From a plasmid, in sequence record NZ_CP010801.1: a DNA stretch of 64,000 nucleotides. One strand, 5' to 3'. Under the pieces are notes generated by a model. The model made no database searches. It was given only the letters and a program-made list of their open reading frames with translations, and was not told where the DNA came from. The translations under genes were made by a program, and so were the position numbers. Below, in pieces: positions 1 to 64,000 of this stretch; the stretch's first letter is position 1; each line of letters starts with the position of its first letter.

Positions 1-71
1 TGTTGGCGCGCAGCTAAATTTGACCCACGGTTTTCATCTAAATTTGACCCACCCCGAGACGGCGTAAAGCG

Positions 72-869
72 TTACTGCGGTGTGGATAACTCTTCGTTTT
101 CTGCCTCCCTTGAGCCCTTTCGACGGGCTGGCCTAGCCTTCGCCGAGCTGGTCTTGAAGCGCCACGACTCGTTGCCGGTTTCAACGATGTGGCAGTGATG
201 CGTGAGGCGGTCGAGCAGCGCCGTGGTCATCTTGGCATCGCCGAACACGCTGGCCCACTCCCCGAAGCTCAGGTTGGTCGTGATCACCACGCTGGTGCGT
301 TCGTACAGCTTCGAGAGCAGGTGGAACAGTAGCGCGCCGGCGGTCTGGCTGAACGGAAGGTAGCCCAGTTCGTCGAGGATCACCAGATCGACATGCATAA
401 GCCGGTGCGCGAGCTGTCCGTGCTTGCCGGCAGCTTTTTCCAACTCCAGTGTGTTGGCCAGTTCGACCGTCGAGAAGTAGCGCACGCGCCTGCCGTGACG
501 CTGGATGGCCTCGATGCCGATGGCGGTTGCCAGATGCGTCTTGCCGGTGCCCGGCCCGCCGATGAGCACGACGTTGTGTGCGCTGTCGAGGAACTTCATC
601 TGGTACAGATCCCGGATCAGCCCTTCGTCGACACGGGCCTGCGCGAAGTCGAAGCCCTTCAGGTCGCGGTGCGCCGGGAACCGGGCGACGGCCATCTGGT
701 AGGCAATCGAGCGAACCTCGCGTTCAGCACCTTCGGCCATCAGCAATTGCTCCATGAAGCGCTCGGGATCGAACTCGGTATGTCGGGACTGCGCGTACAG
801 TTCAGTCCAGCCGCTGGCCATGCCGTGCAGCTTGAGTGCCTTGAGGCGGGCAACGATCTCATTGGACAT
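72..869 (-). CDS. istB: IS21 helper ATPase IstB
   Basis: Walker [14 protein letters not shown] and Walker [10 protein letters not shown]. Start [10 protein letters not shown] with GGAGA RBS. Overlaps the istA stop. Confidence 0.9.
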
Positions 870-2370
870 GCTGGTTCTCCGGTGCGCGCAGACGTTCATA
901 GCGGTTCACATCCGCGACAGGTTCTTCGGTCAGGCTGAGCGTGGTGGCGGCCACGATCCGGTGCTGCGCCGGCGCTTTCAGCCGGCTCAGCACGTTGAGC
1001 ACGTGATCACTGCTGGGCCGCCCTGAGTCGAGCGCGGCTTGCACCGCCACCAGCACGGCATCCAGGCCGTGTTCGCGAACGGCGGACAGCACCTGCGTCA
1101 TCACACGGTCGCCACCGGCGTGCTTGAGTAGATGCCCCTGAAGCTCCTGGAGAGGCTGCGGCATCGTGGCAAACGGCGCACCGTTGCGAAGCGCGCCTGG
1201 CTTGCGCTCGACCAGCGTGATGTAGTGCTGCCAGTCGTAGAACGTCAGGTACCGCTCGAAGCTGCGTTCGTGACGAGCTATCTCGCGACCGTCGGCAACG
1301 ACGCTCAGCAGCGCCGGATAGCACCGCACGCTCACGAGCTGGTTCACGAACTCGGTCGGCACGCTGTAGCGGTTGCGCTGGAAGTGGATCAGTCCCGTCG
1401 AGGACACCCGCAGGAACTGCTCGACGTAGCCGTCGAACGGGCGCGGGTTCGGCATCAGCCGGGGGCGTTCGTCCTGCAGCACATCCTCGACCATCAACTC
1501 GGGCCACTGCGGATGTGGTGCCCGCCATGCCTGCCGACACTGGTCGGCCACCCAGTCGTTCAACGCCGCCAGGGAAGCCCAGCGCCGTTGGGCCGCTTCG
1601 TGCCAGATCTGCCTGCGCCGGTCCTGCACGTTCTTCTCGACGATGCCTTTCTCCCAGCCCGAGGCCCGGTTGCAGAACTCCGGCTCGAACAGGTAGTGGC
1701 CGCACATCGCCTCGAAGCGGGCGTTGACCGTGCGCTCCTTGCCACGGCCAACCTTGTCCACCGCCGTCTTCATGTTGTCGTAGATGCCTCGGCGTGGCAC
1801 ACCGCCAAACGCGGCAAACGCCTTGGCGTGCGCGTCGAACAACATCTCGTGGCTTTGCGTGGGATAGGCGACCAGCCAGAACGCGCGGCTGGCGTTCAGC
1901 TTCACATGGGCGACTTCAAGACGTCGGCGCAGCCCGCCGACGAAGACATACTCGCAGCTCCAGTCGAACTGGAACGCTTCACCTGGCTCGAAGGCCAGCG
2001 GCACGAACGCTTTGCGTCGGGGAGCCTGGGCTTGTTGCTCTCGCCAGCGCCGAGCGAACTCGCTCACCCGCGTGTAGCTTCCGCTGTAGCCCTGTGCCCG
2101 GATCGCTTCAAACATGAAGCGCGCCGTGCGGCGCTCACGCTTCGGACGATGGCTGTCGGTGCGCAGCCATTCCTCAAGCTGCCCCGCCCATTCGTCCACC
2201 ACGCTCGGACTGACCCGCTTCGGGTACTTCGGCTCCGTCGCTTCTGGCTCTCGCAGCCACGACCGCACCGTGTTCCGGGACAACCCCGTTCGCCGTGCAA
2301 TTTCCCGCAACGGCACCTTCTCGCGGAAATACATCCGCCTGATCTTGGCCAACATGCCCACCGTGATCAC
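859..2370 (-). CDS. istA: IS21 transposase IstA
   Basis: 503 aa with an N-terminal HTH ([17 protein letters not shown]), a DDE transposase core and IS21 gene order. Confidence 0.9.
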
Positions 2371-2489
2371 CTCCGTATCCCCTGCTCAAAAAATGAGCAG
2401 AACATTCAATCACGTGGGTCAAATTTCGATGCAAATCACCCCGCCAGGTGGGTCAATTCTGCTCGCGCGTTAACACAGAAAGGACTCAT

Positions 2490-2697
2490 CATGCGTAAAG
2501 AGAGCAAGATTGTTGAAACGGTCGGCGAACTGCGGGCCTACATCGAAGGCGTGCCGGACGATGTGCCGATTGGCCGACTGACCAACGGCCACTACCAGGT
2601 CTATAAGGTAGGAGATGTTGGTGCGTTCCTGGGTCAGTTGCCTGTCGGCAGGCCCGGCGAGGAAGTTCAGCAGGTCATCCTGCACATCAGCGCATGA
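2490..2697 (+). CDS. small hypothetical protein (69 aa), possibly the remnant 3' gene of an operon interrupted by the IS
   Basis: ATG MRKESKIVETVGELRAYIEG lies just outside the IS end and is followed by two tandem hairpin+T terminators (2735-2830). Confidence 0.35.
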
Positions 2698-2839
2698 CGC
2701 AACTCCGCAAGCCCATCTAACCACGCAACCTGCTATACGCCCGCCACGTCTCCTTCGGGAGGCTGGCGGGTTTTTCATTTGGGGCACGGGCATGTAGGTC
2801 GTTGAGCCCGTGTGCCCGGTTTTTTATTGGCCTCCATCC

Positions 2840-2873
2840 GGCAACCATGCAGGAAACCGGCATTTCGTCGGAC
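2840..2873 (+). promoter_or_regulatory. conserved upstream box+hairpin motif, instance a
   Basis: GGCAACCATGCAGGAAACCGGCATTTCGTCGGAC. Confidence 0.6.
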
Positions 2874-2887
2874 CTATGGAGACCATC

Positions 2888-3571
2888 ATGATCAAAGCAA
2901 TTCAACTGCTGCACTACGCTATGACTGCCTTGCGCGACCTCGAGGCCGGCTACCCGCCGCGAGAGATCGCATCGCCCGAAGGCAACGGGCTGCAATGCCT
3001 GGTCGGCGCGATTGCCAACCAGCTGTCCGCACTTGGCGCCCTGGACGCCAACGACCGGCAAGGCCTCGTGGACGTGTTCCCGGGCATCGAGATCCAGCAA
3101 CCGGGGCTCAGTTCGGACAGTGCGAGCACGCTGCTGGCTGCGCTCGTCGGGGATGGCCTGCGTTTTGGCGACTGTCTGGCCGCGTTTGCAAGCGAGCCGG
3201 ACGATCCATTCGCGCAGGCCGCTCGTGAAAACTACCAGTCCGGGTCTGACGGCGACATCGATCTCGACGACCGGCCGGTGCTGTCGCCATCGGACGACGG
3301 TGCGTACGTGCTCGCATGGGTATGGGTGAGCAAAGAGGATGCGGGCATCTCCCAGGAGGATGACGCGGACGAGAGCCTGAGCCCGATTCCGACTCCCTTT
3401 ACCGACAAGTCCATCAGCGATGATGACCTGTGCTCGGATTGCAAGCACTGCACCTACAGTCCAGGCGAGAGCTCGTCGTGCGGCAAGGGATGGCCGGGGC
3501 TGGTCGACAGTTCGGGCTATGTGCGCAAGTGTGATGCTTTCGAGGCAGCCGAGACGCTGGACGTGTCATGA
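2888..3571 (+). CDS. hypothetical protein, acidic with a Cys-rich C-terminus
   Basis: ORF with conserved upstream motif (2840-2873). GGAGA RBS before MIKAIQLL. C-terminal CSDCKHC...SSCGKGW. Confidence 0.5.
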   Translation: MIKAIQLLHYAMTALRDLEAGYPPREIASPEGNGLQCLVGAIANQLSALGALDANDRQGLVDVFPGIEIQQPGLSSDSASTLLAALVGDGLRFGDCLAAFASEPDDPFAQAARENYQSGSDGDIDLDDRPVLSPSDDGAYVLAWVWVSKEDAGISQEDDADESLSPIPTPFTDKSISDDDLCSDCKHCTYSPGESSSCGKGWPGLVDSSGYVRKCDAFEAAETLDVS

Positions 3572-3993
3572 AATCGGTGAATACGAGAGACCTCGTTGGC
3601 GCTGCGCTTGATTGGGCAGTGGCAATGTGCGAAGGTCTGGAGCCCACCATCACAGAGGGTCGGCGTATCTGGATCGGCTCAAAGCGCCCATTCGACCCGT
3701 CGGTTAGCTGGGCAGACGCCGGGCCAATCATTGCGCGCGAAGCCATCGGCATTCGCAGGCATGCCGGGTCGCACCTCTGGTTCGCCATGCGCAGTGCCGA
3801 TATGGGCAATGGTCAAACGGTCGACTGGGCTGAGCACACAGTTAGCGGTGGCAAGCGCTACGGTGGCCACTCCTATCAGGTCCATAAGCGCCAGCAGCGA
3901 TTTGACGGTCATACCGCTCTCATCGCGGCGATGCGTTGTTGGGTAGGCACCAAGCTGGGGCCGACGGTTGAAGTCCCGGCCGTCCTGATTTGA
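3568..3993 (+). CDS. hypothetical protein (141 aa)
   Basis: ATGA start/stop overlap with the previous gene. Terminator follows at 4006-4040. Confidence 0.5.
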   Translation: MKSVNTRDLVGAALDWAVAMCEGLEPTITEGRRIWIGSKRPFDPSVSWADAGPIIAREAIGIRRHAGSHLWFAMRSADMGNGQTVDWAEHTVSGGKRYGGHSYQVHKRQQRFDGHTALIAAMRCWVGTKLGPTVEVPAVLI

Positions 3994-4005
3994 TCTGCAG
4001 CACTA

Positions 4006-4040
4006 CACCCATCTCCTCACGAGGAGATGGGTTTTTCTTT
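4006..4040 (+). terminator. rho-independent terminator
   Basis: CACCCATCTCCTCACGAGGAGATGGGTTTTTCTTT. Confidence 0.7.
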
Positions 4041-4049
4041 GGTGGCAGC

Positions 4050-4083
4050 TGACAACCATACCTGAACGCCGGCATTCCGCCGG
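4050..4083 (+). promoter_or_regulatory. conserved upstream motif, instance b
   Basis: TGACAACCATACCTGAACGCCGGCATTCCGCCGG, 20 nt before ATG 4103. Confidence 0.7.
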
Positions 4084-4102
4084 ACACTCAGGAGCCAGAT
4101 CT

Positions 4103-5044
4103 ATGAGCAACACCATCGAAAATCTCTTCGGCATTCCCGGCGCGAGCGCCCCCATCCAGGTGCGTGAGCGCATTGACGGCATCCCGGCGCAGGCCTATCC
4201 GGCAGTATCCGCTGGGTATGTGTTCCAGCTGCTTCTTCTCAAGAAGCTGCTGCGCTTTCTGCTGGGCAACCCGGCTCGGCGCAACGCGATGCTCATCGGC
4301 GAACCGGGGGTCGGCAAGACTTCGATCGTCAATGAAATTGCCTCGCGCCTGAACATCCCCGTGTTCAGTCTGGCCTGTTCGGGCAAGACGCGGTTCTCTC
4401 ACATGGTCGGGGGTTACGAGATCGTGGGTGGCAACACACAGTGGCGCGATGGCCCGCTTGTCATGGCCATGCGCCATGGCGGTATCTTTCTGGCCAACGA
4501 AATCACTCGCCTGGACTCTGGTGAGCAGATGAACCTGGCCGAAGTTCTGGACAGTCGCGCTTCGATCACCATTCCGGACACGGGAGAGGTGGTGATGGCC
4601 GATCCGAATTTCCGCTTCATTGCCACCGGTAACTCCGGCGGCTATGGCGACGATTCGGGCGTGTACCAGGGCGAGCGCATCAGTTCGGTCGCGTTTCTGG
4701 ACCGCTTTCAGGTGTTCAAGGTCGGACACATGGATGCCACAGATGAGCAGGCCCTGCTGCAGAAGCTTGCGCCCAGTCTTCCGGTTGCGATTGTGGAAGG
4801 CATGGTCAAACTGGCCGGCGAGGTTCGCAAGAACTTCGTAGGTCGCGGCGGCACGCTGCGCGTGATCATGTCCACCCGTTCGCTTTGCGTCTGGGCCATG
4901 GAGACGGTCGGCTACAGCAAGATCAGCGGGATCGTCGATTCGGCACGTGAAGCGCTTCTGGATACCAGCCTGAACGGTGCGCCGGAAGATGAAGCCAGCG
5001 CGGTCCTCGAAATCTGGGATCGCTGGGTCAAGGAAGGGGCGTAA
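4103..5044 (+). CDS. AAA+ ATPase, MoxR/CbbQ/CobS-like (AAA_5 type)
   Basis: Walker A GEPGVGKTS, Walker B IFLANEITRLD and an arginine finger region. 313 aa. Upstream conserved motif and AGGAG RBS. Confidence 0.8.
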   Translation: MSNTIENLFGIPGASAPIQVRERIDGIPAQAYPAVSAGYVFQLLLLKKLLRFLLGNPARRNAMLIGEPGVGKTSIVNEIASRLNIPVFSLACSGKTRFSHMVGGYEIVGGNTQWRDGPLVMAMRHGGIFLANEITRLDSGEQMNLAEVLDSRASITIPDTGEVVMADPNFRFIATGNSGGYGDDSGVYQGERISSVAFLDRFQVFKVGHMDATDEQALLQKLAPSLPVAIVEGMVKLAGEVRKNFVGRGGTLRVIMSTRSLCVWAMETVGYSKISGIVDSAREALLDTSLNGAPEDEASAVLEIWDRWVKEGA

Positions 5045-5110
5045 GCCTGCACTGCTTCAAAAGGCCCACTCTGCTGTTCGCAGGGTGGGCTTTTTCTATT
5101 GCCGGATAGC

Positions 5111-5148
5111 AACAACCACTCTCGATTCATGGAGCGGCCGAAGGCCGC
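5111..5148 (+). promoter_or_regulatory. conserved upstream motif, variant instance c
   Basis: AACAACCACTCTCGATTCATGGAGCGGCCGAAGGCCGC (different hairpin, same box). Confidence 0.45.
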
Positions 5149-5186
5149 AATCATTCCAATCCCTGTGGGCAACCGGAGATCTTGTC

Positions 5187-5384
5187 ATGCACTTTCAAAT
5201 TCGAATCACTCGCGAAGGCTCAGGCCGCTTTCTAGTCATGTGCGGAGAGCGCCGCGCTGGGACCGTCCTCGGTGGCGGGGCGAACTGGAGCGCTGAGACG
5301 GCCGCCGGTAGCGCGCTCGGCCGCTTCTCCAGTAAGGCGCGCGCGATCGAAGCCCTCGTGGCACACGTCGCGCAAGGACGCTAG
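5187..5384 (+). CDS. small hypothetical protein (65 aa)
   Basis: MHFQIRITREGSGRF. Preceded by a terminator and a variant of the upstream motif (AACAACCA...GCGGCCGAAGGCCGC). Confidence 0.4.
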   Translation: MHFQIRITREGSGRFLVMCGERRAGTVLGGGANWSAETAAGSALGRFSSKARAIEALVAHVAQGR

Positions 5385-5441
5385 CATGCCAAAACACAAC
5401 CGGGCGCCTCCGTGAGGCCCCGGTTTTTCTTCGTCCATATC

Positions 5442-5477
5442 TGACAATTACTCCCTGAACCCCGGCGCATTGCCGGA
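5442..5477 (+). promoter_or_regulatory. conserved upstream motif, instance d
   Basis: TGACAATTACTCCCTGAACCCCGGCGCATTGCCGG. Confidence 0.6.
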
Positions 5478-5495
5478 ACTACAAGGAGTAGTGTC

Positions 5496-6470
5496 ATGAC
5501 GCAAGAAAGCATTCTCAAGAACGTTGTGGTTTTCGCCCCGGATCTGCGCGCGATCAGCGGTACGGTCTCCAAGGACACGGGCGCTGAGAATGGTCCGGCG
5601 TTCACGGGTGGCTCCGTTCGTTACATCGATCCCGAGACGCTGACCGGCCTGGGCACCATCCGCTCCCGTATGGCGCGCATCTGCCGCAGCATGGGCGTGC
5701 GTTTCTTGTCGGGCTGGGCGGTGCCGGAGGATGCCGCAGGCACACTTCAGGCGCTGCTGGCACCGACGGTTGAAGATGCTCGCCAAGCCATCTCTGCGTT
5801 CCTCGACAAGTTCGAGGAAAGCAAGGAGCAATGGCTCGACGATCACCCGGAGATCGGGCCCTACCAAGGCCGGTTCCCGACAATCGACGACGCGCGCGCT
5901 CGTATGGGCGTGTCGGTGGCAATCTACAAGATCGACAACAGCGTGGTAGCCAACGCGAATCCGGCAGAAGACGGCGTGTTGGTCGAGCTCGGCGTACTGC
6001 CGCGGCGCGCCCTGGAAGAAATCGCCCAGGACGTCCGCACTTCGTGGGATCCGTCCCGGGGCGTGGCCGGCAAAAAGACGCTGGGGATCGTTCACCGAAT
6101 CCGGGAGAAACTGCGCACGCTGGAATTCCTGGGCGGAAATCTGGGGCAAGCGGCCAGGCTCATCGAGGCGACTCTTCAACGGTTGCCTGATAGTGGCAAG
6201 ATCGAAGGCACGGACTACGCGATCCTCGCTGCGCTGATGGGTGCCCTGGAGCGGCCTGACTTCCTGGTCAGCATCTCCAGCAACCTACCCGACCAGATTG
6301 ACCCGGCCCTGCTGCTCGGGGTACGTCAAGCTCAGGCTCAAGTCGCTACGCTGGACCTGAACTGGCAAGCTGCCTTGCCTGAAGAAGCGCCGATTCAGGC
6401 GAACCAACCAGAGTCCACCGCAGTCGCCACGGTTCAAGTTGAGGAACCTGTGGAAGCCTGGTCCTGGTGA
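5496..6470 (+). CDS. conserved hypothetical protein (324 aa) sandwiched between the AAA+ and VWA genes
   Basis: Own upstream motif (5442-5477) and AAGGAG RBS. No recognisable catalytic motifs. Confidence 0.6.
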   Translation: MTQESILKNVVVFAPDLRAISGTVSKDTGAENGPAFTGGSVRYIDPETLTGLGTIRSRMARICRSMGVRFLSGWAVPEDAAGTLQALLAPTVEDARQAISAFLDKFEESKEQWLDDHPEIGPYQGRFPTIDDARARMGVSVAIYKIDNSVVANANPAEDGVLVELGVLPRRALEEIAQDVRTSWDPSRGVAGKKTLGIVHRIREKLRTLEFLGGNLGQAARLIEATLQRLPDSGKIEGTDYAILAALMGALERPDFLVSISSNLPDQIDPALLLGVRQAQAQVATLDLNWQAALPEEAPIQANQPESTAVATVQVEEPVEAWSW

Positions 6471-6493
6471 GGGACAGATCAGTCCACAACACG

Positions 6494-6535
6494 AACCCGC
6501 CGCGCGATGTATGTCGCCGGCGGGTTTTTTCTTTT
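6494..6535 (+). terminator. rho-independent terminator, sequence-similar to the one at 31322
   Basis: AACCCGCCGCGCGATGTATGTCGCCGGCGGGTTTTTTCTTTT. Confidence 0.7.
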
Positions 6536-6543
6536 CCTCGAGC

Positions 6544-6577
6544 GGACAACCAATCGTGAACGCTGGCATTTCGCCAG
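6544..6577 (+). promoter_or_regulatory. conserved upstream motif, instance e
   Basis: GGACAACCAATCGTGAACGCTGGCATTTCGCCAG, 20 nt before ATG 6597. Confidence 0.7.
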
Positions 6578-6596
6578 AACCAAACAGGAGCTCAAG

Positions 6597-8363
6597 ATGG
6601 TCAATCTTTCGATTCTCGCAAACATGCTTGCACGTCAGGCTGGGATGCAGGTCGTCTGGGACAGCAACGCCCCGACCTTCGCAATCAGGAAGGAACCCAG
6701 TGGCACGATGACAGTGATTATTCCGCCGTCGCTGGCGGCTGTGGATCCTGCTGAAGTTGTGCCGATGAGCGCCATGCTCCGAGGCGCGATGGCCCACGAA
6801 GCCCTTGGACATGGCCGACACACCGATTTTTCGGTGTGGGGTAGCACTGCGTTTGCACAGTCCTTGGCCAACGTGCTAGAGGACGTGCGTATCGAAGCGC
6901 TAGCGCCGAGGGAGCTCCCGGGTGCCCGCAAGATCCTTGCGGAGATGGCGGGCGAAGTGGATGCTCGTGGATTCTGGGATCCGACCGCTGACGTACATAG
7001 TTGCATCGGTCTGGGCATCCTGCGTACCCTGCGCACGGAAATCCTCAGGCAGCCCCTCGATCTGGCCAAGAATGCCACGTGCGAGAAGGGCATGCGAGGC
7101 GCGCTCGGCGATGCACTGACCGACGAGGTCATGGTGGTTGCACGTCGCGGTGCGACAGGCTCATCGACGAGAGAGGCTGTGGAGGCTGCGGAGGAGATCT
7201 GCAGGTTGCTTCAACAGCCCCAGCAGCAACCCCAGAGCCAGCAACCCCAGGCTCAAAGTCAGCAAAGTACGGCGGGGCAGCAGGGCGGCGCCGGAAACGG
7301 GCAAAGCCAACCATCGCAGCCAGGCCATTCTGGCAGTACCCAGGCGGACCAGTCGGGCCAGTCTGTGGCGCCTGGGAAAGACGGACAGGGCGCGCAAGGG
7401 GCGAACGGGAGTCATCAGGATGCCGGTCAGGGTGCTGGTGGTGACCTCGCATCGAGCGGCGGTGGGCAACCTGACATTGGGAAAACCAATGCACAGGGAG
7501 CCACAGGCAATGGCCAGGGACGTGGTGGCAACGAGTTCAAGTTCAATCCCAATGCCACGTTCAACGTCTCGCCGGAAGACGTGATCAAGGAATGGGTCGC
7601 CACAAACGACGACTCCACCTACGTCAAGCCAGCTGGTGATTTGCGCAAGACGCGGAACAGTCAGCCAAAGAGCTCACGACCGATCAGCAGCATGGCTCAT
7701 AAGCTGCGCACGCGCATGCGTGACCTGTTGCAGGCGCAAGCCGAAGACGAGGACGATGCTGCTGGCGAAACTGGCCGGCTGCTATCCGTTTCGATGCTGC
7801 CCGCGCGCTTGGGAAAGCGCGACGTGTTCTACGAGGAGGGTGATACCGCACCGGGCCTGGACACGGCGATCGAGATCATGGTCGATGCGTCTGGTTCCAT
7901 GAGCGGTATTACCACTGTCGTCACGGACTGCCTCATGGCTGTAGGCGATGCCTGCGCGGAGTTCAACGGCCTGGTGGATGTCTCGATGTCATTCTTCAAC
8001 GACGGACGGACAGTCTTGCTCAAGCATGACGAAACCTGGAAGGCGCACCGCAGTCAGATCGCCGCGTGTTACCGGCCCACTGGCGGGACGATGTGGGCAA
8101 GCTCTGCCATGACAGCCCTAGCCAGCGTGGCAAGCTCTCGGCGTAATCGCAAGATCGTGCTGACCATCACCGACGGTGATTTCGGGGCTGCGCAAGACGT
8201 CATCGAGACCGCCAAGATGGCCAACATCGAACTGGCCAACGTCGTGATCGGTAGCGACCAGAAGGTTCCAGGGATGGTCGTAGAGAACGTGGTGAACTGG
8301 CACCCAGACGCGTTCGTCAATGCGACGTTCAGAGCCATTCAGCGCGCAATGCGCCCGCAGTAA
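6597..8363 (+). CDS. von Willebrand factor A (VWA) domain protein, CobT-like, with a Q/G-rich low-complexity linker
   Basis: MIDAS motif DASGSMSG at about aa 455-462. HExxH-like AMAHEALGHGRH near the N-terminus. QQPQQQPQSQQ...GQGAQGANG linker. Confidence 0.75.
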   Translation: MVNLSILANMLARQAGMQVVWDSNAPTFAIRKEPSGTMTVIIPPSLAAVDPAEVVPMSAMLRGAMAHEALGHGRHTDFSVWGSTAFAQSLANVLEDVRIEALAPRELPGARKILAEMAGEVDARGFWDPTADVHSCIGLGILRTLRTEILRQPLDLAKNATCEKGMRGALGDALTDEVMVVARRGATGSSTREAVEAAEEICRLLQQPQQQPQSQQPQAQSQQSTAGQQGGAGNGQSQPSQPGHSGSTQADQSGQSVAPGKDGQGAQGANGSHQDAGQGAGGDLASSGGGQPDIGKTNAQGATGNGQGRGGNEFKFNPNATFNVSPEDVIKEWVATNDDSTYVKPAGDLRKTRNSQPKSSRPISSMAHKLRTRMRDLLQAQAEDEDDAAGETGRLLSVSMLPARLGKRDVFYEEGDTAPGLDTAIEIMVDASGSMSGITTVVTDCLMAVGDACAEFNGLVDVSMSFFNDGRTVLLKHDETWKAHRSQIAACYRPTGGTMWASSAMTALASVASSRRNRKIVLTITDGDFGAAQDVIETAKMANIELANVVIGSDQKVPGMVVENVVNWHPDAFVNATFRAIQRAMRPQ

Positions 8364-8366
8364 AGG

Positions 8367-8412
8367 AAAACCCCGGACAGTCGCGTAAGCGGCTTCCGGG
8401 GTCTTTTTTTTG
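8367..8412. terminator. bidirectional terminator between convergent genes
   Basis: AAAACCCCGGACAGTCGCGTAAGCGGCTTCCGGGGTCTTTTTTTT. Confidence 0.7.
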
Positions 8413-8441
8413 ATACCAGCAGATCTGGCGCGGATGCGCCG

Positions 8442-9044
8442 TCAATTAGCCGCTTGCTTTTCCAGTACGCGTGCGCGAGCGTTATTCAAGAGCCGCTCCA
8501 CGTTCGTGACGATCGCTTCGTAGCGCAGGATCTGCTGCGGCTGCGGCTTGATTTCGCCAGACAGCCAGCGGCTGACGGTCGACTTGTTCACACCAATTTG
8601 GTTAGCAAACTCGGTGATGTTGCCAAACGGGATGTCCATTCGCAGGCACCAGTTCTTCACGATCTGCTGCATCGTGCGACCAGCGAACGGTTCGAGCGCC
8701 TTCAGGCGATCACGGTCCGCTACCAGTAGCTCTTGCGCGCGATTCAGGATTTCCTCATTGACATGCAATACCTTGCCGTACTCGTACGAGCAGTAGGTTA
8801 CGTATTGCAAGTTCAGGTTGGAGGCCATTTCCATCATGCTGACGCCAAGCGTCTTGCGGATGTCGCGCAGAATCTTCCCCGCCTCGCTCTTGGGGACGTG
8901 ACCGTGCCTGCGTTTGGCCGATTGATCCTGGCGCGGGGCTTCTTGCAGAACCTTTTTCGACACCTCTTCGGTGTCATCGGGAATCATCCGAAAAGGTGCG
9001 GAATCGTCTTCAACCTGATCGTGAATTTGCTTGGAGATCGACAT
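8442..9044 (-). CDS. transcriptional regulator with two XRE-type HTH domains
   Basis: ILRDIRKTLGVSMMEMASNLNLQYVTYCSYEYG and ITEFANQIGVNKSTVSRWLSG. Confidence 0.6.
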   Translation of the reverse strand: MSISKQIHDQVEDDSAPFRMIPDDTEEVSKKVLQEAPRQDQSAKRRHGHVPKSEAGKILRDIRKTLGVSMMEMASNLNLQYVTYCSYEYGKVLHVNEEILNRAQELLVADRDRLKALEPFAGRTMQQIVKNWCLRMDIPFGNITEFANQIGVNKSTVSRWLSGEIKPQPQQILRYEAIVTNVERLLNNARARVLEKQAAN

Positions 9045-9047
9045 CGC

Positions 9048-9698
9048 TTAGGCCAACCGGTTGTAGAGCTGCAGCTGACGTAGCTGTGGGCTCTTATTGG
9101 TTAGCAATTGTAGCGCTTTTTCTCTGTCGATGCGAGCCTCAACATCCGCAACAGACGTGGGCGTCGCGCGAAGATGATCTGTTGCGCCATTTAGGTTTTC
9201 AGCAGTGTCGTCGCCGCCTTGCGTCGCAGCTTCGCCTGGAAAGCCAAGCGCTGCATCAAGGCCCCACTCAGCATGTCCTTCCGTTTCCGTGGCCAGACCG
9301 ACGCCGCCGTCGGCTTCCCCAGGGTTGTTGCCGGCCTCGAATTCCATCTTCGAACGCACCCAGCTTTCACCAGATTCGCCGTCGGAGTCCTCGTCTATGC
9401 TCTTCTCCGCGAGGGGGAAAAGCTTCCTTGCCGTGGACATGGCAATGAGCTTGGCTGCCGCGATCAGGTAGGGCTCGAGTGGAGCATCCGGTCGTAGCGT
9501 ATCCAGCTTGGAGAGCAGAAAGATCCAGAGCTCCTGGCACACTTCCTCGAAGATGGAATGTCCGACGCTCTTGCCCAGGGCGCGCGCGCCAACGACCGCG
9601 CATCCACGTACGCTTCGATTGAGGATGGCCAAGTATTCGGTATCTGTGCCATCCCGTATTCCTTGAAGGCGGGATGCATCCCAGCGGGTTGCTGCCAT
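9048..9698 (-). CDS. hypothetical regulator with a sigma-70 region-2-like segment (possible divergent ECF-like sigma)
   Basis: DTEYLAILNRSV...FEEVCQELWIFLLSKLDTLRPDAPLEPYLIAAAKLIAMSTARK resembles sigma region 2.1-2.4. No clear region 4.2 HTH. Immediately upstream of the double-HTH gene. Confidence 0.35.
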   Translation of the reverse strand: MAATRWDASRLQGIRDGTDTEYLAILNRSVRGCAVVGARALGKSVGHSIFEEVCQELWIFLLSKLDTLRPDAPLEPYLIAAAKLIAMSTARKLFPLAEKSIDEDSDGESGESWVRSKMEFEAGNNPGEADGGVGLATETEGHAEWGLDAALGFPGEAATQGGDDTAENLNGATDHLRATPTSVADVEARIDREKALQLLTNKSPQLRQLQLYNRLA

Positions 9699-10200
9699 TG
9701 TTCGCTAGAAGAGGTGGTCGAGCAGCTGCACGATTTCGACGATCGCATCGTGCGCCATGGGCGTAGTAGTCCAGATATGGGCTAATGCGACGTGAAGAGC
9801 CGGGCCGGAAAGCAAGGCTTTTTGTACGCCGCCGTGAAAAACAATCTCGTCGCGCCCAATAGAAACAATTCTGGGCTCTTCAACCGCTTGCCCGTTAAAT
9901 TGCGCAAGTGACATCGGATCAATTTTATCGAACAACACCCGCACCCCCATGTGCTTAAAATTTCACCCGTCTCGTCAAAGGCGCGCCGGCTCTTGATCTT
10001 GCGGGTATTCATATTGAACCCGTATGCTCTTGCTGAATGCGAACTATCCACAATCCCCCCTAAGCGGGGTACGCAATTGAACTTAGTACCCCGTCTCAGG
10101 ATCAGCTTGAATAACTAAGCTTTGCGATCGAAGAAAAATTCCCCGCTACGCCATATGAATCATATGAATTAAGCAACCTCTAACTCTGAATGTAGAGGCA

Positions 10201-12318
10201 CTAAGCAAGCTTGAATCGCAGAAATTTTGTACCAGTCCTCGAATTGAGCACCAGCTTCATGCCCTCTGGAATTGTGCGCGGTTGCTCATATTCGGTCCAA
10301 ACAAGGTCGGCTGCTACGAGCACCGTTCCATCATCGTGCTTCTCGGGCATGAATTTGCCCTCCATCACGTCCTGCCTGAGCCGGTAGAGGTCTAGGATCG
10401 GCCTGGGTGGTAAGGCAAGCTCGGGGTCGTCCGGCTCGTCTGACTCGACGATTGCCGCGCCAAAGCCTGGCGGTAGCACCGAGAAAACGTCAGACTCTTG
10501 CGGCGCCGGCACGCTATCCTCAGGGGCCTCACGCTCGGATTCAACTTCCTTCAAGTGCATCCGCGCCTCACCCGCGGTCGCGGGTGGCTCGGGTGTCTCC
10601 GATATGTCGCCGTCATCAACCGAGCCGCCTCTTTTGTTGATGGCGCTCGTCGCCCCCCAGAGAGGGCGTACGATTTGCGGCGCTTCCTTGATGCCGCCTG
10701 CATTGGTCAAAATGATCTTGGGTATGCACTCGTCGGAAACAACCAGCATGGCCACCTGGTTATCGCCCCCCATGTCGCACAGCCACAGGGCGCGTTTGTG
10801 GGATAGGCGAACGCCCTCGTGGTTGTTGTACAGCCAACCCTTAGCTTCCAGCTGAGCGAGAAGCTCCTTGGTGAAGCTGGACATCTGGCCGCGTGGCGCG
10901 GACGTGTCGCCGATGTCCGGCTCCATGACGGTGCGCATCTTTTGGTCCAGAACGTACAACCAAGGAGCAGACCAGATTGCCAGCCTCTTTTGCGTACTAC
11001 GCCCGTTGATCGCGCTATCCCGCGTAAGTGCCTCAGTCAAGAAGTCCAGCGGCGTACGCCCAGTTGGATGTTTCCAGTAGGGTCGGGCAACGTCGGCGTT
11101 GACTTCGGTGGCATCCTTGCGCTTGTGTTCCCGGGCTGGCGCTGCCGCACGTGCCCGATCGATAAGGTGCCGTGCTTCTTCTGTGGCGGTTGCGTTTGGA
11201 TCCTCTTGCAGATCATCGTGCTCGAAGGCCGGCGCGTCATCATCCTCCTGCGGCATCATGTCTTGCACGGAAGCCTGCGACCGCTGCGCCGCATCGCCCT
11301 TCGCGGCGCGCTGGGTCACTGATCCCGCTCTCATCTTCTCCTCGTCGCGTCCCCCCTCGCGCCACGAAGCAAGGCAGTCAGCTTCATACAGCAACATCAT
11401 GAGACTGCGCGGGAGGTCGCCCATCCACCCAGCGATCGGCATGTCCGACATGTGGTGGTAGTAGGAGACCGCCAGTATCAGAGCCTGACGGTCACCGATC
11501 GACAGATTCATGAGCGACGGCACGCCGCGCAGCATCTTCGCGCCCATCTCGCCATGATTTGGCGCTACCTCCTCCACACGTTCAGGCCGCTTGGGGTCGA
11601 CTTGCCGATAGCACTCGACTTTTCCTATATCGTGCGCGACAGCCGCCAGGACAAGCATGGGGTTGAGCACGGGATCGCCCTTGTCGAACACGTGGAATCC
11701 TCGGTTGACGTCGGCAACAGGTACGACAACCTTGCCCTTGGTGTCGCGCACGCCTTCGTAGCGCCAAGCCGGGGCAAGCTCAAGCATGCCATCCAGCACG
11801 TTCAGCGTGTGCTCCACCAGCGTTGCGCCACCGTGATCTTGTGGCACCGGCGCAGCAGGAAGATCTTGCTTGCTAAGCAAGATGCGCCACACATCTAGCA
11901 GGGCGGCAGCATGGAGCGGATTCTTCGCGGCATAAGCATTCCACCAGGGATAGCGCTGCATCAGATTCTGTGCGATTTGCCCGGTGCGGGTATCGGACAA
12001 TGCCGCGCCGATGTTGTGGGCCATCGCAGGAAGCAGCGCAGCCGGTAGTGGCACTGACTGTGTACTTTTGGTCTGCGGATCGCTCATGATGGTGGCTGTA
12101 ACGATCGATTGCTCCGCACTCTCAGAGCCTGGTGCGCCCCTAACAGCGCGGCGCAGCAGCCAGAATCCAGTTCCGAGCAGCACGCCGCCGGACCAGATCA
12201 CACCCAACCTGATTGCGGTAGCGCGCAGCATCTGCAAGTCCGGAAGCGCCGCTACCGTGAGCACGATGAACCAGAATAGGAAAACGATGAGGACGCTTTT
12301 GAGCAGTTCGTTACGCAT
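10201..12318 (-). CDS. putative conjugative relaxase, MobH/TraI(ICE) family with HD-like motifs
   Basis: 705 aa with an N-terminal TM segment. His-rich motifs (AHDIGK, YYHHMSD) typical of MobH-family relaxases. Sits in an operon with a T4CP-like ATPase. Confidence 0.55.
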   Translation of the reverse strand: MRNELLKSVLIVFLFWFIVLTVAALPDLQMLRATAIRLGVIWSGGVLLGTGFWLLRRAVRGAPGSESAEQSIVTATIMSDPQTKSTQSVPLPAALLPAMAHNIGAALSDTRTGQIAQNLMQRYPWWNAYAAKNPLHAAALLDVWRILLSKQDLPAAPVPQDHGGATLVEHTLNVLDGMLELAPAWRYEGVRDTKGKVVVPVADVNRGFHVFDKGDPVLNPMLVLAAVAHDIGKVECYRQVDPKRPERVEEVAPNHGEMGAKMLRGVPSLMNLSIGDRQALILAVSYYHHMSDMPIAGWMGDLPRSLMMLLYEADCLASWREGGRDEEKMRAGSVTQRAAKGDAAQRSQASVQDMMPQEDDDAPAFEHDDLQEDPNATATEEARHLIDRARAAAPAREHKRKDATEVNADVARPYWKHPTGRTPLDFLTEALTRDSAINGRSTQKRLAIWSAPWLYVLDQKMRTVMEPDIGDTSAPRGQMSSFTKELLAQLEAKGWLYNNHEGVRLSHKRALWLCDMGGDNQVAMLVVSDECIPKIILTNAGGIKEAPQIVRPLWGATSAINKRGGSVDDGDISETPEPPATAGEARMHLKEVESEREAPEDSVPAPQESDVFSVLPPGFGAAIVESDEPDDPELALPPRPILDLYRLRQDVMEGKFMPEKHDDGTVLVAADLVWTEYEQPRTIPEGMKLVLNSRTGTKFLRFKLA

Positions 12319-12325
12319 GGCGTTC

Positions 12326-13105
12326 TCAGGTATCGCCGTGGATAGAACGTGAAAAGCTGAAGCGCCGCAGCTGGGCGGCGGTCATCAGGTCGGGATTGCG
12401 CGCGATGAAGTACAAGCAGGCGTGGCCGGAAGCGACAAAGCCATTGGCCATGAGCTCGCGCAAGGCCATGCGATAGCCCTGCTCGTCTAGGCCGAGAATG
12501 TCCTGGCTGCGCTTGCGCAGGAACACTCCAGAGATACCAGGCCAACTCCAGATCATGTCTGCTAGGCCTACGCATGCCTCCAACCCGATGATGGTCATGA
12601 TCTCGGATGTGAACGCGTGTGGCAGGGAAACGGACAGAAGGTCCAGTGGTTCGGGCAATACGATGCCGGCCTTCCACAGCTGATATTGCGTGCGTGCGCG
12701 CAGCACAAGCGGGCGGGCACCCATTGCCGTACAGCACAACTCGAATTCCAGACTGTATTTGTCCGGCGAGCCGGGCACGAAGATCCAGCGTAGAGCGTTC
12801 TTCCGAGGGCCAGGCTTGGTGTTAACTTTGCAGGCGGTCCGAATGTTCTCCTTGGTGCGCTCGAACACAAACTGAAGGCGCGGGTCACCAAAGTCGCTTG
12901 CATTAACTGGTGCCTCAAGCGGCCGGTGATCTGCCGCTTCCTCCTCGAGATCGATGCCGGAAAAGAAGGCATTCTCGAATCCATCGTCGCCCTCGGTATC
13001 CTCGGCCGATGATGGCTGCGCGCCTTGGTCGTCACCGTCGCTGGCCAGGAGGGCAAGCAATTCGTAGTATTCCGATTTGCCATCGGCTTTGCTCAACTCA
13101 GCCAA
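12326..13105 (-). CDS. hypothetical protein (conjugation-module associated)
   Basis: 259 aa between the T4CP-like and relaxase genes, overlapping both. Confidence 0.5.
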   Translation of the reverse strand: MAELSKADGKSEYYELLALLASDGDDQGAQPSSAEDTEGDDGFENAFFSGIDLEEEAADHRPLEAPVNASDFGDPRLQFVFERTKENIRTACKVNTKPGPRKNALRWIFVPGSPDKYSLEFELCCTAMGARPLVLRARTQYQLWKAGIVLPEPLDLLSVSLPHAFTSEIMTIIGLEACVGLADMIWSWPGISGVFLRKRSQDILGLDEQGYRMALRELMANGFVASGHACLYFIARNPDLMTAAQLRRFSFSRSIHGDT

Positions 13106-14826
13106 CGTGGTGCCTCTGCATAAAGGTTCAGGCCGCGAACGAACTTGCGGCGGGAGTGGTTGATCTGCGGCTCACCGATGGAGTCCATAAATGACTTGGA
13201 AAACTGCACCATGGGCACCTTCACGTGGTAGACGCTCTTTCCTCCGATAGAGACGATGCACTCGCCTTTTTCCAGCCGCTTAAGGTCGTTGATCGGAATA
13301 CGCTGCACTTCCTGGTACTTCTCCGAGTAACCGGCGTTGGTGGCTAACGAGACGTTTTGCTTTTGCCCCGTACCTGCGCTCGCGCTGATGCCGCCACCGC
13401 GTCCCATCGATACCGAGACAGACGCCACCTGCTCGGTCCCGAAAAAGTTGGTCACATGTTCTGCAGTGTCTTCGGTGCCGATGCGGAAGGACACCTTGAC
13501 CACGGTGTTTCCGAGCACCATTTCGCGCAATTCCGAACTCACCGCGTCCAAGTTGGCGATGGTCTGGATTGCCGGCATCATGACAAGCCGCGCGGATCGG
13601 GATTGCTCAAACATGCGGCTCCATGCTGGCGTCACGTATGAGCCTGCTTCATCGAAGAACCCCAGGTAAGGCGGATCCGGCCGTTGCTCTGGAGGCAAGC
13701 TCTGCACCTTGGCGATGGCCGAGCGAAAGTCGCCGATGGCCAGTTTGCCGAAGTTTGTCGCCGCCTCGTTCTTGCCCATCGTGGGTAGCGGCAGATAGAC
13801 GATCTGATTTCTCCGTACGGCTTCGTACAGGTCAACCTCAGGGTCGTATGTGTTGGTGATTTGGCCGAAGTTGCCTGACCCGAACATGTGCATCCGTCCG
13901 CCCAGGCCGCCAAAGAGGTCGTTGATCTTCTTGATGTCGATCACCCGCTGCCCCTGCCGATCGACAGTCTTCAAGCTGTCGATGAATAGCGCGAGCTCAC
14001 GGCCTGCATCAGTCGAAATTGGCAACAGCGTGGACAGGTATTGGAGCGCACGCTCGTTTTGCAGAAGGATGGCGATGTCGCTGAACGAATAGGCCATCTT
14101 CGCAGACTGAATTGCGCCGACCAGCGTGGTCATACCCTGGTTGGATTTTTGCTTGTAATAGTCTGCACCTGCATTGCTCTCGGTCGAGGGGATGAGCGAA
14201 AGCACACGCGAAGCAACCTCGTCTGGATCGCCTTTGAGGATCGAGTTGTAGGTGTTGGAGAAACTTGGGTCGCCGGGATTGATGATGCGCAGATCATCGC
14301 GCCGACCAGCATATGCGCACATCGCGTCGAGCTTGCGGACGTTGGACGCATCCACCTTGCCGTCAATCCAGAGGAGGCCGCCGCCGCGCATGATCTGCTG
14401 GAACATGACCCATTCACCGAGCACGGTCTTGCCCATGCCCGACTGGCCAACGATGAACACGTGGCGCATCCAGTCATCCCAGGACACGATGATCGGCTCG
14501 TTGCCATCCACTGTGTAACCGAGCAATACGCCATCCCAGGCGCCAGTCAGGATGTCGCGGGACAGGCGCTCGACGGCGTGTTCCGTATCCGAATTGATGA
14601 AGACCGAAGATCGGTGCGCCCGGCGGTCAAACAGCGAGTCGAAGCGCCCGCTCAACGACATGATCCCGGCGGCAGACATGGCCGTGCTGGCAAACAGGGC
14701 GCCAGGCAGATCGTTAAGGGACGGCGTCGCTAGAAGCCCGCTGCCGATAGCGGCGAGCAGCGCCGTTGTGTCCTGGAATCCGCCAAGCCGCAAGTCCAGG
14801 AAGTTTCGAAACCCGAGTCGGGACAT
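13093..14826 (-). CDS. type IV coupling protein-like ATPase (TraD/VirD4/DUF87 type)
   Basis: Walker A IVGQSGMGKT and Walker B YLGFFDEAGSY. 577 aa. Confidence 0.6.
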   Translation of the reverse strand: MSRLGFRNFLDLRLGGFQDTTALLAAIGSGLLATPSLNDLPGALFASTAMSAAGIMSLSGRFDSLFDRRAHRSSVFINSDTEHAVERLSRDILTGAWDGVLLGYTVDGNEPIIVSWDDWMRHVFIVGQSGMGKTVLGEWVMFQQIMRGGGLLWIDGKVDASNVRKLDAMCAYAGRRDDLRIINPGDPSFSNTYNSILKGDPDEVASRVLSLIPSTESNAGADYYKQKSNQGMTTLVGAIQSAKMAYSFSDIAILLQNERALQYLSTLLPISTDAGRELALFIDSLKTVDRQGQRVIDIKKINDLFGGLGGRMHMFGSGNFGQITNTYDPEVDLYEAVRRNQIVYLPLPTMGKNEAATNFGKLAIGDFRSAIAKVQSLPPEQRPDPPYLGFFDEAGSYVTPAWSRMFEQSRSARLVMMPAIQTIANLDAVSSELREMVLGNTVVKVSFRIGTEDTAEHVTNFFGTEQVASVSVSMGRGGGISASAGTGQKQNVSLATNAGYSEKYQEVQRIPINDLKRLEKGECIVSIGGKSVYHVKVPMVQFSKSFMDSIGEPQINHSRRKFVRGLNLYAEAPRWLS

Positions 14827-14901
14827 TCGCCAGCACCCAGTAAATTGAACGGTGAATCGATTCCGCGCCGACGGTGATTCGACGGCGCGGGCGACCGCGG
14901 C

Positions 14902-16065
14902 CTACAGGCTGTCGAGCTCCACCCACTCGCTTTCCGTCGTGGAGGGCTTTTGTTTGCCACGCTCCTCTTGCTGCGCTTGGTGCAACGCCGCACGCCTGGC
15001 TTTCGCTTGTTCAGCGCGCTCCAACAAGCGCTGGCGGATCTGCGCCACCCACGAGGGGATGGACAGCATGTCCTGACCGTACTTCGCGATTGCCACGCCA
15101 GTCACGGTCTCGATGTATGTATGGGATGACGCGATCATCGTCGGATCGTCATCGCGCGGGTACACCTTGCGCCGCAGAATGCCCTCAACCATGATCGGCG
15201 TTCCCTCCTTGATCCGGTTGAGCACGGCTTGGGCCTTACGACCCACGATCCGAATCGGGATGTTCACTTCCGAGTTGGCTTGCTGGCGAAGTAGGACCAG
15301 GCCATAGCCCTGTCGGTGTTCGGTAGGTGGAACATAGGCGCATGCATCGACGAAGCCGGCCACCGCCATGTAGTTCTGCCCAGCGCCAAGGCGCGAGTCG
15401 ACAACGCCACCGGAGGCTTCGATCACGTCATCGAAATAGCGGTAGGCATCAACGTAGGAGCGGGTAGTTTCGTTGAGCGGGCTTTCGTCTGCGCCGGGCT
15501 TGGCGTCACGCCGCATGTACGGTGCGTATTCCGGCTTGATGTTGCCGCTCTCGTCGAACGGGTTGAAGTCCTTCTTCGCCATGCCGCGCAGGAGCTTGAG
15601 CTTGTCGGGCGAGGTGCCAAAGCCAGAAAGCCAAACGCGCTGCGCTGGCAAGTCCATCACGTTCGGGTGTTCGATGCCGATGCAGTGCGCCACAGCCTGC
15701 GGGCCGTGCTCGTCGCGCTCGCCGCGGATATGCACTTGCACGGTCAATGGACGGCGGGCCAGTCGCGCTGTGTCGTAACGCGCTGGATCGACCACCACGC
15801 GTAGTGCGTGCTCGAGGTTATTGTTTTGCTGAACGATGAAGGTTCGTTCATTCAGAGGGTGAGCAAAGCCGGCGACCCAGCCAATATTCAGCATGTCGTT
15901 GACGTACTTGAGGCCGCCGCGCAGAAGCTGTTTGGGGCGCTCGACCGGTTCCCTCTGACGTTCCGGCGCGGCCCCGAGGCGCGTCGGCCCCGCTACGGCT
16001 TCCCCGCCAGTTGTCTCGACATCATGTGGCTGCACGGGTGTTGCCTGATCGTTGGTAGCGTCCAA
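14902..16065 (-). CDS. SSB-like / ICE-associated OB-fold protein; start uncertain (TTG 16065 with AGGAGAGG RBS, or ATG 15894)
   Basis: MLNIGWVAGFAHPLNERTFIVQQ and IPIRIVGRKAQ...IMVEGILRRK resemble SSB OB-fold strands. Located next to topB as in ICE cores. Confidence 0.35.
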   Translation of the reverse strand: MDATNDQATPVQPHDVETTGGEAVAGPTRLGAAPERQREPVERPKQLLRGGLKYVNDMLNIGWVAGFAHPLNERTFIVQQNNNLEHALRVVVDPARYDTARLARRPLTVQVHIRGERDEHGPQAVAHCIGIEHPNVMDLPAQRVWLSGFGTSPDKLKLLRGMAKKDFNPFDESGNIKPEYAPYMRRDAKPGADESPLNETTRSYVDAYRYFDDVIEASGGVVDSRLGAGQNYMAVAGFVDACAYVPPTEHRQGYGLVLLRQQANSEVNIPIRIVGRKAQAVLNRIKEGTPIMVEGILRRKVYPRDDDPTMIASSHTYIETVTGVAIAKYGQDMLSIPSWVAQIRQRLLERAEQAKARRAALHQAQQEERGKQKPSTTESEWVELDSL

Positions 16066-16318
16066 TGTTCCTCTCCTGTGTCCTTGCTCATCAATCGGCG
16101 ATGTAACCGAGCGCATTCCACAACTCGGTTGGCGTCATCATTACGCATTTTGCGTGAAGTTGCGCGTAATTATAAGCCTCCGCTGCGGGAGGGCAACTCG
16201 TAAATAATTGTTAAGGGGTAGGGTTTACAAATACCAACATCGCAGCAACCATATACAATTGATAGTTGTTAACAACACGACCGCTTGTCCAGGGCGGCTA
16301 CTCAATGGGGAATAAGCC

Positions 16319-16903
16319 ATGCAACCTGTTAGGGGAAAGAAATTGACGACTGGCTCGGTGTCGTTGCGGCAGGCGAAGAAATCGCAGATCCCGGCTGTTT
16401 CGAGTGCGCATACGGTGACGAAAGGGCGGGGCGCTCGTGCCAGTCAGGGCGAGGAGTTCAGTGAGGAGCCGGCGAACCTGCTGGCTCAGCGCATCAACGT
16501 TCGGCGTCTTGAGAGCGGCCAAAGCCTGGCCGATTTGACGATCGAACTGGGTGTGAGCTACTCGTATCTTGTCTCGGTGCTCTCCAATGCGGAGCGGGCA
16601 CGCTCGATTTCGCGTGAGTTCGTTGTTCGTATTGCGAACTACCTGAACGTCTCGGTTGCGCAGGTTTACATTTGGGCCGGCATTCTGACCGCACAGGATT
16701 TCTTCGAACCCGACGAGCTCAAGGCCGCTATGGATCGTGCGTTCCACGCGATGCAGGAAGACAAAGCGAACTTGCTGTGCCCCAGCTACGCAGAGTGGAA
16801 CAAGTTGTCCATCAAAGACCGCCAGTTCATCGTGCGCCTCTACGAGCGGGCTTCGAAGACGCACTTCTTGCCGGCTTTGCGGATGCCGAAGATCGGGAAG
16901 TAG
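16319..16903 (+). CDS. XRE-family HTH transcriptional regulator
   Basis: LAQRINVRRLESGQSLADLTIELGVSYSYLVSVLSNAER. The 3' end overlaps the topB 3' end convergently. Confidence 0.6.
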   Translation: MQPVRGKKLTTGSVSLRQAKKSQIPAVSSAHTVTKGRGARASQGEEFSEEPANLLAQRINVRRLESGQSLADLTIELGVSYSYLVSVLSNAERARSISREFVVRIANYLNVSVAQVYIWAGILTAQDFFEPDELKAAMDRAFHAMQEDKANLLCPSYAEWNKLSIKDRQFIVRLYERASKTHFLPALRMPKIGK

Positions 16904-18728
16904 GTTTTTGTGCCTCTGCAGTAATGCGCCGGCCATCGCGAGCGCTGGAACGGATCATTCCTAGCCAGCGCTCGACCACGGCATCGATGCCTTTCATGAA
17001 AAGCGCCGGGGCGTACTTGCCTTTGGCGATCATTCCTAGCGCATCCTCCCACGCCGCAGTCACCCCAGGGTCAGTCATTTCCTGGGGAATCGAGTCGATG
17101 ACCTGGCAACCCAGTTCGGTGGGCCGAATCGCCTTCTTGTCCACTCGGATGAAGCTGCGGCGCTTGAGTGTTTCGATCGTTTCGGCCTGAGTCGCGGCAG
17201 TGCCAATCCCGGAGGTTTCCTTCAAGACTGCCTTCAGCTTGGGATCCTGTACGTATTTGGCCACGCTACGCATGTCCGAAATCAGGCTAGCCTCCGTGTA
17301 TGGCTTGGGCGGAGTGGTTTTTGCCTGAACTTGCTCGCATGCGATCGCCATCGCAGCGTCGCCGTCGTCAATTCCCGGTGGCAGTGTTCGCACTTGCTTT
17401 TCAGCATCCCCGTCCTCGCGCGTGCCTGAGCGGGACAGCGCCTCCCATGACGCACCCGCATTCAGGAGGCGCTCATAGTTCGCTGAGAATTCCACCGATT
17501 TGATGGTGCGCCCACCGACATCGACCACCGCAGAGACGCGCGACTCCTCAACCTTCGAGTCGGGTAAAAGACTGCGGAGGAATTGCAGACATACCAACTG
17601 CCACGCCTTGCGGACCACATCGGACGTCGTCGAGCCGGGCACCATCCCGGTTGGAATGACGCCATGGTGTTCCTCGACCTTCTTGCTGTCGTAGATGCGC
17701 GACGATGGGCGCATCAGGTCAATCAGTGCAGGCGCGGGCGCCGGGTTGATGGCGGAGGCCACCACCTTTGCGATGCGCAGCGCGTCGCCGGCCTGCTCGC
17801 TGGGTAGGTAGCGGCAGTCCGTTCTGGGGTACGAGGTCAGCTTTGCCTCGTACGAGGCCTGAAGGTTGGCCAGGCTTTGCGCGGCCGTCCAACCGAACGC
17901 GGCCTCCGCGTCCTTTTGGAACGAGGAGAGGTCATAGGGCAGCGGAGCCCGACGCACAGCCGCCGCGGTCTCCACCGCCAGGCTCGTGCGCTTGGACTTC
18001 ACCGCTGTGGCAAGCGCCTGCGCGATCTTCTCGTCCAGCACCCGCGGCTGCGGCTCGGCCATCAGATCAATCGTCGCACCGGCATCCGTTCTGAAAGTCG
18101 CGCGCAGCTTGTAGAAGGTCTCCGAGCGAAAGGCATCGATTTCTCGCTGGCGCCGGACAATCATGGCCAGCGTGGGCGTCTGGACACGACCGATGCTCAC
18201 AAGTGCGCCGTCGGAGAGCAGCTTGGTGACGGCTCGCGACATATTCATGCCGATCAGCCAATCGGCCCCCTGCCGGCAGGCGGCGGCGTCGCGTACGGGG
18301 TGATACTTGGCGTTGTCCTCGATCTTTGCCAGCGCCTTCTTGACGGAGGCTGGATCGGTGGCATTCAGCATCAAGCGTTGTGTTGGCCCGCGCCAACCGA
18401 GGTGCTCGAGGACTTCGTCGACGAGCAGCTGGCCCTCGCGGTCAGGATCGCCGGCGTTGATCACGACGGTTGCTGACTTTAGAAGGGCCGCGATCTTCTT
18501 GATCTGCTCCTTGGCGCCGTCCTTAGGGACGAGTTTCCAATTGACGACCTTGATTGGAAGGGTGGCCGGATCCCATTTTTCCCACTTCGGGTCGTAGGCA
18601 TGCGGCTGCGCGAGTTCAAGCAGGTGGCCGAAGCAGTTCGTAACAGCGTATCCAGTCGCCGGCAGGCAATCCTGAATGGCCCGGGCCACCGAAGGCTTCT
18701 CTGCGATTATCAGCTTCACAGCGGCCAC
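16827..18728 (-). CDS. topB: DNA topoisomerase III (type IA, Toprim)
   Basis: N-terminal Toprim LIIAEKPSVARAI, 633 aa, with the C-terminal basic tail typical of TopB. Confidence 0.85.
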   Translation of the reverse strand: MAAVKLIIAEKPSVARAIQDCLPATGYAVTNCFGHLLELAQPHAYDPKWEKWDPATLPIKVVNWKLVPKDGAKEQIKKIAALLKSATVVINAGDPDREGQLLVDEVLEHLGWRGPTQRLMLNATDPASVKKALAKIEDNAKYHPVRDAAACRQGADWLIGMNMSRAVTKLLSDGALVSIGRVQTPTLAMIVRRQREIDAFRSETFYKLRATFRTDAGATIDLMAEPQPRVLDEKIAQALATAVKSKRTSLAVETAAAVRRAPLPYDLSSFQKDAEAAFGWTAAQSLANLQASYEAKLTSYPRTDCRYLPSEQAGDALRIAKVVASAINPAPAPALIDLMRPSSRIYDSKKVEEHHGVIPTGMVPGSTTSDVVRKAWQLVCLQFLRSLLPDSKVEESRVSAVVDVGGRTIKSVEFSANYERLLNAGASWEALSRSGTREDGDAEKQVRTLPPGIDDGDAAMAIACEQVQAKTTPPKPYTEASLISDMRSVAKYVQDPKLKAVLKETSGIGTAATQAETIETLKRRSFIRVDKKAIRPTELGCQVIDSIPQEMTDPGVTAAWEDALGMIAKGKYAPALFMKGIDAVVERWLGMIRSSARDGRRITAEAQKPTSRSSASAKPARSASSKPARRGAR

Positions 18729-19018
18729 TCTCCGGTGTCTTCATCACACATCTGGAATTCCTGCGCATCGATACCGTCGCCCGCCGTCACAATCTCACGG
18801 TAGCGGCGATCCAGCATCCGAAAGTCGCAGCGAATGCTCTCCTGAAGCGCCAGTGGGTTGTAGCCGGAATCGACACAAACTTGCTGGAAGGAACCCTGTT
18901 CCTGATCGCCACTGAAGATCCAGTCGTAAGCCGCCACGAAGTCCTCGTCATGACCAAAAGAAAGCAGGTCACATGCGGCAGAGATAGGATCGAATACGAA
19001 GATGGGATGCTTTGGCAT
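18716..19018 (-). CDS. hypothetical protein (~100 aa)
   Basis: MPKHPIFVFDPISAACDLL. Overlaps the topB start. Confidence 0.4.
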   Translation of the reverse strand: MPKHPIFVFDPISAACDLLSFGHDEDFVAAYDWIFSGDQEQGSFQQVCVDSGYNPLALQESIRCDFRMLDRRYREIVTAGDGIDAQEFQMCDEDTGEWPL

Positions 19019-19023
19019 GTTCT

Positions 19024-19431
19024 TCAGAATTGGTTGGCCAACCGGCGGGCCGCTTCGCTGAGGGCTGGCGTCGGCTGCGCTCTGTCGGGCGCAGGCGCAG
19101 GCGTCTCGATGCCAAGGGTTGATGTGTGATCGCTTTTCGGTGTGGACGGGTTGGCCACCGGCGCCGCAGGCTCTACCTTGGGCCCAACCTGTGTGCAACC
19201 TGTCACGCCTCCCGAACGCGTGAGCTCAAGCAATTGGCGTGCGCTATCCAGGTGGAATTCGAGGCGAGCCAATGGATCTCCTTGGCCTGGCCCGATCTCT
19301 TTGACGATCTGGGTCAGCTTGTCACGCAGCAATACGGCAACCGTGCCGGCCGGCAGGCTCTTGATGAACTGGGTCAACTCGGGGTGCTTGTCCGAGTGAA
19401 TATTCAACGTGATGCGCTGGACCTTTCCCAT
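19024..19431 (-). CDS. parR: ParR/StbB-like centromere-binding protein (putative)
   Basis: Small basic N-terminus MGKVQRITLNIHSDKHPELTQFIKSL (RHH-like) directly downstream of parM. Confidence 0.45.
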   Translation of the reverse strand: MGKVQRITLNIHSDKHPELTQFIKSLPAGTVAVLLRDKLTQIVKEIGPGQGDPLARLEFHLDSARQLLELTRSGGVTGCTQVGPKVEPAAPVANPSTPKSDHTSTLGIETPAPAPDRAQPTPALSEAARRLANQF

Positions 19432-19432
19432 A

Positions 19433-20408
19433 TCACGCCACCTGCGGTTCCCGCATGCGCAGCTTGTACTCACCCTGCCTGCGCATGCCTTCGGCAACAG
19501 AGAAGCGCGGATTCGCCGGCTTGACGACACGTTGCCAGCGCGACTGGATCGCCTCGACGACATAGTCGCTGCCCCCACCTGTGACGATGATTCCGTCGAG
19601 GCCACGCGCGTCGGCAGCAAACAGGGTGTCGGCTGTGTCCAGGATTTCCGAGATCATCGGGCCAAGCGCATCGTCGACTTCGCGATCGACGCCGACCATT
19701 TCGCCGAAGTTGCGCATCTTGCGTGTGCGCAGAATTTCCTCGCACTCCATGAGCGTGGAGGAGACGCCCGAAACGCTGAGCGCCTTGCGCAGTCGATCGG
19801 TGGCTCGGCTCACTCCGCTGCACGACGCGGTCTTGTCTTCGATCCACAAGCCATTGCGGAGCAAAGTGAAATCGGTGGTGTAGTAGCCGACCTCGATGAC
19901 TGCCCAGGACTCGCTCTCCAGGGCGTGAGCCGAGCGGAGAACGCCGCGCTCGTCGATCATGTGCAAGCTGAACGGGCCGAACGGCTGGGACATCACCATC
20001 ACTTCAGTGCCCAGAAGGCGGCTCGCGCGTTCGCGCAGTGCGTCGCGCTGGCGAGCGTAAAGGCCAGCCGGCAGGCCCAGAACGATCAACGCTTCCTCGT
20101 CCGCGCCAGATTCAATGGCCAGGCGCTGGCCGGCCAGAAGCAGTGCGTCGTGCTGAGATGTCTGCACCCAGTCCTCGAAAAGACCGGGTGTGGTGCGCAT
20201 GCCACCCTGGGCAATGGCAGTTTCGCCTACGAAGTAGGAGCGACCGCCGACCTGGACGGTTTCGCGCGCTGCGCGCTTGGCTGCGCCATCGTCGTAGATG
20301 GTGAAGGCCGGTACGACGGCCGTGGGAATCAGCGCCGTTTCGGGGAGAGCGCCGCGCGAGTACGCCAGTTTCACAGCAGAGTGGCCAACATCCAGACCGA
20401 TTGCCTTC
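19433..20408 (-). CDS. parM: ParM/StbA actin-like plasmid segregation ATPase
   Basis: Phosphate-1 motif IGLDVGHSAVKLAY and adenosine motif IIVTGGGSDYV. GTG start with GAGGA RBS. Iteron array upstream. Confidence 0.7.
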
Positions 20409-20469
20409 ACGTTTTCCTCACATAGAAAGATTCTGTAAAACATACTATTCCGCGCAACATATCGAAGTC

Positions 20470-20760
20470 AAGTAGTCGGCCGCTGGTCGCTGCTGATTGG
20501 CTGCTCGATGATGCTCTGTAGCTGCGCGCTGCCGCTGCTCATCCGCTGATCGCTGCCGGATAGCTGATATGGGCTGCTGTTTAGCTGCTCACTGCTGCCG
20601 GATAGCTGATGTTGGCTGCTGTTTAGCTGCTCACTGCTGCCGGATAGCTGATGCAGGCTGCTGCGTAGCTGTTCTCCGCTGCCCGATAGCTGCTAATCGT
20701 TGCCGAGTAGCTGCCCGACGCTGCTCATTAGCTGCTGGTCGCTGTCAGATAGCTGCGCGT
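20470..20760. repeat. parC-like centromere: ~10 tandem 18-bp TAGCTG(C)-containing iterons alternating two unit types
   Basis: TAGCTGCTCACTGCTGCCGGA / TAGCTGATGTTGGCTGCTGTT recurring with 18-bp period, upstream of and divergent from parM. Confidence 0.6.
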
Positions 20761-21364
20761 CTTAACTCTTTGCCCCATTTACTGACGCCACGGTTGGCGT
20801 GTGCGCGTTGAGAGTGCGCGAGATCGGATCCGTCCGTCATAGGCTGTTAGTCCATGCATCGCAGCTGGGCAGAGCGCTACCCACGAGGGTCTGAACGTAG
20901 GGCGCTCGCGTGCCATACAAGAGGGGCTAGCGGAACCAGCCACGCAGATCCTTTTGGGGGCATTCAGGTGCCGAACCCAGAGACGTGCCTGGTGTGTTTG
21001 GCCGTGCAATACCCCGGGGTGCCCTACATAGCCTTTTATATGCAATACCGGGGTGGCCTTAACTTTTCCTGGAGGCATTTTTCTCGTCAGTCTTGGCGCT
21101 CCCTCGCTGCGCTCACTCGCTTCGTCCGAAGCGCGGTTTCGACACCCCTTCCACTCCCTCGCTGCGCTCACTCGCTCCATCTGCAGTACCGCCTGGGGCC
21201 CCCTTTGCGCTCGCCTTCGCTCGCTCAGATCGACCGTACATGTGGAAGGGCATGTTCGCTCGCCTTCGCTCGCTTGTTTCCGGACTCATGGCCCAAATGG
21301 TGGCGGTAGGTCTGGTTTTCTGCTGTTGCGCGCAATGGTAGGATAGTTAGAGGAGGAATCTGTT

Positions 21365-21913
21365 ATGAATCGATACGCTCCCTGGCGCAGGGATTACGCT
21401 ACCGGTGCGGCCAGATTGCTGGTCGGGCTGCTGCTGGTGTGGGCAGCATGGCGCGCATCGGCATGGTTCGTGGTGGCCACTGGTGTCTTGCTGATTTTGA
21501 TGGGGCGAGCGAACGTAGCCCGGGGGGTGTTTCGGGAGAGAGGCAAGGCGGTGGAAGCGCAGGCTGTCGGAGAACTACGCCGGGCGGTCTGCTCGAAGGT
21601 TGTCGTCCATGCGTCGGTTCCGTGCCCATATGGCGATGTAGACGCCTTGCTACGTTCATACGGCATGACATGGGCGATCGAGATCAAAGCCCAGAGGGCG
21701 GTGGCCGTGCGCTGGGGGCGGTTGGTCTCGCGCAGTCCGCGGGCACACAAGGCACTGGCACAAGCGCTCAGGTCTGGGCGATGGGCCCGAGCTCAGCCGG
21801 TGGTCTGGTTCCCGTTGGCGCGACAGCGGAGCAGCGGCATGGTGGACGGGGTTCTCGTGGTCTGCGGTCCGGTGAGGGATCTACTGCGCCAGGCCGGGAT
21901 CGCTGGCCGATGA
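21365..21913 (+). CDS. NERD-domain (PD-(D/E)xK) membrane-anchored nuclease-like protein
   Basis: Two N-terminal TM helices, then GDVDALL...WAIEIKAQ (D...EIK motif). Confidence 0.5.
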   Translation: MNRYAPWRRDYATGAARLLVGLLLVWAAWRASAWFVVATGVLLILMGRANVARGVFRERGKAVEAQAVGELRRAVCSKVVVHASVPCPYGDVDALLRSYGMTWAIEIKAQRAVAVRWGRLVSRSPRAHKALAQALRSGRWARAQPVVWFPLARQRSSGMVDGVLVVCGPVRDLLRQAGIAGR

Positions 21914-21914
21914 G

Positions 21915-22190
21915 CATTGATTGCGGCGCATATCCATAGACCTGAGACAAACACACGCATCGATCGGCGGAACGTCTATTGATTGAGGCGCATGCAAAGG
22001 GCTTGAAGGCGGCCCGACAACTCGGCGACGCAGATTGAATGCGGCGCATTAATTGGAATCTGACATGTTTGTTTGCAGCGCATTGGGGTGGATAAATTGA
22101 CAAAGGCCCGACAAGATCCTCGCTATGACCCAGAGTTGCGGGACCAAAAGGCAGGGCGAGACAACTTGAATGAGGCGCATATCAAGGTTG
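21915..22190. repeat. four direct repeats TTGAWTGMGGCGCAT (iteron-like) plus two GGCCCGACAA boxes
   Basis: Copies at about 21918, 21986, 22040 and 22168. Confidence 0.5.
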
Positions 22191-22693
22191 TCGGCGCGGA
22201 GTTTTCAAGTCTGATCGCGCAGCACACCAAGCAGTTGGTGCAGTTGGAGCGGCGGATCTCACGTGTCGGTGAGTTGCTGCGAATCAGCCAACCGCCTGGC
22301 TACACAAAATACGACATTCGTTGGTGGCGGCGCGGCGCTAATGGCAAGCGCGTGCCGGTTCTCGTGCGGTGGCATCAGGCGCCGCAGTCGAAAAGGTTCG
22401 TGGTGAAGCCGGTGCTGCGCTATCGGGGCCTGGTCTCGTTGAGAACGGATGGATCGTTTGGGCTGTGTGCTGAGGAGACGCACAAGCTAGTCCTGTCGTT
22501 CCAGCAACTGAATGCGCAGTACCGCAAATACCTCGCGCGCTTCGAATTGATGCTCGGTGCCCAGCAGCAAATCTCTCAAATATTGGCGACAGATCTGGAT
22601 GCATCGAACGTCAAGCTCGACGTCTTGCAAGAGACGGTCGTTCGCAAGCTGCTGGACGCCGGCCATCGCGTGGACAAGAAGTACCGCATTTGA
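22073..22693 (+). CDS. hypothetical protein (206 aa), non-ATG (TTG) start, N-terminus overlaps the iteron array
   Basis: No internal ATG until near the C-terminus. Basic protein. Confidence 0.35.
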   Translation: MQRIGVDKLTKARQDPRYDPELRDQKAGRDNLNEAHIKVVGAEFSSLIAQHTKQLVQLERRISRVGELLRISQPPGYTKYDIRWWRRGANGKRVPVLVRWHQAPQSKRFVVKPVLRYRGLVSLRTDGSFGLCAEETHKLVLSFQQLNAQYRKYLARFELMLGAQQQISQILATDLDASNVKLDVLQETVVRKLLDAGHRVDKKYRI

Positions 22694-22751
22694 ATTGCCC
22701 GAGGCCGGAAAGAGAGGAGATCTCCCCGACCTGCCGTCCCCATTGCCCCGA

Positions 22752-23252
22752 TCAATCGCTGGTGCTTGTCCATGCATAGCGACGCACGCTCGGCCATCGG
22801 ACCTTGCGCGCACCTGGTCCGTGATCGAGATCGACGCGCATGAGTGGGACGCCGGCGGTCCTGGCGAGCCACCTGGCGCCATCATGGTCAGTAAGGGTGT
22901 CGATGCCGCCCTGGGGGAAGAGGCAGACACTCCTGCCGGCCGGTCCCGATCGCAAGGAGCGCAGCATCGTACGAAGACCTTGGCTGCTGCCTGGCTGCAT
23001 GGGGACCATGGAGCAACCTGTGATGGCGCCGATGGTGAGTAGGAGGGAGCGCCAGGGTTCGCAGAGAGAGTAGTCGGGGTCGACGCCGAAAAGCACCGGG
23101 CGGTTGAAGGCGAAGGCGAGCCGCGGCCCGTCGAGGAGGCTGCGGTGTGGGAAGACGGCGATTACGACTGGGTCTTGCGGGAGGAAGATGGTGGGCACGG
23201 GAGGCACCTCGGCATGCGCTACAAGTAAGCGCAACGATAGCACATGAAGCAA
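22752..23252 (-). CDS. possible acyltransferase-like protein (HX4D motif), weak
   Basis: FPHRSLLD (HX4D) and LFPQGG (FPEG-like). TTG start. Coding status uncertain. Confidence 0.2.
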   Translation of the reverse strand: MLHVLSLRLLVAHAEVPPVPTIFLPQDPVVIAVFPHRSLLDGPRLAFAFNRPVLFGVDPDYSLCEPWRSLLLTIGAITGCSMVPMQPGSSQGLRTMLRSLRSGPAGRSVCLFPQGGIDTLTDHDGARWLARTAGVPLMRVDLDHGPGARKVRWPSVRRYAWTSTSD

Positions 23253-23305
23253 AAAAAGTTCGTACTAAGCCGCACAACAGGCATTAGGTTGAGTATGATC
23301 TTGGC

Positions 23306-24145
23306 ATGATCTACACCGCCCCCCGTCTTTCGCAGATGACCAGAGTTGCCCGATCCCTTGCCTCGATCGCTCCAGCTGCTGCCTTGATCACGAATCCGGT
23401 CTTTGGCGCACAGGCCAACCCAGAACCAGGTGTCGATGCCGCGCAGGTCGCGCGGTCATTGCTATCGATTCCGCTCAACAAAGGGCTGTTCGATGTGGAG
23501 CACCAGGCGCATGTGCGTGCGATAGACGCCGAACGGCACATCCAGTTCGACGACCTGTACCTGTACGCGCCGCAGGGGGTGTACAAGCCGGGCCCGCGTA
23601 GTTCGACCCGGTTCTTCGTCGACCACTTCGCGGCGGCAGGCCTGGATCAGCCACGGTCCGGACAATCGTTGTGCGACGTGGGGTGCGGGACTGGCGCGAT
23701 CGGGCTCAGCGCGGCACGTCGAGGATGGCAGGTACTCGGTACGGACATTGATCCGAGCGCGGTCCGCGCGGCACGGCGAAATGCGCAGGCCAATGGCCTT
23801 GAAGCCCGATTCCGTGCGATGGGCGGGAGCCTGCTGACGCCGGCTGGCGATGAGCTCTTCGACGTGATCGTCTTCAATGAGCCGCTGTACGACGGTTCGG
23901 ATGGGGTGGTGCCGTTGTCGGCGGATGTTGCCGATCTGCACCAGATGTTCCTCGATCAGGCCCGCAAGCATCTGAAGCCAGGCGGGATGGTGCTGTTCGC
24001 GATTGCCAATTGCTCGTCGATGGCGGGCGACCTTGGCATCCCTGAACGATGTGGGTGGCAGGCGCCGCGCGTGATTGCCGCGGACTTCGACGCGCACACG
24101 CGCTACGCACGGGTACTGGTCGCCGCACGAGCATCGATGTCCTGA
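23306..24145 (+). CDS. class I SAM-dependent methyltransferase (small-domain/HemK-like, N(E)PL motif)
   Basis: LCDVGCGTGAIGL (motif I) and VIVFNEPLY (motif IV). Hydrophobic N-terminus. Confidence 0.7.
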   Translation: MIYTAPRLSQMTRVARSLASIAPAAALITNPVFGAQANPEPGVDAAQVARSLLSIPLNKGLFDVEHQAHVRAIDAERHIQFDDLYLYAPQGVYKPGPRSSTRFFVDHFAAAGLDQPRSGQSLCDVGCGTGAIGLSAARRGWQVLGTDIDPSAVRAARRNAQANGLEARFRAMGGSLLTPAGDELFDVIVFNEPLYDGSDGVVPLSADVADLHQMFLDQARKHLKPGGMVLFAIANCSSMAGDLGIPERCGWQAPRVIAADFDAHTRYARVLVAARASMS

Positions 24146-24195
24146 CGGACACCCTGAAGCACACCCTGGGTGGCAGCCTGACGGACACCCTGAAG

Positions 24196-24222
24196 CACAC
24201 CCTGACGGTAACCGTTTCCCGC
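24196..24222 (+). repeat. ori-like repeat copy A (GACACCCTG-N3-GGTAACCGTTTCC)
   Basis: Preceded by two tandem GACGGACACCCTGAAGCACACCCTG units (24141-24195). Confidence 0.5.
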
Positions 24223-24309
24223 ATTGTCCAGACTGGGTCCGCGCCCAAGGAAGTCAGGTCCAACCGCGATCGTTTGTTGATGGATAAGGCGGTGGAGGGA
24301 AGGATGGAC

Positions 24310-24639
24310 GCACGGATCGGTATCCTGAACGGCGGCAAGTTCTACGCTTTCGCCAACGGCTACCACACTGAACCGGTGATGGGCGCCCTCGAAGAGGTGG
24401 AGACCGCCTTGGGTCTGCGCCCAGTGGCCGCCAACCTTGCCAAGACGCGGGGTGCATACAAGCTGTTCAACGTCGTGCTTAGGTTCAAACACCCGGCCTG
24501 GGATGAAGTGAACGGCCTCGAATACCGAAACGTCTCCGCGCGCAGCAAGAGCGAGGCGAACAAGATCGCCCGCGATCGCGCATATGACGATGGGCACACG
24601 GTGGGCCGTCGCGCATGGTTCACTGCCACCGAAGCCTGA
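24310..24639 (+). CDS. hypothetical protein (~110 aa)
   Basis: GGAGGGAAGG RBS before MDARIGILNGG. Confidence 0.45.
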   Translation, partial: ARIGILNGGKFYAFANGYHTEPVMGALEEVETALGLRPVAANLAKTRGAYKLFNVVLRFKHPAWDEVNGLEYRNVSARSKSEANKIARDRAYDDGHTVGRRAWFTATEA

Positions 24640-24888
24640 AGACAACCCGGCCGCTACGCTTTTCCTGTTGCAACGAGCGTCGGGAGTGGGTGCGCCAGTG
24701 AAGAACGCCTGAGTCGCCCGCGCTGGCACTTGTCCGGGCGGTCGTCGCGCGGCTCAGCGCGGCTCGCGACCCCGAGCAGCGGGTCCCGCCACCAAGGCGG
24801 AACACTGCGGCGCCCCTGAATGGTCCACCCCTCTGCAAGCCGCTTTTCAGTGTGTTGACTGTGGGCCCGGCGAGTGTCGACACCTTGA

Positions 24889-24917
24889 CGGACACCCTGC
24901 TGGTAACCGTTTCCCGC
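24889..24917 (+). repeat. ori-like repeat copy B
   Basis: GACACCCTGCTGGTAACCGTTTCCCGC, extended similarity to copy A. Confidence 0.5.
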
Positions 24918-25310
24918 TAGAACGGACTTGGGCCGCACGCCTCTTCCGGTCGGCACCGGGAGGTGCCGACGGCTTGGTCAGCAAACGTTCAAGAGCATCG
25001 GGTGGCGGCGCGTGACGGTTCCTTCGAACACCACCCACGGCAAGTTGAGAACGGTATCCACGTCGAATGAGCCGCCGCCGTCGCGACTGGCGTACATGCC
25101 GATGATGCGCTCAGGCTGTGCACCCTCCGGTGCGCCAGGCGCAAAGTACATCGTGGCGTTCCACGCCAATCCCTCGGCCGTGATGCCATCGACCAACTGG
25201 CTGTCCATGCTGTCCCACTCCTCATTGGTTTGCAGACAGGCTGCAATATGCAGCCGCTTGTCGTCTTGCGATGAAAAGCAGGAGACATATTTTTACTTTG
25301 CCTAACCAAC

Positions 25311-25778
25311 TTGACAGACGCAACGCAAAAAACCAGAATCCAAGAATTACTAACGCGAGCAACGCCAGAAATTGGCGATATTCATGCCATGGGACAACGC
25401 AAAGTCAAAGACCTTGGGATTCTCGGCGAAAGGCAGCTGCGCCAGGTGAGTCTCACTGCGCGAGGCATGTACGCGGAGCTTGTGTACCTGATTTCCGGCA
25501 ATGACATGGGCAGCGAGTCGTTTGGCCGGATGCAGCTGGAGCCTGGCTGGATTTCCCGCCATGTTGGTGTCTCGGAGCAGGATGCGCAGCGGCTCCTGAG
25601 CGAGTTGCAAGAGGCCATGCTGATTCGGGTTGCGCGGGCTGGTGGCGGCTACGAGATCGAGGTGCCGGCGCTCATCCGAGCTCGAGATCTCTCGGTGAAG
25701 CGGGCGGCTGCAGGGCGCCGAGGCGGTAATCCTGCGCTACGCAAGGTTGTGACATACAGCGCTGAACTGGGGGCGTGA
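25311..25778 (+). CDS. hypothetical winged-helix-like protein; start uncertain (TTG overlapping a TTGACA box, or ATG ~25380)
   Basis: AT-rich promoter-like region at 25300-25380. Confidence 0.4.
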   Translation: MTDATQKTRIQELLTRATPEIGDIHAMGQRKVKDLGILGERQLRQVSLTARGMYAELVYLISGNDMGSESFGRMQLEPGWISRHVGVSEQDAQRLLSELQEAMLIRVARAGGGYEIEVPALIRARDLSVKRAAAGRRGGNPALRKVVTYSAELGA

Positions 25779-25789
25779 GGACTGGCGAC

Positions 25790-26302
25790 ATGGGAAAGAA
25801 AAGCAAATCCACCGAGAGTTCGCGTTGTCTGCCCTCCAGTCTGTGGGAGTGGCCGCAGGTGTGTGAGATGAGCGCGATGGGCAAGCTCGTCTACTTGTTC
25901 TTGGTCACAGGCACGATGTCTCGCAAGACTCCGCCGGGCATTGCGTGCGCTGGCATTGCGACGATCGCCGAGGCGGTGTCCGCAGATCGTGAGCAAGTCG
26001 TCGAGGCACTTGGCGAACTGGAGGATCTGGGCGTCATCGTGCGAGATCAGGCAACCCATGTGATTTGGCTGCCAGGCTGGATGGAAGCTGCCGAGCCGCC
26101 TGCCAATCCAAACGTTCTCATCCATCGGCTTCGCAGCGCGGACCAGATCCCGGAATGCGCTCTTCGGGACCGGTGGGTGCAGGAAATGCTGGAGCACGCG
26201 CAACGACGCGGAGCCGCTTTCGCGCGCGCGGCGGGCAAAGCCATTGACCCCGCGTTGTTGCCGCAGTCGGTGGCGGATGAGCTCGTCGGAGACTATGCAT
26301 GA
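25790..26302 (+). CDS. replication-organizer N-terminal-domain paralog (170 aa)
   Basis: Pattern LW..M.TG..S..PG...V.WLPGW....P.N.NVL.H...IPEC.LR shared with the N-terminus of the next protein. Confidence 0.5.
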   Translation: MGKKSKSTESSRCLPSSLWEWPQVCEMSAMGKLVYLFLVTGTMSRKTPPGIACAGIATIAEAVSADREQVVEALGELEDLGVIVRDQATHVIWLPGWMEAAEPPANPNVLIHRLRSADQIPECALRDRWVQEMLEHAQRRGAAFARAAGKAIDPALLPQSVADELVGDYA

Positions 26303-28044
26303 GAAAAGCAGCAGAGTCCGGCGGCTCGTTGCGGCCTGAAGGGCTTTATCGTCGCATCTATTGCCGGATGTGGAGCGACCAGCGGTTCACGGGGCTGTCG
26401 CGCGACGCGCAGCTGCTGTGGGTATTCATGCTCACGGGTCCGCACACGAGCAAGATCCCGGGCCTGTTTCGGCTCGGCAAGTCCACTGCGGCCGAAGAGA
26501 TGCGCATGGAGCTCGACGAGTTTGTGCAGACGTGGTCTGAAATCGAGTCGGCGGGCATGGCACGGGCGGACTGGGCGGCGCGCATGGTCTTCATCCCCCG
26601 CGCGGTCGTCTACAACCCGCCCGAGAGTCCTAGCGTGGTGATCTCATGGGGGCGAGCATTCCGCGACATCCCGGAATGCGATCTTCGCAATGTTGCACGG
26701 ACTCATCTGGCGCACTTCATCTGCCAACTTGGCAAGGGCTTTGCCGAAGCCTTCAAGACTGCATTCGACGATGAGCCGAACCGCTTGTTCATGGACCGCG
26801 ATCAGTCGATGACGAACCCTCCGAAGGCAGGGCGGGCCCCCTCGATGTCTGGGTCGGCCAAGGGGCCCAAAAAGCCGGCCGTTGAATCTGCGAGAAACGG
26901 TTACCAGCAGGGTGTCGGCCAGGGTGACTCACAGGGTGGTTTGCAGGGGGGGCTTCAAGGTGCCAATCAGGGGCAATCTTCAGCCCAGACAGCGGGCGGC
27001 GCAGATGCCTCCCACGGTGAAGGCGTGACGCGCGATCCTGTGGATGGCGACGATGCTGAGACCTCGAAAAATCAACGCTTCGGGGTTGATACTGGAAACG
27101 GTTACCCGCAGGGTGTCGGCCAGGGTGATAGGCAGGGTGACGGACATACCCCCCCTCATAAGCATAAGCAGGAGCATTTAGGTAAACCATCCCCTAAAGG
27201 GGATATGACGGACCTGCTTACGCAGGATCCTCCCTTCAAGCTGCCAGCGGCGCAGTCGTTGGATGGATCCGCCCCAACGCTTGAGACGCTCGGACCGATC
27301 CCCTGTCCCCACACGCAGATCATCGACCTGTACCACCGCATGTTGCCGCGTTTGCCAAGGGTGCTGCCCTCACGGTGGAGGGGGTCTGATTCGGAGACGC
27401 ATCTGACCGCCCGTTGGCGCGAAGGGTTGGAAGCCGGCAAGCGGGGCGTTGGCATTGAGGAGTTCGGCTTTGCGACGCGTGAGCAGGGGCTGGAGGCGCT
27501 CGAGCATTTCTTCGGTCTGGTTGCCGCAAGCCGCTTCCTGCATGGCGAAAACGACAAGAACTGGACGGCGGACTTGCGCTGGTTGCTGCGGCCGACCAAC
27601 TTCAACAAGGTCCTCGAGGGCCGATACACGGCTGGCTCGGACAAAGCCAGCGGCGCCGGTAAGGTGTCGCGGCTCGGCGTGCAGCCGGGCGATAGCTACA
27701 ACCGATTCGATCACTTCCCCGCTGCTCCGGGAGGAGGCCCGGAGGATCGCCGCGTGCTGCGCTTTGACGGCGGGCTGTACTTGCTTGGCGAGGACTGCGT
27801 GCTCCTTGACGCAATCGACGCGGATCTGGTCCAGCGCACGCTGGCCGAGCTTGAGCCCTATGGCCAAGTCGTGCAGGTGGGGATCGATCGATTGCCCGAG
27901 CGCGTGGCCAAGATGCGCACGGACAGGCAGCGCGGCTGGCTGCAGAGCCCGCCGATCCCACTGCGCCCAGAGGAACTGCCGGATTTCCCCCCGGTCGTCG
28001 CGGCCGCGCGGGCGGCCAATGACCGCAGCGTGACGGCGTTCTGA
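26299..28044 (+). CDS. putative replication initiator/replisome organizer (581 aa) with a low-complexity GQG linker containing ori-like repeats
   Basis: N-terminal domain paralogous to the previous gene. GQG-rich linker at 26880-27140 carries inverted repeat copies C/D. Followed by a DnaC-like loader gene. Confidence 0.5.
   Translation: MRKAAESGGSLRPEGLYRRIYCRMWSDQRFTGLSRDAQLLWVFMLTGPHTSKIPGLFRLGKSTAAEEMRMELDEFVQTWSEIESAGMARADWAARMVFIPRAVVYNPPESPSVVISWGRAFRDIPECDLRNVARTHLAHFICQLGKGFAEAFKTAFDDEPNRLFMDRDQSMTNPPKAGRAPSMSGSAKGPKKPAVESARNGYQQGVGQGDSQGGLQGGLQGANQGQSSAQTAGGADASHGEGVTRDPVDGDDAETSKNQRFGVDTGNGYPQGVGQGDRQGDGHTPPHKHKQEHLGKPSPKGDMTDLLTQDPPFKLPAAQSLDGSAPTLETLGPIPCPHTQIIDLYHRMLPRLPRVLPSRWRGSDSETHLTARWREGLEAGKRGVGIEEFGFATREQGLEALEHFFGLVAASRFLHGENDKNWTADLRWLLRPTNFNKVLEGRYTAGSDKASGAGKVSRLGVQPGDSYNRFDHFPAAPGGGPEDRRVLRFDGGLYLLGEDCVLLDAIDADLVQRTLAELEPYGQVVQVGIDRLPERVAKMRTDRQRGWLQSPPIPLRPEELPDFPPVVAAARAANDRSVTAF
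26890..26918 (-). repeat. ori-like repeat copy C (inverted, inside initiator CDS)
   Basis: GAGAAACGGTTACCAGCAGGGTGTC. The reverse complement matches copy B over 23 nt. Confidence 0.5.
27093..27121 (-). repeat. ori-like repeat copy D (inverted, inside initiator CDS)
   Basis: GGAAACGGTTACCCGCAGGGTGTC. Confidence 0.5.
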
Positions 28045-28061
28045 TCTCGAGGGAGGCGACC

Positions 28062-37664: not shown

Positions 37665-38060
37665 TTGAACGCACGAGAGCGCCTGGTGGCCGCTGCTGAG
37701 TGGCTGGGCTGGAACGATCAAGACTTGAGCGCAGGCTTGCGTAATGCGTTTGATGGCCTGCGCCTGTATGACTACGCGCAGGCGCGTCGCGACCTCCCAG
37801 CCTTGGCTGATATGTGGCGGCCGGATGAGCGTATCGATGCGATCGGTTATGACCCCATGGCCCGCCAGTACCACGCTGCAGATACGAGCGGTGCGAACGA
37901 GGCGGCTATGGCGCTGGGAGTCGCCCGAGACCTCCTGAAATCGATCGCGTTCGTCAAGACCGAGGGCGATGCGAAGCGCCTCATCGCCGTCATTGACGAA
38001 ATCGTTGAGCGCGCCCCCGGCGCACAAAGCGCAACCGCCAGCGACGAGGTTGCCGCATAG
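37665..38060 (+). CDS. hypothetical protein (131 aa), TTG start
   Basis: GGGGAGA RBS. Confidence 0.4.
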   Translation: MNARERLVAAAEWLGWNDQDLSAGLRNAFDGLRLYDYAQARRDLPALADMWRPDERIDAIGYDPMARQYHAADTSGANEAAMALGVARDLLKSIAFVKTEGDAKRLIAVIDEIVERAPGAQSATASDEVAA

Positions 38061-38077
38061 AGAGGGCTCGGAAAATC

Positions 38078-38647
38078 ATGTCAACGTACACGGTCACTGA
38101 ACGCTGCGGCTGTCGCATCGTCACCGGCGAGTTGCCGCTGTCAGCCATCGGCGTGCTGACGCACGGAATGAGCAGGAAGGCAGTAATGGACGCCAATCTT
38201 GCGAGGATGCTTGGCGCCACCTTCGTCGTCGGCGAGCCAGCTGATATTGACCGCCTTAAGGAAGATCCGTCGGTAGTGGCTGGAGCGCGGGATCGGGTCT
38301 CAGCCACCCACCATCACCTGTCAGATGCGGCACGAGCATGGCTCGCGACCGGTGAGCGTGGCATCAGCAGCGATGCAATGTTCGCCCGTCTCTCTGGCAG
38401 CGTCCCGCGGACCACGGCCACTCCGTCCGACACCGCTGATTTGAGGCGCTGCCGCCTTCTGCTCGAACAAGTGCCCGAGTTCCGGGCGAAATTCCCGATG
38501 ATGGCCGATCTCTCTCCGACGTGGGCCGTATTAGTCCAGCGGTGGGATGAGCTTTGCACGTTGATGGACACTGAGACGCCAGAATGGCGCAAAGGCGGTG
38601 GCATCGCCGTGAAGACCTACCATCTCATGAAAGCGATCGGGTGTTGA
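38078..38647 (+). CDS. hypothetical protein (189 aa)
   Basis: Operon member. Confidence 0.4.
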   Translation: MSTYTVTERCGCRIVTGELPLSAIGVLTHGMSRKAVMDANLARMLGATFVVGEPADIDRLKEDPSVVAGARDRVSATHHHLSDAARAWLATGERGISSDAMFARLSGSVPRTTATPSDTADLRRCRLLLEQVPEFRAKFPMMADLSPTWAVLVQRWDELCTLMDTETPEWRKGGGIAVKTYHLMKAIGC

Positions 38648-38648
38648 C

Positions 38649-38975
38649 GTGCGGCGGACCATCCACCTTGTCATGGCCGATTCGTTGTACGAGGGCAGCG
38701 ATCCGGTGAAGGCGTTTGCAACGAAGCCCCAGGCAGAGGCTTTCGCGCTCAGGTGTCGAGCGTACGCCATGGCCCGACCGGAGTGCCCTGAGATCATTGC
38801 TGACACGCCCGAAAACGATGCCGAGTGGAAAAAGTACATGAAGCGCCAGCATCGGTGGCAAAGGCGCCATCCTGCCGGCGAAGACAGCGCGACGTGCAAC
38901 GATTTCAGCGTCATGCCCATCGATCTGCAGGAACCGACTGATTTCGACGGAGTCGTGGAGGACCGCGCTTCATGA
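38649..38975 (+). CDS. hypothetical protein (108 aa)
   Basis: Overlapping start/stop codons with both neighbours. Confidence 0.35.
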   Translation: MRRTIHLVMADSLYEGSDPVKAFATKPQAEAFALRCRAYAMARPECPEIIADTPENDAEWKKYMKRQHRWQRRHPAGEDSATCNDFSVMPIDLQEPTDFDGVVEDRAS

Positions 38976-39508
38976 AGATGGCCCGCGCTTCTGAGGCTGA
39001 CGTGGACGCTGCGCTTGAAGTGACGCGCATCCTCGATGACCTGCTCAAACGCTACATGCCGTCCAGTGGTTCGGATGAAGGGATCGTATGGTTTGACCAG
39101 GACGACCCTGACCAATGCCAAATCGCACTTGGCAGGCTACTGGACGCTGCGCGCAAGGGATCCATGTTCCGCGTGGTATTCGGCATGGCTGTCCTGCTCG
39201 ATCCGCGCAACGAACTGCTGGACCCCGATGCAGACATGCTGGCTAGACATCCGAAAATCGTTCGCGCCATGAATGCGTGTAAGACCGGCAAACCGGCAGA
39301 CGAACCTGCTCGACAACGCGCTCCCGGCCCGATCGAGGAAATCATGGCGCTGGCGGAGAAGTACGCCAACGACAAGGTAAAGATCCGTCTGGCACGCGTC
39401 ACCGAGAGTTCCGCGGCGATAGCCCGGCGGGAGACCGAGCACGAACGTTCCCGCGTCGCGCTGCTCACCGCCCTTGAAGCCGCGTTTGAGCTCGGCGCTA
39501 CCGCCTGA
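38972..39508 (+). CDS. hypothetical protein (178 aa)
   Basis: ATGA overlap with the previous gene. Confidence 0.4.
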   Translation: MKMARASEADVDAALEVTRILDDLLKRYMPSSGSDEGIVWFDQDDPDQCQIALGRLLDAARKGSMFRVVFGMAVLLDPRNELLDPDADMLARHPKIVRAMNACKTGKPADEPARQRAPGPIEEIMALAEKYANDKVKIRLARVTESSAAIARRETEHERSRVALLTALEAAFELGATA

Positions 39509-39633
39509 AGCGCTCACGTCCAATCCTGTCGAGCATCGCCCGGACAAAGCGGTCGGCGTAGGGCTGGGCGCTGTCATCCTGCAACGGCAGAAAAAAACAA
39601 TCCCGCCAGCCGAAGCTGAGCGGGATTGTGTCG

Positions 39634-39879
39634 TCAGTGATGGGTGCGCAGCAAGGCTGGCACCGTACTCAGGTTGTCAAGAGAGCGCAACAGATCTTCC
39701 ACATGACGGTCAGCGCCGCCATAGAAATGGATTGACCTGCGGAGCTCTTCTGCGCAACCGCGAGCCCAACGAGGGCTGATACGTGCTCTCATCAAGATGA
39801 GGTCCGGCGCAGCCGGGAGCATAGCGACGGTGTAGCGAGCCGGTTCGCCAAGCAGACGTGCAACAGTTTGAACAGACAT
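39634..39879 (-). CDS. small hypothetical protein (81 aa)
   Basis: GGAGG RBS. Hairpin+T7 terminator downstream at 39595-39632. Confidence 0.4.
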   Translation of the reverse strand: MSVQTVARLLGEPARYTVAMLPAAPDLILMRARISPRWARGCAEELRRSIHFYGGADRHVEDLLRSLDNLSTVPALLRTHH

Positions 39880-40118
39880 GAATGCCTCCAATACCCCCTA
39901 CGCTCGGGGGTGCAAGTTGGGAACCTCGTGGCGTAGTCCCGGTGATCAGCCAGGCGCGAGGCGATCCGCACCCTCAGAGGGAGAACTTGGATTCACTGGT
40001 TGTTGTCCAGTCAGAAGAGAAAAAAACGGGCGACTTCGCAGCCCTTGCTTGAAGGGCCCAAAAACAATCCCCGCCGGCCCAGAAAAGGGCCGTGCGGGGA
40101 TGCGATCAGGTTGGGGGC

Positions 40119-40613
40119 TCAAAGCGGCATGATTCTCGCCACCTGGCCGAACCAGTTGCCGCCAACGATCTGGACGCGTTGTCCGAGGGCGACGTCCGTG
40201 TCACCTGCCTGGGTGACAGCCACCATCTGGCCGTTGTCCATCTTCACGGTGATCTGATTGCCATGGCGCTGGAAGGCTGTCTGAGCGACATGGCTCGCCG
40301 CAACATATCCGGCGATACCGGAGACGGCCGCGATGGCGAGTTTGCCGTTACCGCGGCCGACCTGCGAGCCAAGCAACCCGCCGGCGGCCGCGCCAGCGAT
40401 ACCCGTAGGTACAGTGGCGGACGTGTCGGCGGTGATGGTGACCGGCCGGATGGACAGTACGGTGCCAACCTGAACGTTCTGCAACTGCTGCGTCTGCTGC
40501 GGCGTGTACATCGAGGCGGAGGACGGATACCGCGCGCCCACATTCAGTGGCATCTGCGCACAACCGGTCAGGAAGGCCAGGGACAGAGTGAAAAGCATGG
40601 TGAAGTAACGCAT
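40119..40613 (-). CDS. outer-membrane lipoprotein, glycine-zipper (SlyB/17-kDa antigen-like)
   Basis: Lipobox LAFLTGC. GIAGAAAGGLLGSQVGRGNG glycine zipper. Confidence 0.6.
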   Translation of the reverse strand: MRYFTMLFTLSLAFLTGCAQMPLNVGARYPSSASMYTPQQTQQLQNVQVGTVLSIRPVTITADTSATVPTGIAGAAAGGLLGSQVGRGNGKLAIAAVSGIAGYVAASHVAQTAFQRHGNQITVKMDNGQMVAVTQAGDTDVALGQRVQIVGGNWFGQVARIMPL

Positions 40614-40733
40614 GACGACTCCTTGAAGGGGCCGGCGAAATTGCCGGGATTCCGGAGTTGTTGTCGTGCGCGCGCATGAAAAAAACCGCTCCCACCCTGT
40701 TCGGGTGGTGAGCGGGTTGGGGCAAATCCCAGA

Positions 40734-41720
40734 TCAGGCGACGATCTGGTAACCGGCGATATTCGCTGCTTCGTACATCGCCATGTGCGTGTCATCTTTC
40801 GCACCCACTTCGATGTCCCTCATGCGAAGGCCTTGCGGGTAGCGTTGGATCATCTTTGCCGTTTCGGCCGCAGGGTAGGGCAACGTGCCCTCCGGTACGA
40901 ACGGCATGAGCAGCGTCGTCGCCTCGAGCACCCTTGCTTCGAGCGCGTGCTTGCGGAACGCAGCAATGCGGCTGTGGAAGGTGCCCGGGAGGTGGATTTC
41001 CCCGTCTGCTGCATCCTTCACAAACTGCGCTACAGCCGAGTAGGCGTAGCCGCGATGCACGAGCTTGCCCGGCTCGACTTCCTCATAGAGGTTGTCCGAC
41101 GCCTGAGAGATGCGCACCAGGGGTGCGAACGTCTCGGTTGCCTTCTTACGCGCGCCGTGCGGAAACAGCGAGGCCTGTGCGTCGTAGGGATAGCCAAGCC
41201 TGTCCGGCGCAGACTTGAACACGCGCCACGCCGGGATCCGCTTGGAGCGGACAATGGCGGCAAGCACGTCGAATTCCGCAGGCAACTCGATCTCGATCGT
41301 CTGCCCCTGGTTCCAGGCGCCGCGCCTGGCTTCGTCCAGCGGATCGTCTTGCGACATGGTGTTGTCGAACGCGCGCTCCTCCCCGTCATTCCAGAAGAAC
41401 GGTTTCATCGAGCGGTCCAGGCGCACTGTCGTCGTCGGACAAATGCTGGCCTGCTTCGCTGCGCGTTGCCAGCGCCGGATGTAGCTCTCGGGACGGCAGG
41501 GCCCAGAGCGCGGACGAAACAATCCGCCTTCGCAGCCGGCCGCGTGCGCAAAGATGGTCCGCAGTGCCTCGGGGCGGCGCCCGAAACCAGTGCACGACCA
41601 ATGTGGGTTGTGGGGATAGACGTTGCTTTCGTAGTGCTCTTCCCAGAGCACAAAGGCATTGGTGCGGTCCGCCAGCGGCAGGACTTCGATGTGTTGACGG
41701 GTGAAAATGGTGGCGCCCAT
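40734..41720 (-). CDS. hypothetical protein (~328 aa)
   Basis: Balanced composition. The antisense Arg-rich ORF 40785-41996 was rejected. Confidence 0.5.
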   Translation of the reverse strand: MGATIFTRQHIEVLPLADRTNAFVLWEEHYESNVYPHNPHWSCTGFGRRPEALRTIFAHAAGCEGGLFRPRSGPCRPESYIRRWQRAAKQASICPTTTVRLDRSMKPFFWNDGEERAFDNTMSQDDPLDEARRGAWNQGQTIEIELPAEFDVLAAIVRSKRIPAWRVFKSAPDRLGYPYDAQASLFPHGARKKATETFAPLVRISQASDNLYEEVEPGKLVHRGYAYSAVAQFVKDAADGEIHLPGTFHSRIAAFRKHALEARVLEATTLLMPFVPEGTLPYPAAETAKMIQRYPQGLRMRDIEVGAKDDTHMAMYEAANIAGYQIVA

Positions 41721-41824
41721 GGTGATCTCCTGATGGTCCCGGAATGCCCGGGGGTTCAGGAGGTAGTTGTGCGGCGCAGCCGAAGAAAAACCGCCCACCT
41801 GGAGATCCAGGAGGGCGGTTCGGG

Positions 41825-42199
41825 TCAAGAGCGGTGCCTGAGTAAGACATCGTCCGGCACACAGGCGCAGTGTCCCACCACATCGTCGAAGCTCAGTCGT
41901 GCACAGAAGCCCTTGATGCGCCAGCTTTCAGCCGGAAAGGAGCCAAAGACCTCGGAGTCCGGCGCGAGCCAGCGCATCGCCTGCTCAACCGTCTGAAACC
42001 GCCGGCGGCCGGCGTAACCCAGCTCCTGGTTGATCTCGAAGCCCAGCATCCTGCAACGATCCTTCGAAGGGATGCGCGTGAGGATGTCCAGCAATGGCGA
42101 TTTCGGCACGATGCCCTTCGGCAACTGGCCAGTGGACCGAAAGCGCATGTACTCGGCGGGATGCCGCATCATGCGCTGGATTTGCTTGGTGGTCGCCAT
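41825..42199 (-). CDS. hypothetical protein (~125 aa)
   Basis: MATTKQIQRMMRH. Confidence 0.4.
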   Translation of the reverse strand: MATTKQIQRMMRHPAEYMRFRSTGQLPKGIVPKSPLLDILTRIPSKDRCRMLGFEINQELGYAGRRRFQTVEQAMRWLAPDSEVFGSFPAESWRIKGFCARLSFDDVVGHCACVPDDVLLRHRS

Positions 42200-42200
42200 G

Positions 42201-42389
42201 TCATACCTCCTTTTTCTCGAAGGTGTCATACGGGGCGCCGACGGCATCCAGCAAGTTGCCGTGATCCACGCAGCTGCCGACGCGCTCCCGGATCGCCGCC
42301 GCAAGCTGCTGCGGTGTCACATCGCTCGCGTCTTCGGTCTGCGAATCGATTTCGAACGTAATGGCGTAAGCGTGGGTGTAGGTCGCCAT
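42201..42389 (-). CDS. small acidic hypothetical protein (62 aa)
   Basis: MATYTHAYAITFEIDSQTED. Confidence 0.3.
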   Translation of the reverse strand: MATYTHAYAITFEIDSQTEDASDVTPQQLAAAIRERVGSCVDHGNLLDAVGAPYDTFEKKEV

Positions 42390-42390
42390 G

Positions 42391-42633
42391 TCAGCATCCC
42401 TCCATGACCGGCAGGACCGTCTCGACCCACCAGGCACCGTTGGCGTCCAGGCGCAAGACGTGCAGGCTCGGCTTGCCATCGATCAGAATGGGAAGGCTGA
42501 TGTGGCCGCCATTGATGCTTTCGATGGTCAGGTGCACGGGGAGTCCCTGCGCGTTATCGGCGATGGCCGACATCAGCTTCACCGCTTGCTGCTGCTTAAG
42601 GCGGATCTGAATTTCGGACTTGTTGTTGCTCAT
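42391..42633 (-). CDS. small hypothetical protein (80 aa)
   Basis: MSNNKSEIQIRLKQQQ. Confidence 0.3.
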   Translation of the reverse strand: MSNNKSEIQIRLKQQQAVKLMSAIADNAQGLPVHLTIESINGGHISLPILIDGKPSLHVLRLDANGAWWVETVLPVMEGC

Positions 42634-42739
42634 CAATCTCTCCTGAAGGGCCGGCGGAATGCCGGTGTTCGGGAGTAGTTGCGTCGTATGGCTGAAAGAA
42701 ATCCCCCGGCAGCGTGATGCTGCTCGGGGGAGTGGTGAA

Positions 42740-43528
42740 TCAAGCGTTCTGTGCGGAATTCGCGGGCGCCCGGCGGTTCTCTTCAGTGAAGATGACTGCA
42801 CGCTCATTCGCATGTTCCAGAAGGCCAAGCCAGCCTTCGTCTCCAGTCAGCGAACGATGCTGATCGTGCTGGCCATCGTTGCCCGAGATGTGGATCTCGA
42901 TGCAAAGCGGGTTGGCAAGCAGATCGCGCACCAGGCCCTCGTCCCAGCAGCCCGACTTGTGCGCCAGTATTTGCAGGTGCGACAGATCCAGGGCGTAAGG
43001 GATCCCGCTCTCGGCCAGCGCCGCGTATTCCGCCCAGGTGGCCACGAGATAGTGCTCGTCGCCGACCGGGTGGGGCCCGCGCGGGTACATGCCCTCGATA
43101 CCAACGTCGCAGCCCATGATGTCGGATAGGACGTCGACGTTGCGCGCCAGGTCGTACAGCGTTGCATTGCGGCGCAGTCCGGCGTGGACCGTGTATGCGC
43201 AGGCCCCCATCGCCCGGCTGACCTTGCCCAATTCGACGTAGTAATCCATGTGCCGGTTGAGCGTGCTCAGGTCTGCCAACGATGTCCACCCCGCCACGCG
43301 TGCGTTGGCGTGCAGCCGAAACCGCGTATTCGGGTAGGCAGCTGCCAGCGCCCTGGCCGATTCCACGTCCAGCGTGCCCGCGTTCTGCGGACAGATCTGA
43401 ACGTGGTCAAGCCGGATCACTCCGGCATCAGCCAGTGACTGGGCCGCCTGCATCGCCTGCGCCACCGAAAACCCGGGAAAGGCCCCGAGCGCCAGGTTGG
43501 GCGTGACTGTGCAGAGGGCGGCGCTCAT
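42740..43528 (-). CDS. xylose-isomerase-like TIM-barrel family protein (putative)
   Basis: 262 aa, alternating beta/alpha pattern with conserved His/Asp/Glu. No stronger family signal. Confidence 0.4.
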   Translation of the reverse strand: MSAALCTVTPNLALGAFPGFSVAQAMQAAQSLADAGVIRLDHVQICPQNAGTLDVESARALAAAYPNTRFRLHANARVAGWTSLADLSTLNRHMDYYVELGKVSRAMGACAYTVHAGLRRNATLYDLARNVDVLSDIMGCDVGIEGMYPRGPHPVGDEHYLVATWAEYAALAESGIPYALDLSHLQILAHKSGCWDEGLVRDLLANPLCIEIHISGNDGQHDQHRSLTGDEGWLGLLEHANERAVIFTEENRRAPANSAQNA

Positions 43529-44094
43529 TGTTCTGCCCCCGCGGTGGCAGCCTCCTCGACTCCGAACAACTCGTCCGGCTCATACTCCGTCGTATCCGAT
43601 TCCGTGTAGTACACGGTATGTACGAAGGACAGGAGCTTGCCGGTCTGCAGGTCAAAGTAGGCCTCGCCGCTGCCGCCATCGCCGTTTTCCCAGCCGGAGC
43701 GGTCAGTCAGCTCGATTAGGTTATTGAGGATGTGCTCTGCTGCGTCTTCAACTGACATCGTTTTCTGCGCGACAGTTGTTTGCGCTCCGTAATTGCCCGC
43801 AGCGTCAAAGGTGTAGCAGGTTGAGCAAACCGTCATCTCGCACTGCGCCTGGACGATCGCGTCAGACAGAGGGTGGAGCGCACCCTCATTACCCACGACG
43901 GTCACCTCTTCGATGCCGCCGCTGTCGCCGCCGCCCGAATAGAAGATCTTCAGTTGTGCAGCTGCCGGTTGGCCATCTTCGCCGATGACCGCGCCGGTCA
44001 GCCGACGCACCGCTTCTGCTGTCGAGAGCGCTGCGATGTTCGAGAGGATGATTTGCTTCAGTTCGGTGTTGCCCACGAAAAACTCCTTGCTCAA
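43525..44094 (-). CDS. hypothetical acidic protein (189 aa)
   Basis: ATGA overlap with the downstream gene. Confidence 0.5.
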   Translation of the reverse strand: MSKEFFVGNTELKQIILSNIAALSTAEAVRRLTGAVIGEDGQPAAAQLKIFYSGGGDSGGIEEVTVVGNEGALHPLSDAIVQAQCEMTVCSTCYTFDAAGNYGAQTTVAQKTMSVEDAAEHILNNLIELTDRSGWENGDGGSGEAYFDLQTGKLLSFVHTVYYTESDTTEYEPDELFGVEEAATAGAEQ

Positions 44095-44304
44095 GTCCCG
44101 GGAAATCCGGGGGTTCCCAAGTAGTTGCTTTGGGCCGAGCGTAAAAAGCGGACGCGTCGATGCTGCTCAGGGCGGATGCCCAAAATTCAAGCAGCCCAGT
44201 CGAACCCGCCTGCGGCGCGGGTCTTGCTTCTCGTGGGGGCCACTTGTTCGCCAAAACTGTGGATAAATATTGTTCTTTTGTTGCGCGTGTTTATAATTCC
44301 GTGA

Positions 44305-45693
44305 ATGAACACATCGCGCGACTTCCAACTCGATGCATTGAAGGTTCCGCCGCATTCGGTGGAAGCCGAACAATCAGTTCTTGGCGGCCTGCTACTGGAC
44401 AACGCTGCCTGGGACCGCATTGCCGACTTCATCAATGAGCAGGACTTCTACCGGCACGACCACCGGCTGATCTTCCACAACATTGGACGGCTGATCGGGC
44501 AGGCCAAGCCGGCGGACGTCGTCACCGTCTTCGAGATGCTGCAGGCCGCAGGCAAGGCTGAGGATGTGGGCGGTCTGCCATATCTGAATGCGCTCGCTCA
44601 GAACACGCCCAGTGCGGCCAACATTCGCCGCTACGCCGAGATCGTGCGCGATCGCAGCGTCTTGCGCCGCTTGGTGACCGTGGCGGATGAGATCTCCGCC
44701 GGCGCCTTCAACCTGCAGGGGCGCGACGTGCGCCAGCTGCTGGACGAGGCCGAGACCAAGGTGTTCTCAATCGCCGAAGAGGGTTCGCGCGGGCAGAAGG
44801 GCTTCCTTGAGATCCAGCCATTGCTCACGCAGGTGGTCGAGCGAATTGACGATCTCTACCATCGCGACAGTCAGACCGACATCACGGGTGTCGCCACTGG
44901 CTTTGTCGATCTCGATCGGATGACCAGCGGCATGCAGCCGGGTGACCTCATCATCGTGGCCGGACGCCCATCCATGGGAAAAACCGCCCTGGCGCTCAAT
45001 ATCGGCGAGCACGTGGCGGTCGACCAAGGCCTGCCAGTTGCCGTGTTCTCGATGGAGATGGCGGGCACGCAGCTGGCCATGCGTATGCTGGGATCTGTCG
45101 GCCGGTTGGATCAGCACCGGCTGCGTACCGGCCGGCTGCGTGACGATGACTGGCCCCGCCTGACGCACGCCATCAGCAAAATGAGTGACGCTCAGCTGTT
45201 CATCGATGAGACCCCCGCGCTCAACCCAATGGAGTTGCGCGCGCGGGCCCGGCGCCTGGCGCGCCAGAGCGGCCAACTCGGCCTGATCATCATCGACTAC
45301 CTGCAGCTGATGTCGGGATCGTCTAATGGCGAGAACCGCGCAACTGAGATCTCGGAAATCTCCCGTTCCCTCAAGAGCCTGGCCAAGGAGCTCAACTGTC
45401 CAGTGATCGCCTTGTCGCAGCTGAACCGCAGCCTTGAGCAGCGGCCGAATAAGCGGCCGGTCATGTCGGATCTACGTGAGTCCGGGGCCATCGAGCAGGA
45501 CGCCGATGTCATCCTCTTCATCTACCGCGATCAGGTGTACAACCCGGACTCCCAGGACAAGGGCACCGCCGAAATCATCATCGGCAAACAGCGCAACGGC
45601 CCCATCGGCACCGTACGCCTCACGTTCCTGGGCGAACATACCAAGTTCGAGAACTTCGCAGGTCGGAACGCGTTCGAGGACGCGGAGTCCTGA
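44305..45693 (+). CDS. dnaB: replicative DNA helicase DnaB
   Basis: Walker A GRPSMGKT, Walker B IIIDYLQL, and the SQLNRSLEQR and ESGAIEQDAD motifs. TTGTTC-N16-TATAAT promoter upstream. Confidence 0.9.
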   Translation: MNTSRDFQLDALKVPPHSVEAEQSVLGGLLLDNAAWDRIADFINEQDFYRHDHRLIFHNIGRLIGQAKPADVVTVFEMLQAAGKAEDVGGLPYLNALAQNTPSAANIRRYAEIVRDRSVLRRLVTVADEISAGAFNLQGRDVRQLLDEAETKVFSIAEEGSRGQKGFLEIQPLLTQVVERIDDLYHRDSQTDITGVATGFVDLDRMTSGMQPGDLIIVAGRPSMGKTALALNIGEHVAVDQGLPVAVFSMEMAGTQLAMRMLGSVGRLDQHRLRTGRLRDDDWPRLTHAISKMSDAQLFIDETPALNPMELRARARRLARQSGQLGLIIIDYLQLMSGSSNGENRATEISEISRSLKSLAKELNCPVIALSQLNRSLEQRPNKRPVMSDLRESGAIEQDADVILFIYRDQVYNPDSQDKGTAEIIIGKQRNGPIGTVRLTFLGEHTKFENFAGRNAFEDAES

Positions 45694-45772
45694 TTCACAG
45701 GACCCCAGAGCCGCAAGCGCGGCTCGCGCGCGCCGCGGCGGGCATTTTCGATTGACGGGAGACCCGAAAGAG

Positions 45773-45806
45773 AAAACCCGCCGGAGTCTTGCGACTCTCG
45801 GCGGGT
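45773..45806. terminator. bidirectional terminator after dnaB
   Basis: AAAACCCGCCGGAGTCTTGCGACTCTCGGCGGGTGA. Confidence 0.6.
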
Positions 45807-45827
45807 GATGTGGTGTGCAAAATTCAG

Positions 45828-46007
45828 CGGTCAGGCAATGTGCGCCGACTTGCGGTCTTCCCGCGATTCCTGGGAGCGATGCAGCGCAATCTCCCTATCC
45901 GTGCGGCGCAACTCAGCGCGGATTCCCTTGAATGCCCCGGTGAGCGGCGCGAAGTACATCCGCAAGCTGTCGCGAAACACTCGACGAACATTGATCTGGG
46001 ATTTCAT
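45828..46007 (-). CDS. small hypothetical protein (59 aa)
   Basis: MKSQINVRRVFRD, overlaps upstream membrane gene stop. Confidence 0.3.
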
Positions 46008-46258
46008 TTGAACATCTCCTTGACCAGCCCAACACTCGTTCGCCCCAAATAGAGAGCGAACAGCGTCAGGTCAAGCAAAAGCATAGCATGTGCCGTCAAC
46101 TCGATGGCTTTGTGGGTAAATTCACTGACATGCAATGCAGCCACCCAGGCCGCTGCAAGGTCAAGACCCACCGCAATTCCGCCGAGCACCAGGAAAATCG
46201 TAGTCCCGAAAAGCATGTGCAGCAACTGCTCTTTGACCAATCCATTGTGATTCGTCAT
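46004..46258 (-). CDS. small membrane protein
   Basis: Two TM helices (TIFLVLGGIAVGL...). Confidence 0.35.
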   Translation of the reverse strand: MTNHNGLVKEQLLHMLFGTTIFLVLGGIAVGLDLAAAWVAALHVSEFTHKAIELTAHAMLLLDLTLFALYLGRTSVGLVKEMFK

Positions 46259-46749
46259 TGTGCGTAGCACCTCCCTCTTGCCCCAATTGCCGCCCCGGGA
46301 TGGGATGGCCTCTTGGGTTCGCAAGTGGTTGTTGCGTACGGGGAAGAGAAAAACGGCATGTCGGCCTGGGATGAGGCCATGCCAAGATCCGGCTACCCCC
46401 CCGATGATGGGCTATGGGTAATGAAAGCCGCGCCGCTTATGCGATTTGGTAATTTAGTGTCAGGCAGTTCTTGGTACGTTGACCAAGACGTCCCGCACGG
46501 TCCCGTAAAACGAAAACCCGCCGGCGTCTGATGACGCGAGGCGGGTGTGGTGTACAGATTTGCGATCAGTGCTTGCGGCCAAATTCCATTCCGGCCTGCC
46601 ATGCCCCCTTCAGCATGGCAATCATGCCGGCTGGGGTCTCTGTGAAGCCTTGCCAGAAGGCTTTTGATCCGATCTTGATCAGTTCGAGCGTTGTGTCCAT
46701 GGATCACTCCAAGGGGATACGCGGGGCATCCCCGATAAATTAGGCGAGT

Positions 46750-47025
46750 TCACGCCTCGTCGAGGATGTTTTTGATTTCCTTGATAGCTTTGGCACCACT
46801 CAAAATGACCCAGCTCATGCTGACATAGAAGTCCGCACCGAAGGCAATCGCTTCCAGGGCATCCACGAACAGCAAGTAAGCGCTCGGCAAGCCGTTAGCA
46901 ATTGCGTGCCCCAGAAAGTGCAGCCCGCGCACGCCTCCCAGCATGATTGCGAAGACCACCAAGGCCCCGACACTGTCGCCAAAAAATACTAAGGCAACCC
47001 TCCAAAGTTGGTTGAATTTCTTCAT
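46750..47025 (-). CDS. small membrane protein (91 aa)
   Basis: Three predicted TM segments. Confidence 0.4.
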   Translation of the reverse strand: MKKFNQLWRVALVFFGDSVGALVVFAIMLGGVRGLHFLGHAIANGLPSAYLLFVDALEAIAFGADFYVSMSWVILSGAKAIKEIKNILDEA

Positions 47026-47731
47026 TTCTCCACCCGTTCAAAGTTATGTTTTGTCTGGCATCCCCCCATGGGACGCCGATAATGGTTCGAGAGTGGTTGT
47101 CGAACAGTAGAGGGAAAAAACCAGCCGGCCAGCAAAGGCAGGCACCGCGCAGGCGCGGGTAAGGTCGGCACCATCGGTGACGACCGGCGCGCTCGGGCGC
47201 CAGATCACGCACAAGAGAGGGGAGAGGGAAGGGTGTCCCCCAACCACATCGCAGGCCGCCCGAAGGGCGTGCGCGCGCAGCGCGTCTCGCCCGCAGGGCG
47301 TTTTGAAGCGAGCGGAGCGAGCGCCCCATCGGCGCAGCCGGAACAATCGGCACAGCCGAAGCGATGGCGCCCAGCGCCTCCCCTTGGCGCGCATGCGCCT
47401 TTTCTGCCCCCCGCCCGAAGGGCGTCGGGGGGGCTAAGGGTGCCGCAGTGCGCTGTGTGTGGGGGGTTTCAGGACAGGCGGGGAGGCCGAATGGCGCTTC
47501 GCCAGTGGGGGCCTTCATGTGCCAGCTGAGAAGTGGGCTGCAAGTATGCCCGCGTGGTGGCGGCGCCGGAGACCGGCAATCATTCGAAGCGAGATAGGAA
47601 ACCCATGCGCGGGTCAAGGAAGCCTTGCGTTGGCTGCCAGCTTTATTCAGGCCGTCATGCAGGCAATCTGGCACCTCTCTCCCGAGCAGAGCGGCGGGGC
47701 GTTGCGCATCGGGAGAAAGGCCGGCTCGCTA

Positions 47732-48295
47732 TCAGTAGGGTGCGCCGCCGCTGCCCGTCATTTTGGCGGCCTCAGGGAACGTGGTTACGTATCCCGGCTG
47801 GCCAGGAAGCGGCAGAGCAGCTGGTGCCTCAGGCTGTGCAACGCGCGACGTGACCGGATAGTTGAGCGCAGCAGGACTGGGCGCCTGTGAAACGCTATTT
47901 ACTGGGGCCGGTGCTTGATCAGGAGCCTCATGGTCCATCAAATTCTGCACGGCAATGATCGACGCGCGTTTGACCAACACCGCGCGATCACGGTTTGGGC
48001 CCAGGGAGACACCTGAGTATCGCGTGGTGACAGGTCTAGTCGCGTCAGAGTTCTTCATCACTGGCGACACGTATGCGATTGCTGTCGTGACGGCCTGTTC
48101 TGGGAATGAAAACTGGTTGTTGAAGACCACAATCTCGTATTTGCCGTGCGGATACCTGTGGCAAAACTCCTCCGTCACGACTTCCCTAAACCATGATGAA
48201 TCGCCCTCGCCATAGACTTGGACCATATACCGACATGCCTGTGCCGAGATGGGCGCGAGGAGCGCCAGAGCCAACGGTGCCAATTTTTTGAGCAT
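47732..48295 (-). CDS. secreted hypothetical protein with signal peptide
   Basis: MLKKLAPLALALLAPISAQA. Confidence 0.5.
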   Translation of the reverse strand: MLKKLAPLALALLAPISAQACRYMVQVYGEGDSSWFREVVTEEFCHRYPHGKYEIVVFNNQFSFPEQAVTTAIAYVSPVMKNSDATRPVTTRYSGVSLGPNRDRAVLVKRASIIAVQNLMDHEAPDQAPAPVNSVSQAPSPAALNYPVTSRVAQPEAPAALPLPGQPGYVTTFPEAAKMTGSGGAPY

Positions 48296-48412
48296 TGAAT
48301 TTTCCTGTTTCGATCGTTGATGGAGACTAACGCTCCAATGGCGACAACCTGGCGGCTAAAGCGCCGAGCACGAATCCACTGACTGCTATCGTAAAGTTGT
48401 CAACGCTTCATT

Positions 48413-49141
48413 GTGTCGTACAATTACGCGCAACGACAACCATTCATTGTTACGATGCCAGCAATTGCCCTGAGCGCCTGCATACTCGCCGCCTCCAGTA
48501 ATTACGGCATCCCTGTGGCAACTATTGAGCATGTTATTGACTCGGGCACCAAACAGCCCGGCGCGATCGGCCCGATGGGCATCCCTCAGGGGTGGTTGCC
48601 CTACCTTTCGCGCTATGGATTTGATGAGCAGAAAGTCAGGACAGACGACTGCTCAGGCGTTGTCGCAGGGACATGGATCCTCGCTTACACCCAGCGAATG
48701 CAGACGGTCATTGGCAAGACGGAGACCGACAAGAAAATCCTCCAACTGGCTCAGCCGTGGATGCCGGCGATCAACTGGATTTCAGCGAAGGCGCAAATCG
48801 ATCCCCGCCTGGTCGTCGCAGTCATCTACCAGGAGAGCAAGTTCCAGCCTGCGGCTGTTTCAGGTGCTAACGCCATCGGCCTGATGCAACTCATGCCTGC
48901 AACGGCGCGCAGTCTGGGCGTCAACCCGCGAGACCCTGCGCAGAACCTGTGGGGCGGAATCTGGTATCTGGCCAACCTCATGCGGGCCTATCACGGCAAT
49001 GTCGGTCTGGCTTTGGCCGCCTACAACGCCGGTCCTGGCGCGGTGTCGCGCTATGGCGGCATTCCTCCCTACCGCGAGACACAGGACTATGTGCCGCAGG
49101 TGCTTCACTGGTACAGGTCTGTTTCTTACGCAAAAAACTAA
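48413..49141 (+). CDS. lytic transglycosylase (SLT domain), VirB1-like
   Basis: ES...GLMQL...AYNAG motifs: IYQESKF, AIGLMQLMPATA, AAYNAGPGAV. Confidence 0.75.
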   Translation: MSYNYAQRQPFIVTMPAIALSACILAASSNYGIPVATIEHVIDSGTKQPGAIGPMGIPQGWLPYLSRYGFDEQKVRTDDCSGVVAGTWILAYTQRMQTVIGKTETDKKILQLAQPWMPAINWISAKAQIDPRLVVAVIYQESKFQPAAVSGANAIGLMQLMPATARSLGVNPRDPAQNLWGGIWYLANLMRAYHGNVGLALAAYNAGPGAVSRYGGIPPYRETQDYVPQVLHWYRSVSYAKN

Positions 49142-49280
49142 TATGTTGCGCAACTTGATATGTGCTGATACAGTACATATCTGTAACACCTGCACTTACC
49201 CTCATTGACCCAAACAGATGGGTTACCCCGAATTTCGGGGCCTTTTTCAAGGACCTTCCCCAGAGGATCCTTGCAAAAGG

Positions 49281-49340
49281 TCGGTTCGATTCCGGCTCGT
49301 TGGTCGAGGTCTGGTGAGAAGGGAGCTCGGTTCGATTCCG
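49281..49340 (+). repeat. two tRNA 3'-end (T-arm)-like fragments, TCGGTTCGATTCCGG at 49281 and 49326; candidate att remnants
   Basis: GGTTCGATTCC T-loop consensus present twice 45 nt apart. No full cloverleaf upstream of either. Confidence 0.35.
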
Positions 49341-49572
49341 GGTGATTGGGGGAAGCGGTCAATAAACCGCGTCCAAACTCAAGGTGAGCATTGACCCCGG
49401 CGGCCCGCCGGTCAAACGCGCAGCAGGAATGCAGCCGAGGGGCACAAACACATGATTTGCATTGCTCGCGTCAGCGACACGAGAGACCCCCTGGAACTCC
49501 CCCCGGCGCACCCAGCGCCCTGTTCCGGTTAAGCGCGCGCTTTGGACAGGGCGCGCGCCTCTTTTTCCCCAA

Positions 49573-50052
49573 ATGAACATTCCAGTCTCTGCCGTGCGGG
49601 ATCTCTTGCGCCAGTCCGGCCGGACTCTGCGCTTGCCGGCGTCGGCGGCGATCAGGCTTGGTCTGGATGTGCCCAAGCAGCCGCGCCGTGCGGGTTCGGA
49701 CCCATTCGATCCGCAGTCACGTCTGGCCGATGCCCTACGGGCGCGACTTGGCAACGAGGCCGTGCAAACCGAGGTGTCAGGACTGATCGCAGGGCGGCGA
49801 TACCGGGCGGACATCGTTATCGCATCTGCCAATCTGGTCATTGAATTCGACGGCTTCCAATATCACCGCAGCAAGCAGGCCTTCCAGAAAGACCGTGAGC
49901 GCCAGAACGCGTTTGTGGCCAACGGCTGGCGGGTGCTGCGGTTTTTCCATGCGCAGGTGCGCAATGACCTCGAAGGGGTGGTCGCACAGGTGCTGTCGAT
50001 TTGTGGGCGCTCGGCAGCGGAGCCCGCAATCGCGTCTGGATCCGCTGCCTGA
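49573..50052 (+). CDS. DUF559 (Vsr/endonuclease-like fold) protein
   Basis: C-terminal IEFDGFQYH...NGWRVLRF signature. Confidence 0.6.
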   Translation: MNIPVSAVRDLLRQSGRTLRLPASAAIRLGLDVPKQPRRAGSDPFDPQSRLADALRARLGNEAVQTEVSGLIAGRRYRADIVIASANLVIEFDGFQYHRSKQAFQKDRERQNAFVANGWRVLRFFHAQVRNDLEGVVAQVLSICGRSAAEPAIASGSAA

Positions 50053-50069
50053 TTCTCCGGGAAATCTGC

Positions 50070-50369
50070 ATGACTACCAAAGCTGAGCTCGTTATCGAAA
50101 TCGCAGCCCACAGCGGCGAAAGCAAGGCGACCGTTGAGCGAGTGCTCGCGTCTTTCGTTGATGCCGTAACCAAATCCGTCGCGCGCGGTGATGAGGCGGG
50201 GCTGCCTGGCTTGGGCGCGTTCTCACGCTCTCTGCGTGACGGACGCACTGGCCGAAATCCGCGTACCGGCGAGCAGGTTGAAATCGCGCCGCGCTGGACG
50301 CCGCGCTTCCGCGCAGCCAAGGCCCTGCGTGATGCCATGCCGGCACCCACCAAGGCGAAGTCCAAGTAA
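50070..50369 (+). CDS. HU/IHF-family DNA-binding protein
   Basis: MTTKAELVIEIA...GLGAF...RNPRTGEQVEI...RFRAAKAL. Confidence 0.8.
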   Translation: MTTKAELVIEIAAHSGESKATVERVLASFVDAVTKSVARGDEAGLPGLGAFSRSLRDGRTGRNPRTGEQVEIAPRWTPRFRAAKALRDAMPAPTKAKSK

Positions 50370-50653
50370 ACCATTCAAGGGAGCCCGCCTGGGTTGCCAG
50401 GCGGTCGACACGACATGATCGCCAACCTCTCTCAGTCATCCAGCAAGGAATCCGCCATGGAAGAGCCTTCCACACAAACCTCCTCGTCGCCCATGCCAGA
50501 CGCGGAGCGAGCGCCCGAACTCGCAGGCTCCCCGGCTCAGTCCGCTGATGATTGGGAGAGCACGGCGAAATGGGCGACAACCACGCTCAAGACCATGCGT
50601 GAGCAGATTGAGGCCGATCTTCGCGCACTGGCAAGCCCTACGAGGGGTAGTCG

Positions 50654-50764
50654 TCCTTTCCGTGCAAAATCTGGCGGTTTAGGTGGGATTTCCCTTTCAG
50701 ATCAACGGCTTGGGAATTCAGCATTTTCCTGGGCGCTGTCCTTTTCGTGCGAAATCTGGCGGTT
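50654..50764. repeat. two 27-bp direct repeats TCCTTT(C/T)CGTGC(A/G)AAATCTGGCGGTTT 84 bp apart
   Basis: Seen directly in sequence. Confidence 0.6.
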
Positions 50765-50889
50765 TCCCTGCGTCGTGGCGACACGGCTCGGCGCTGCAGG
50801 TGCCATATTCACTGCGCAGTAAATAAGCCGGTTTCAGCGAAAGTTGGGCCACCGTCTCACTTCGGAGCGCCGGGCGGAGGCGGACATCA

Positions 50890-51882
50890 TCAGTTTGCCG
50901 CATCGGCCAGGCCGAGCCTCGCCCGATATTCAGTCAACAACACCTGCTGGGCTTCGAGTCGGGCGTTGCCCTTGGCCAACTCGCCGGCCAGGCGTTCGCG
51001 TTCGGCGCGTTCGGTGGCTAGTTCATCCGCCTGCTGTTGCGCCGCAGATCGCAGCGCATCTCGTTCCGCTTCGGTGCGCGCTTGATCGACGCGCGCTTGG
51101 TTCAGGTTGACGCGAGCCTGTTCTGCCTGCGTTTCCAATTCTCGGATGCGTTTGCCCGAGGCGGCAAGTTCCGCGACCAGCCGAGCGCTGTCCTTGTTCA
51201 GTTGCGTGATCTCCCCCTGCTTGATGATCAGCGTCTGATTGGCCTGTCGGGCTTCCGCCTGCAGTTGCTGGACCTGCTGCTCATGCCGGCGCGCATCCTG
51301 ATCGCGCTGTTCCCTGCTGGCATTGCGGAAGTGCTCCAGTGATTGATGAGCGTGCTGTAGCTTGTCCTCCAGCGAGCGCCGAAAACTTTCATGTTCTGCC
51401 AACCGGGTGCCGAGGTCCTGGACCTGCTGTGCCGAGCGTTCAGCCTCAATCGCGCGCTGCTGCAGCGCTGTCTGCGTGTCAGCGTGCGCGGCCCGCACGC
51501 TGGCGAGTGTGCTCTGCGCCTGTTCCAGTTCGGCGCGAAGTGCGACCACATCCGTGGCCAGCTTGTCGACTTCGGCACGAACGAGCTGGCGCTGGGCCGT
51601 GGCGGCCGCCGCCTGCTGATCGACCACCGCCTGCGCTTCTTCATGCAACCGCGCCGCCAATCTGCCCACCAGATCCAGGATGGCGTCGGAGGTCGAGCCA
51701 GCGCGGTTCAGCGCCGCGCCTTCCTCTTCTTCCAGCTCCTTGAGATAGCGATGGATCGTCGTTTTCGAGCCGGTGTTGCCCAGCGCGATACGTATTGCAT
51801 CGATGGACGGGTGGTGTCCCTGCGCCAGAAGTGAATCGCGGGCGCGTTTAACATCGAGGCGACTCAGTCCGGCCCGGGCCAT
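50890..51882 (-). CDS. kfrA: KfrA-like coiled-coil DNA-binding protein
   Basis: N-terminal MARAGLSRLDVKRARDSLLAQGHHPSIDAIRIALGNTGSKTTIHRYLKEL (KfrA_N) then a long Ala/Gln/Glu/Arg coiled coil. AGGAGCA RBS. Confidence 0.7.
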   Translation of the reverse strand: MARAGLSRLDVKRARDSLLAQGHHPSIDAIRIALGNTGSKTTIHRYLKELEEEEGAALNRAGSTSDAILDLVGRLAARLHEEAQAVVDQQAAAATAQRQLVRAEVDKLATDVVALRAELEQAQSTLASVRAAHADTQTALQQRAIEAERSAQQVQDLGTRLAEHESFRRSLEDKLQHAHQSLEHFRNASREQRDQDARRHEQQVQQLQAEARQANQTLIIKQGEITQLNKDSARLVAELAASGKRIRELETQAEQARVNLNQARVDQARTEAERDALRSAAQQQADELATERAERERLAGELAKGNARLEAQQVLLTEYRARLGLADAAN

Positions 51883-51906
51883 GGTGCTCCTACAATTTGA
51901 TACCGT

Positions 51907-51998
51907 ATTACGTACTATGTATATACGTACCAAATTGCGGCGTCAACGTGGATCGCTGGTTCTTGAATCTAATACGTGATAATGGCGGATTATCACGT
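51907..51998. promoter_or_regulatory. two palindromic operator-like sites in the kfrA promoter region
   Basis: TTACGTACTATGTATATACGTAC and perfect 10-bp inverted repeat ACGTGATAAT-GGCGG-ATTATCACGT. Confidence 0.45.
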
Positions 51999-52199
51999 GT
52001 GAGAGGTGTCATGGCGCCCTGGTGGTCCCCAATCCGGTACGAAACGCGCCGGATGTAGTGATGAAGGCCGCGTATTCTCGGTGCTGCCCAATTGCGGGAC
52101 GGGGCAGTTGGCCTACCGCGATTGCCGGTGCCTTCTGAAGCCACCCGGGGGTATTTGCATGCGCGAGCCGTATACAGGGCAACCACCAAGGAGATCAGC

Positions 52200-52488
52200 A
52201 ATGGCCGACCTCGACCAATGGCTCGCCGACGCAGCCAGGATCACCCATGAAGCACCGTCTGCGGTAAGTACCGCGCGCATCCAGCAACGGCTCGCAGCCG
52301 AGCCCGCGCCCGACGTGCTGGTCGCCCGCTATGATGCGCGGCGTGCCATGCTGTGCGCCGCCATCGCTGCGCTGGTGGCCTTCACGGTGATCGACCGCGT
52401 GGCGACCGCCGTCTTGAACAAGCCGGGCCCAACCTGGGTTGCCACACCGTCTGCCGCTTCTCCGTTTGGCCTGCTGATCGGTGAATGA
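52200..52488 (+). CDS. cnrY: CnrY/NccY-like membrane anti-sigma factor
   Basis: 95 aa with a C-terminal TM segment. Gene order YXH-CBA. Confidence 0.6.
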
Positions 52489-52931
52489 TGACGCCACGCA
52501 CCCGACGTCTTTCCCTCTCAACGCTAGCCGGCGCTCTGGTGGGGGTGGCCATTGCCGGCGCCGTCGTCTTCCTGTCGCACCCATCGCAGGAGCACCGGAC
52601 CGACCTGCACGAGATGCTCCACGAGGCGGTGCCGCTGGACGCCAACGAGCGTGAAATTCTCGACATGAAGGAACAGGCCTTCGCCCAACGCCGCCGGGAG
52701 ATCGAAACCCGGCTGCGCACGGCCAACGGTCAACTCGCTGACGCGATTGCCAAGAATCCCACGTGGTCGCCAGAGGTCGAGGCGGCCACCCAGGAAGTGG
52801 AACGCGCGGCTGCCGATTTGCAGCGGGCCACGCTGGTCCACGTTTTCGAGATGCGCGCGGGCCTGAAGCCCGAGCACCGGCCTGCTTATGACCGCGTGCT
52901 GGTTGATGCGCTTCGCCGTGGTTCGCAGTGA
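52485..52931 (+). CDS. cnrX: CnrX/NccX-like periplasmic metal sensor
   Basis: 148 aa, one TM segment plus His-containing helical domain ([16 protein letters not shown]). Confidence 0.7.
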
Positions 52932-53500
52932 CCAGTACGGAAGCGGACGGCGTGCTCGCCCGGCGCGCCGCTCGGGGAGATCACCATGCGTTTGGCATCC
53001 TGGTGCGGCGGCATAGCCCCGCCCTGGCGCAGGCTGGCCGCAGCTTTGGCATTCCGGAAACCGATATCGACGATGTCGTGCAGGACACCTTTGTTGCAGC
53101 TTGGCGCGCGCTGGGGGACTACGACGAGGCTCGACCGTTCCGTGCCTGGCTGTTCCACATCGGGCTCAACAAGATGCGTGACCTGCGCCGTTTCCGGCGC
53201 GTGCGGCACTTCCTGTTCGGCGCGGAGGATCTGACGGACCCCGAACGCCCTGCCTTGGCCGATCCAGACCCGGGCCCGGAGCGCCGTGCTTCTGCCCGGC
53301 GCGAATTGGCACGCGTCGTGGCTGTCCTGGACGGGCTCGATGCGAACTCGCGGGAAGCCATTGTTTTGACCGCCATCGTCGGCATGTCGCAGCCGGAGGC
53401 GGCTGCCGCACTTGGCATGACGCCGAAGGCCATTGAGGGGCGCATTGGCCGCGCCCGTGCCAAGCTGGCTGCCTTGATCGACGCCCGCAGCACCGAATAA
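52928..53500 (+). CDS. cnrH: ECF sigma factor (CnrH/NccH-like)
   Basis: Region 2 [14 protein letters not shown]...[12 protein letters not shown]. Region 4 [39 protein letters not shown]. Confidence 0.8.
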
Positions 53501-53590
53501 TTTCGACGGGCGCGAGGGGGTGCCGCGCTGGGCGCCGTATTGACCAATCTGTGCCGTCTTCGGCTTCTGCTTCCCTCAAGAAATCCGGCG

Positions 53591-54838
53591 ATGACCCGCG
53601 TGTCCTCTTTCCATACCCTCAGCGTGCTTGCCGCATCGCTGGCCTTGTCCGCCGCATCTGGTTGGGCGGCCGAGGCACCGCCCTTTACAGAATTGCTGCA
53701 GCAGTCGCTCGCCCACGCGCCCGCGATGCGCGTGCAGGCCGCCAACGTCTTGGCCGCTGGCGCCGATGCCGCCCAGGCGCGCGCGTGGCCCAACCCTCGT
53801 GCGGAGTCGGTGTTCGAGAATCTGGGGGCTCCGCAGAGCGATGGCGTGAGCCAGCGCCAGAACACCTTTTCCATCACACAGCCGATTGAGATCGGCGGCA
53901 AGCGTGGCGCACGCATCGAAGCCGGGCAGCGCGGCTTCGCCGCCGCACAAGCGCGCGAGCATCAAACGCAGATCGCGTACGCGGCTGAATTGGCGACCGC
54001 CTATGCGACGGCAGAGGCCATGCTGGCGCGAAAGTCCTTGGCTGCGGAAGACCTCGGGCGCGCGCGCGAGGAGCTTCGCGTGGCCCGCGCGCTAGTCCAA
54101 TCCGGCAAGGAAGCTGCGTTGCGCGTGTCCCAGGCGCAAGCCAGCGTCGCCGCCGCCACTGCGGCTGAACATGCGGCTGGCGCGGACGCGACGCAAGCGC
54201 TGGAGCAGTTGGCTGCCTTGGCCGGCTCTGACGAGCCCTACACCCGTCTGGCTGGCTCGCTTCTGTCCACATCGGCGGCACCTCCCGCCTCGTCGGGCGC
54301 GGCGGACGAAGCCCCCGCTGTCGTCACGGCGCAAGCCGAGCGAGACGTGATAAGCGCCCAGGTCGAGGTCGAGCGCAAGAAGTGGGTTCCCGAGGTTGGC
54401 GTCAGCGCAGGCGTGCGCCGCTACGGCTGGACGAATGCCAGTGGCTACGTCGTGGGCCTGTCGGCCACGATTCCACTGTTTGACCAGAACACGCACGCGG
54501 TGACCGCTGCGGTCGAGCGTGCCGCCGCCGCAGAAGCCAGGCTGGACACCGTGCGCCTGGAAGCATCTGCGGCAAAACGATCCGCCCAGGCTCAGGCTGC
54601 GGCTTCGGAAAAACGCCTCGCCGCAGCGGCGGAAGGCGAACGCGCAGCCGCCGAAGCCTATCGCCTGGGCCGTCTCGGCTACGACGCCGGCAAGACCCCG
54701 TTGATTGAACTGCTCGCCGTCCGGCGCGCGTTGTTTGAAGCAAGGCAACTCACGATTGACGCGCGCCTCGCGCGCGTACGCGCGTTGGCCGCACTGGCAC
54801 AGGCTGACGGCCGCCTGGCTTTTGAGGAAGCTCGATGA
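53591..54838 (+). CDS. cnrC: outer membrane efflux protein (CnrC/CzcC family)
   Basis: Signal peptide, two OEP repeats. Confidence 0.8.
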   Translation: MTRVSSFHTLSVLAASLALSAASGWAAEAPPFTELLQQSLAHAPAMRVQAANVLAAGADAAQARAWPNPRAESVFENLGAPQSDGVSQRQNTFSITQPIEIGGKRGARIEAGQRGFAAAQAREHQTQIAYAAELATAYATAEAMLARKSLAAEDLGRAREELRVARALVQSGKEAALRVSQAQASVAAATAAEHAAGADATQALEQLAALAGSDEPYTRLAGSLLSTSAAPPASSGAADEAPAVVTAQAERDVISAQVEVERKKWVPEVGVSAGVRRYGWTNASGYVVGLSATIPLFDQNTHAVTAAVERAAAAEARLDTVRLEASAAKRSAQAQAAASEKRLAAAAEGERAAAEAYRLGRLGYDAGKTPLIELLAVRRALFEARQLTIDARLARVRALAALAQADGRLAFEEAR

Positions 54839-56007
54839 TGAAAGACAACCTCCGCTCGGCCAACTGGCCGCTGATCGCCGGGATTGCCGGGGTGGCCGCC
54901 CTGGTGGGGTTCGGTGTGGCGCGCGGGCTTGTGCCCAGTCATTCTGCGGCGCCAGCGGCCAAGACAGCCGCCGCGCCCGAAAAAGCCGCCCCCACTGAGG
55001 TCAAGGTTCCCCTCGAATACCTGGCCACCGCCAACATCGCGGTCGAGCCGGTGGCCACGGCTGGCGTGGGCGCGGAGATCCTTGCGCCCGCCACGGTGGT
55101 CGCCGCGCCGGGCAGCGAGGCCGTGATCATTGCCCGCGCGTCGGGTGCTGTCCAGCGGATCAACCGCCGGCTTGGTGAGGTCGTGCGTGCGGGCGACGTG
55201 CTGGCCCTGGTGGACAGCCCGGAGGCGGCCGCGATGGCTGCAGAGCGCCGGGTGGCCGCCGCCAGGGCCGATTTGGCGCGCAAGACCTACGCACGAGAAG
55301 CCGCACTGTACGAGCAAGGCGTCACGCCGCGTCAGGAGATGGAAGCGGCCAAGGCCGCGCTCGAAGTCGCCAATGCCGAGGCGCAGCGCGCAGCGACCGT
55401 GGCGCAATCCGCGCATCTTGCCAGCGACGGTCGCTCGGTCGCGGTGACCAGCCCCATTGCCGGCAGGGTGACGGCGCAATCCGTCACGCTGGGCGCCTTC
55501 GTGCAGCCTCAGGCCGAACTGTTCCGGGTCGCAGGCAGCGGCACGGCACAGGTGGAGGCTTCGGTCACGGCCGCTGATACCGCCCGCGTGGCGGCCGGCG
55601 ACACTGCGGTGATCTTGCTGGGCAGCGGCTCGCCCGTGCCCGCCGTGGTGCACTCGGTGACGCCGACGGTGAACAGCAGCGCCCGCACCGCGACTGTGGT
55701 CCTGACGCCCACGCAAGCGCTGGACAAGCTGGTGATCGGCGAAGGCGTGCAGGTGCGCCTGCAAACGCGCACGAGCGGCCCCGCTGCCCTGTCGGTGCCG
55801 GAGGATGCCGTGCAGAACCTGGACGGGCGCGACGTGTTGTTCGTTCGCACGCCGCAGGGGTTCCGGCCCCAGCCAGTGCTGGTGGGCATCCGCAGTGGCG
55901 GGTCCGCCCAGATTCTCTCGGGTGCGCGCGCCGGTGAACAGGTGGCGACGCGCAACGCCTTCCTGCTCAAGGCCGAGATGAACAAAGGCGCCGGGGACGA
56001 CGAATGA
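54835..56007 (+). CDS. cnrB: membrane fusion protein (CnrB/CzcB, HlyD family)
   Basis: 390 aa, N-terminal TM segment and biotinyl-lipoyl-like hairpin domains. Confidence 0.8.
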   Translation: MMKDNLRSANWPLIAGIAGVAALVGFGVARGLVPSHSAAPAAKTAAAPEKAAPTEVKVPLEYLATANIAVEPVATAGVGAEILAPATVVAAPGSEAVIIARASGAVQRINRRLGEVVRAGDVLALVDSPEAAAMAAERRVAAARADLARKTYAREAALYEQGVTPRQEMEAAKAALEVANAEAQRAATVAQSAHLASDGRSVAVTSPIAGRVTAQSVTLGAFVQPQAELFRVAGSGTAQVEASVTAADTARVAAGDTAVILLGSGSPVPAVVHSVTPTVNSSARTATVVLTPTQALDKLVIGEGVQVRLQTRTSGPAALSVPEDAVQNLDGRDVLFVRTPQGFRPQPVLVGIRSGGSAQILSGARAGEQVATRNAFLLKAEMNKGAGDDE

Positions 56008-59000
56008 TCGGCAGCATTCTGAACGGCGCGGTCCGGCTGCGCTGGCTCGTGTTGTTCCTGACGGCGGTGGTGGCGACAGTCGGCGCCTGGCAGCTCAACC
56101 TGCTGCCGATCGACGTCACGCCCGACATCACCAACAAGCAGGTCCAGATCAATACCGTGGTGCCGACGCTCAGCCCGGTGGAGGTTGAGAAACGTGTGAC
56201 CTATCCGATCGAGACCGCGTTGTCCGGCTTGAACGGTGTGGAGAGCACGCGTTCGTTCTCGCGCAACGGCTTCAGCCAGGTCACGGTGATCTTCAAGGAG
56301 AGTGCCAACCTCTACTTCATGCGCCAGCAGGTGTCGGAGCGGCTGGCGCAGGCGCGCCCGAGCCTGCCCGAAGGGGCCGAGCCGCAAATGGGACCGGTAT
56401 CGACCGGCCTGGGTGAGGTGTTCCACTACAGCGTGGAATATGCCCACCCTGATGGCAAAGGCGCAACGATCAAGGATGGGCTGCCCGGCTGGCAGAGCGA
56501 CGGCAGCTTTCTGACGGACCGGGGAGAACGGCTGACCGATCAGGTCTCCAAGCTCGCCTATCTGCGCACGGTGCAGGACTGGATCGTCCGGCCGCAACTG
56601 CGCACCACGCCCGGTGTGGCCGACGTGGATTCCCTGGGCGGCTACGTCAAGCAGTATGTGGTCGAGCCCGACGCGGCCAAGCTGGCGGCCTACGGCATCT
56701 CGTATGCTGAACTGGCGCGGGGGCTGGAAGACGCCAACCTCTCGGTCGGCGCCAACTACATCCGGCGCTCGGGCGAGTCGTATCTCGTGCGCGCGGACGC
56801 CCGCATCCGCTCGGTGGACGAGATTTCACGCGCGGTCATTGCGCAACGGCAGAACGTGCCGATCACGGTCGGCCAGGTTGCTGTCGTCAAGGTCGGGGGC
56901 GAACTGCGCTCCGGGGCAGCCAGCCGCAACGGCTATGAAACTGTGGTCGGCAGTGCGTTGATGCTGGTGGGCGCCAACAGCCGCACGGTGGCGCAAGCGG
57001 TGGGCGACAAGCTCAAGCAGATCGAAAAGACGATGCCGCCGGGCGTGGTGATCGTGCCGACGCTGGACCGCTCGCAACTGGTTGTGGCCACCATCGAAAC
57101 CGTGGCGAAAAATCTGACCGAAGGCGCGTTGCTGGTGGTGGTGATCCTGTTCCTGCTGCTGGGCAACGTGCGGGCGGCGACCATCGCGGCGCTGGTCATT
57201 CCGCTGTCGCTGCTGATCAGCGCAATCGGTATGAACGCGCTGGGCATTTCCGGCAACCTGATGAGCCTGGGCGCACTGGACTTTGGCCTCATCATCGACG
57301 GTGCCGTCATCATCGTCGAGAACACACTGCGCCGGCTGGCCGAACGCCAGCACCGGGAGGGCCGCCTGCTGACGCTGCGCGAACGGCTGGACGAAGTGGT
57401 GCTGTCGTCGCGCGAGATGGTCCGCCCCACGGTCTATGGCCAGCTCGTCATCTTCCTGGTTTTCCTGCCGTGCCTGACCTTCCAGGGCGTCGAGGGCAAG
57501 ATGTTCTCGCCGATGGTCATCACACTGATGCTGGCGCTGGCGTCAGCCTTCGTGCTGTCGCTGACCTTCGTGCCGGCCATGATCGCGGTGCTGATGCGCA
57601 AACAGGTCGCAGAGAAGGAAGTGCGGGTGATCGCGGCCACCAAGCAGCGGTATCGCCCGTGGCTGCAAGCAGCGGTAAGGCGTCCGCTGCCTTTTCTTGG
57701 GGCGGGTGCGCTTACGCTCGCGCTGGCCGCCGTGGCCTTTGCCTTCGTCGGCCGCGAGTTCATGCCGACGTTGGACGAACAGAACCTGAACCTCTCGTCC
57801 GTGCGCATTCCGTCGACGTCGATCGACCAGTCGGTGGCCATCGACTTGCCGCTGGAGCGGGCGGTGATGACGCTGCCGGAAGTGAAGACGGTCTACTCGA
57901 AGGCCGGTACCGCCAGCCTGGCGGCAGACCCGATGCCGCCCAACGCGTCCGACAACTACATCATCCTGAAGCCTAAGGACGAATGGCCGGCGGGGGTGAC
58001 CACCAAGGAACAGGTGATCGAGCGCATCCGCCAGAAGACCGCCGCGATGGTCGGCAACAACTACGACGTGACACAGCCGATCGAGATGCGCTTCAACGAG
58101 CTGATCGGTGGCGTGCGCAGCGACGTGGCTGTGAAGATCTACGGTGAGGATCTGGATGAGCTCGCGGCCACGGCCCAGCGCGTTGCGGCGGTGCTGCGCA
58201 AGACGCCGGGTGCGGCCGACGTACGTGTGCCGCTTACCGGCGGCTTCCCGACCTTCGACATCGTGTTCGACCGGGCCGCGATTGCCCGCTACGGCCTGAC
58301 CGTCAAGGAAGTGGCCGACACGCTGTCGACCGCACTGGCCGGCAAGGCGGCCGGTCAGGTGTTCGATGGCGACCGGCGCTTCGATATCGTGGTCCGCTTG
58401 GCCCGCGAGCAACGCGACAACCTCGATGTGCTTGGCGCGCTGCCGGTCATGCTGCCACAGGCTGATGGCCAACCACGCGCATCGGTACCGCTGCGTCAGT
58501 TGGTGCAATTCCGCTTCACCCAAGGTCTGAACGAAGTGAGCCGCGACAACGGCAAGCGGCGCATCTACGTGGAGGCCAACGTGGGCGAGCGCGACCTGGG
58601 CAGCTTCGTCGACGATGCTGCCAAGCGCATCGCCAACGAGGTCAAGCTGCCGACCGGCTCGTGGATCGAATGGGGCGGGCAGTTCCAGAATCTCCAGGCG
58701 GCGACGAAGCGCCTGGCGATCATCGTGCCGGCGTGCTTCATCCTGATCGCGGCCACGCTCTATCTGGCGATCGGCAGCGCCATGCTGACGGCGACGGTAT
58801 TGACCGCCGTGCCGCTCGCGCTCGCCGGCGGCGTGTTTGCGCTGCTGCTGCGCGGCATGCCGTTCTCGATCTCCGCTGCCGTCGGGTTCATTGCCGTGTC
58901 GGGGGTGGCGGTGCTCAACGGGCTCGTGCTCATCTCGGCCATCCGCAAGCGCCTGAAAGATGGCATGGCGCCCGATGCGGCAGTCGTCGAAGGGGCCATG

Positions 59001-59240
59001 GAACGGGTGCGGCCTGTGCTGATGACGGCGCTGGTTGCCTCGCTCGGCTTCGTGCCGATGGCGATTGCGACGGGTACCGGCGCCGAGGTGCAGAAGCCGC
59101 TGGCGACGGTGGTGATCGGCGGCCTGGTCACCGCCACCGTCCTGACACTGTTCGTGCTACCCGCGCTCTGCGGGCTGGTGTTGCGGCGGCAGGCCCGCCG
59201 CGAGTCGGGTGACCAGGGGGTACTCGAAGCGCAGCCATAA
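56004..59240 (+). CDS. cnrA: heavy-metal RND efflux pump (CzcA/CnrA/NccA family)
   Basis: 1078 aa with 12 TM segments and two large periplasmic loops. Translationally coupled to the MFP gene. Confidence 0.9.
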   Translation: MIGSILNGAVRLRWLVLFLTAVVATVGAWQLNLLPIDVTPDITNKQVQINTVVPTLSPVEVEKRVTYPIETALSGLNGVESTRSFSRNGFSQVTVIFKESANLYFMRQQVSERLAQARPSLPEGAEPQMGPVSTGLGEVFHYSVEYAHPDGKGATIKDGLPGWQSDGSFLTDRGERLTDQVSKLAYLRTVQDWIVRPQLRTTPGVADVDSLGGYVKQYVVEPDAAKLAAYGISYAELARGLEDANLSVGANYIRRSGESYLVRADARIRSVDEISRAVIAQRQNVPITVGQVAVVKVGGELRSGAASRNGYETVVGSALMLVGANSRTVAQAVGDKLKQIEKTMPPGVVIVPTLDRSQLVVATIETVAKNLTEGALLVVVILFLLLGNVRAATIAALVIPLSLLISAIGMNALGISGNLMSLGALDFGLIIDGAVIIVENTLRRLAERQHREGRLLTLRERLDEVVLSSREMVRPTVYGQLVIFLVFLPCLTFQGVEGKMFSPMVITLMLALASAFVLSLTFVPAMIAVLMRKQVAEKEVRVIAATKQRYRPWLQAAVRRPLPFLGAGALTLALAAVAFAFVGREFMPTLDEQNLNLSSVRIPSTSIDQSVAIDLPLERAVMTLPEVKTVYSKAGTASLAADPMPPNASDNYIILKPKDEWPAGVTTKEQVIERIRQKTAAMVGNNYDVTQPIEMRFNELIGGVRSDVAVKIYGEDLDELAATAQRVAAVLRKTPGAADVRVPLTGGFPTFDIVFDRAAIARYGLTVKEVADTLSTALAGKAAGQVFDGDRRFDIVVRLAREQRDNLDVLGALPVMLPQADGQPRASVPLRQLVQFRFTQGLNEVSRDNGKRRIYVEANVGERDLGSFVDDAAKRIANEVKLPTGSWIEWGGQFQNLQAATKRLAIIVPACFILIAATLYLAIGSAMLTATVLTAVPLALAGGVFALLLRGMPFSISAAVGFIAVSGVAVLNGLVLISAIRKRLKDGMAPDAAVVEGAMERVRPVLMTALVASLGFVPMAIATGTGAEVQKPLATVVIGGLVTATVLTLFVLPALCGLVLRRQARRESGDQGVLEAQP

Positions 59241-59313
59241 CGGGGGGCAGCCGTATTGATGTAGCGATCTCTACATCATTGCAGCGTCGCATACGGCAAT
59301 CTAAGCTGCCGTC

Positions 59314-60279
59314 ATGACTGCCCCTCTCGATTCCTGGCTCCTGCTGATCGTCAGCCTGCCAACCGCGAGCGCAACCGCGCGCATGCGCGTCTGGCGCGCG
59401 CTCAAGGCGCTGGGCTGTGCCGCCCTGCGCGACGGCGCCTACTTATTGCCTGCCCACGCGGAACAAGCCCCCCAGTTGCGCGAGTTGGCCGACGAAGTCG
59501 TACGGGAAAACGGCCAAGCCTGGCTGCTGCACGTCCAGGCCCCAGGGCCGGATGAGGCGGCGATCTATCAGGCCCTATTCGACCGCACCCCTGATTACAC
59601 GGACTGGTTGGCCGAGCTGTCGGATGCCCGCAAGACGCTCCCCGGCCTGGCCGCGGCGGAACTCAACCGCCTGCACCGTCGGCACGCCCGCACCTATGAG
59701 GCCATCCGCAAGATCGACTTCTTCCCCAACGAGGCGTCGATCCGTGCGCAGGCGCAGTGGCGGGACTTTGCGGGCGCCGTCACTGCCGTTCAATCGCCGG
59801 GTGAGCCGCATGCGGCCGCCGGCAGCATCCCGCGCCGCGACCCTGCGCAGTATCAGGGCCGTATGTGGGCCACACGCCAGCATCTGTGGGTCGATCGCGT
59901 TGCCAGCGCCTGGCTGATCCAGCGCTTCATCGATCCGCACGCGCGCTTTCTCTGGCTGGAGAGCCCCGCCGATTGCCCGGCAGATGCGCTGGGCTTCGAC
60001 TTTGACGGTGCGACCTTCACGCACGTCGGCGACCGGGTGTCGTTCGAGGTGCTGCTCGCCAGCTTCGGCCTGGACGGCAATCACGGGCTCGCCCGGCTCG
60101 GCGCGGTCGTGCACGCGCTGGACGTGGGCGGCACCACCGTGCCGGAAGCTGGCGGCTTCGAAGCCATCCTGGCCGGCGCTCGCAAACGACTGGCCGATGA
60201 CGACGCGCTGCTGACAGAGATCGGCAGTGTGCTCGATTCCCTCTATGCCCACTTCTCCGGCAGCCGCAAACCAAGCTGA
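59314..60279 (+). CDS. chrB: chromate resistance regulator ChrB
   Basis: N-terminal WLLLIVSLPT...ARMRVWRALKALGCAALRDGAYLLP signature. Confidence 0.8.
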   Translation: MTAPLDSWLLLIVSLPTASATARMRVWRALKALGCAALRDGAYLLPAHAEQAPQLRELADEVVRENGQAWLLHVQAPGPDEAAIYQALFDRTPDYTDWLAELSDARKTLPGLAAAELNRLHRRHARTYEAIRKIDFFPNEASIRAQAQWRDFAGAVTAVQSPGEPHAAAGSIPRRDPAQYQGRMWATRQHLWVDRVASAWLIQRFIDPHARFLWLESPADCPADALGFDFDGATFTHVGDRVSFEVLLASFGLDGNHGLARLGAVVHALDVGGTTVPEAGGFEAILAGARKRLADDDALLTEIGSVLDSLYAHFSGSRKPS

Positions 60280-60294
60280 CTTCACTGCACAACC

Positions 60295-61503
60295 ATGATG
60301 AACACGACCCCATCCACCGCGCCCACGCCACCGCAGCCTCACCACGAACGCCCGTCCTACACGCTCTGGCAACTGGTGCTGTATTTTGTGCGGCTCGGCA
60401 CCCTGGGCTTCGGCGGCCCCGTGGCGCTGGCCGGCTATATGCGCCGCGACTTGGTGGACGCGAAGCAATGGATCACCGAGGCTGACTACAAGGAAGGCCT
60501 CGCGCTTGCACAGTTGGCACCCGGCCCATTGGCCGCGCAATTGGCGATTTACCTCGGCTATGTGCATTACCGCATCCTCGGGGCAACGCTGATCGGCATC
60601 GCCTTCGTGCTGCCGTCGTTCCTGATGGTGGTGGCGCTGGGGTGGGCTTATGTGCGCTTCGGCGGCCTGACCTGGATGCAGTCGGTGTTCTACGGGGTCG
60701 GTGCGGCCGTGATCGGCATCATCGCCATCAGCGCTTACAAGCTGACGACCAAGAGCGTTGGCAAGGACAAGCTGCTGTGGGCGGTCTACCTGGTGCTGGC
60801 GGCCGTCACCGTCATCACGGAATCGGAAGTGGCCTGGCTGTTCCTGGCCGGCGGTGTGCTCGTCTGGTTCTGGCGCGCACCGCCCAAGTGGGTACGTCAG
60901 GGCAAGGTGAATGCGCTGGCCGCGACACCGCTGCCGGCGGCCAGCGGCATCTTCAGCTCAATCGACTGGCCGCTGCTGTCGCAGATCGGCGTGTTCTTTG
61001 CCAAAGCGGGCGCCTTCGTGTTTGGCTCGGGCCTGGCCATCGTGCCATTCCTCTATGGCGGCGTGGTCACCGAACACCACTGGCTCAACGATAAACAGTT
61101 CGTCGATGCGGTGGCCGTGGCAATGATCACGCCGGGGCCGGTGGTCATCACGGTGGGCTTCATCGGCTACCTGATCGCGGGCCTGCCCGGCGCTTGCGTA
61201 GCAGCGGCTGGCACGTTCTTGCCGTGCTACCTGTTCACCATCCTGCCGGCGCCGTACTTCAAGAAGTACGGCAAGCTGCCCGCCATCCTGGCGTTTGTCG
61301 ACGGTGTCACAGCCGCCGCCGTGGGTGCCATTACCGGCGCGGTGATCGTGCTGGCCAAGCGCTCCATCGTCGATGTGCCGACGGTGTTGCTGGCGCTGGT
61401 GACGGTCGCGCTGCTGCTCAAGTTCAAGAAGCTGACGGAGCCGGTGATCGTGGCCGGCGCCGCGTTGATCGGCCTGGCGGTGTATCCACTGCTCCACCAC
61501 TGA
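60295..61503 (+). CDS. chrA: chromate transporter ChrA (CHR family)
   Basis: 402 aa polytopic membrane protein with duplicated CHR halves. Confidence 0.85.
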   Translation: MMNTTPSTAPTPPQPHHERPSYTLWQLVLYFVRLGTLGFGGPVALAGYMRRDLVDAKQWITEADYKEGLALAQLAPGPLAAQLAIYLGYVHYRILGATLIGIAFVLPSFLMVVALGWAYVRFGGLTWMQSVFYGVGAAVIGIIAISAYKLTTKSVGKDKLLWAVYLVLAAVTVITESEVAWLFLAGGVLVWFWRAPPKWVRQGKVNALAATPLPAASGIFSSIDWPLLSQIGVFFAKAGAFVFGSGLAIVPFLYGGVVTEHHWLNDKQFVDAVAVAMITPGPVVITVGFIGYLIAGLPGACVAAAGTFLPCYLFTILPAPYFKKYGKLPAILAFVDGVTAAAVGAITGAVIVLAKRSIVDVPTVLLALVTVALLLKFKKLTEPVIVAGAALIGLAVYPLLHH

Positions 61504-61519
61504 ATCGGGCGAGACGACC

Positions 61520-62110
61520 ATGACTACCCAAATGAAGCCGCTGGCATGCGATCCGACCAAGCTGTCCGGCTTGTCGGAGAAGCTGATCGCCAGCCACTAC
61601 GAGAACAACTACGGCGGCGCCGTGAAGCGCCTGAATGCCATCGCGGCGGCGTTTGCGGCGCTCGATGTGACCACGGCTGCGGGGTTCGTGCTCAACGGCC
61701 TCAAGCGTGAAGAGCTGATCGCCACGAACTCCATGATCCTGCACGAGGTGTACTTCGACAGCCTTGGGGATGGCGGGCCGTTGGGGGGCAACCTGAAGGT
61801 TGCCATCGAACGCGATTTCGGCTCGGTCGAGCGCTGGCAGGCCGAATTCACAGCGATGGGCAAGGCGCTTGGCGGCGGCTCCGGCTGGGTGTTGCTGACC
61901 TACTCGCCGCGTGATGGGCGGCTCGTCAACCAGTGGGCAGCGGACCACACCCATACGCTGGCCGGCGGCACGCCAATCCTGGCGCTCGACATGTACGAGC
62001 ACGCGTACCACATGGACTACGGCGCCAAGGCCGCGGCCTATGTCGACGCGTTCATGCAGAACGTGCACTGGGCGCGCGTCGCCGAGCGTCTGGCCACCGT
62101 GCAGCGGTAG
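61520..62110 (+). CDS. chrC: Fe/Mn superoxide dismutase (ChrC-like)
   Basis: HYENNYGGAV...DMYEHAYHMDY. Positioned after chrA as in the pMOL28 chr cluster. Confidence 0.8.
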   Translation: MTTQMKPLACDPTKLSGLSEKLIASHYENNYGGAVKRLNAIAAAFAALDVTTAAGFVLNGLKREELIATNSMILHEVYFDSLGDGGPLGGNLKVAIERDFGSVERWQAEFTAMGKALGGGSGWVLLTYSPRDGRLVNQWAADHTHTLAGGTPILALDMYEHAYHMDYGAKAAAYVDAFMQNVHWARVAERLATVQR

Positions 62111-62146
62111 TGCCTTTCCATCAACTAATCGCAGCGGAGGTTGTCA

Positions 62147-62607
62147 TGCAGTGGATTACGCGCGAGCGCCCCAAGATCGATCGCATTGCCTGTCCCTGGC
62201 TGATCGCCCGCTTCATCGATGAGACGCCGGAGTTCCTCTATGTACCGTCGGGCGATGTGGTGCGCATCGCCAACGAACGTGGTGCGATTCCGTACGACAT
62301 CCCTGGTGTGGAGCTTACGCATGTCGGCGAGCTGTGCAGCTTCGACGCCTTCCTCAACAAGTACCGCCTCGGCCAGGACGCCGCGCTGCAGCAGTTGGCC
62401 CGCATCGTGCGCGGCGCGGATACGTCGCGGCTGGACCTGACGCCGCAGTCCAGCGGGCTGTATGCCATCTCGCTCGGACTCTCGCAGGTGTATGCCGACG
62501 ACCACGAGATGCTGGAGCACGGGCTGGTGATGTACGACGCCCTCTATGCGTGGTGCCAACGCTGCCAGGCCGAGACGCACAAGTGGCCTCCCAAGATGCC
62601 GGCCTGA
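62147..62607 (+). CDS. ChrB C-terminal-domain-like protein (153 aa; ChrF-like)
   Basis: GGAGG RBS. Gene context. Confidence 0.45.
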
Positions 62608-62627
62608 ACCGGCCAAGGAGACGAGCG

Positions 62628-63242
62628 ATGAAGCGGACCCTGCTGATGCCTTGGCTGCTGTTGTTGGCCATGCCGGCGACAGGAGAAACGATCCTGTTCA
62701 CCCAGGACAAGCCTGGCGCATTGCCTGCGGGATGGGTGGCTGGCGTCACCGGCCACGGCACGCCCAGATGGACCGTTGAGGCGGACGCTGCCGGCACCAA
62801 CGTGCTCAAGCAGTCTGGCTCCGGCGATTTCCCGTGGTGCGTGAAACAGGGTACCGCCGTCGCCGACGGGTTCGTCGAGGTGAAGTTCAAGCCTGTCGCT
62901 GGTCATGAAGATCAGGCCGGGGGCGTCGTCTGGCGCTGGAAGGACGGCAACGATTACTACGTCGCGCGCGCGAACGCGCTGGAGAACAACGTCTCGCTGT
63001 ACTACACGACGGGTGGTCACCGGCACACGCTTCGCTACCAGGATGCGCCGGTTGCCGCGCAGGCCTGGCATACGTTGCGGGTGGAATTCGCGGGCGATCG
63101 CATTCAGGTATCGCTGGATGGCAAGCGCTACATCGACGTGACGGACGATCACATCCGCGGTACCGGCGCGGTTGGGGTCTGGACCAAGGCCGACAGCGTG
63201 ACCCTGTTCGACGCGTTCTCGTACGGCACCACCGCGAAGTAA
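62628..63242 (+). CDS. secreted LamG/DUF1080-like protein
   Basis: Signal peptide MKRTLLMPWLLLLAMPATG. Confidence 0.45.
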   Translation: MKRTLLMPWLLLLAMPATGETILFTQDKPGALPAGWVAGVTGHGTPRWTVEADAAGTNVLKQSGSGDFPWCVKQGTAVADGFVEVKFKPVAGHEDQAGGVVWRWKDGNDYYVARANALENNVSLYYTTGGHRHTLRYQDAPVAAQAWHTLRVEFAGDRIQVSLDGKRYIDVTDDHIRGTGAVGVWTKADSVTLFDAFSYGTTAK

Positions 63243-63260
63243 TACAGAGAGGAGAAAGAA

Positions 63261-63665
63261 GTGAATTTCAAGTCGGAAGTGGGCGGGACCAAAGGCCGGT
63301 TGCCATGCGCAATTGTCTGGGCTGGAATCGCGATGCTATGTACCACCACTTCGGTGCTGGCCGATGAAGGTTTCAAGCACCTGAGCGGTGCTGAACTCAA
63401 GAAGGCGATCGTTGGCAAGACCATCACTGATGGCACCCACTGGTCGGACAAGTTCAAGCCCGACGGCACGGTCGAATCCGTCATGCACGGACAGGTCCTA
63501 GGCGGCCGCTGGCGCGTGCGGGGCGGCGAGTTGTGCATTGCCGATTCCAACGGCAAGGGCAAGCCCCAGGCCGAGGATTGCTTCGAAGTCTGGCGCCATG
63601 GCCACGCAATCGAATATCGGCGCAATGGAAACGGCTTTGCGCAGGGGGATTTGGTCAACAGATGA
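63261..63665 (+). CDS. secreted hypothetical protein (GTG start)
   Basis: GAGGAGA RBS. Signal-peptide-like N-terminus. Confidence 0.4.
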   Translation: MNFKSEVGGTKGRLPCAIVWAGIAMLCTTTSVLADEGFKHLSGAELKKAIVGKTITDGTHWSDKFKPDGTVESVMHGQVLGGRWRVRGGELCIADSNGKGKPQAEDCFEVWRHGHAIEYRRNGNGFAQGDLVNR

Positions 63666-63681
63666 CGTATCGGAGCCCACC

Positions 63682-63987
63682 ATGTCGAATGACGCCCAGC
63701 AGCTCGCTGCAATCGTTCTCGCCTGTTCATTAGCCTTCGCGATCGCCGGCTGCAAGAAGAACCCGTTTGGCGAGCGCAGCAGCGAGGTCGTCGGTATTGC
63801 GCAAGTCCCGGCGCCAGTCAAAGCGACGATTGATCGGCAGGCGGGCGGGCGGGCGATCGGCGAAATCGAGAAGCAGACGCAGAACGGCCGGGTCCGCTAC
63901 GAGGTCACGCTCGGCAGTGGAAGCGACAAGTCCACCGTGCTCATCGGCCAAGACGGTCAGCAAATCGCCGACGAAGACGATGACTGA
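63682..63987 (+). CDS. PepSY-like lipoprotein (101 aa)
   Basis: Lipobox AIAGC. RVRYEVTLG PepSY-like strand. Confidence 0.45.
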   Translation: MSNDAQQLAAIVLACSLAFAIAGCKKNPFGERSSEVVGIAQVPAPVKATIDRQAGGRAIGEIEKQTQNGRVRYEVTLGSGSDKSTVLIGQDGQQIADEDDD

Positions 63988-64000
63988 GGCTGTACATCAC

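Follow-up and report, generated by a model that had tools for sequence, protein, structure and literature searches.

A putative phage-type replication origin inside the initiator gene of a Ralstonia conjugative element

Two in-gene arrays of 12-bp repeats (arrays C and D) and the lower-GC hexamer tract beside them probably form an origin that a phage-type theta replicon carries within the gene for its own initiator. Judged from sequence, the probability of this reading is about 0.65. The DNA analysed, referred to here as the window, is a stretch of 64,000 nucleotides from sequence record NZ_CP010801.1. The features of the locus are listed below with their positions in the window.

24136-24222, minus strand: array A, about six units of 12 bp (NNCACCCTGNNN on the plus strand) with the cap GTAACCGTTTCC at the end; intergenic and inverted relative to the initiator gene.
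24879-24917, minus strand: array B, two units and a cap, in the convergent intergenic gap between the genes at 24304-24639 (+) and 24978-25208 (-).
25260-25409, no strand: AT-rich divergent control region, with a sigma-70-like promoter (TTGACA-17-CAGAAT) at 25311-25339 and without a repeat unit.
25311-25778, plus strand: first gene of the operon, product of 129-155 aa with a weak winged-helix signal.
25790-26302, plus strand: N-domain-only paralog of 170 aa; the gene overlaps the initiator start codon.
26299-28044, plus strand: initiator gene, 581 aa; winged-helix N-domain, linker with arrays C and D, YdaU/DUF1376/O-like domain and C-terminal extension.
26890-26975, plus strand: array C in the initiator linker, cap GAAACGGTTACC and 4-6 units (CAGGGTG three times, the rest degenerate); encodes NGYQQGVGQGDSQGGLQGGLQGANQG.
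27093-27143, plus strand: array D in the initiator linker, 201 bp past C, cap and three CAGGGTG units; encodes GNGYPQGVGQGDRQGDG.
27150-27209, plus strand: hexamer tract, a degenerate CATAAG CATAAG CAGGAG CAT and a low-GC patch directly past array D.
28062-28883, plus strand: DnaC/IstB-type AAA+ helicase loader gene, immediately 3' of the initiator.
44305-45693, plus strand: element-encoded DnaB-type replicative helicase, 16 kb away.

The motif common to the four arrays is ACACCCTG-N2-GGTAACCGTTTC, which has 20 specified bases. With this spacer, ACACCCTGNNGGTAACCGTTTC has exactly four matches with 0 mismatches, at 24197-24218 and 24892-24913 on the plus strand and at 26894-26915 and 27095-27116 on the minus strand; 0.01 are expected by chance, and four were reached in 0 of 100 shuffles. 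GGTAACCGTTTC by itself occurs in only four places within the 64 kb, all of them arrays. The preliminary description of this DNA had reported an element of about 25 bp in four copies with an N3 spacer. The four copies are exact, but the N3 version has 0 matches and the correct spacer is N2. The positions and strands of the matches agree with its account of two direct copies upstream and two inverted copies in the 581-aa gene. It had also noted that copies B and C are alike over 23 nt, which is the identical 23-mer GACACCCTGCTGGTAACCGTTTC, and that copy A carries tandem units, which have a 12-bp period in 5.4 copies at 24141-24205.

Each array is directional. Read in the coding orientation of the initiator, the cap GAAACGGTTACC precedes between two and six 12-bp units whose core is CAGGGTG (about 6 in A, 2 in B, 4-6 in C and 3 in D). 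The arrays are identical to one another at 29-34 of 39 positions over a 39-nt core. Their 60-nt flanks are 22-38% identical, which is the random level, and the similarity ends at the array edges. The CAGGGTG unit of this element has no clear dyad, and the 12-bp spacing of the units is out of phase with the helical repeat.

Arrays A and B are non-coding. The first unit of array A overlaps the stop codon of a methyltransferase gene, and no gene is called over the A and B intervals in five public assemblies. The minus-strand ORFs over both arrays have no PHROG match and lack the GC3>GC2 pattern of real genes. Since A and B are non-coding, their sequence is kept as DNA. At least 27 public copies of the element exist, all at least 99.9% identical, and among them the conservation of A and B is inseparable from recent common descent.

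The initiator belongs to a large family. Its N-domain defines 5,099 representative clusters, with 372 viral contigs, and has no curated model in Pfam or NCBIfam. In about 90 related loci, an in-gene 12-bp repeat array lies just past the N-domain and is followed by a (CAGGAR)n tract. The tract is present past the N-domain in 80 of 89 non-redundant loci, and the best period in the 108 nt before it is 12 in 64 of these 80 and 24 in 15. The family unit consensus GCTTTCGGAAAG has a dyad, and the dyad cores of other lineages differ (GACACGGTGTC, AACGTT and CACSGTG). P0002/L007 (40% identity), the one distant homolog that is full-length, likewise has a pair of 12-bp arrays in its linker, separated by about 200 bp; their unit differs (AACGGTT/AACCCTT), and the second array is followed by (CAGRAA)n. 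In the Ralstonia element, 27160-27209 is the sole patch of at most 45% GC within the initiator gene and, besides the promoter region, the sole such spot in 23.9-28.3 kb, though it is short and the tract is degenerate, with one perfect CAGGAG only. The tract at 27150-27209 is the counterpart of the family (CAGGAR)n and is a candidate unwinding or loading element. Arrays outside the gene were found in 0 of the 89 other loci. Their absence from these relatives, in which the array lies in the gene next to the tract, argues that the origin ancestrally lay within the gene.

Codon use in the repeats points to constraint on the DNA itself. In the linker of this element, the Gly of QG dipeptides is encoded by GGT in 7/9 cases against a background of 15.6% (P 6e-5), and QG elsewhere in the element is written CAGGGT in only 4/36. 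Across loci of 45 to 72% GC, 73 translate the family tract in the QEQEQE frame and 6 in the SGTGTG frame. Within the tract, CAG encodes Gln in 423/428 codons versus 421/625 elsewhere, and GAA supplies 72% of the Glu codons versus 43%. In the family arrays, GCT makes up 63% of Ala codons versus 17% (p 7e-62), CCT 75% of Pro codons versus 15% (p 4e-70) and AAG 95% of Lys codons versus 65%, figures that, like those of the tract, are inflated by slippage, which can homogenise tandem 12-bp and 6-bp repeats, and by the shared ancestry of related loci, which are not phylogenetically independent. The synonymous constraint runs in opposite GC directions, with CAG but GAA in the tract, and with GCT and CCT in GC-rich genomes. 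The CAG use, the frame switch and the array codon bias together show that the DNA is constrained, and they give good support to a lambda-style in-gene origin. The earlier proposal that the repeats are DNA-level sites and not a peptide by-product is borne out by these family data, along with the non-coding copies and the GGT codons.

The winged-helix domain of the initiator spans about residues 17-160, the YdaU/DUF1376/O-like domain spans about 335-445, and the C-terminal extension is conserved in P0002 and in the distant relative P0017. In P0017, two N-domains are fused within one protein. Pfam at E<=0.01 returned no family for the initiator or for six relatives, including Phage_rep_O and RepA_N (PF06970). 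The best Foldseek matches of the N-domain are to winged-helix, DnaD-like structures (4pql, 5kbj, 4pt7, 4pta). The C-terminal part has PHROG matches to 5810 and to phrog_345 ("replication initiation O-like"). In tblastn, residues of about 335-443 are 36-41% identical to proteins annotated as YdaU family or DUF1376; Pfam gave no DUF1376 match to the initiator at E<=0.01. The label "lambda-O-like" is therefore apt for function, position and the C-terminal part and fails for the family of the DNA-binding domain, which has no Pfam match and whose family profile gives an hhalign probability of 0.07% against lambda O.

The gene neighbours were largely as first described. The 170-aa protein is paralogous to the initiator N-terminus (27% identity over 142 aa, E 6e-16) and is a candidate competitor or regulator. 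The loader matches phrog_50 "DnaC-like helicase loader" (E 1.5e-45) and Pfam IstB_IS21 (PF01695) at 59.6 bits, where the curated cut-off is 24.1 bits. The view of the gene as a phage-type initiator paired with a 3' DnaC-like loader is supported. Relatives occupy the O position, upstream of "replication protein P": in the lambdoid Citrobacter phage Chris1 a family member lies past cII and before this gene, and in the E. coli plasmid p727A3-47K one likewise precedes it. The word "second" in the suggested "second replicon" lacks support, because no other replication initiator was found in the 64-kb window.

The promoter-like TTGACA-17-CAGAAT is the only sigma-70-like promoter found in 23.9-26.4 kb, and the control region at 25260-25409 is the most AT-rich stretch of the locus. 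No repeat unit overlaps either, as one would in an autoregulatory operator. The product of the first operon gene has no detectable relation to the initiator. No DnaA box was found near the locus, and no GC-skew switch was found at it. The element carries plasmid-like partition genes, namely a ParM-like gene with repeats upstream.

In the proposed mechanism, the winged-helix N-domain would bind the cap and the 12-bp units and build an oligomeric complex, and the adjacent tract at 27150-27209 would open. The YdaU/O-like C-terminal part would recruit the DnaC-like loader of the neighbouring gene, which would place a DnaB helicase encoded by the host or by the element; the helicase at 44305-45693 is a possible client of the loader. 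A and B would be extra copies of the binding module, inverted, non-coding and 2.0-2.7 kb upstream. As probable binding sites for the same protein, they are most likely to act in control and not in initiation. Such control could work by titration, or by pairing or looping with C and D in the manner of iteron-plasmid handcuffing, and the N-domain-only paralog could compete. The 0 of 89 other loci with extragenic arrays leave this role of A and B without comparative support.

The linker repeats might instead be a property of the peptide, a slippage-prone, low-complexity QGxx linker with no DNA function, with A and B as decaying relics of an old inverted linker duplication. The period of 12 nt is divisible by three, slippage expands tandem arrays, A and B could be young and neutral given the near-identical copies of the element, and no other family member has extragenic arrays. 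We consider this improbable because A and B keep the full cap-plus-array build, with 20/20 specified bases between random flanks, because GGT exceeds its background so strongly, and because the same family DNA is read in different frames under synonymous constraint in opposite GC directions; dyad unit cores, moreover, make sense only for DNA. It is similarly improbable that the roles are reversed and that C and D are a control or incompatibility locus. Classical iteron plasmids do place their non-coding iterons close to AT-rich DNA that adjoins the rep gene, 25260-25409 is the most AT-rich stretch here, and the partition genes are plasmid-like. That AT-rich region, however, carries the operon promoter, DnaA boxes are absent, and about 90 relatives have arrays only in the gene, beside the hexamer tract.

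It is also unlikely that some other protein, and not the initiator, recognises the arrays, be it the paralog or the 155-aa protein as a transcriptional regulator, or a recombinase inverting the 2.7-kb segment that the inverted arrays enclose. The operon control region is indeed flanked by inverted copies, two further winged-helix-like proteins are encoded between the arrays, and the two motif types (cap and CAGGGTG units) could serve two proteins. Yet neither the segment nor the DNA adjoining it contains a recombinase gene, every public copy is collinear and none is an inverted isoform, in-gene arrays are still present in relatives that lack the paralog gene, and the promoter-like site is free of units.

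The proposed in-gene origin has parallels in known systems. In the lambda ori, iterons and then a purine-rich AT tract lie in the middle of gene O (PMC7466680). By analogy with O/P of lambdoid phages, including Stx phages, the origin here would lie mid initiator gene, where a linker joins the DNA-binding N-domain to a C-domain that would recruit the loader, and the array would be followed by a lower-GC, purine-rich tract in the coding direction (PMC7466680). Repeat number alters linker length, and the loader gene follows directly. Relatives of the initiator stand at the O position in lambdoid genomes, and the C-terminal part matches the PHROG O-like family. Lambda differs in several respects. 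The N-domain here has no detectable sequence relation to lambda O, the 12-bp units are in strict tandem whereas lambda iterons are about 18-19 bp at 20-24-bp spacing, and the gene carries two arrays separated by 201 bp, with two more, inverted, outside it. In place of lambda P there is a DnaC/IstB-type loader, lambda has an A/T run where the family has (CAGGAR)n, and the host is a large conjugative element rather than a phage.

Weaver et al. reportedly found in 2009 that many RepA_N plasmids have the origin inside repA. RepA_N initiators (pSK41, pTZ2162 and the PLE RepA of Vibrio cholerae) may share with this one a winged-helix, DnaD-like N-domain, as the best Foldseek matches suggest, and their C-terminal domain is variable and host-specific (PMC7145576). 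The initiator has no Pfam RepA_N match, its C-terminal domain and its DnaC-like partner differ, and the poly-A tract on which RepA_N iterons converge is absent here. In iteron plasmids, extra iteron arrays (P1 incA, F incC) control copy number, with handcuffing. A and B have the same cap-plus-unit build as the in-gene, origin-type arrays and would be extra arrays outside the origin of the same replicon; as in those plasmids, they would lie outside the minimal origin and within a few kb, on a low-copy element that encodes partition functions of its own. Here, however, the rep gene itself houses the origin arrays, the extra ones have the same cap and run in the opposite direction, and an operator overlapping the promoter is absent. 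YdaU/DUF1376 and YdaV (DnaC-like) pairs of Rac-type prophages are similar in that residues of about 336-443 are 36-41% identical and a DnaC-like gene is next; the domain here differs in lying C-terminal to another DNA-binding domain and a repeat-bearing linker, with no Pfam DUF1376 at E<=0.01.

Extragenic arrays and a second in-gene array set this lineage apart and may have a role in copy control. A broader, tentative and rather doubtful scenario is that a very large uncurated initiator family, widespread in prophages and viral contigs, embeds in its genes a two-part origin composed of a lineage-variable 12-bp dyad iteron array and a (CAGGAR)n tract kept as DNA across frames. In this Ralstonia lineage, the iteron module would have been duplicated in the gene and copied to two inverted extragenic sites beside an N-domain-only paralog, giving a plasmid-style control circuit (handcuffing or titration) for stable low-copy maintenance on a conjugative element. 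The inverted arrays and the paralog thus suggest a testable route from a phage replicon to plasmid-like copy control.

For a Ralstonia conjugative element that is widespread, the probable origin is narrowed to one module of about 3.7 kb, which is directly clonable and could serve as a vector replicon or incompatibility marker. The signature of an N-domain, a 12-bp array and (CAGGAR)n could locate origins in prophages and viral contigs that have no curated initiator model. The family also supplies matched variants of N-domain and iteron, a natural set for studying the evolution of specificity. The element itself is large and conjugative, bears metal-resistance cargo and occurs in many assemblies and metagenomes.

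The preliminary description had noted four copies of a repeat element in this region, and these are borne out. The motif ACACCCTG-NN-GGTAACCGTTTC has exactly four perfect matches in a pattern search of the window, at 24197 (+), 24892 (+), 26894 (-) and 27095 (-), where 0.01 would be expected by chance. The N3 spacer of the original consensus is incorrect; in that form, it has zero matches in the window, and the correct spacer is N2. The 12-mer GGTAACCGTTTC is confined to these four places within 64 kb. Each match belongs to a directional module. In the coding direction of the initiator, the module opens with a cap, GAAACGGTTACC, and continues as a tandem series of 12-bp units that have CAGGGTG as their core. 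The modules, termed arrays A to D, are listed with the surrounding genes, which are mapped from public gene calls in five assemblies.

Genes and repeat arrays around the initiator gene
23306-24145, methyltransferase gene
24136-24222, array A, about 6 units, inverted
24304-24639, phrog_13774 gene
24879-24917, array B, 2 units, inverted
24978-25208 (-), gene
25311-25778, gene for a 155-aa protein
25790-26302, gene for a 170-aa paralog of the initiator
26299-28044, initiator gene (581-aa product)
26890-26975, array C, 4-6 units, in the initiator linker
27093-27143, array D, 3 units, in the initiator linker
28062-28883, DnaC/IstB-type loader gene

Across a 39-nt core, arrays A-D are identical at 29-34/39 positions, and an identical 23-mer is common to B and C. 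Their 60-nt flanks share 22-38% identity, which is the random level, so the arrays are discrete elements and do not derive from one larger duplicated segment. No public gene call in the five assemblies covers A or B. Minus-strand ORFs that run across A and B match no PHROG and do not show the GC3>GC2 pattern of real genes. C and D fall within the linker region of the 581-aa initiator, where they are translated as NGYQQGVGQGDSQGGLQG... (C) and GNGYPQGVGQGDRQGDG (D). One exact CAGGGTGTCGGC, the first unit of C and D, is found at 19622-19633 within the ParM-like gene. This lone copy has no cap and no adjacent units (chance expectation ~0.008) and may be a coincidence or a stray putative binding site.

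The domain matches expected for the initiator come from PHROGs, with DnaD-like and O-like families, and not from Pfam; the protein has no Pfam or NCBIfam match. Residues 17-157 match phrog_25711 and phrog_1701 ('DnaD-like helicase loader'). Further along, residues 279-445 hit 'replication initiation O-like' together with related families, and residues 336-443 align with proteins annotated YdaU/DUF1376. The 170-aa protein encoded just upstream is indeed paralogous to the N-terminal winged-helix domain (N-domain) of the initiator (E 6e-16), and the gene described downstream as a DnaC-like loader encodes a loader of the DnaC/IstB type. The 155-aa protein has no detectable relation to the initiator. 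In P0017, a distant relative of 828 aa, two fused N-domains precede the same C-terminal domains, which links the paralog functionally to the initiator. In a metagenomic relative (L022, 1196-3775), a DnaB helicase gene follows the initiator and replaces the DnaC-like loader; this gene bears an intein with a LAGLIDADG endonuclease.

The arrays could alternatively be purely a peptide repeat, with A and B as relic copies. This reading was scored lower than an origin. In the window, Gly is encoded by GGT in 7/9 linker QG dipeptides vs a background of 15.6% (P 6e-5), QG is written CAGGGT in 4/36 cases elsewhere in the element, and the same module is also present in non-coding DNA. The comparative evidence for constraint on the DNA is stronger than this codon evidence from the window itself. 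All copies of the element that were examined are at least 99.9% identical across 21.7 kb, and the close relatives (L002-L006 and L021) are thus uninformative on conservation. The only distant full-length homolog (P0002, locus L007) has 40% identity. Its linker contains two 12-bp arrays ~200 bp apart with a different unit, AACGGTT/AACCCTT, and the second array leads directly into (CAGRAA)n.

The N-domain family comprises 5,099 representative clusters, with 372 matches in viral contigs, and the family statistics are drawn from 89 non-redundant loci. Directly after the N-domain, 80/89 loci have a (CAGGAR)n tract that is read as QEQEQE in 73 loci and, one frame over, as SGTGTG in 6. The tract is 3-11 hexamers long, follows a 12-bp array, and is nearly invariant as DNA among viral and metagenomic loci (L023-L102 and L009-L022). 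Within it, Gln is CAG in 423/428 codons vs 421/625 elsewhere, and Glu is GAA in 72% vs 43%. These two shifts are opposite in GC direction, in loci whose GC content spans 45 to 72%. The 108 nt before the tract have a best period of 12 in 64/80 loci and of 24 in 15/80. The family unit consensus, GCTTTCGGAAAG, is a CTTTC/GAAAG dyad, and other lineages have the dyad cores GACACGGTGTC, AACGTT, CACSGTG, and TTCCGGAA. Array codons are shifted to GCT for Ala (63% vs 17%, p 7e-62), CCT for Pro (75% vs 15%, p 4e-70), and AAG for Lys (95% vs 65%). The p-values overstate independence, since the loci are interrelated and slippage makes tandem repeats uniform; neither the frame switch nor the dyads are affected by this.

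By our own comparison, 9/12 positions agree between the window cap GAAACGGTTACC and GAAAGGCTTTCC, the unit common in the family, so the cap looks like the ancestral iteron type. The CAGGGTG units, in turn, look as if they were added in this lineage. In one viral relative (L017, 4943-5026), a 12-bp array, TTRCCGGAAGGG x5, sits within the N-terminal domain, not after it, and encodes LPEG repeats.

The locus had been described as a lambda-O-like initiator with ori-like repeats inside its gene. The functional part of this description largely holds. The middle of lambda gene O holds four iterons along with a purine-rich AT tract, and in Stx phages, the O protein is lengthened by extra iterons (PMC7466680). 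In Citrobacter phage Chris1 and E. coli p727A3-47K, family members take the place of lambda O, with cII ahead of them and 'replication protein P' behind. The sole low-GC patch within the initiator gene, 27160-27209 (CATAAG CATAAG CAGGAG CAT...), comes after D, in the position of lambda's AT tract and of the family hexamer tract. The family membership of the DNA-binding domain does not hold. Lambda O has no detectable sequence relation to the N-domain family profile. The N-domain family occurs in just 3/50,697 deposited phage genomes. RepA_N initiators resemble this family in having semi-palindromic iterons as well as a C-domain that varies, and they may share its fold class (PMC7145576). The RepA_N Pfam model has no match here.

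In the proposed origin, the N-domain of the initiator would bind D (and C) at both cap and units, the tract adjoining D would open, and the O/YdaU-like C-terminal part would bring the DnaC-like loader with a DnaB helicase. More speculatively, and with about even odds, A and B would serve as extra putative binding modules for control, either through titration or because they pair up with C and D, and the paralog may compete. The roles may instead be reversed, with A and B as the origin, a reading that was also scored lower. A and B carry the same module as C and D; in the 89 related loci, no extragenic arrays were found, and the matches there are single k-mers or GC-rich low complexity. A further reading that scored lower has A-D as sites for another regulator or a recombinase. 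The single promoter-like site overlaps neither A nor B. No DnaA boxes are present near the arrays, and the window as a whole has about as many of them as chance would give. One perfect box, TTATCCACA, is found at 44258-44266 (- strand), ~40 nt ahead of the gene for the element's own DnaB helicase (44305-45693). Rfam has no matches in 20-30 kb, and the GC skew does not switch at the initiator locus.

An origin within the initiator gene is an already known arrangement. What is new is the build, with a capped 12-bp tandem array, two in-gene and two extragenic inverted arrays, and a paralog. Also new is the family-wide signature of an array plus (CAGGAR)n in an initiator family without a curated model; among the papers that were searchable, none describes the hexamer tract or the QEQEQE motif in a replication context.

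No other replication initiators were detected within the window, so the second replicon suggested in the preliminary description is no more than putative. The window also encodes a T4 coupling protein, topoisomerase III, DnaB, KfrA, a lytic transglycosylase, a ParM/ALP-like ATPase with a repeat array upstream, and cnr/czc- and chr-type metal-resistance cargo. The element is a conjugative plasmid or integrative element. Its initiator is annotated 'MULTISPECIES: hypothetical protein [Ralstonia]' and is unchanged on contigs of 77-190 kb. By megablast, neither 23.0-29.5 kb nor 10-23 kb has a related record in the phage or plasmid collections, and a 307-bp contig was the sole match in a genome contig scan. 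In Ralstonia sp. GP101 (L021), the initiator (4001-5735) and methyltransferase (1009-1847) genes are each split by frameshifts, although the rest of the DNA is 99.9% identical; the splits are probably errors of assembly and not true variants.

The ParM/ALP_N-like gene 19433-20443 (-) is immediately preceded, at 20552-20756, by a 21-bp unit repeated ~10 times (42-bp super-unit GCTGCCGGATAGCTGATNNNGGCTGCTGTTTAGCTGCTCACT). This repeat array probably serves an actin-like partition system as its parC-type centromere. An IS21-family istA/istB pair occupies the left end of the window (72-2370, minus strand). From KfrA onward, a 336-kb Ralstonia pickettii plasmid matches the window DNA at 100% identity. 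GC content over ~50600-64000 climbs from about 0.60 to values of 0.65-0.71. Genes for cnr/czc-type RND efflux, chrBAC, and SOD in this stretch recur in hundreds of unrelated contigs, which identifies it as a shared cargo module.
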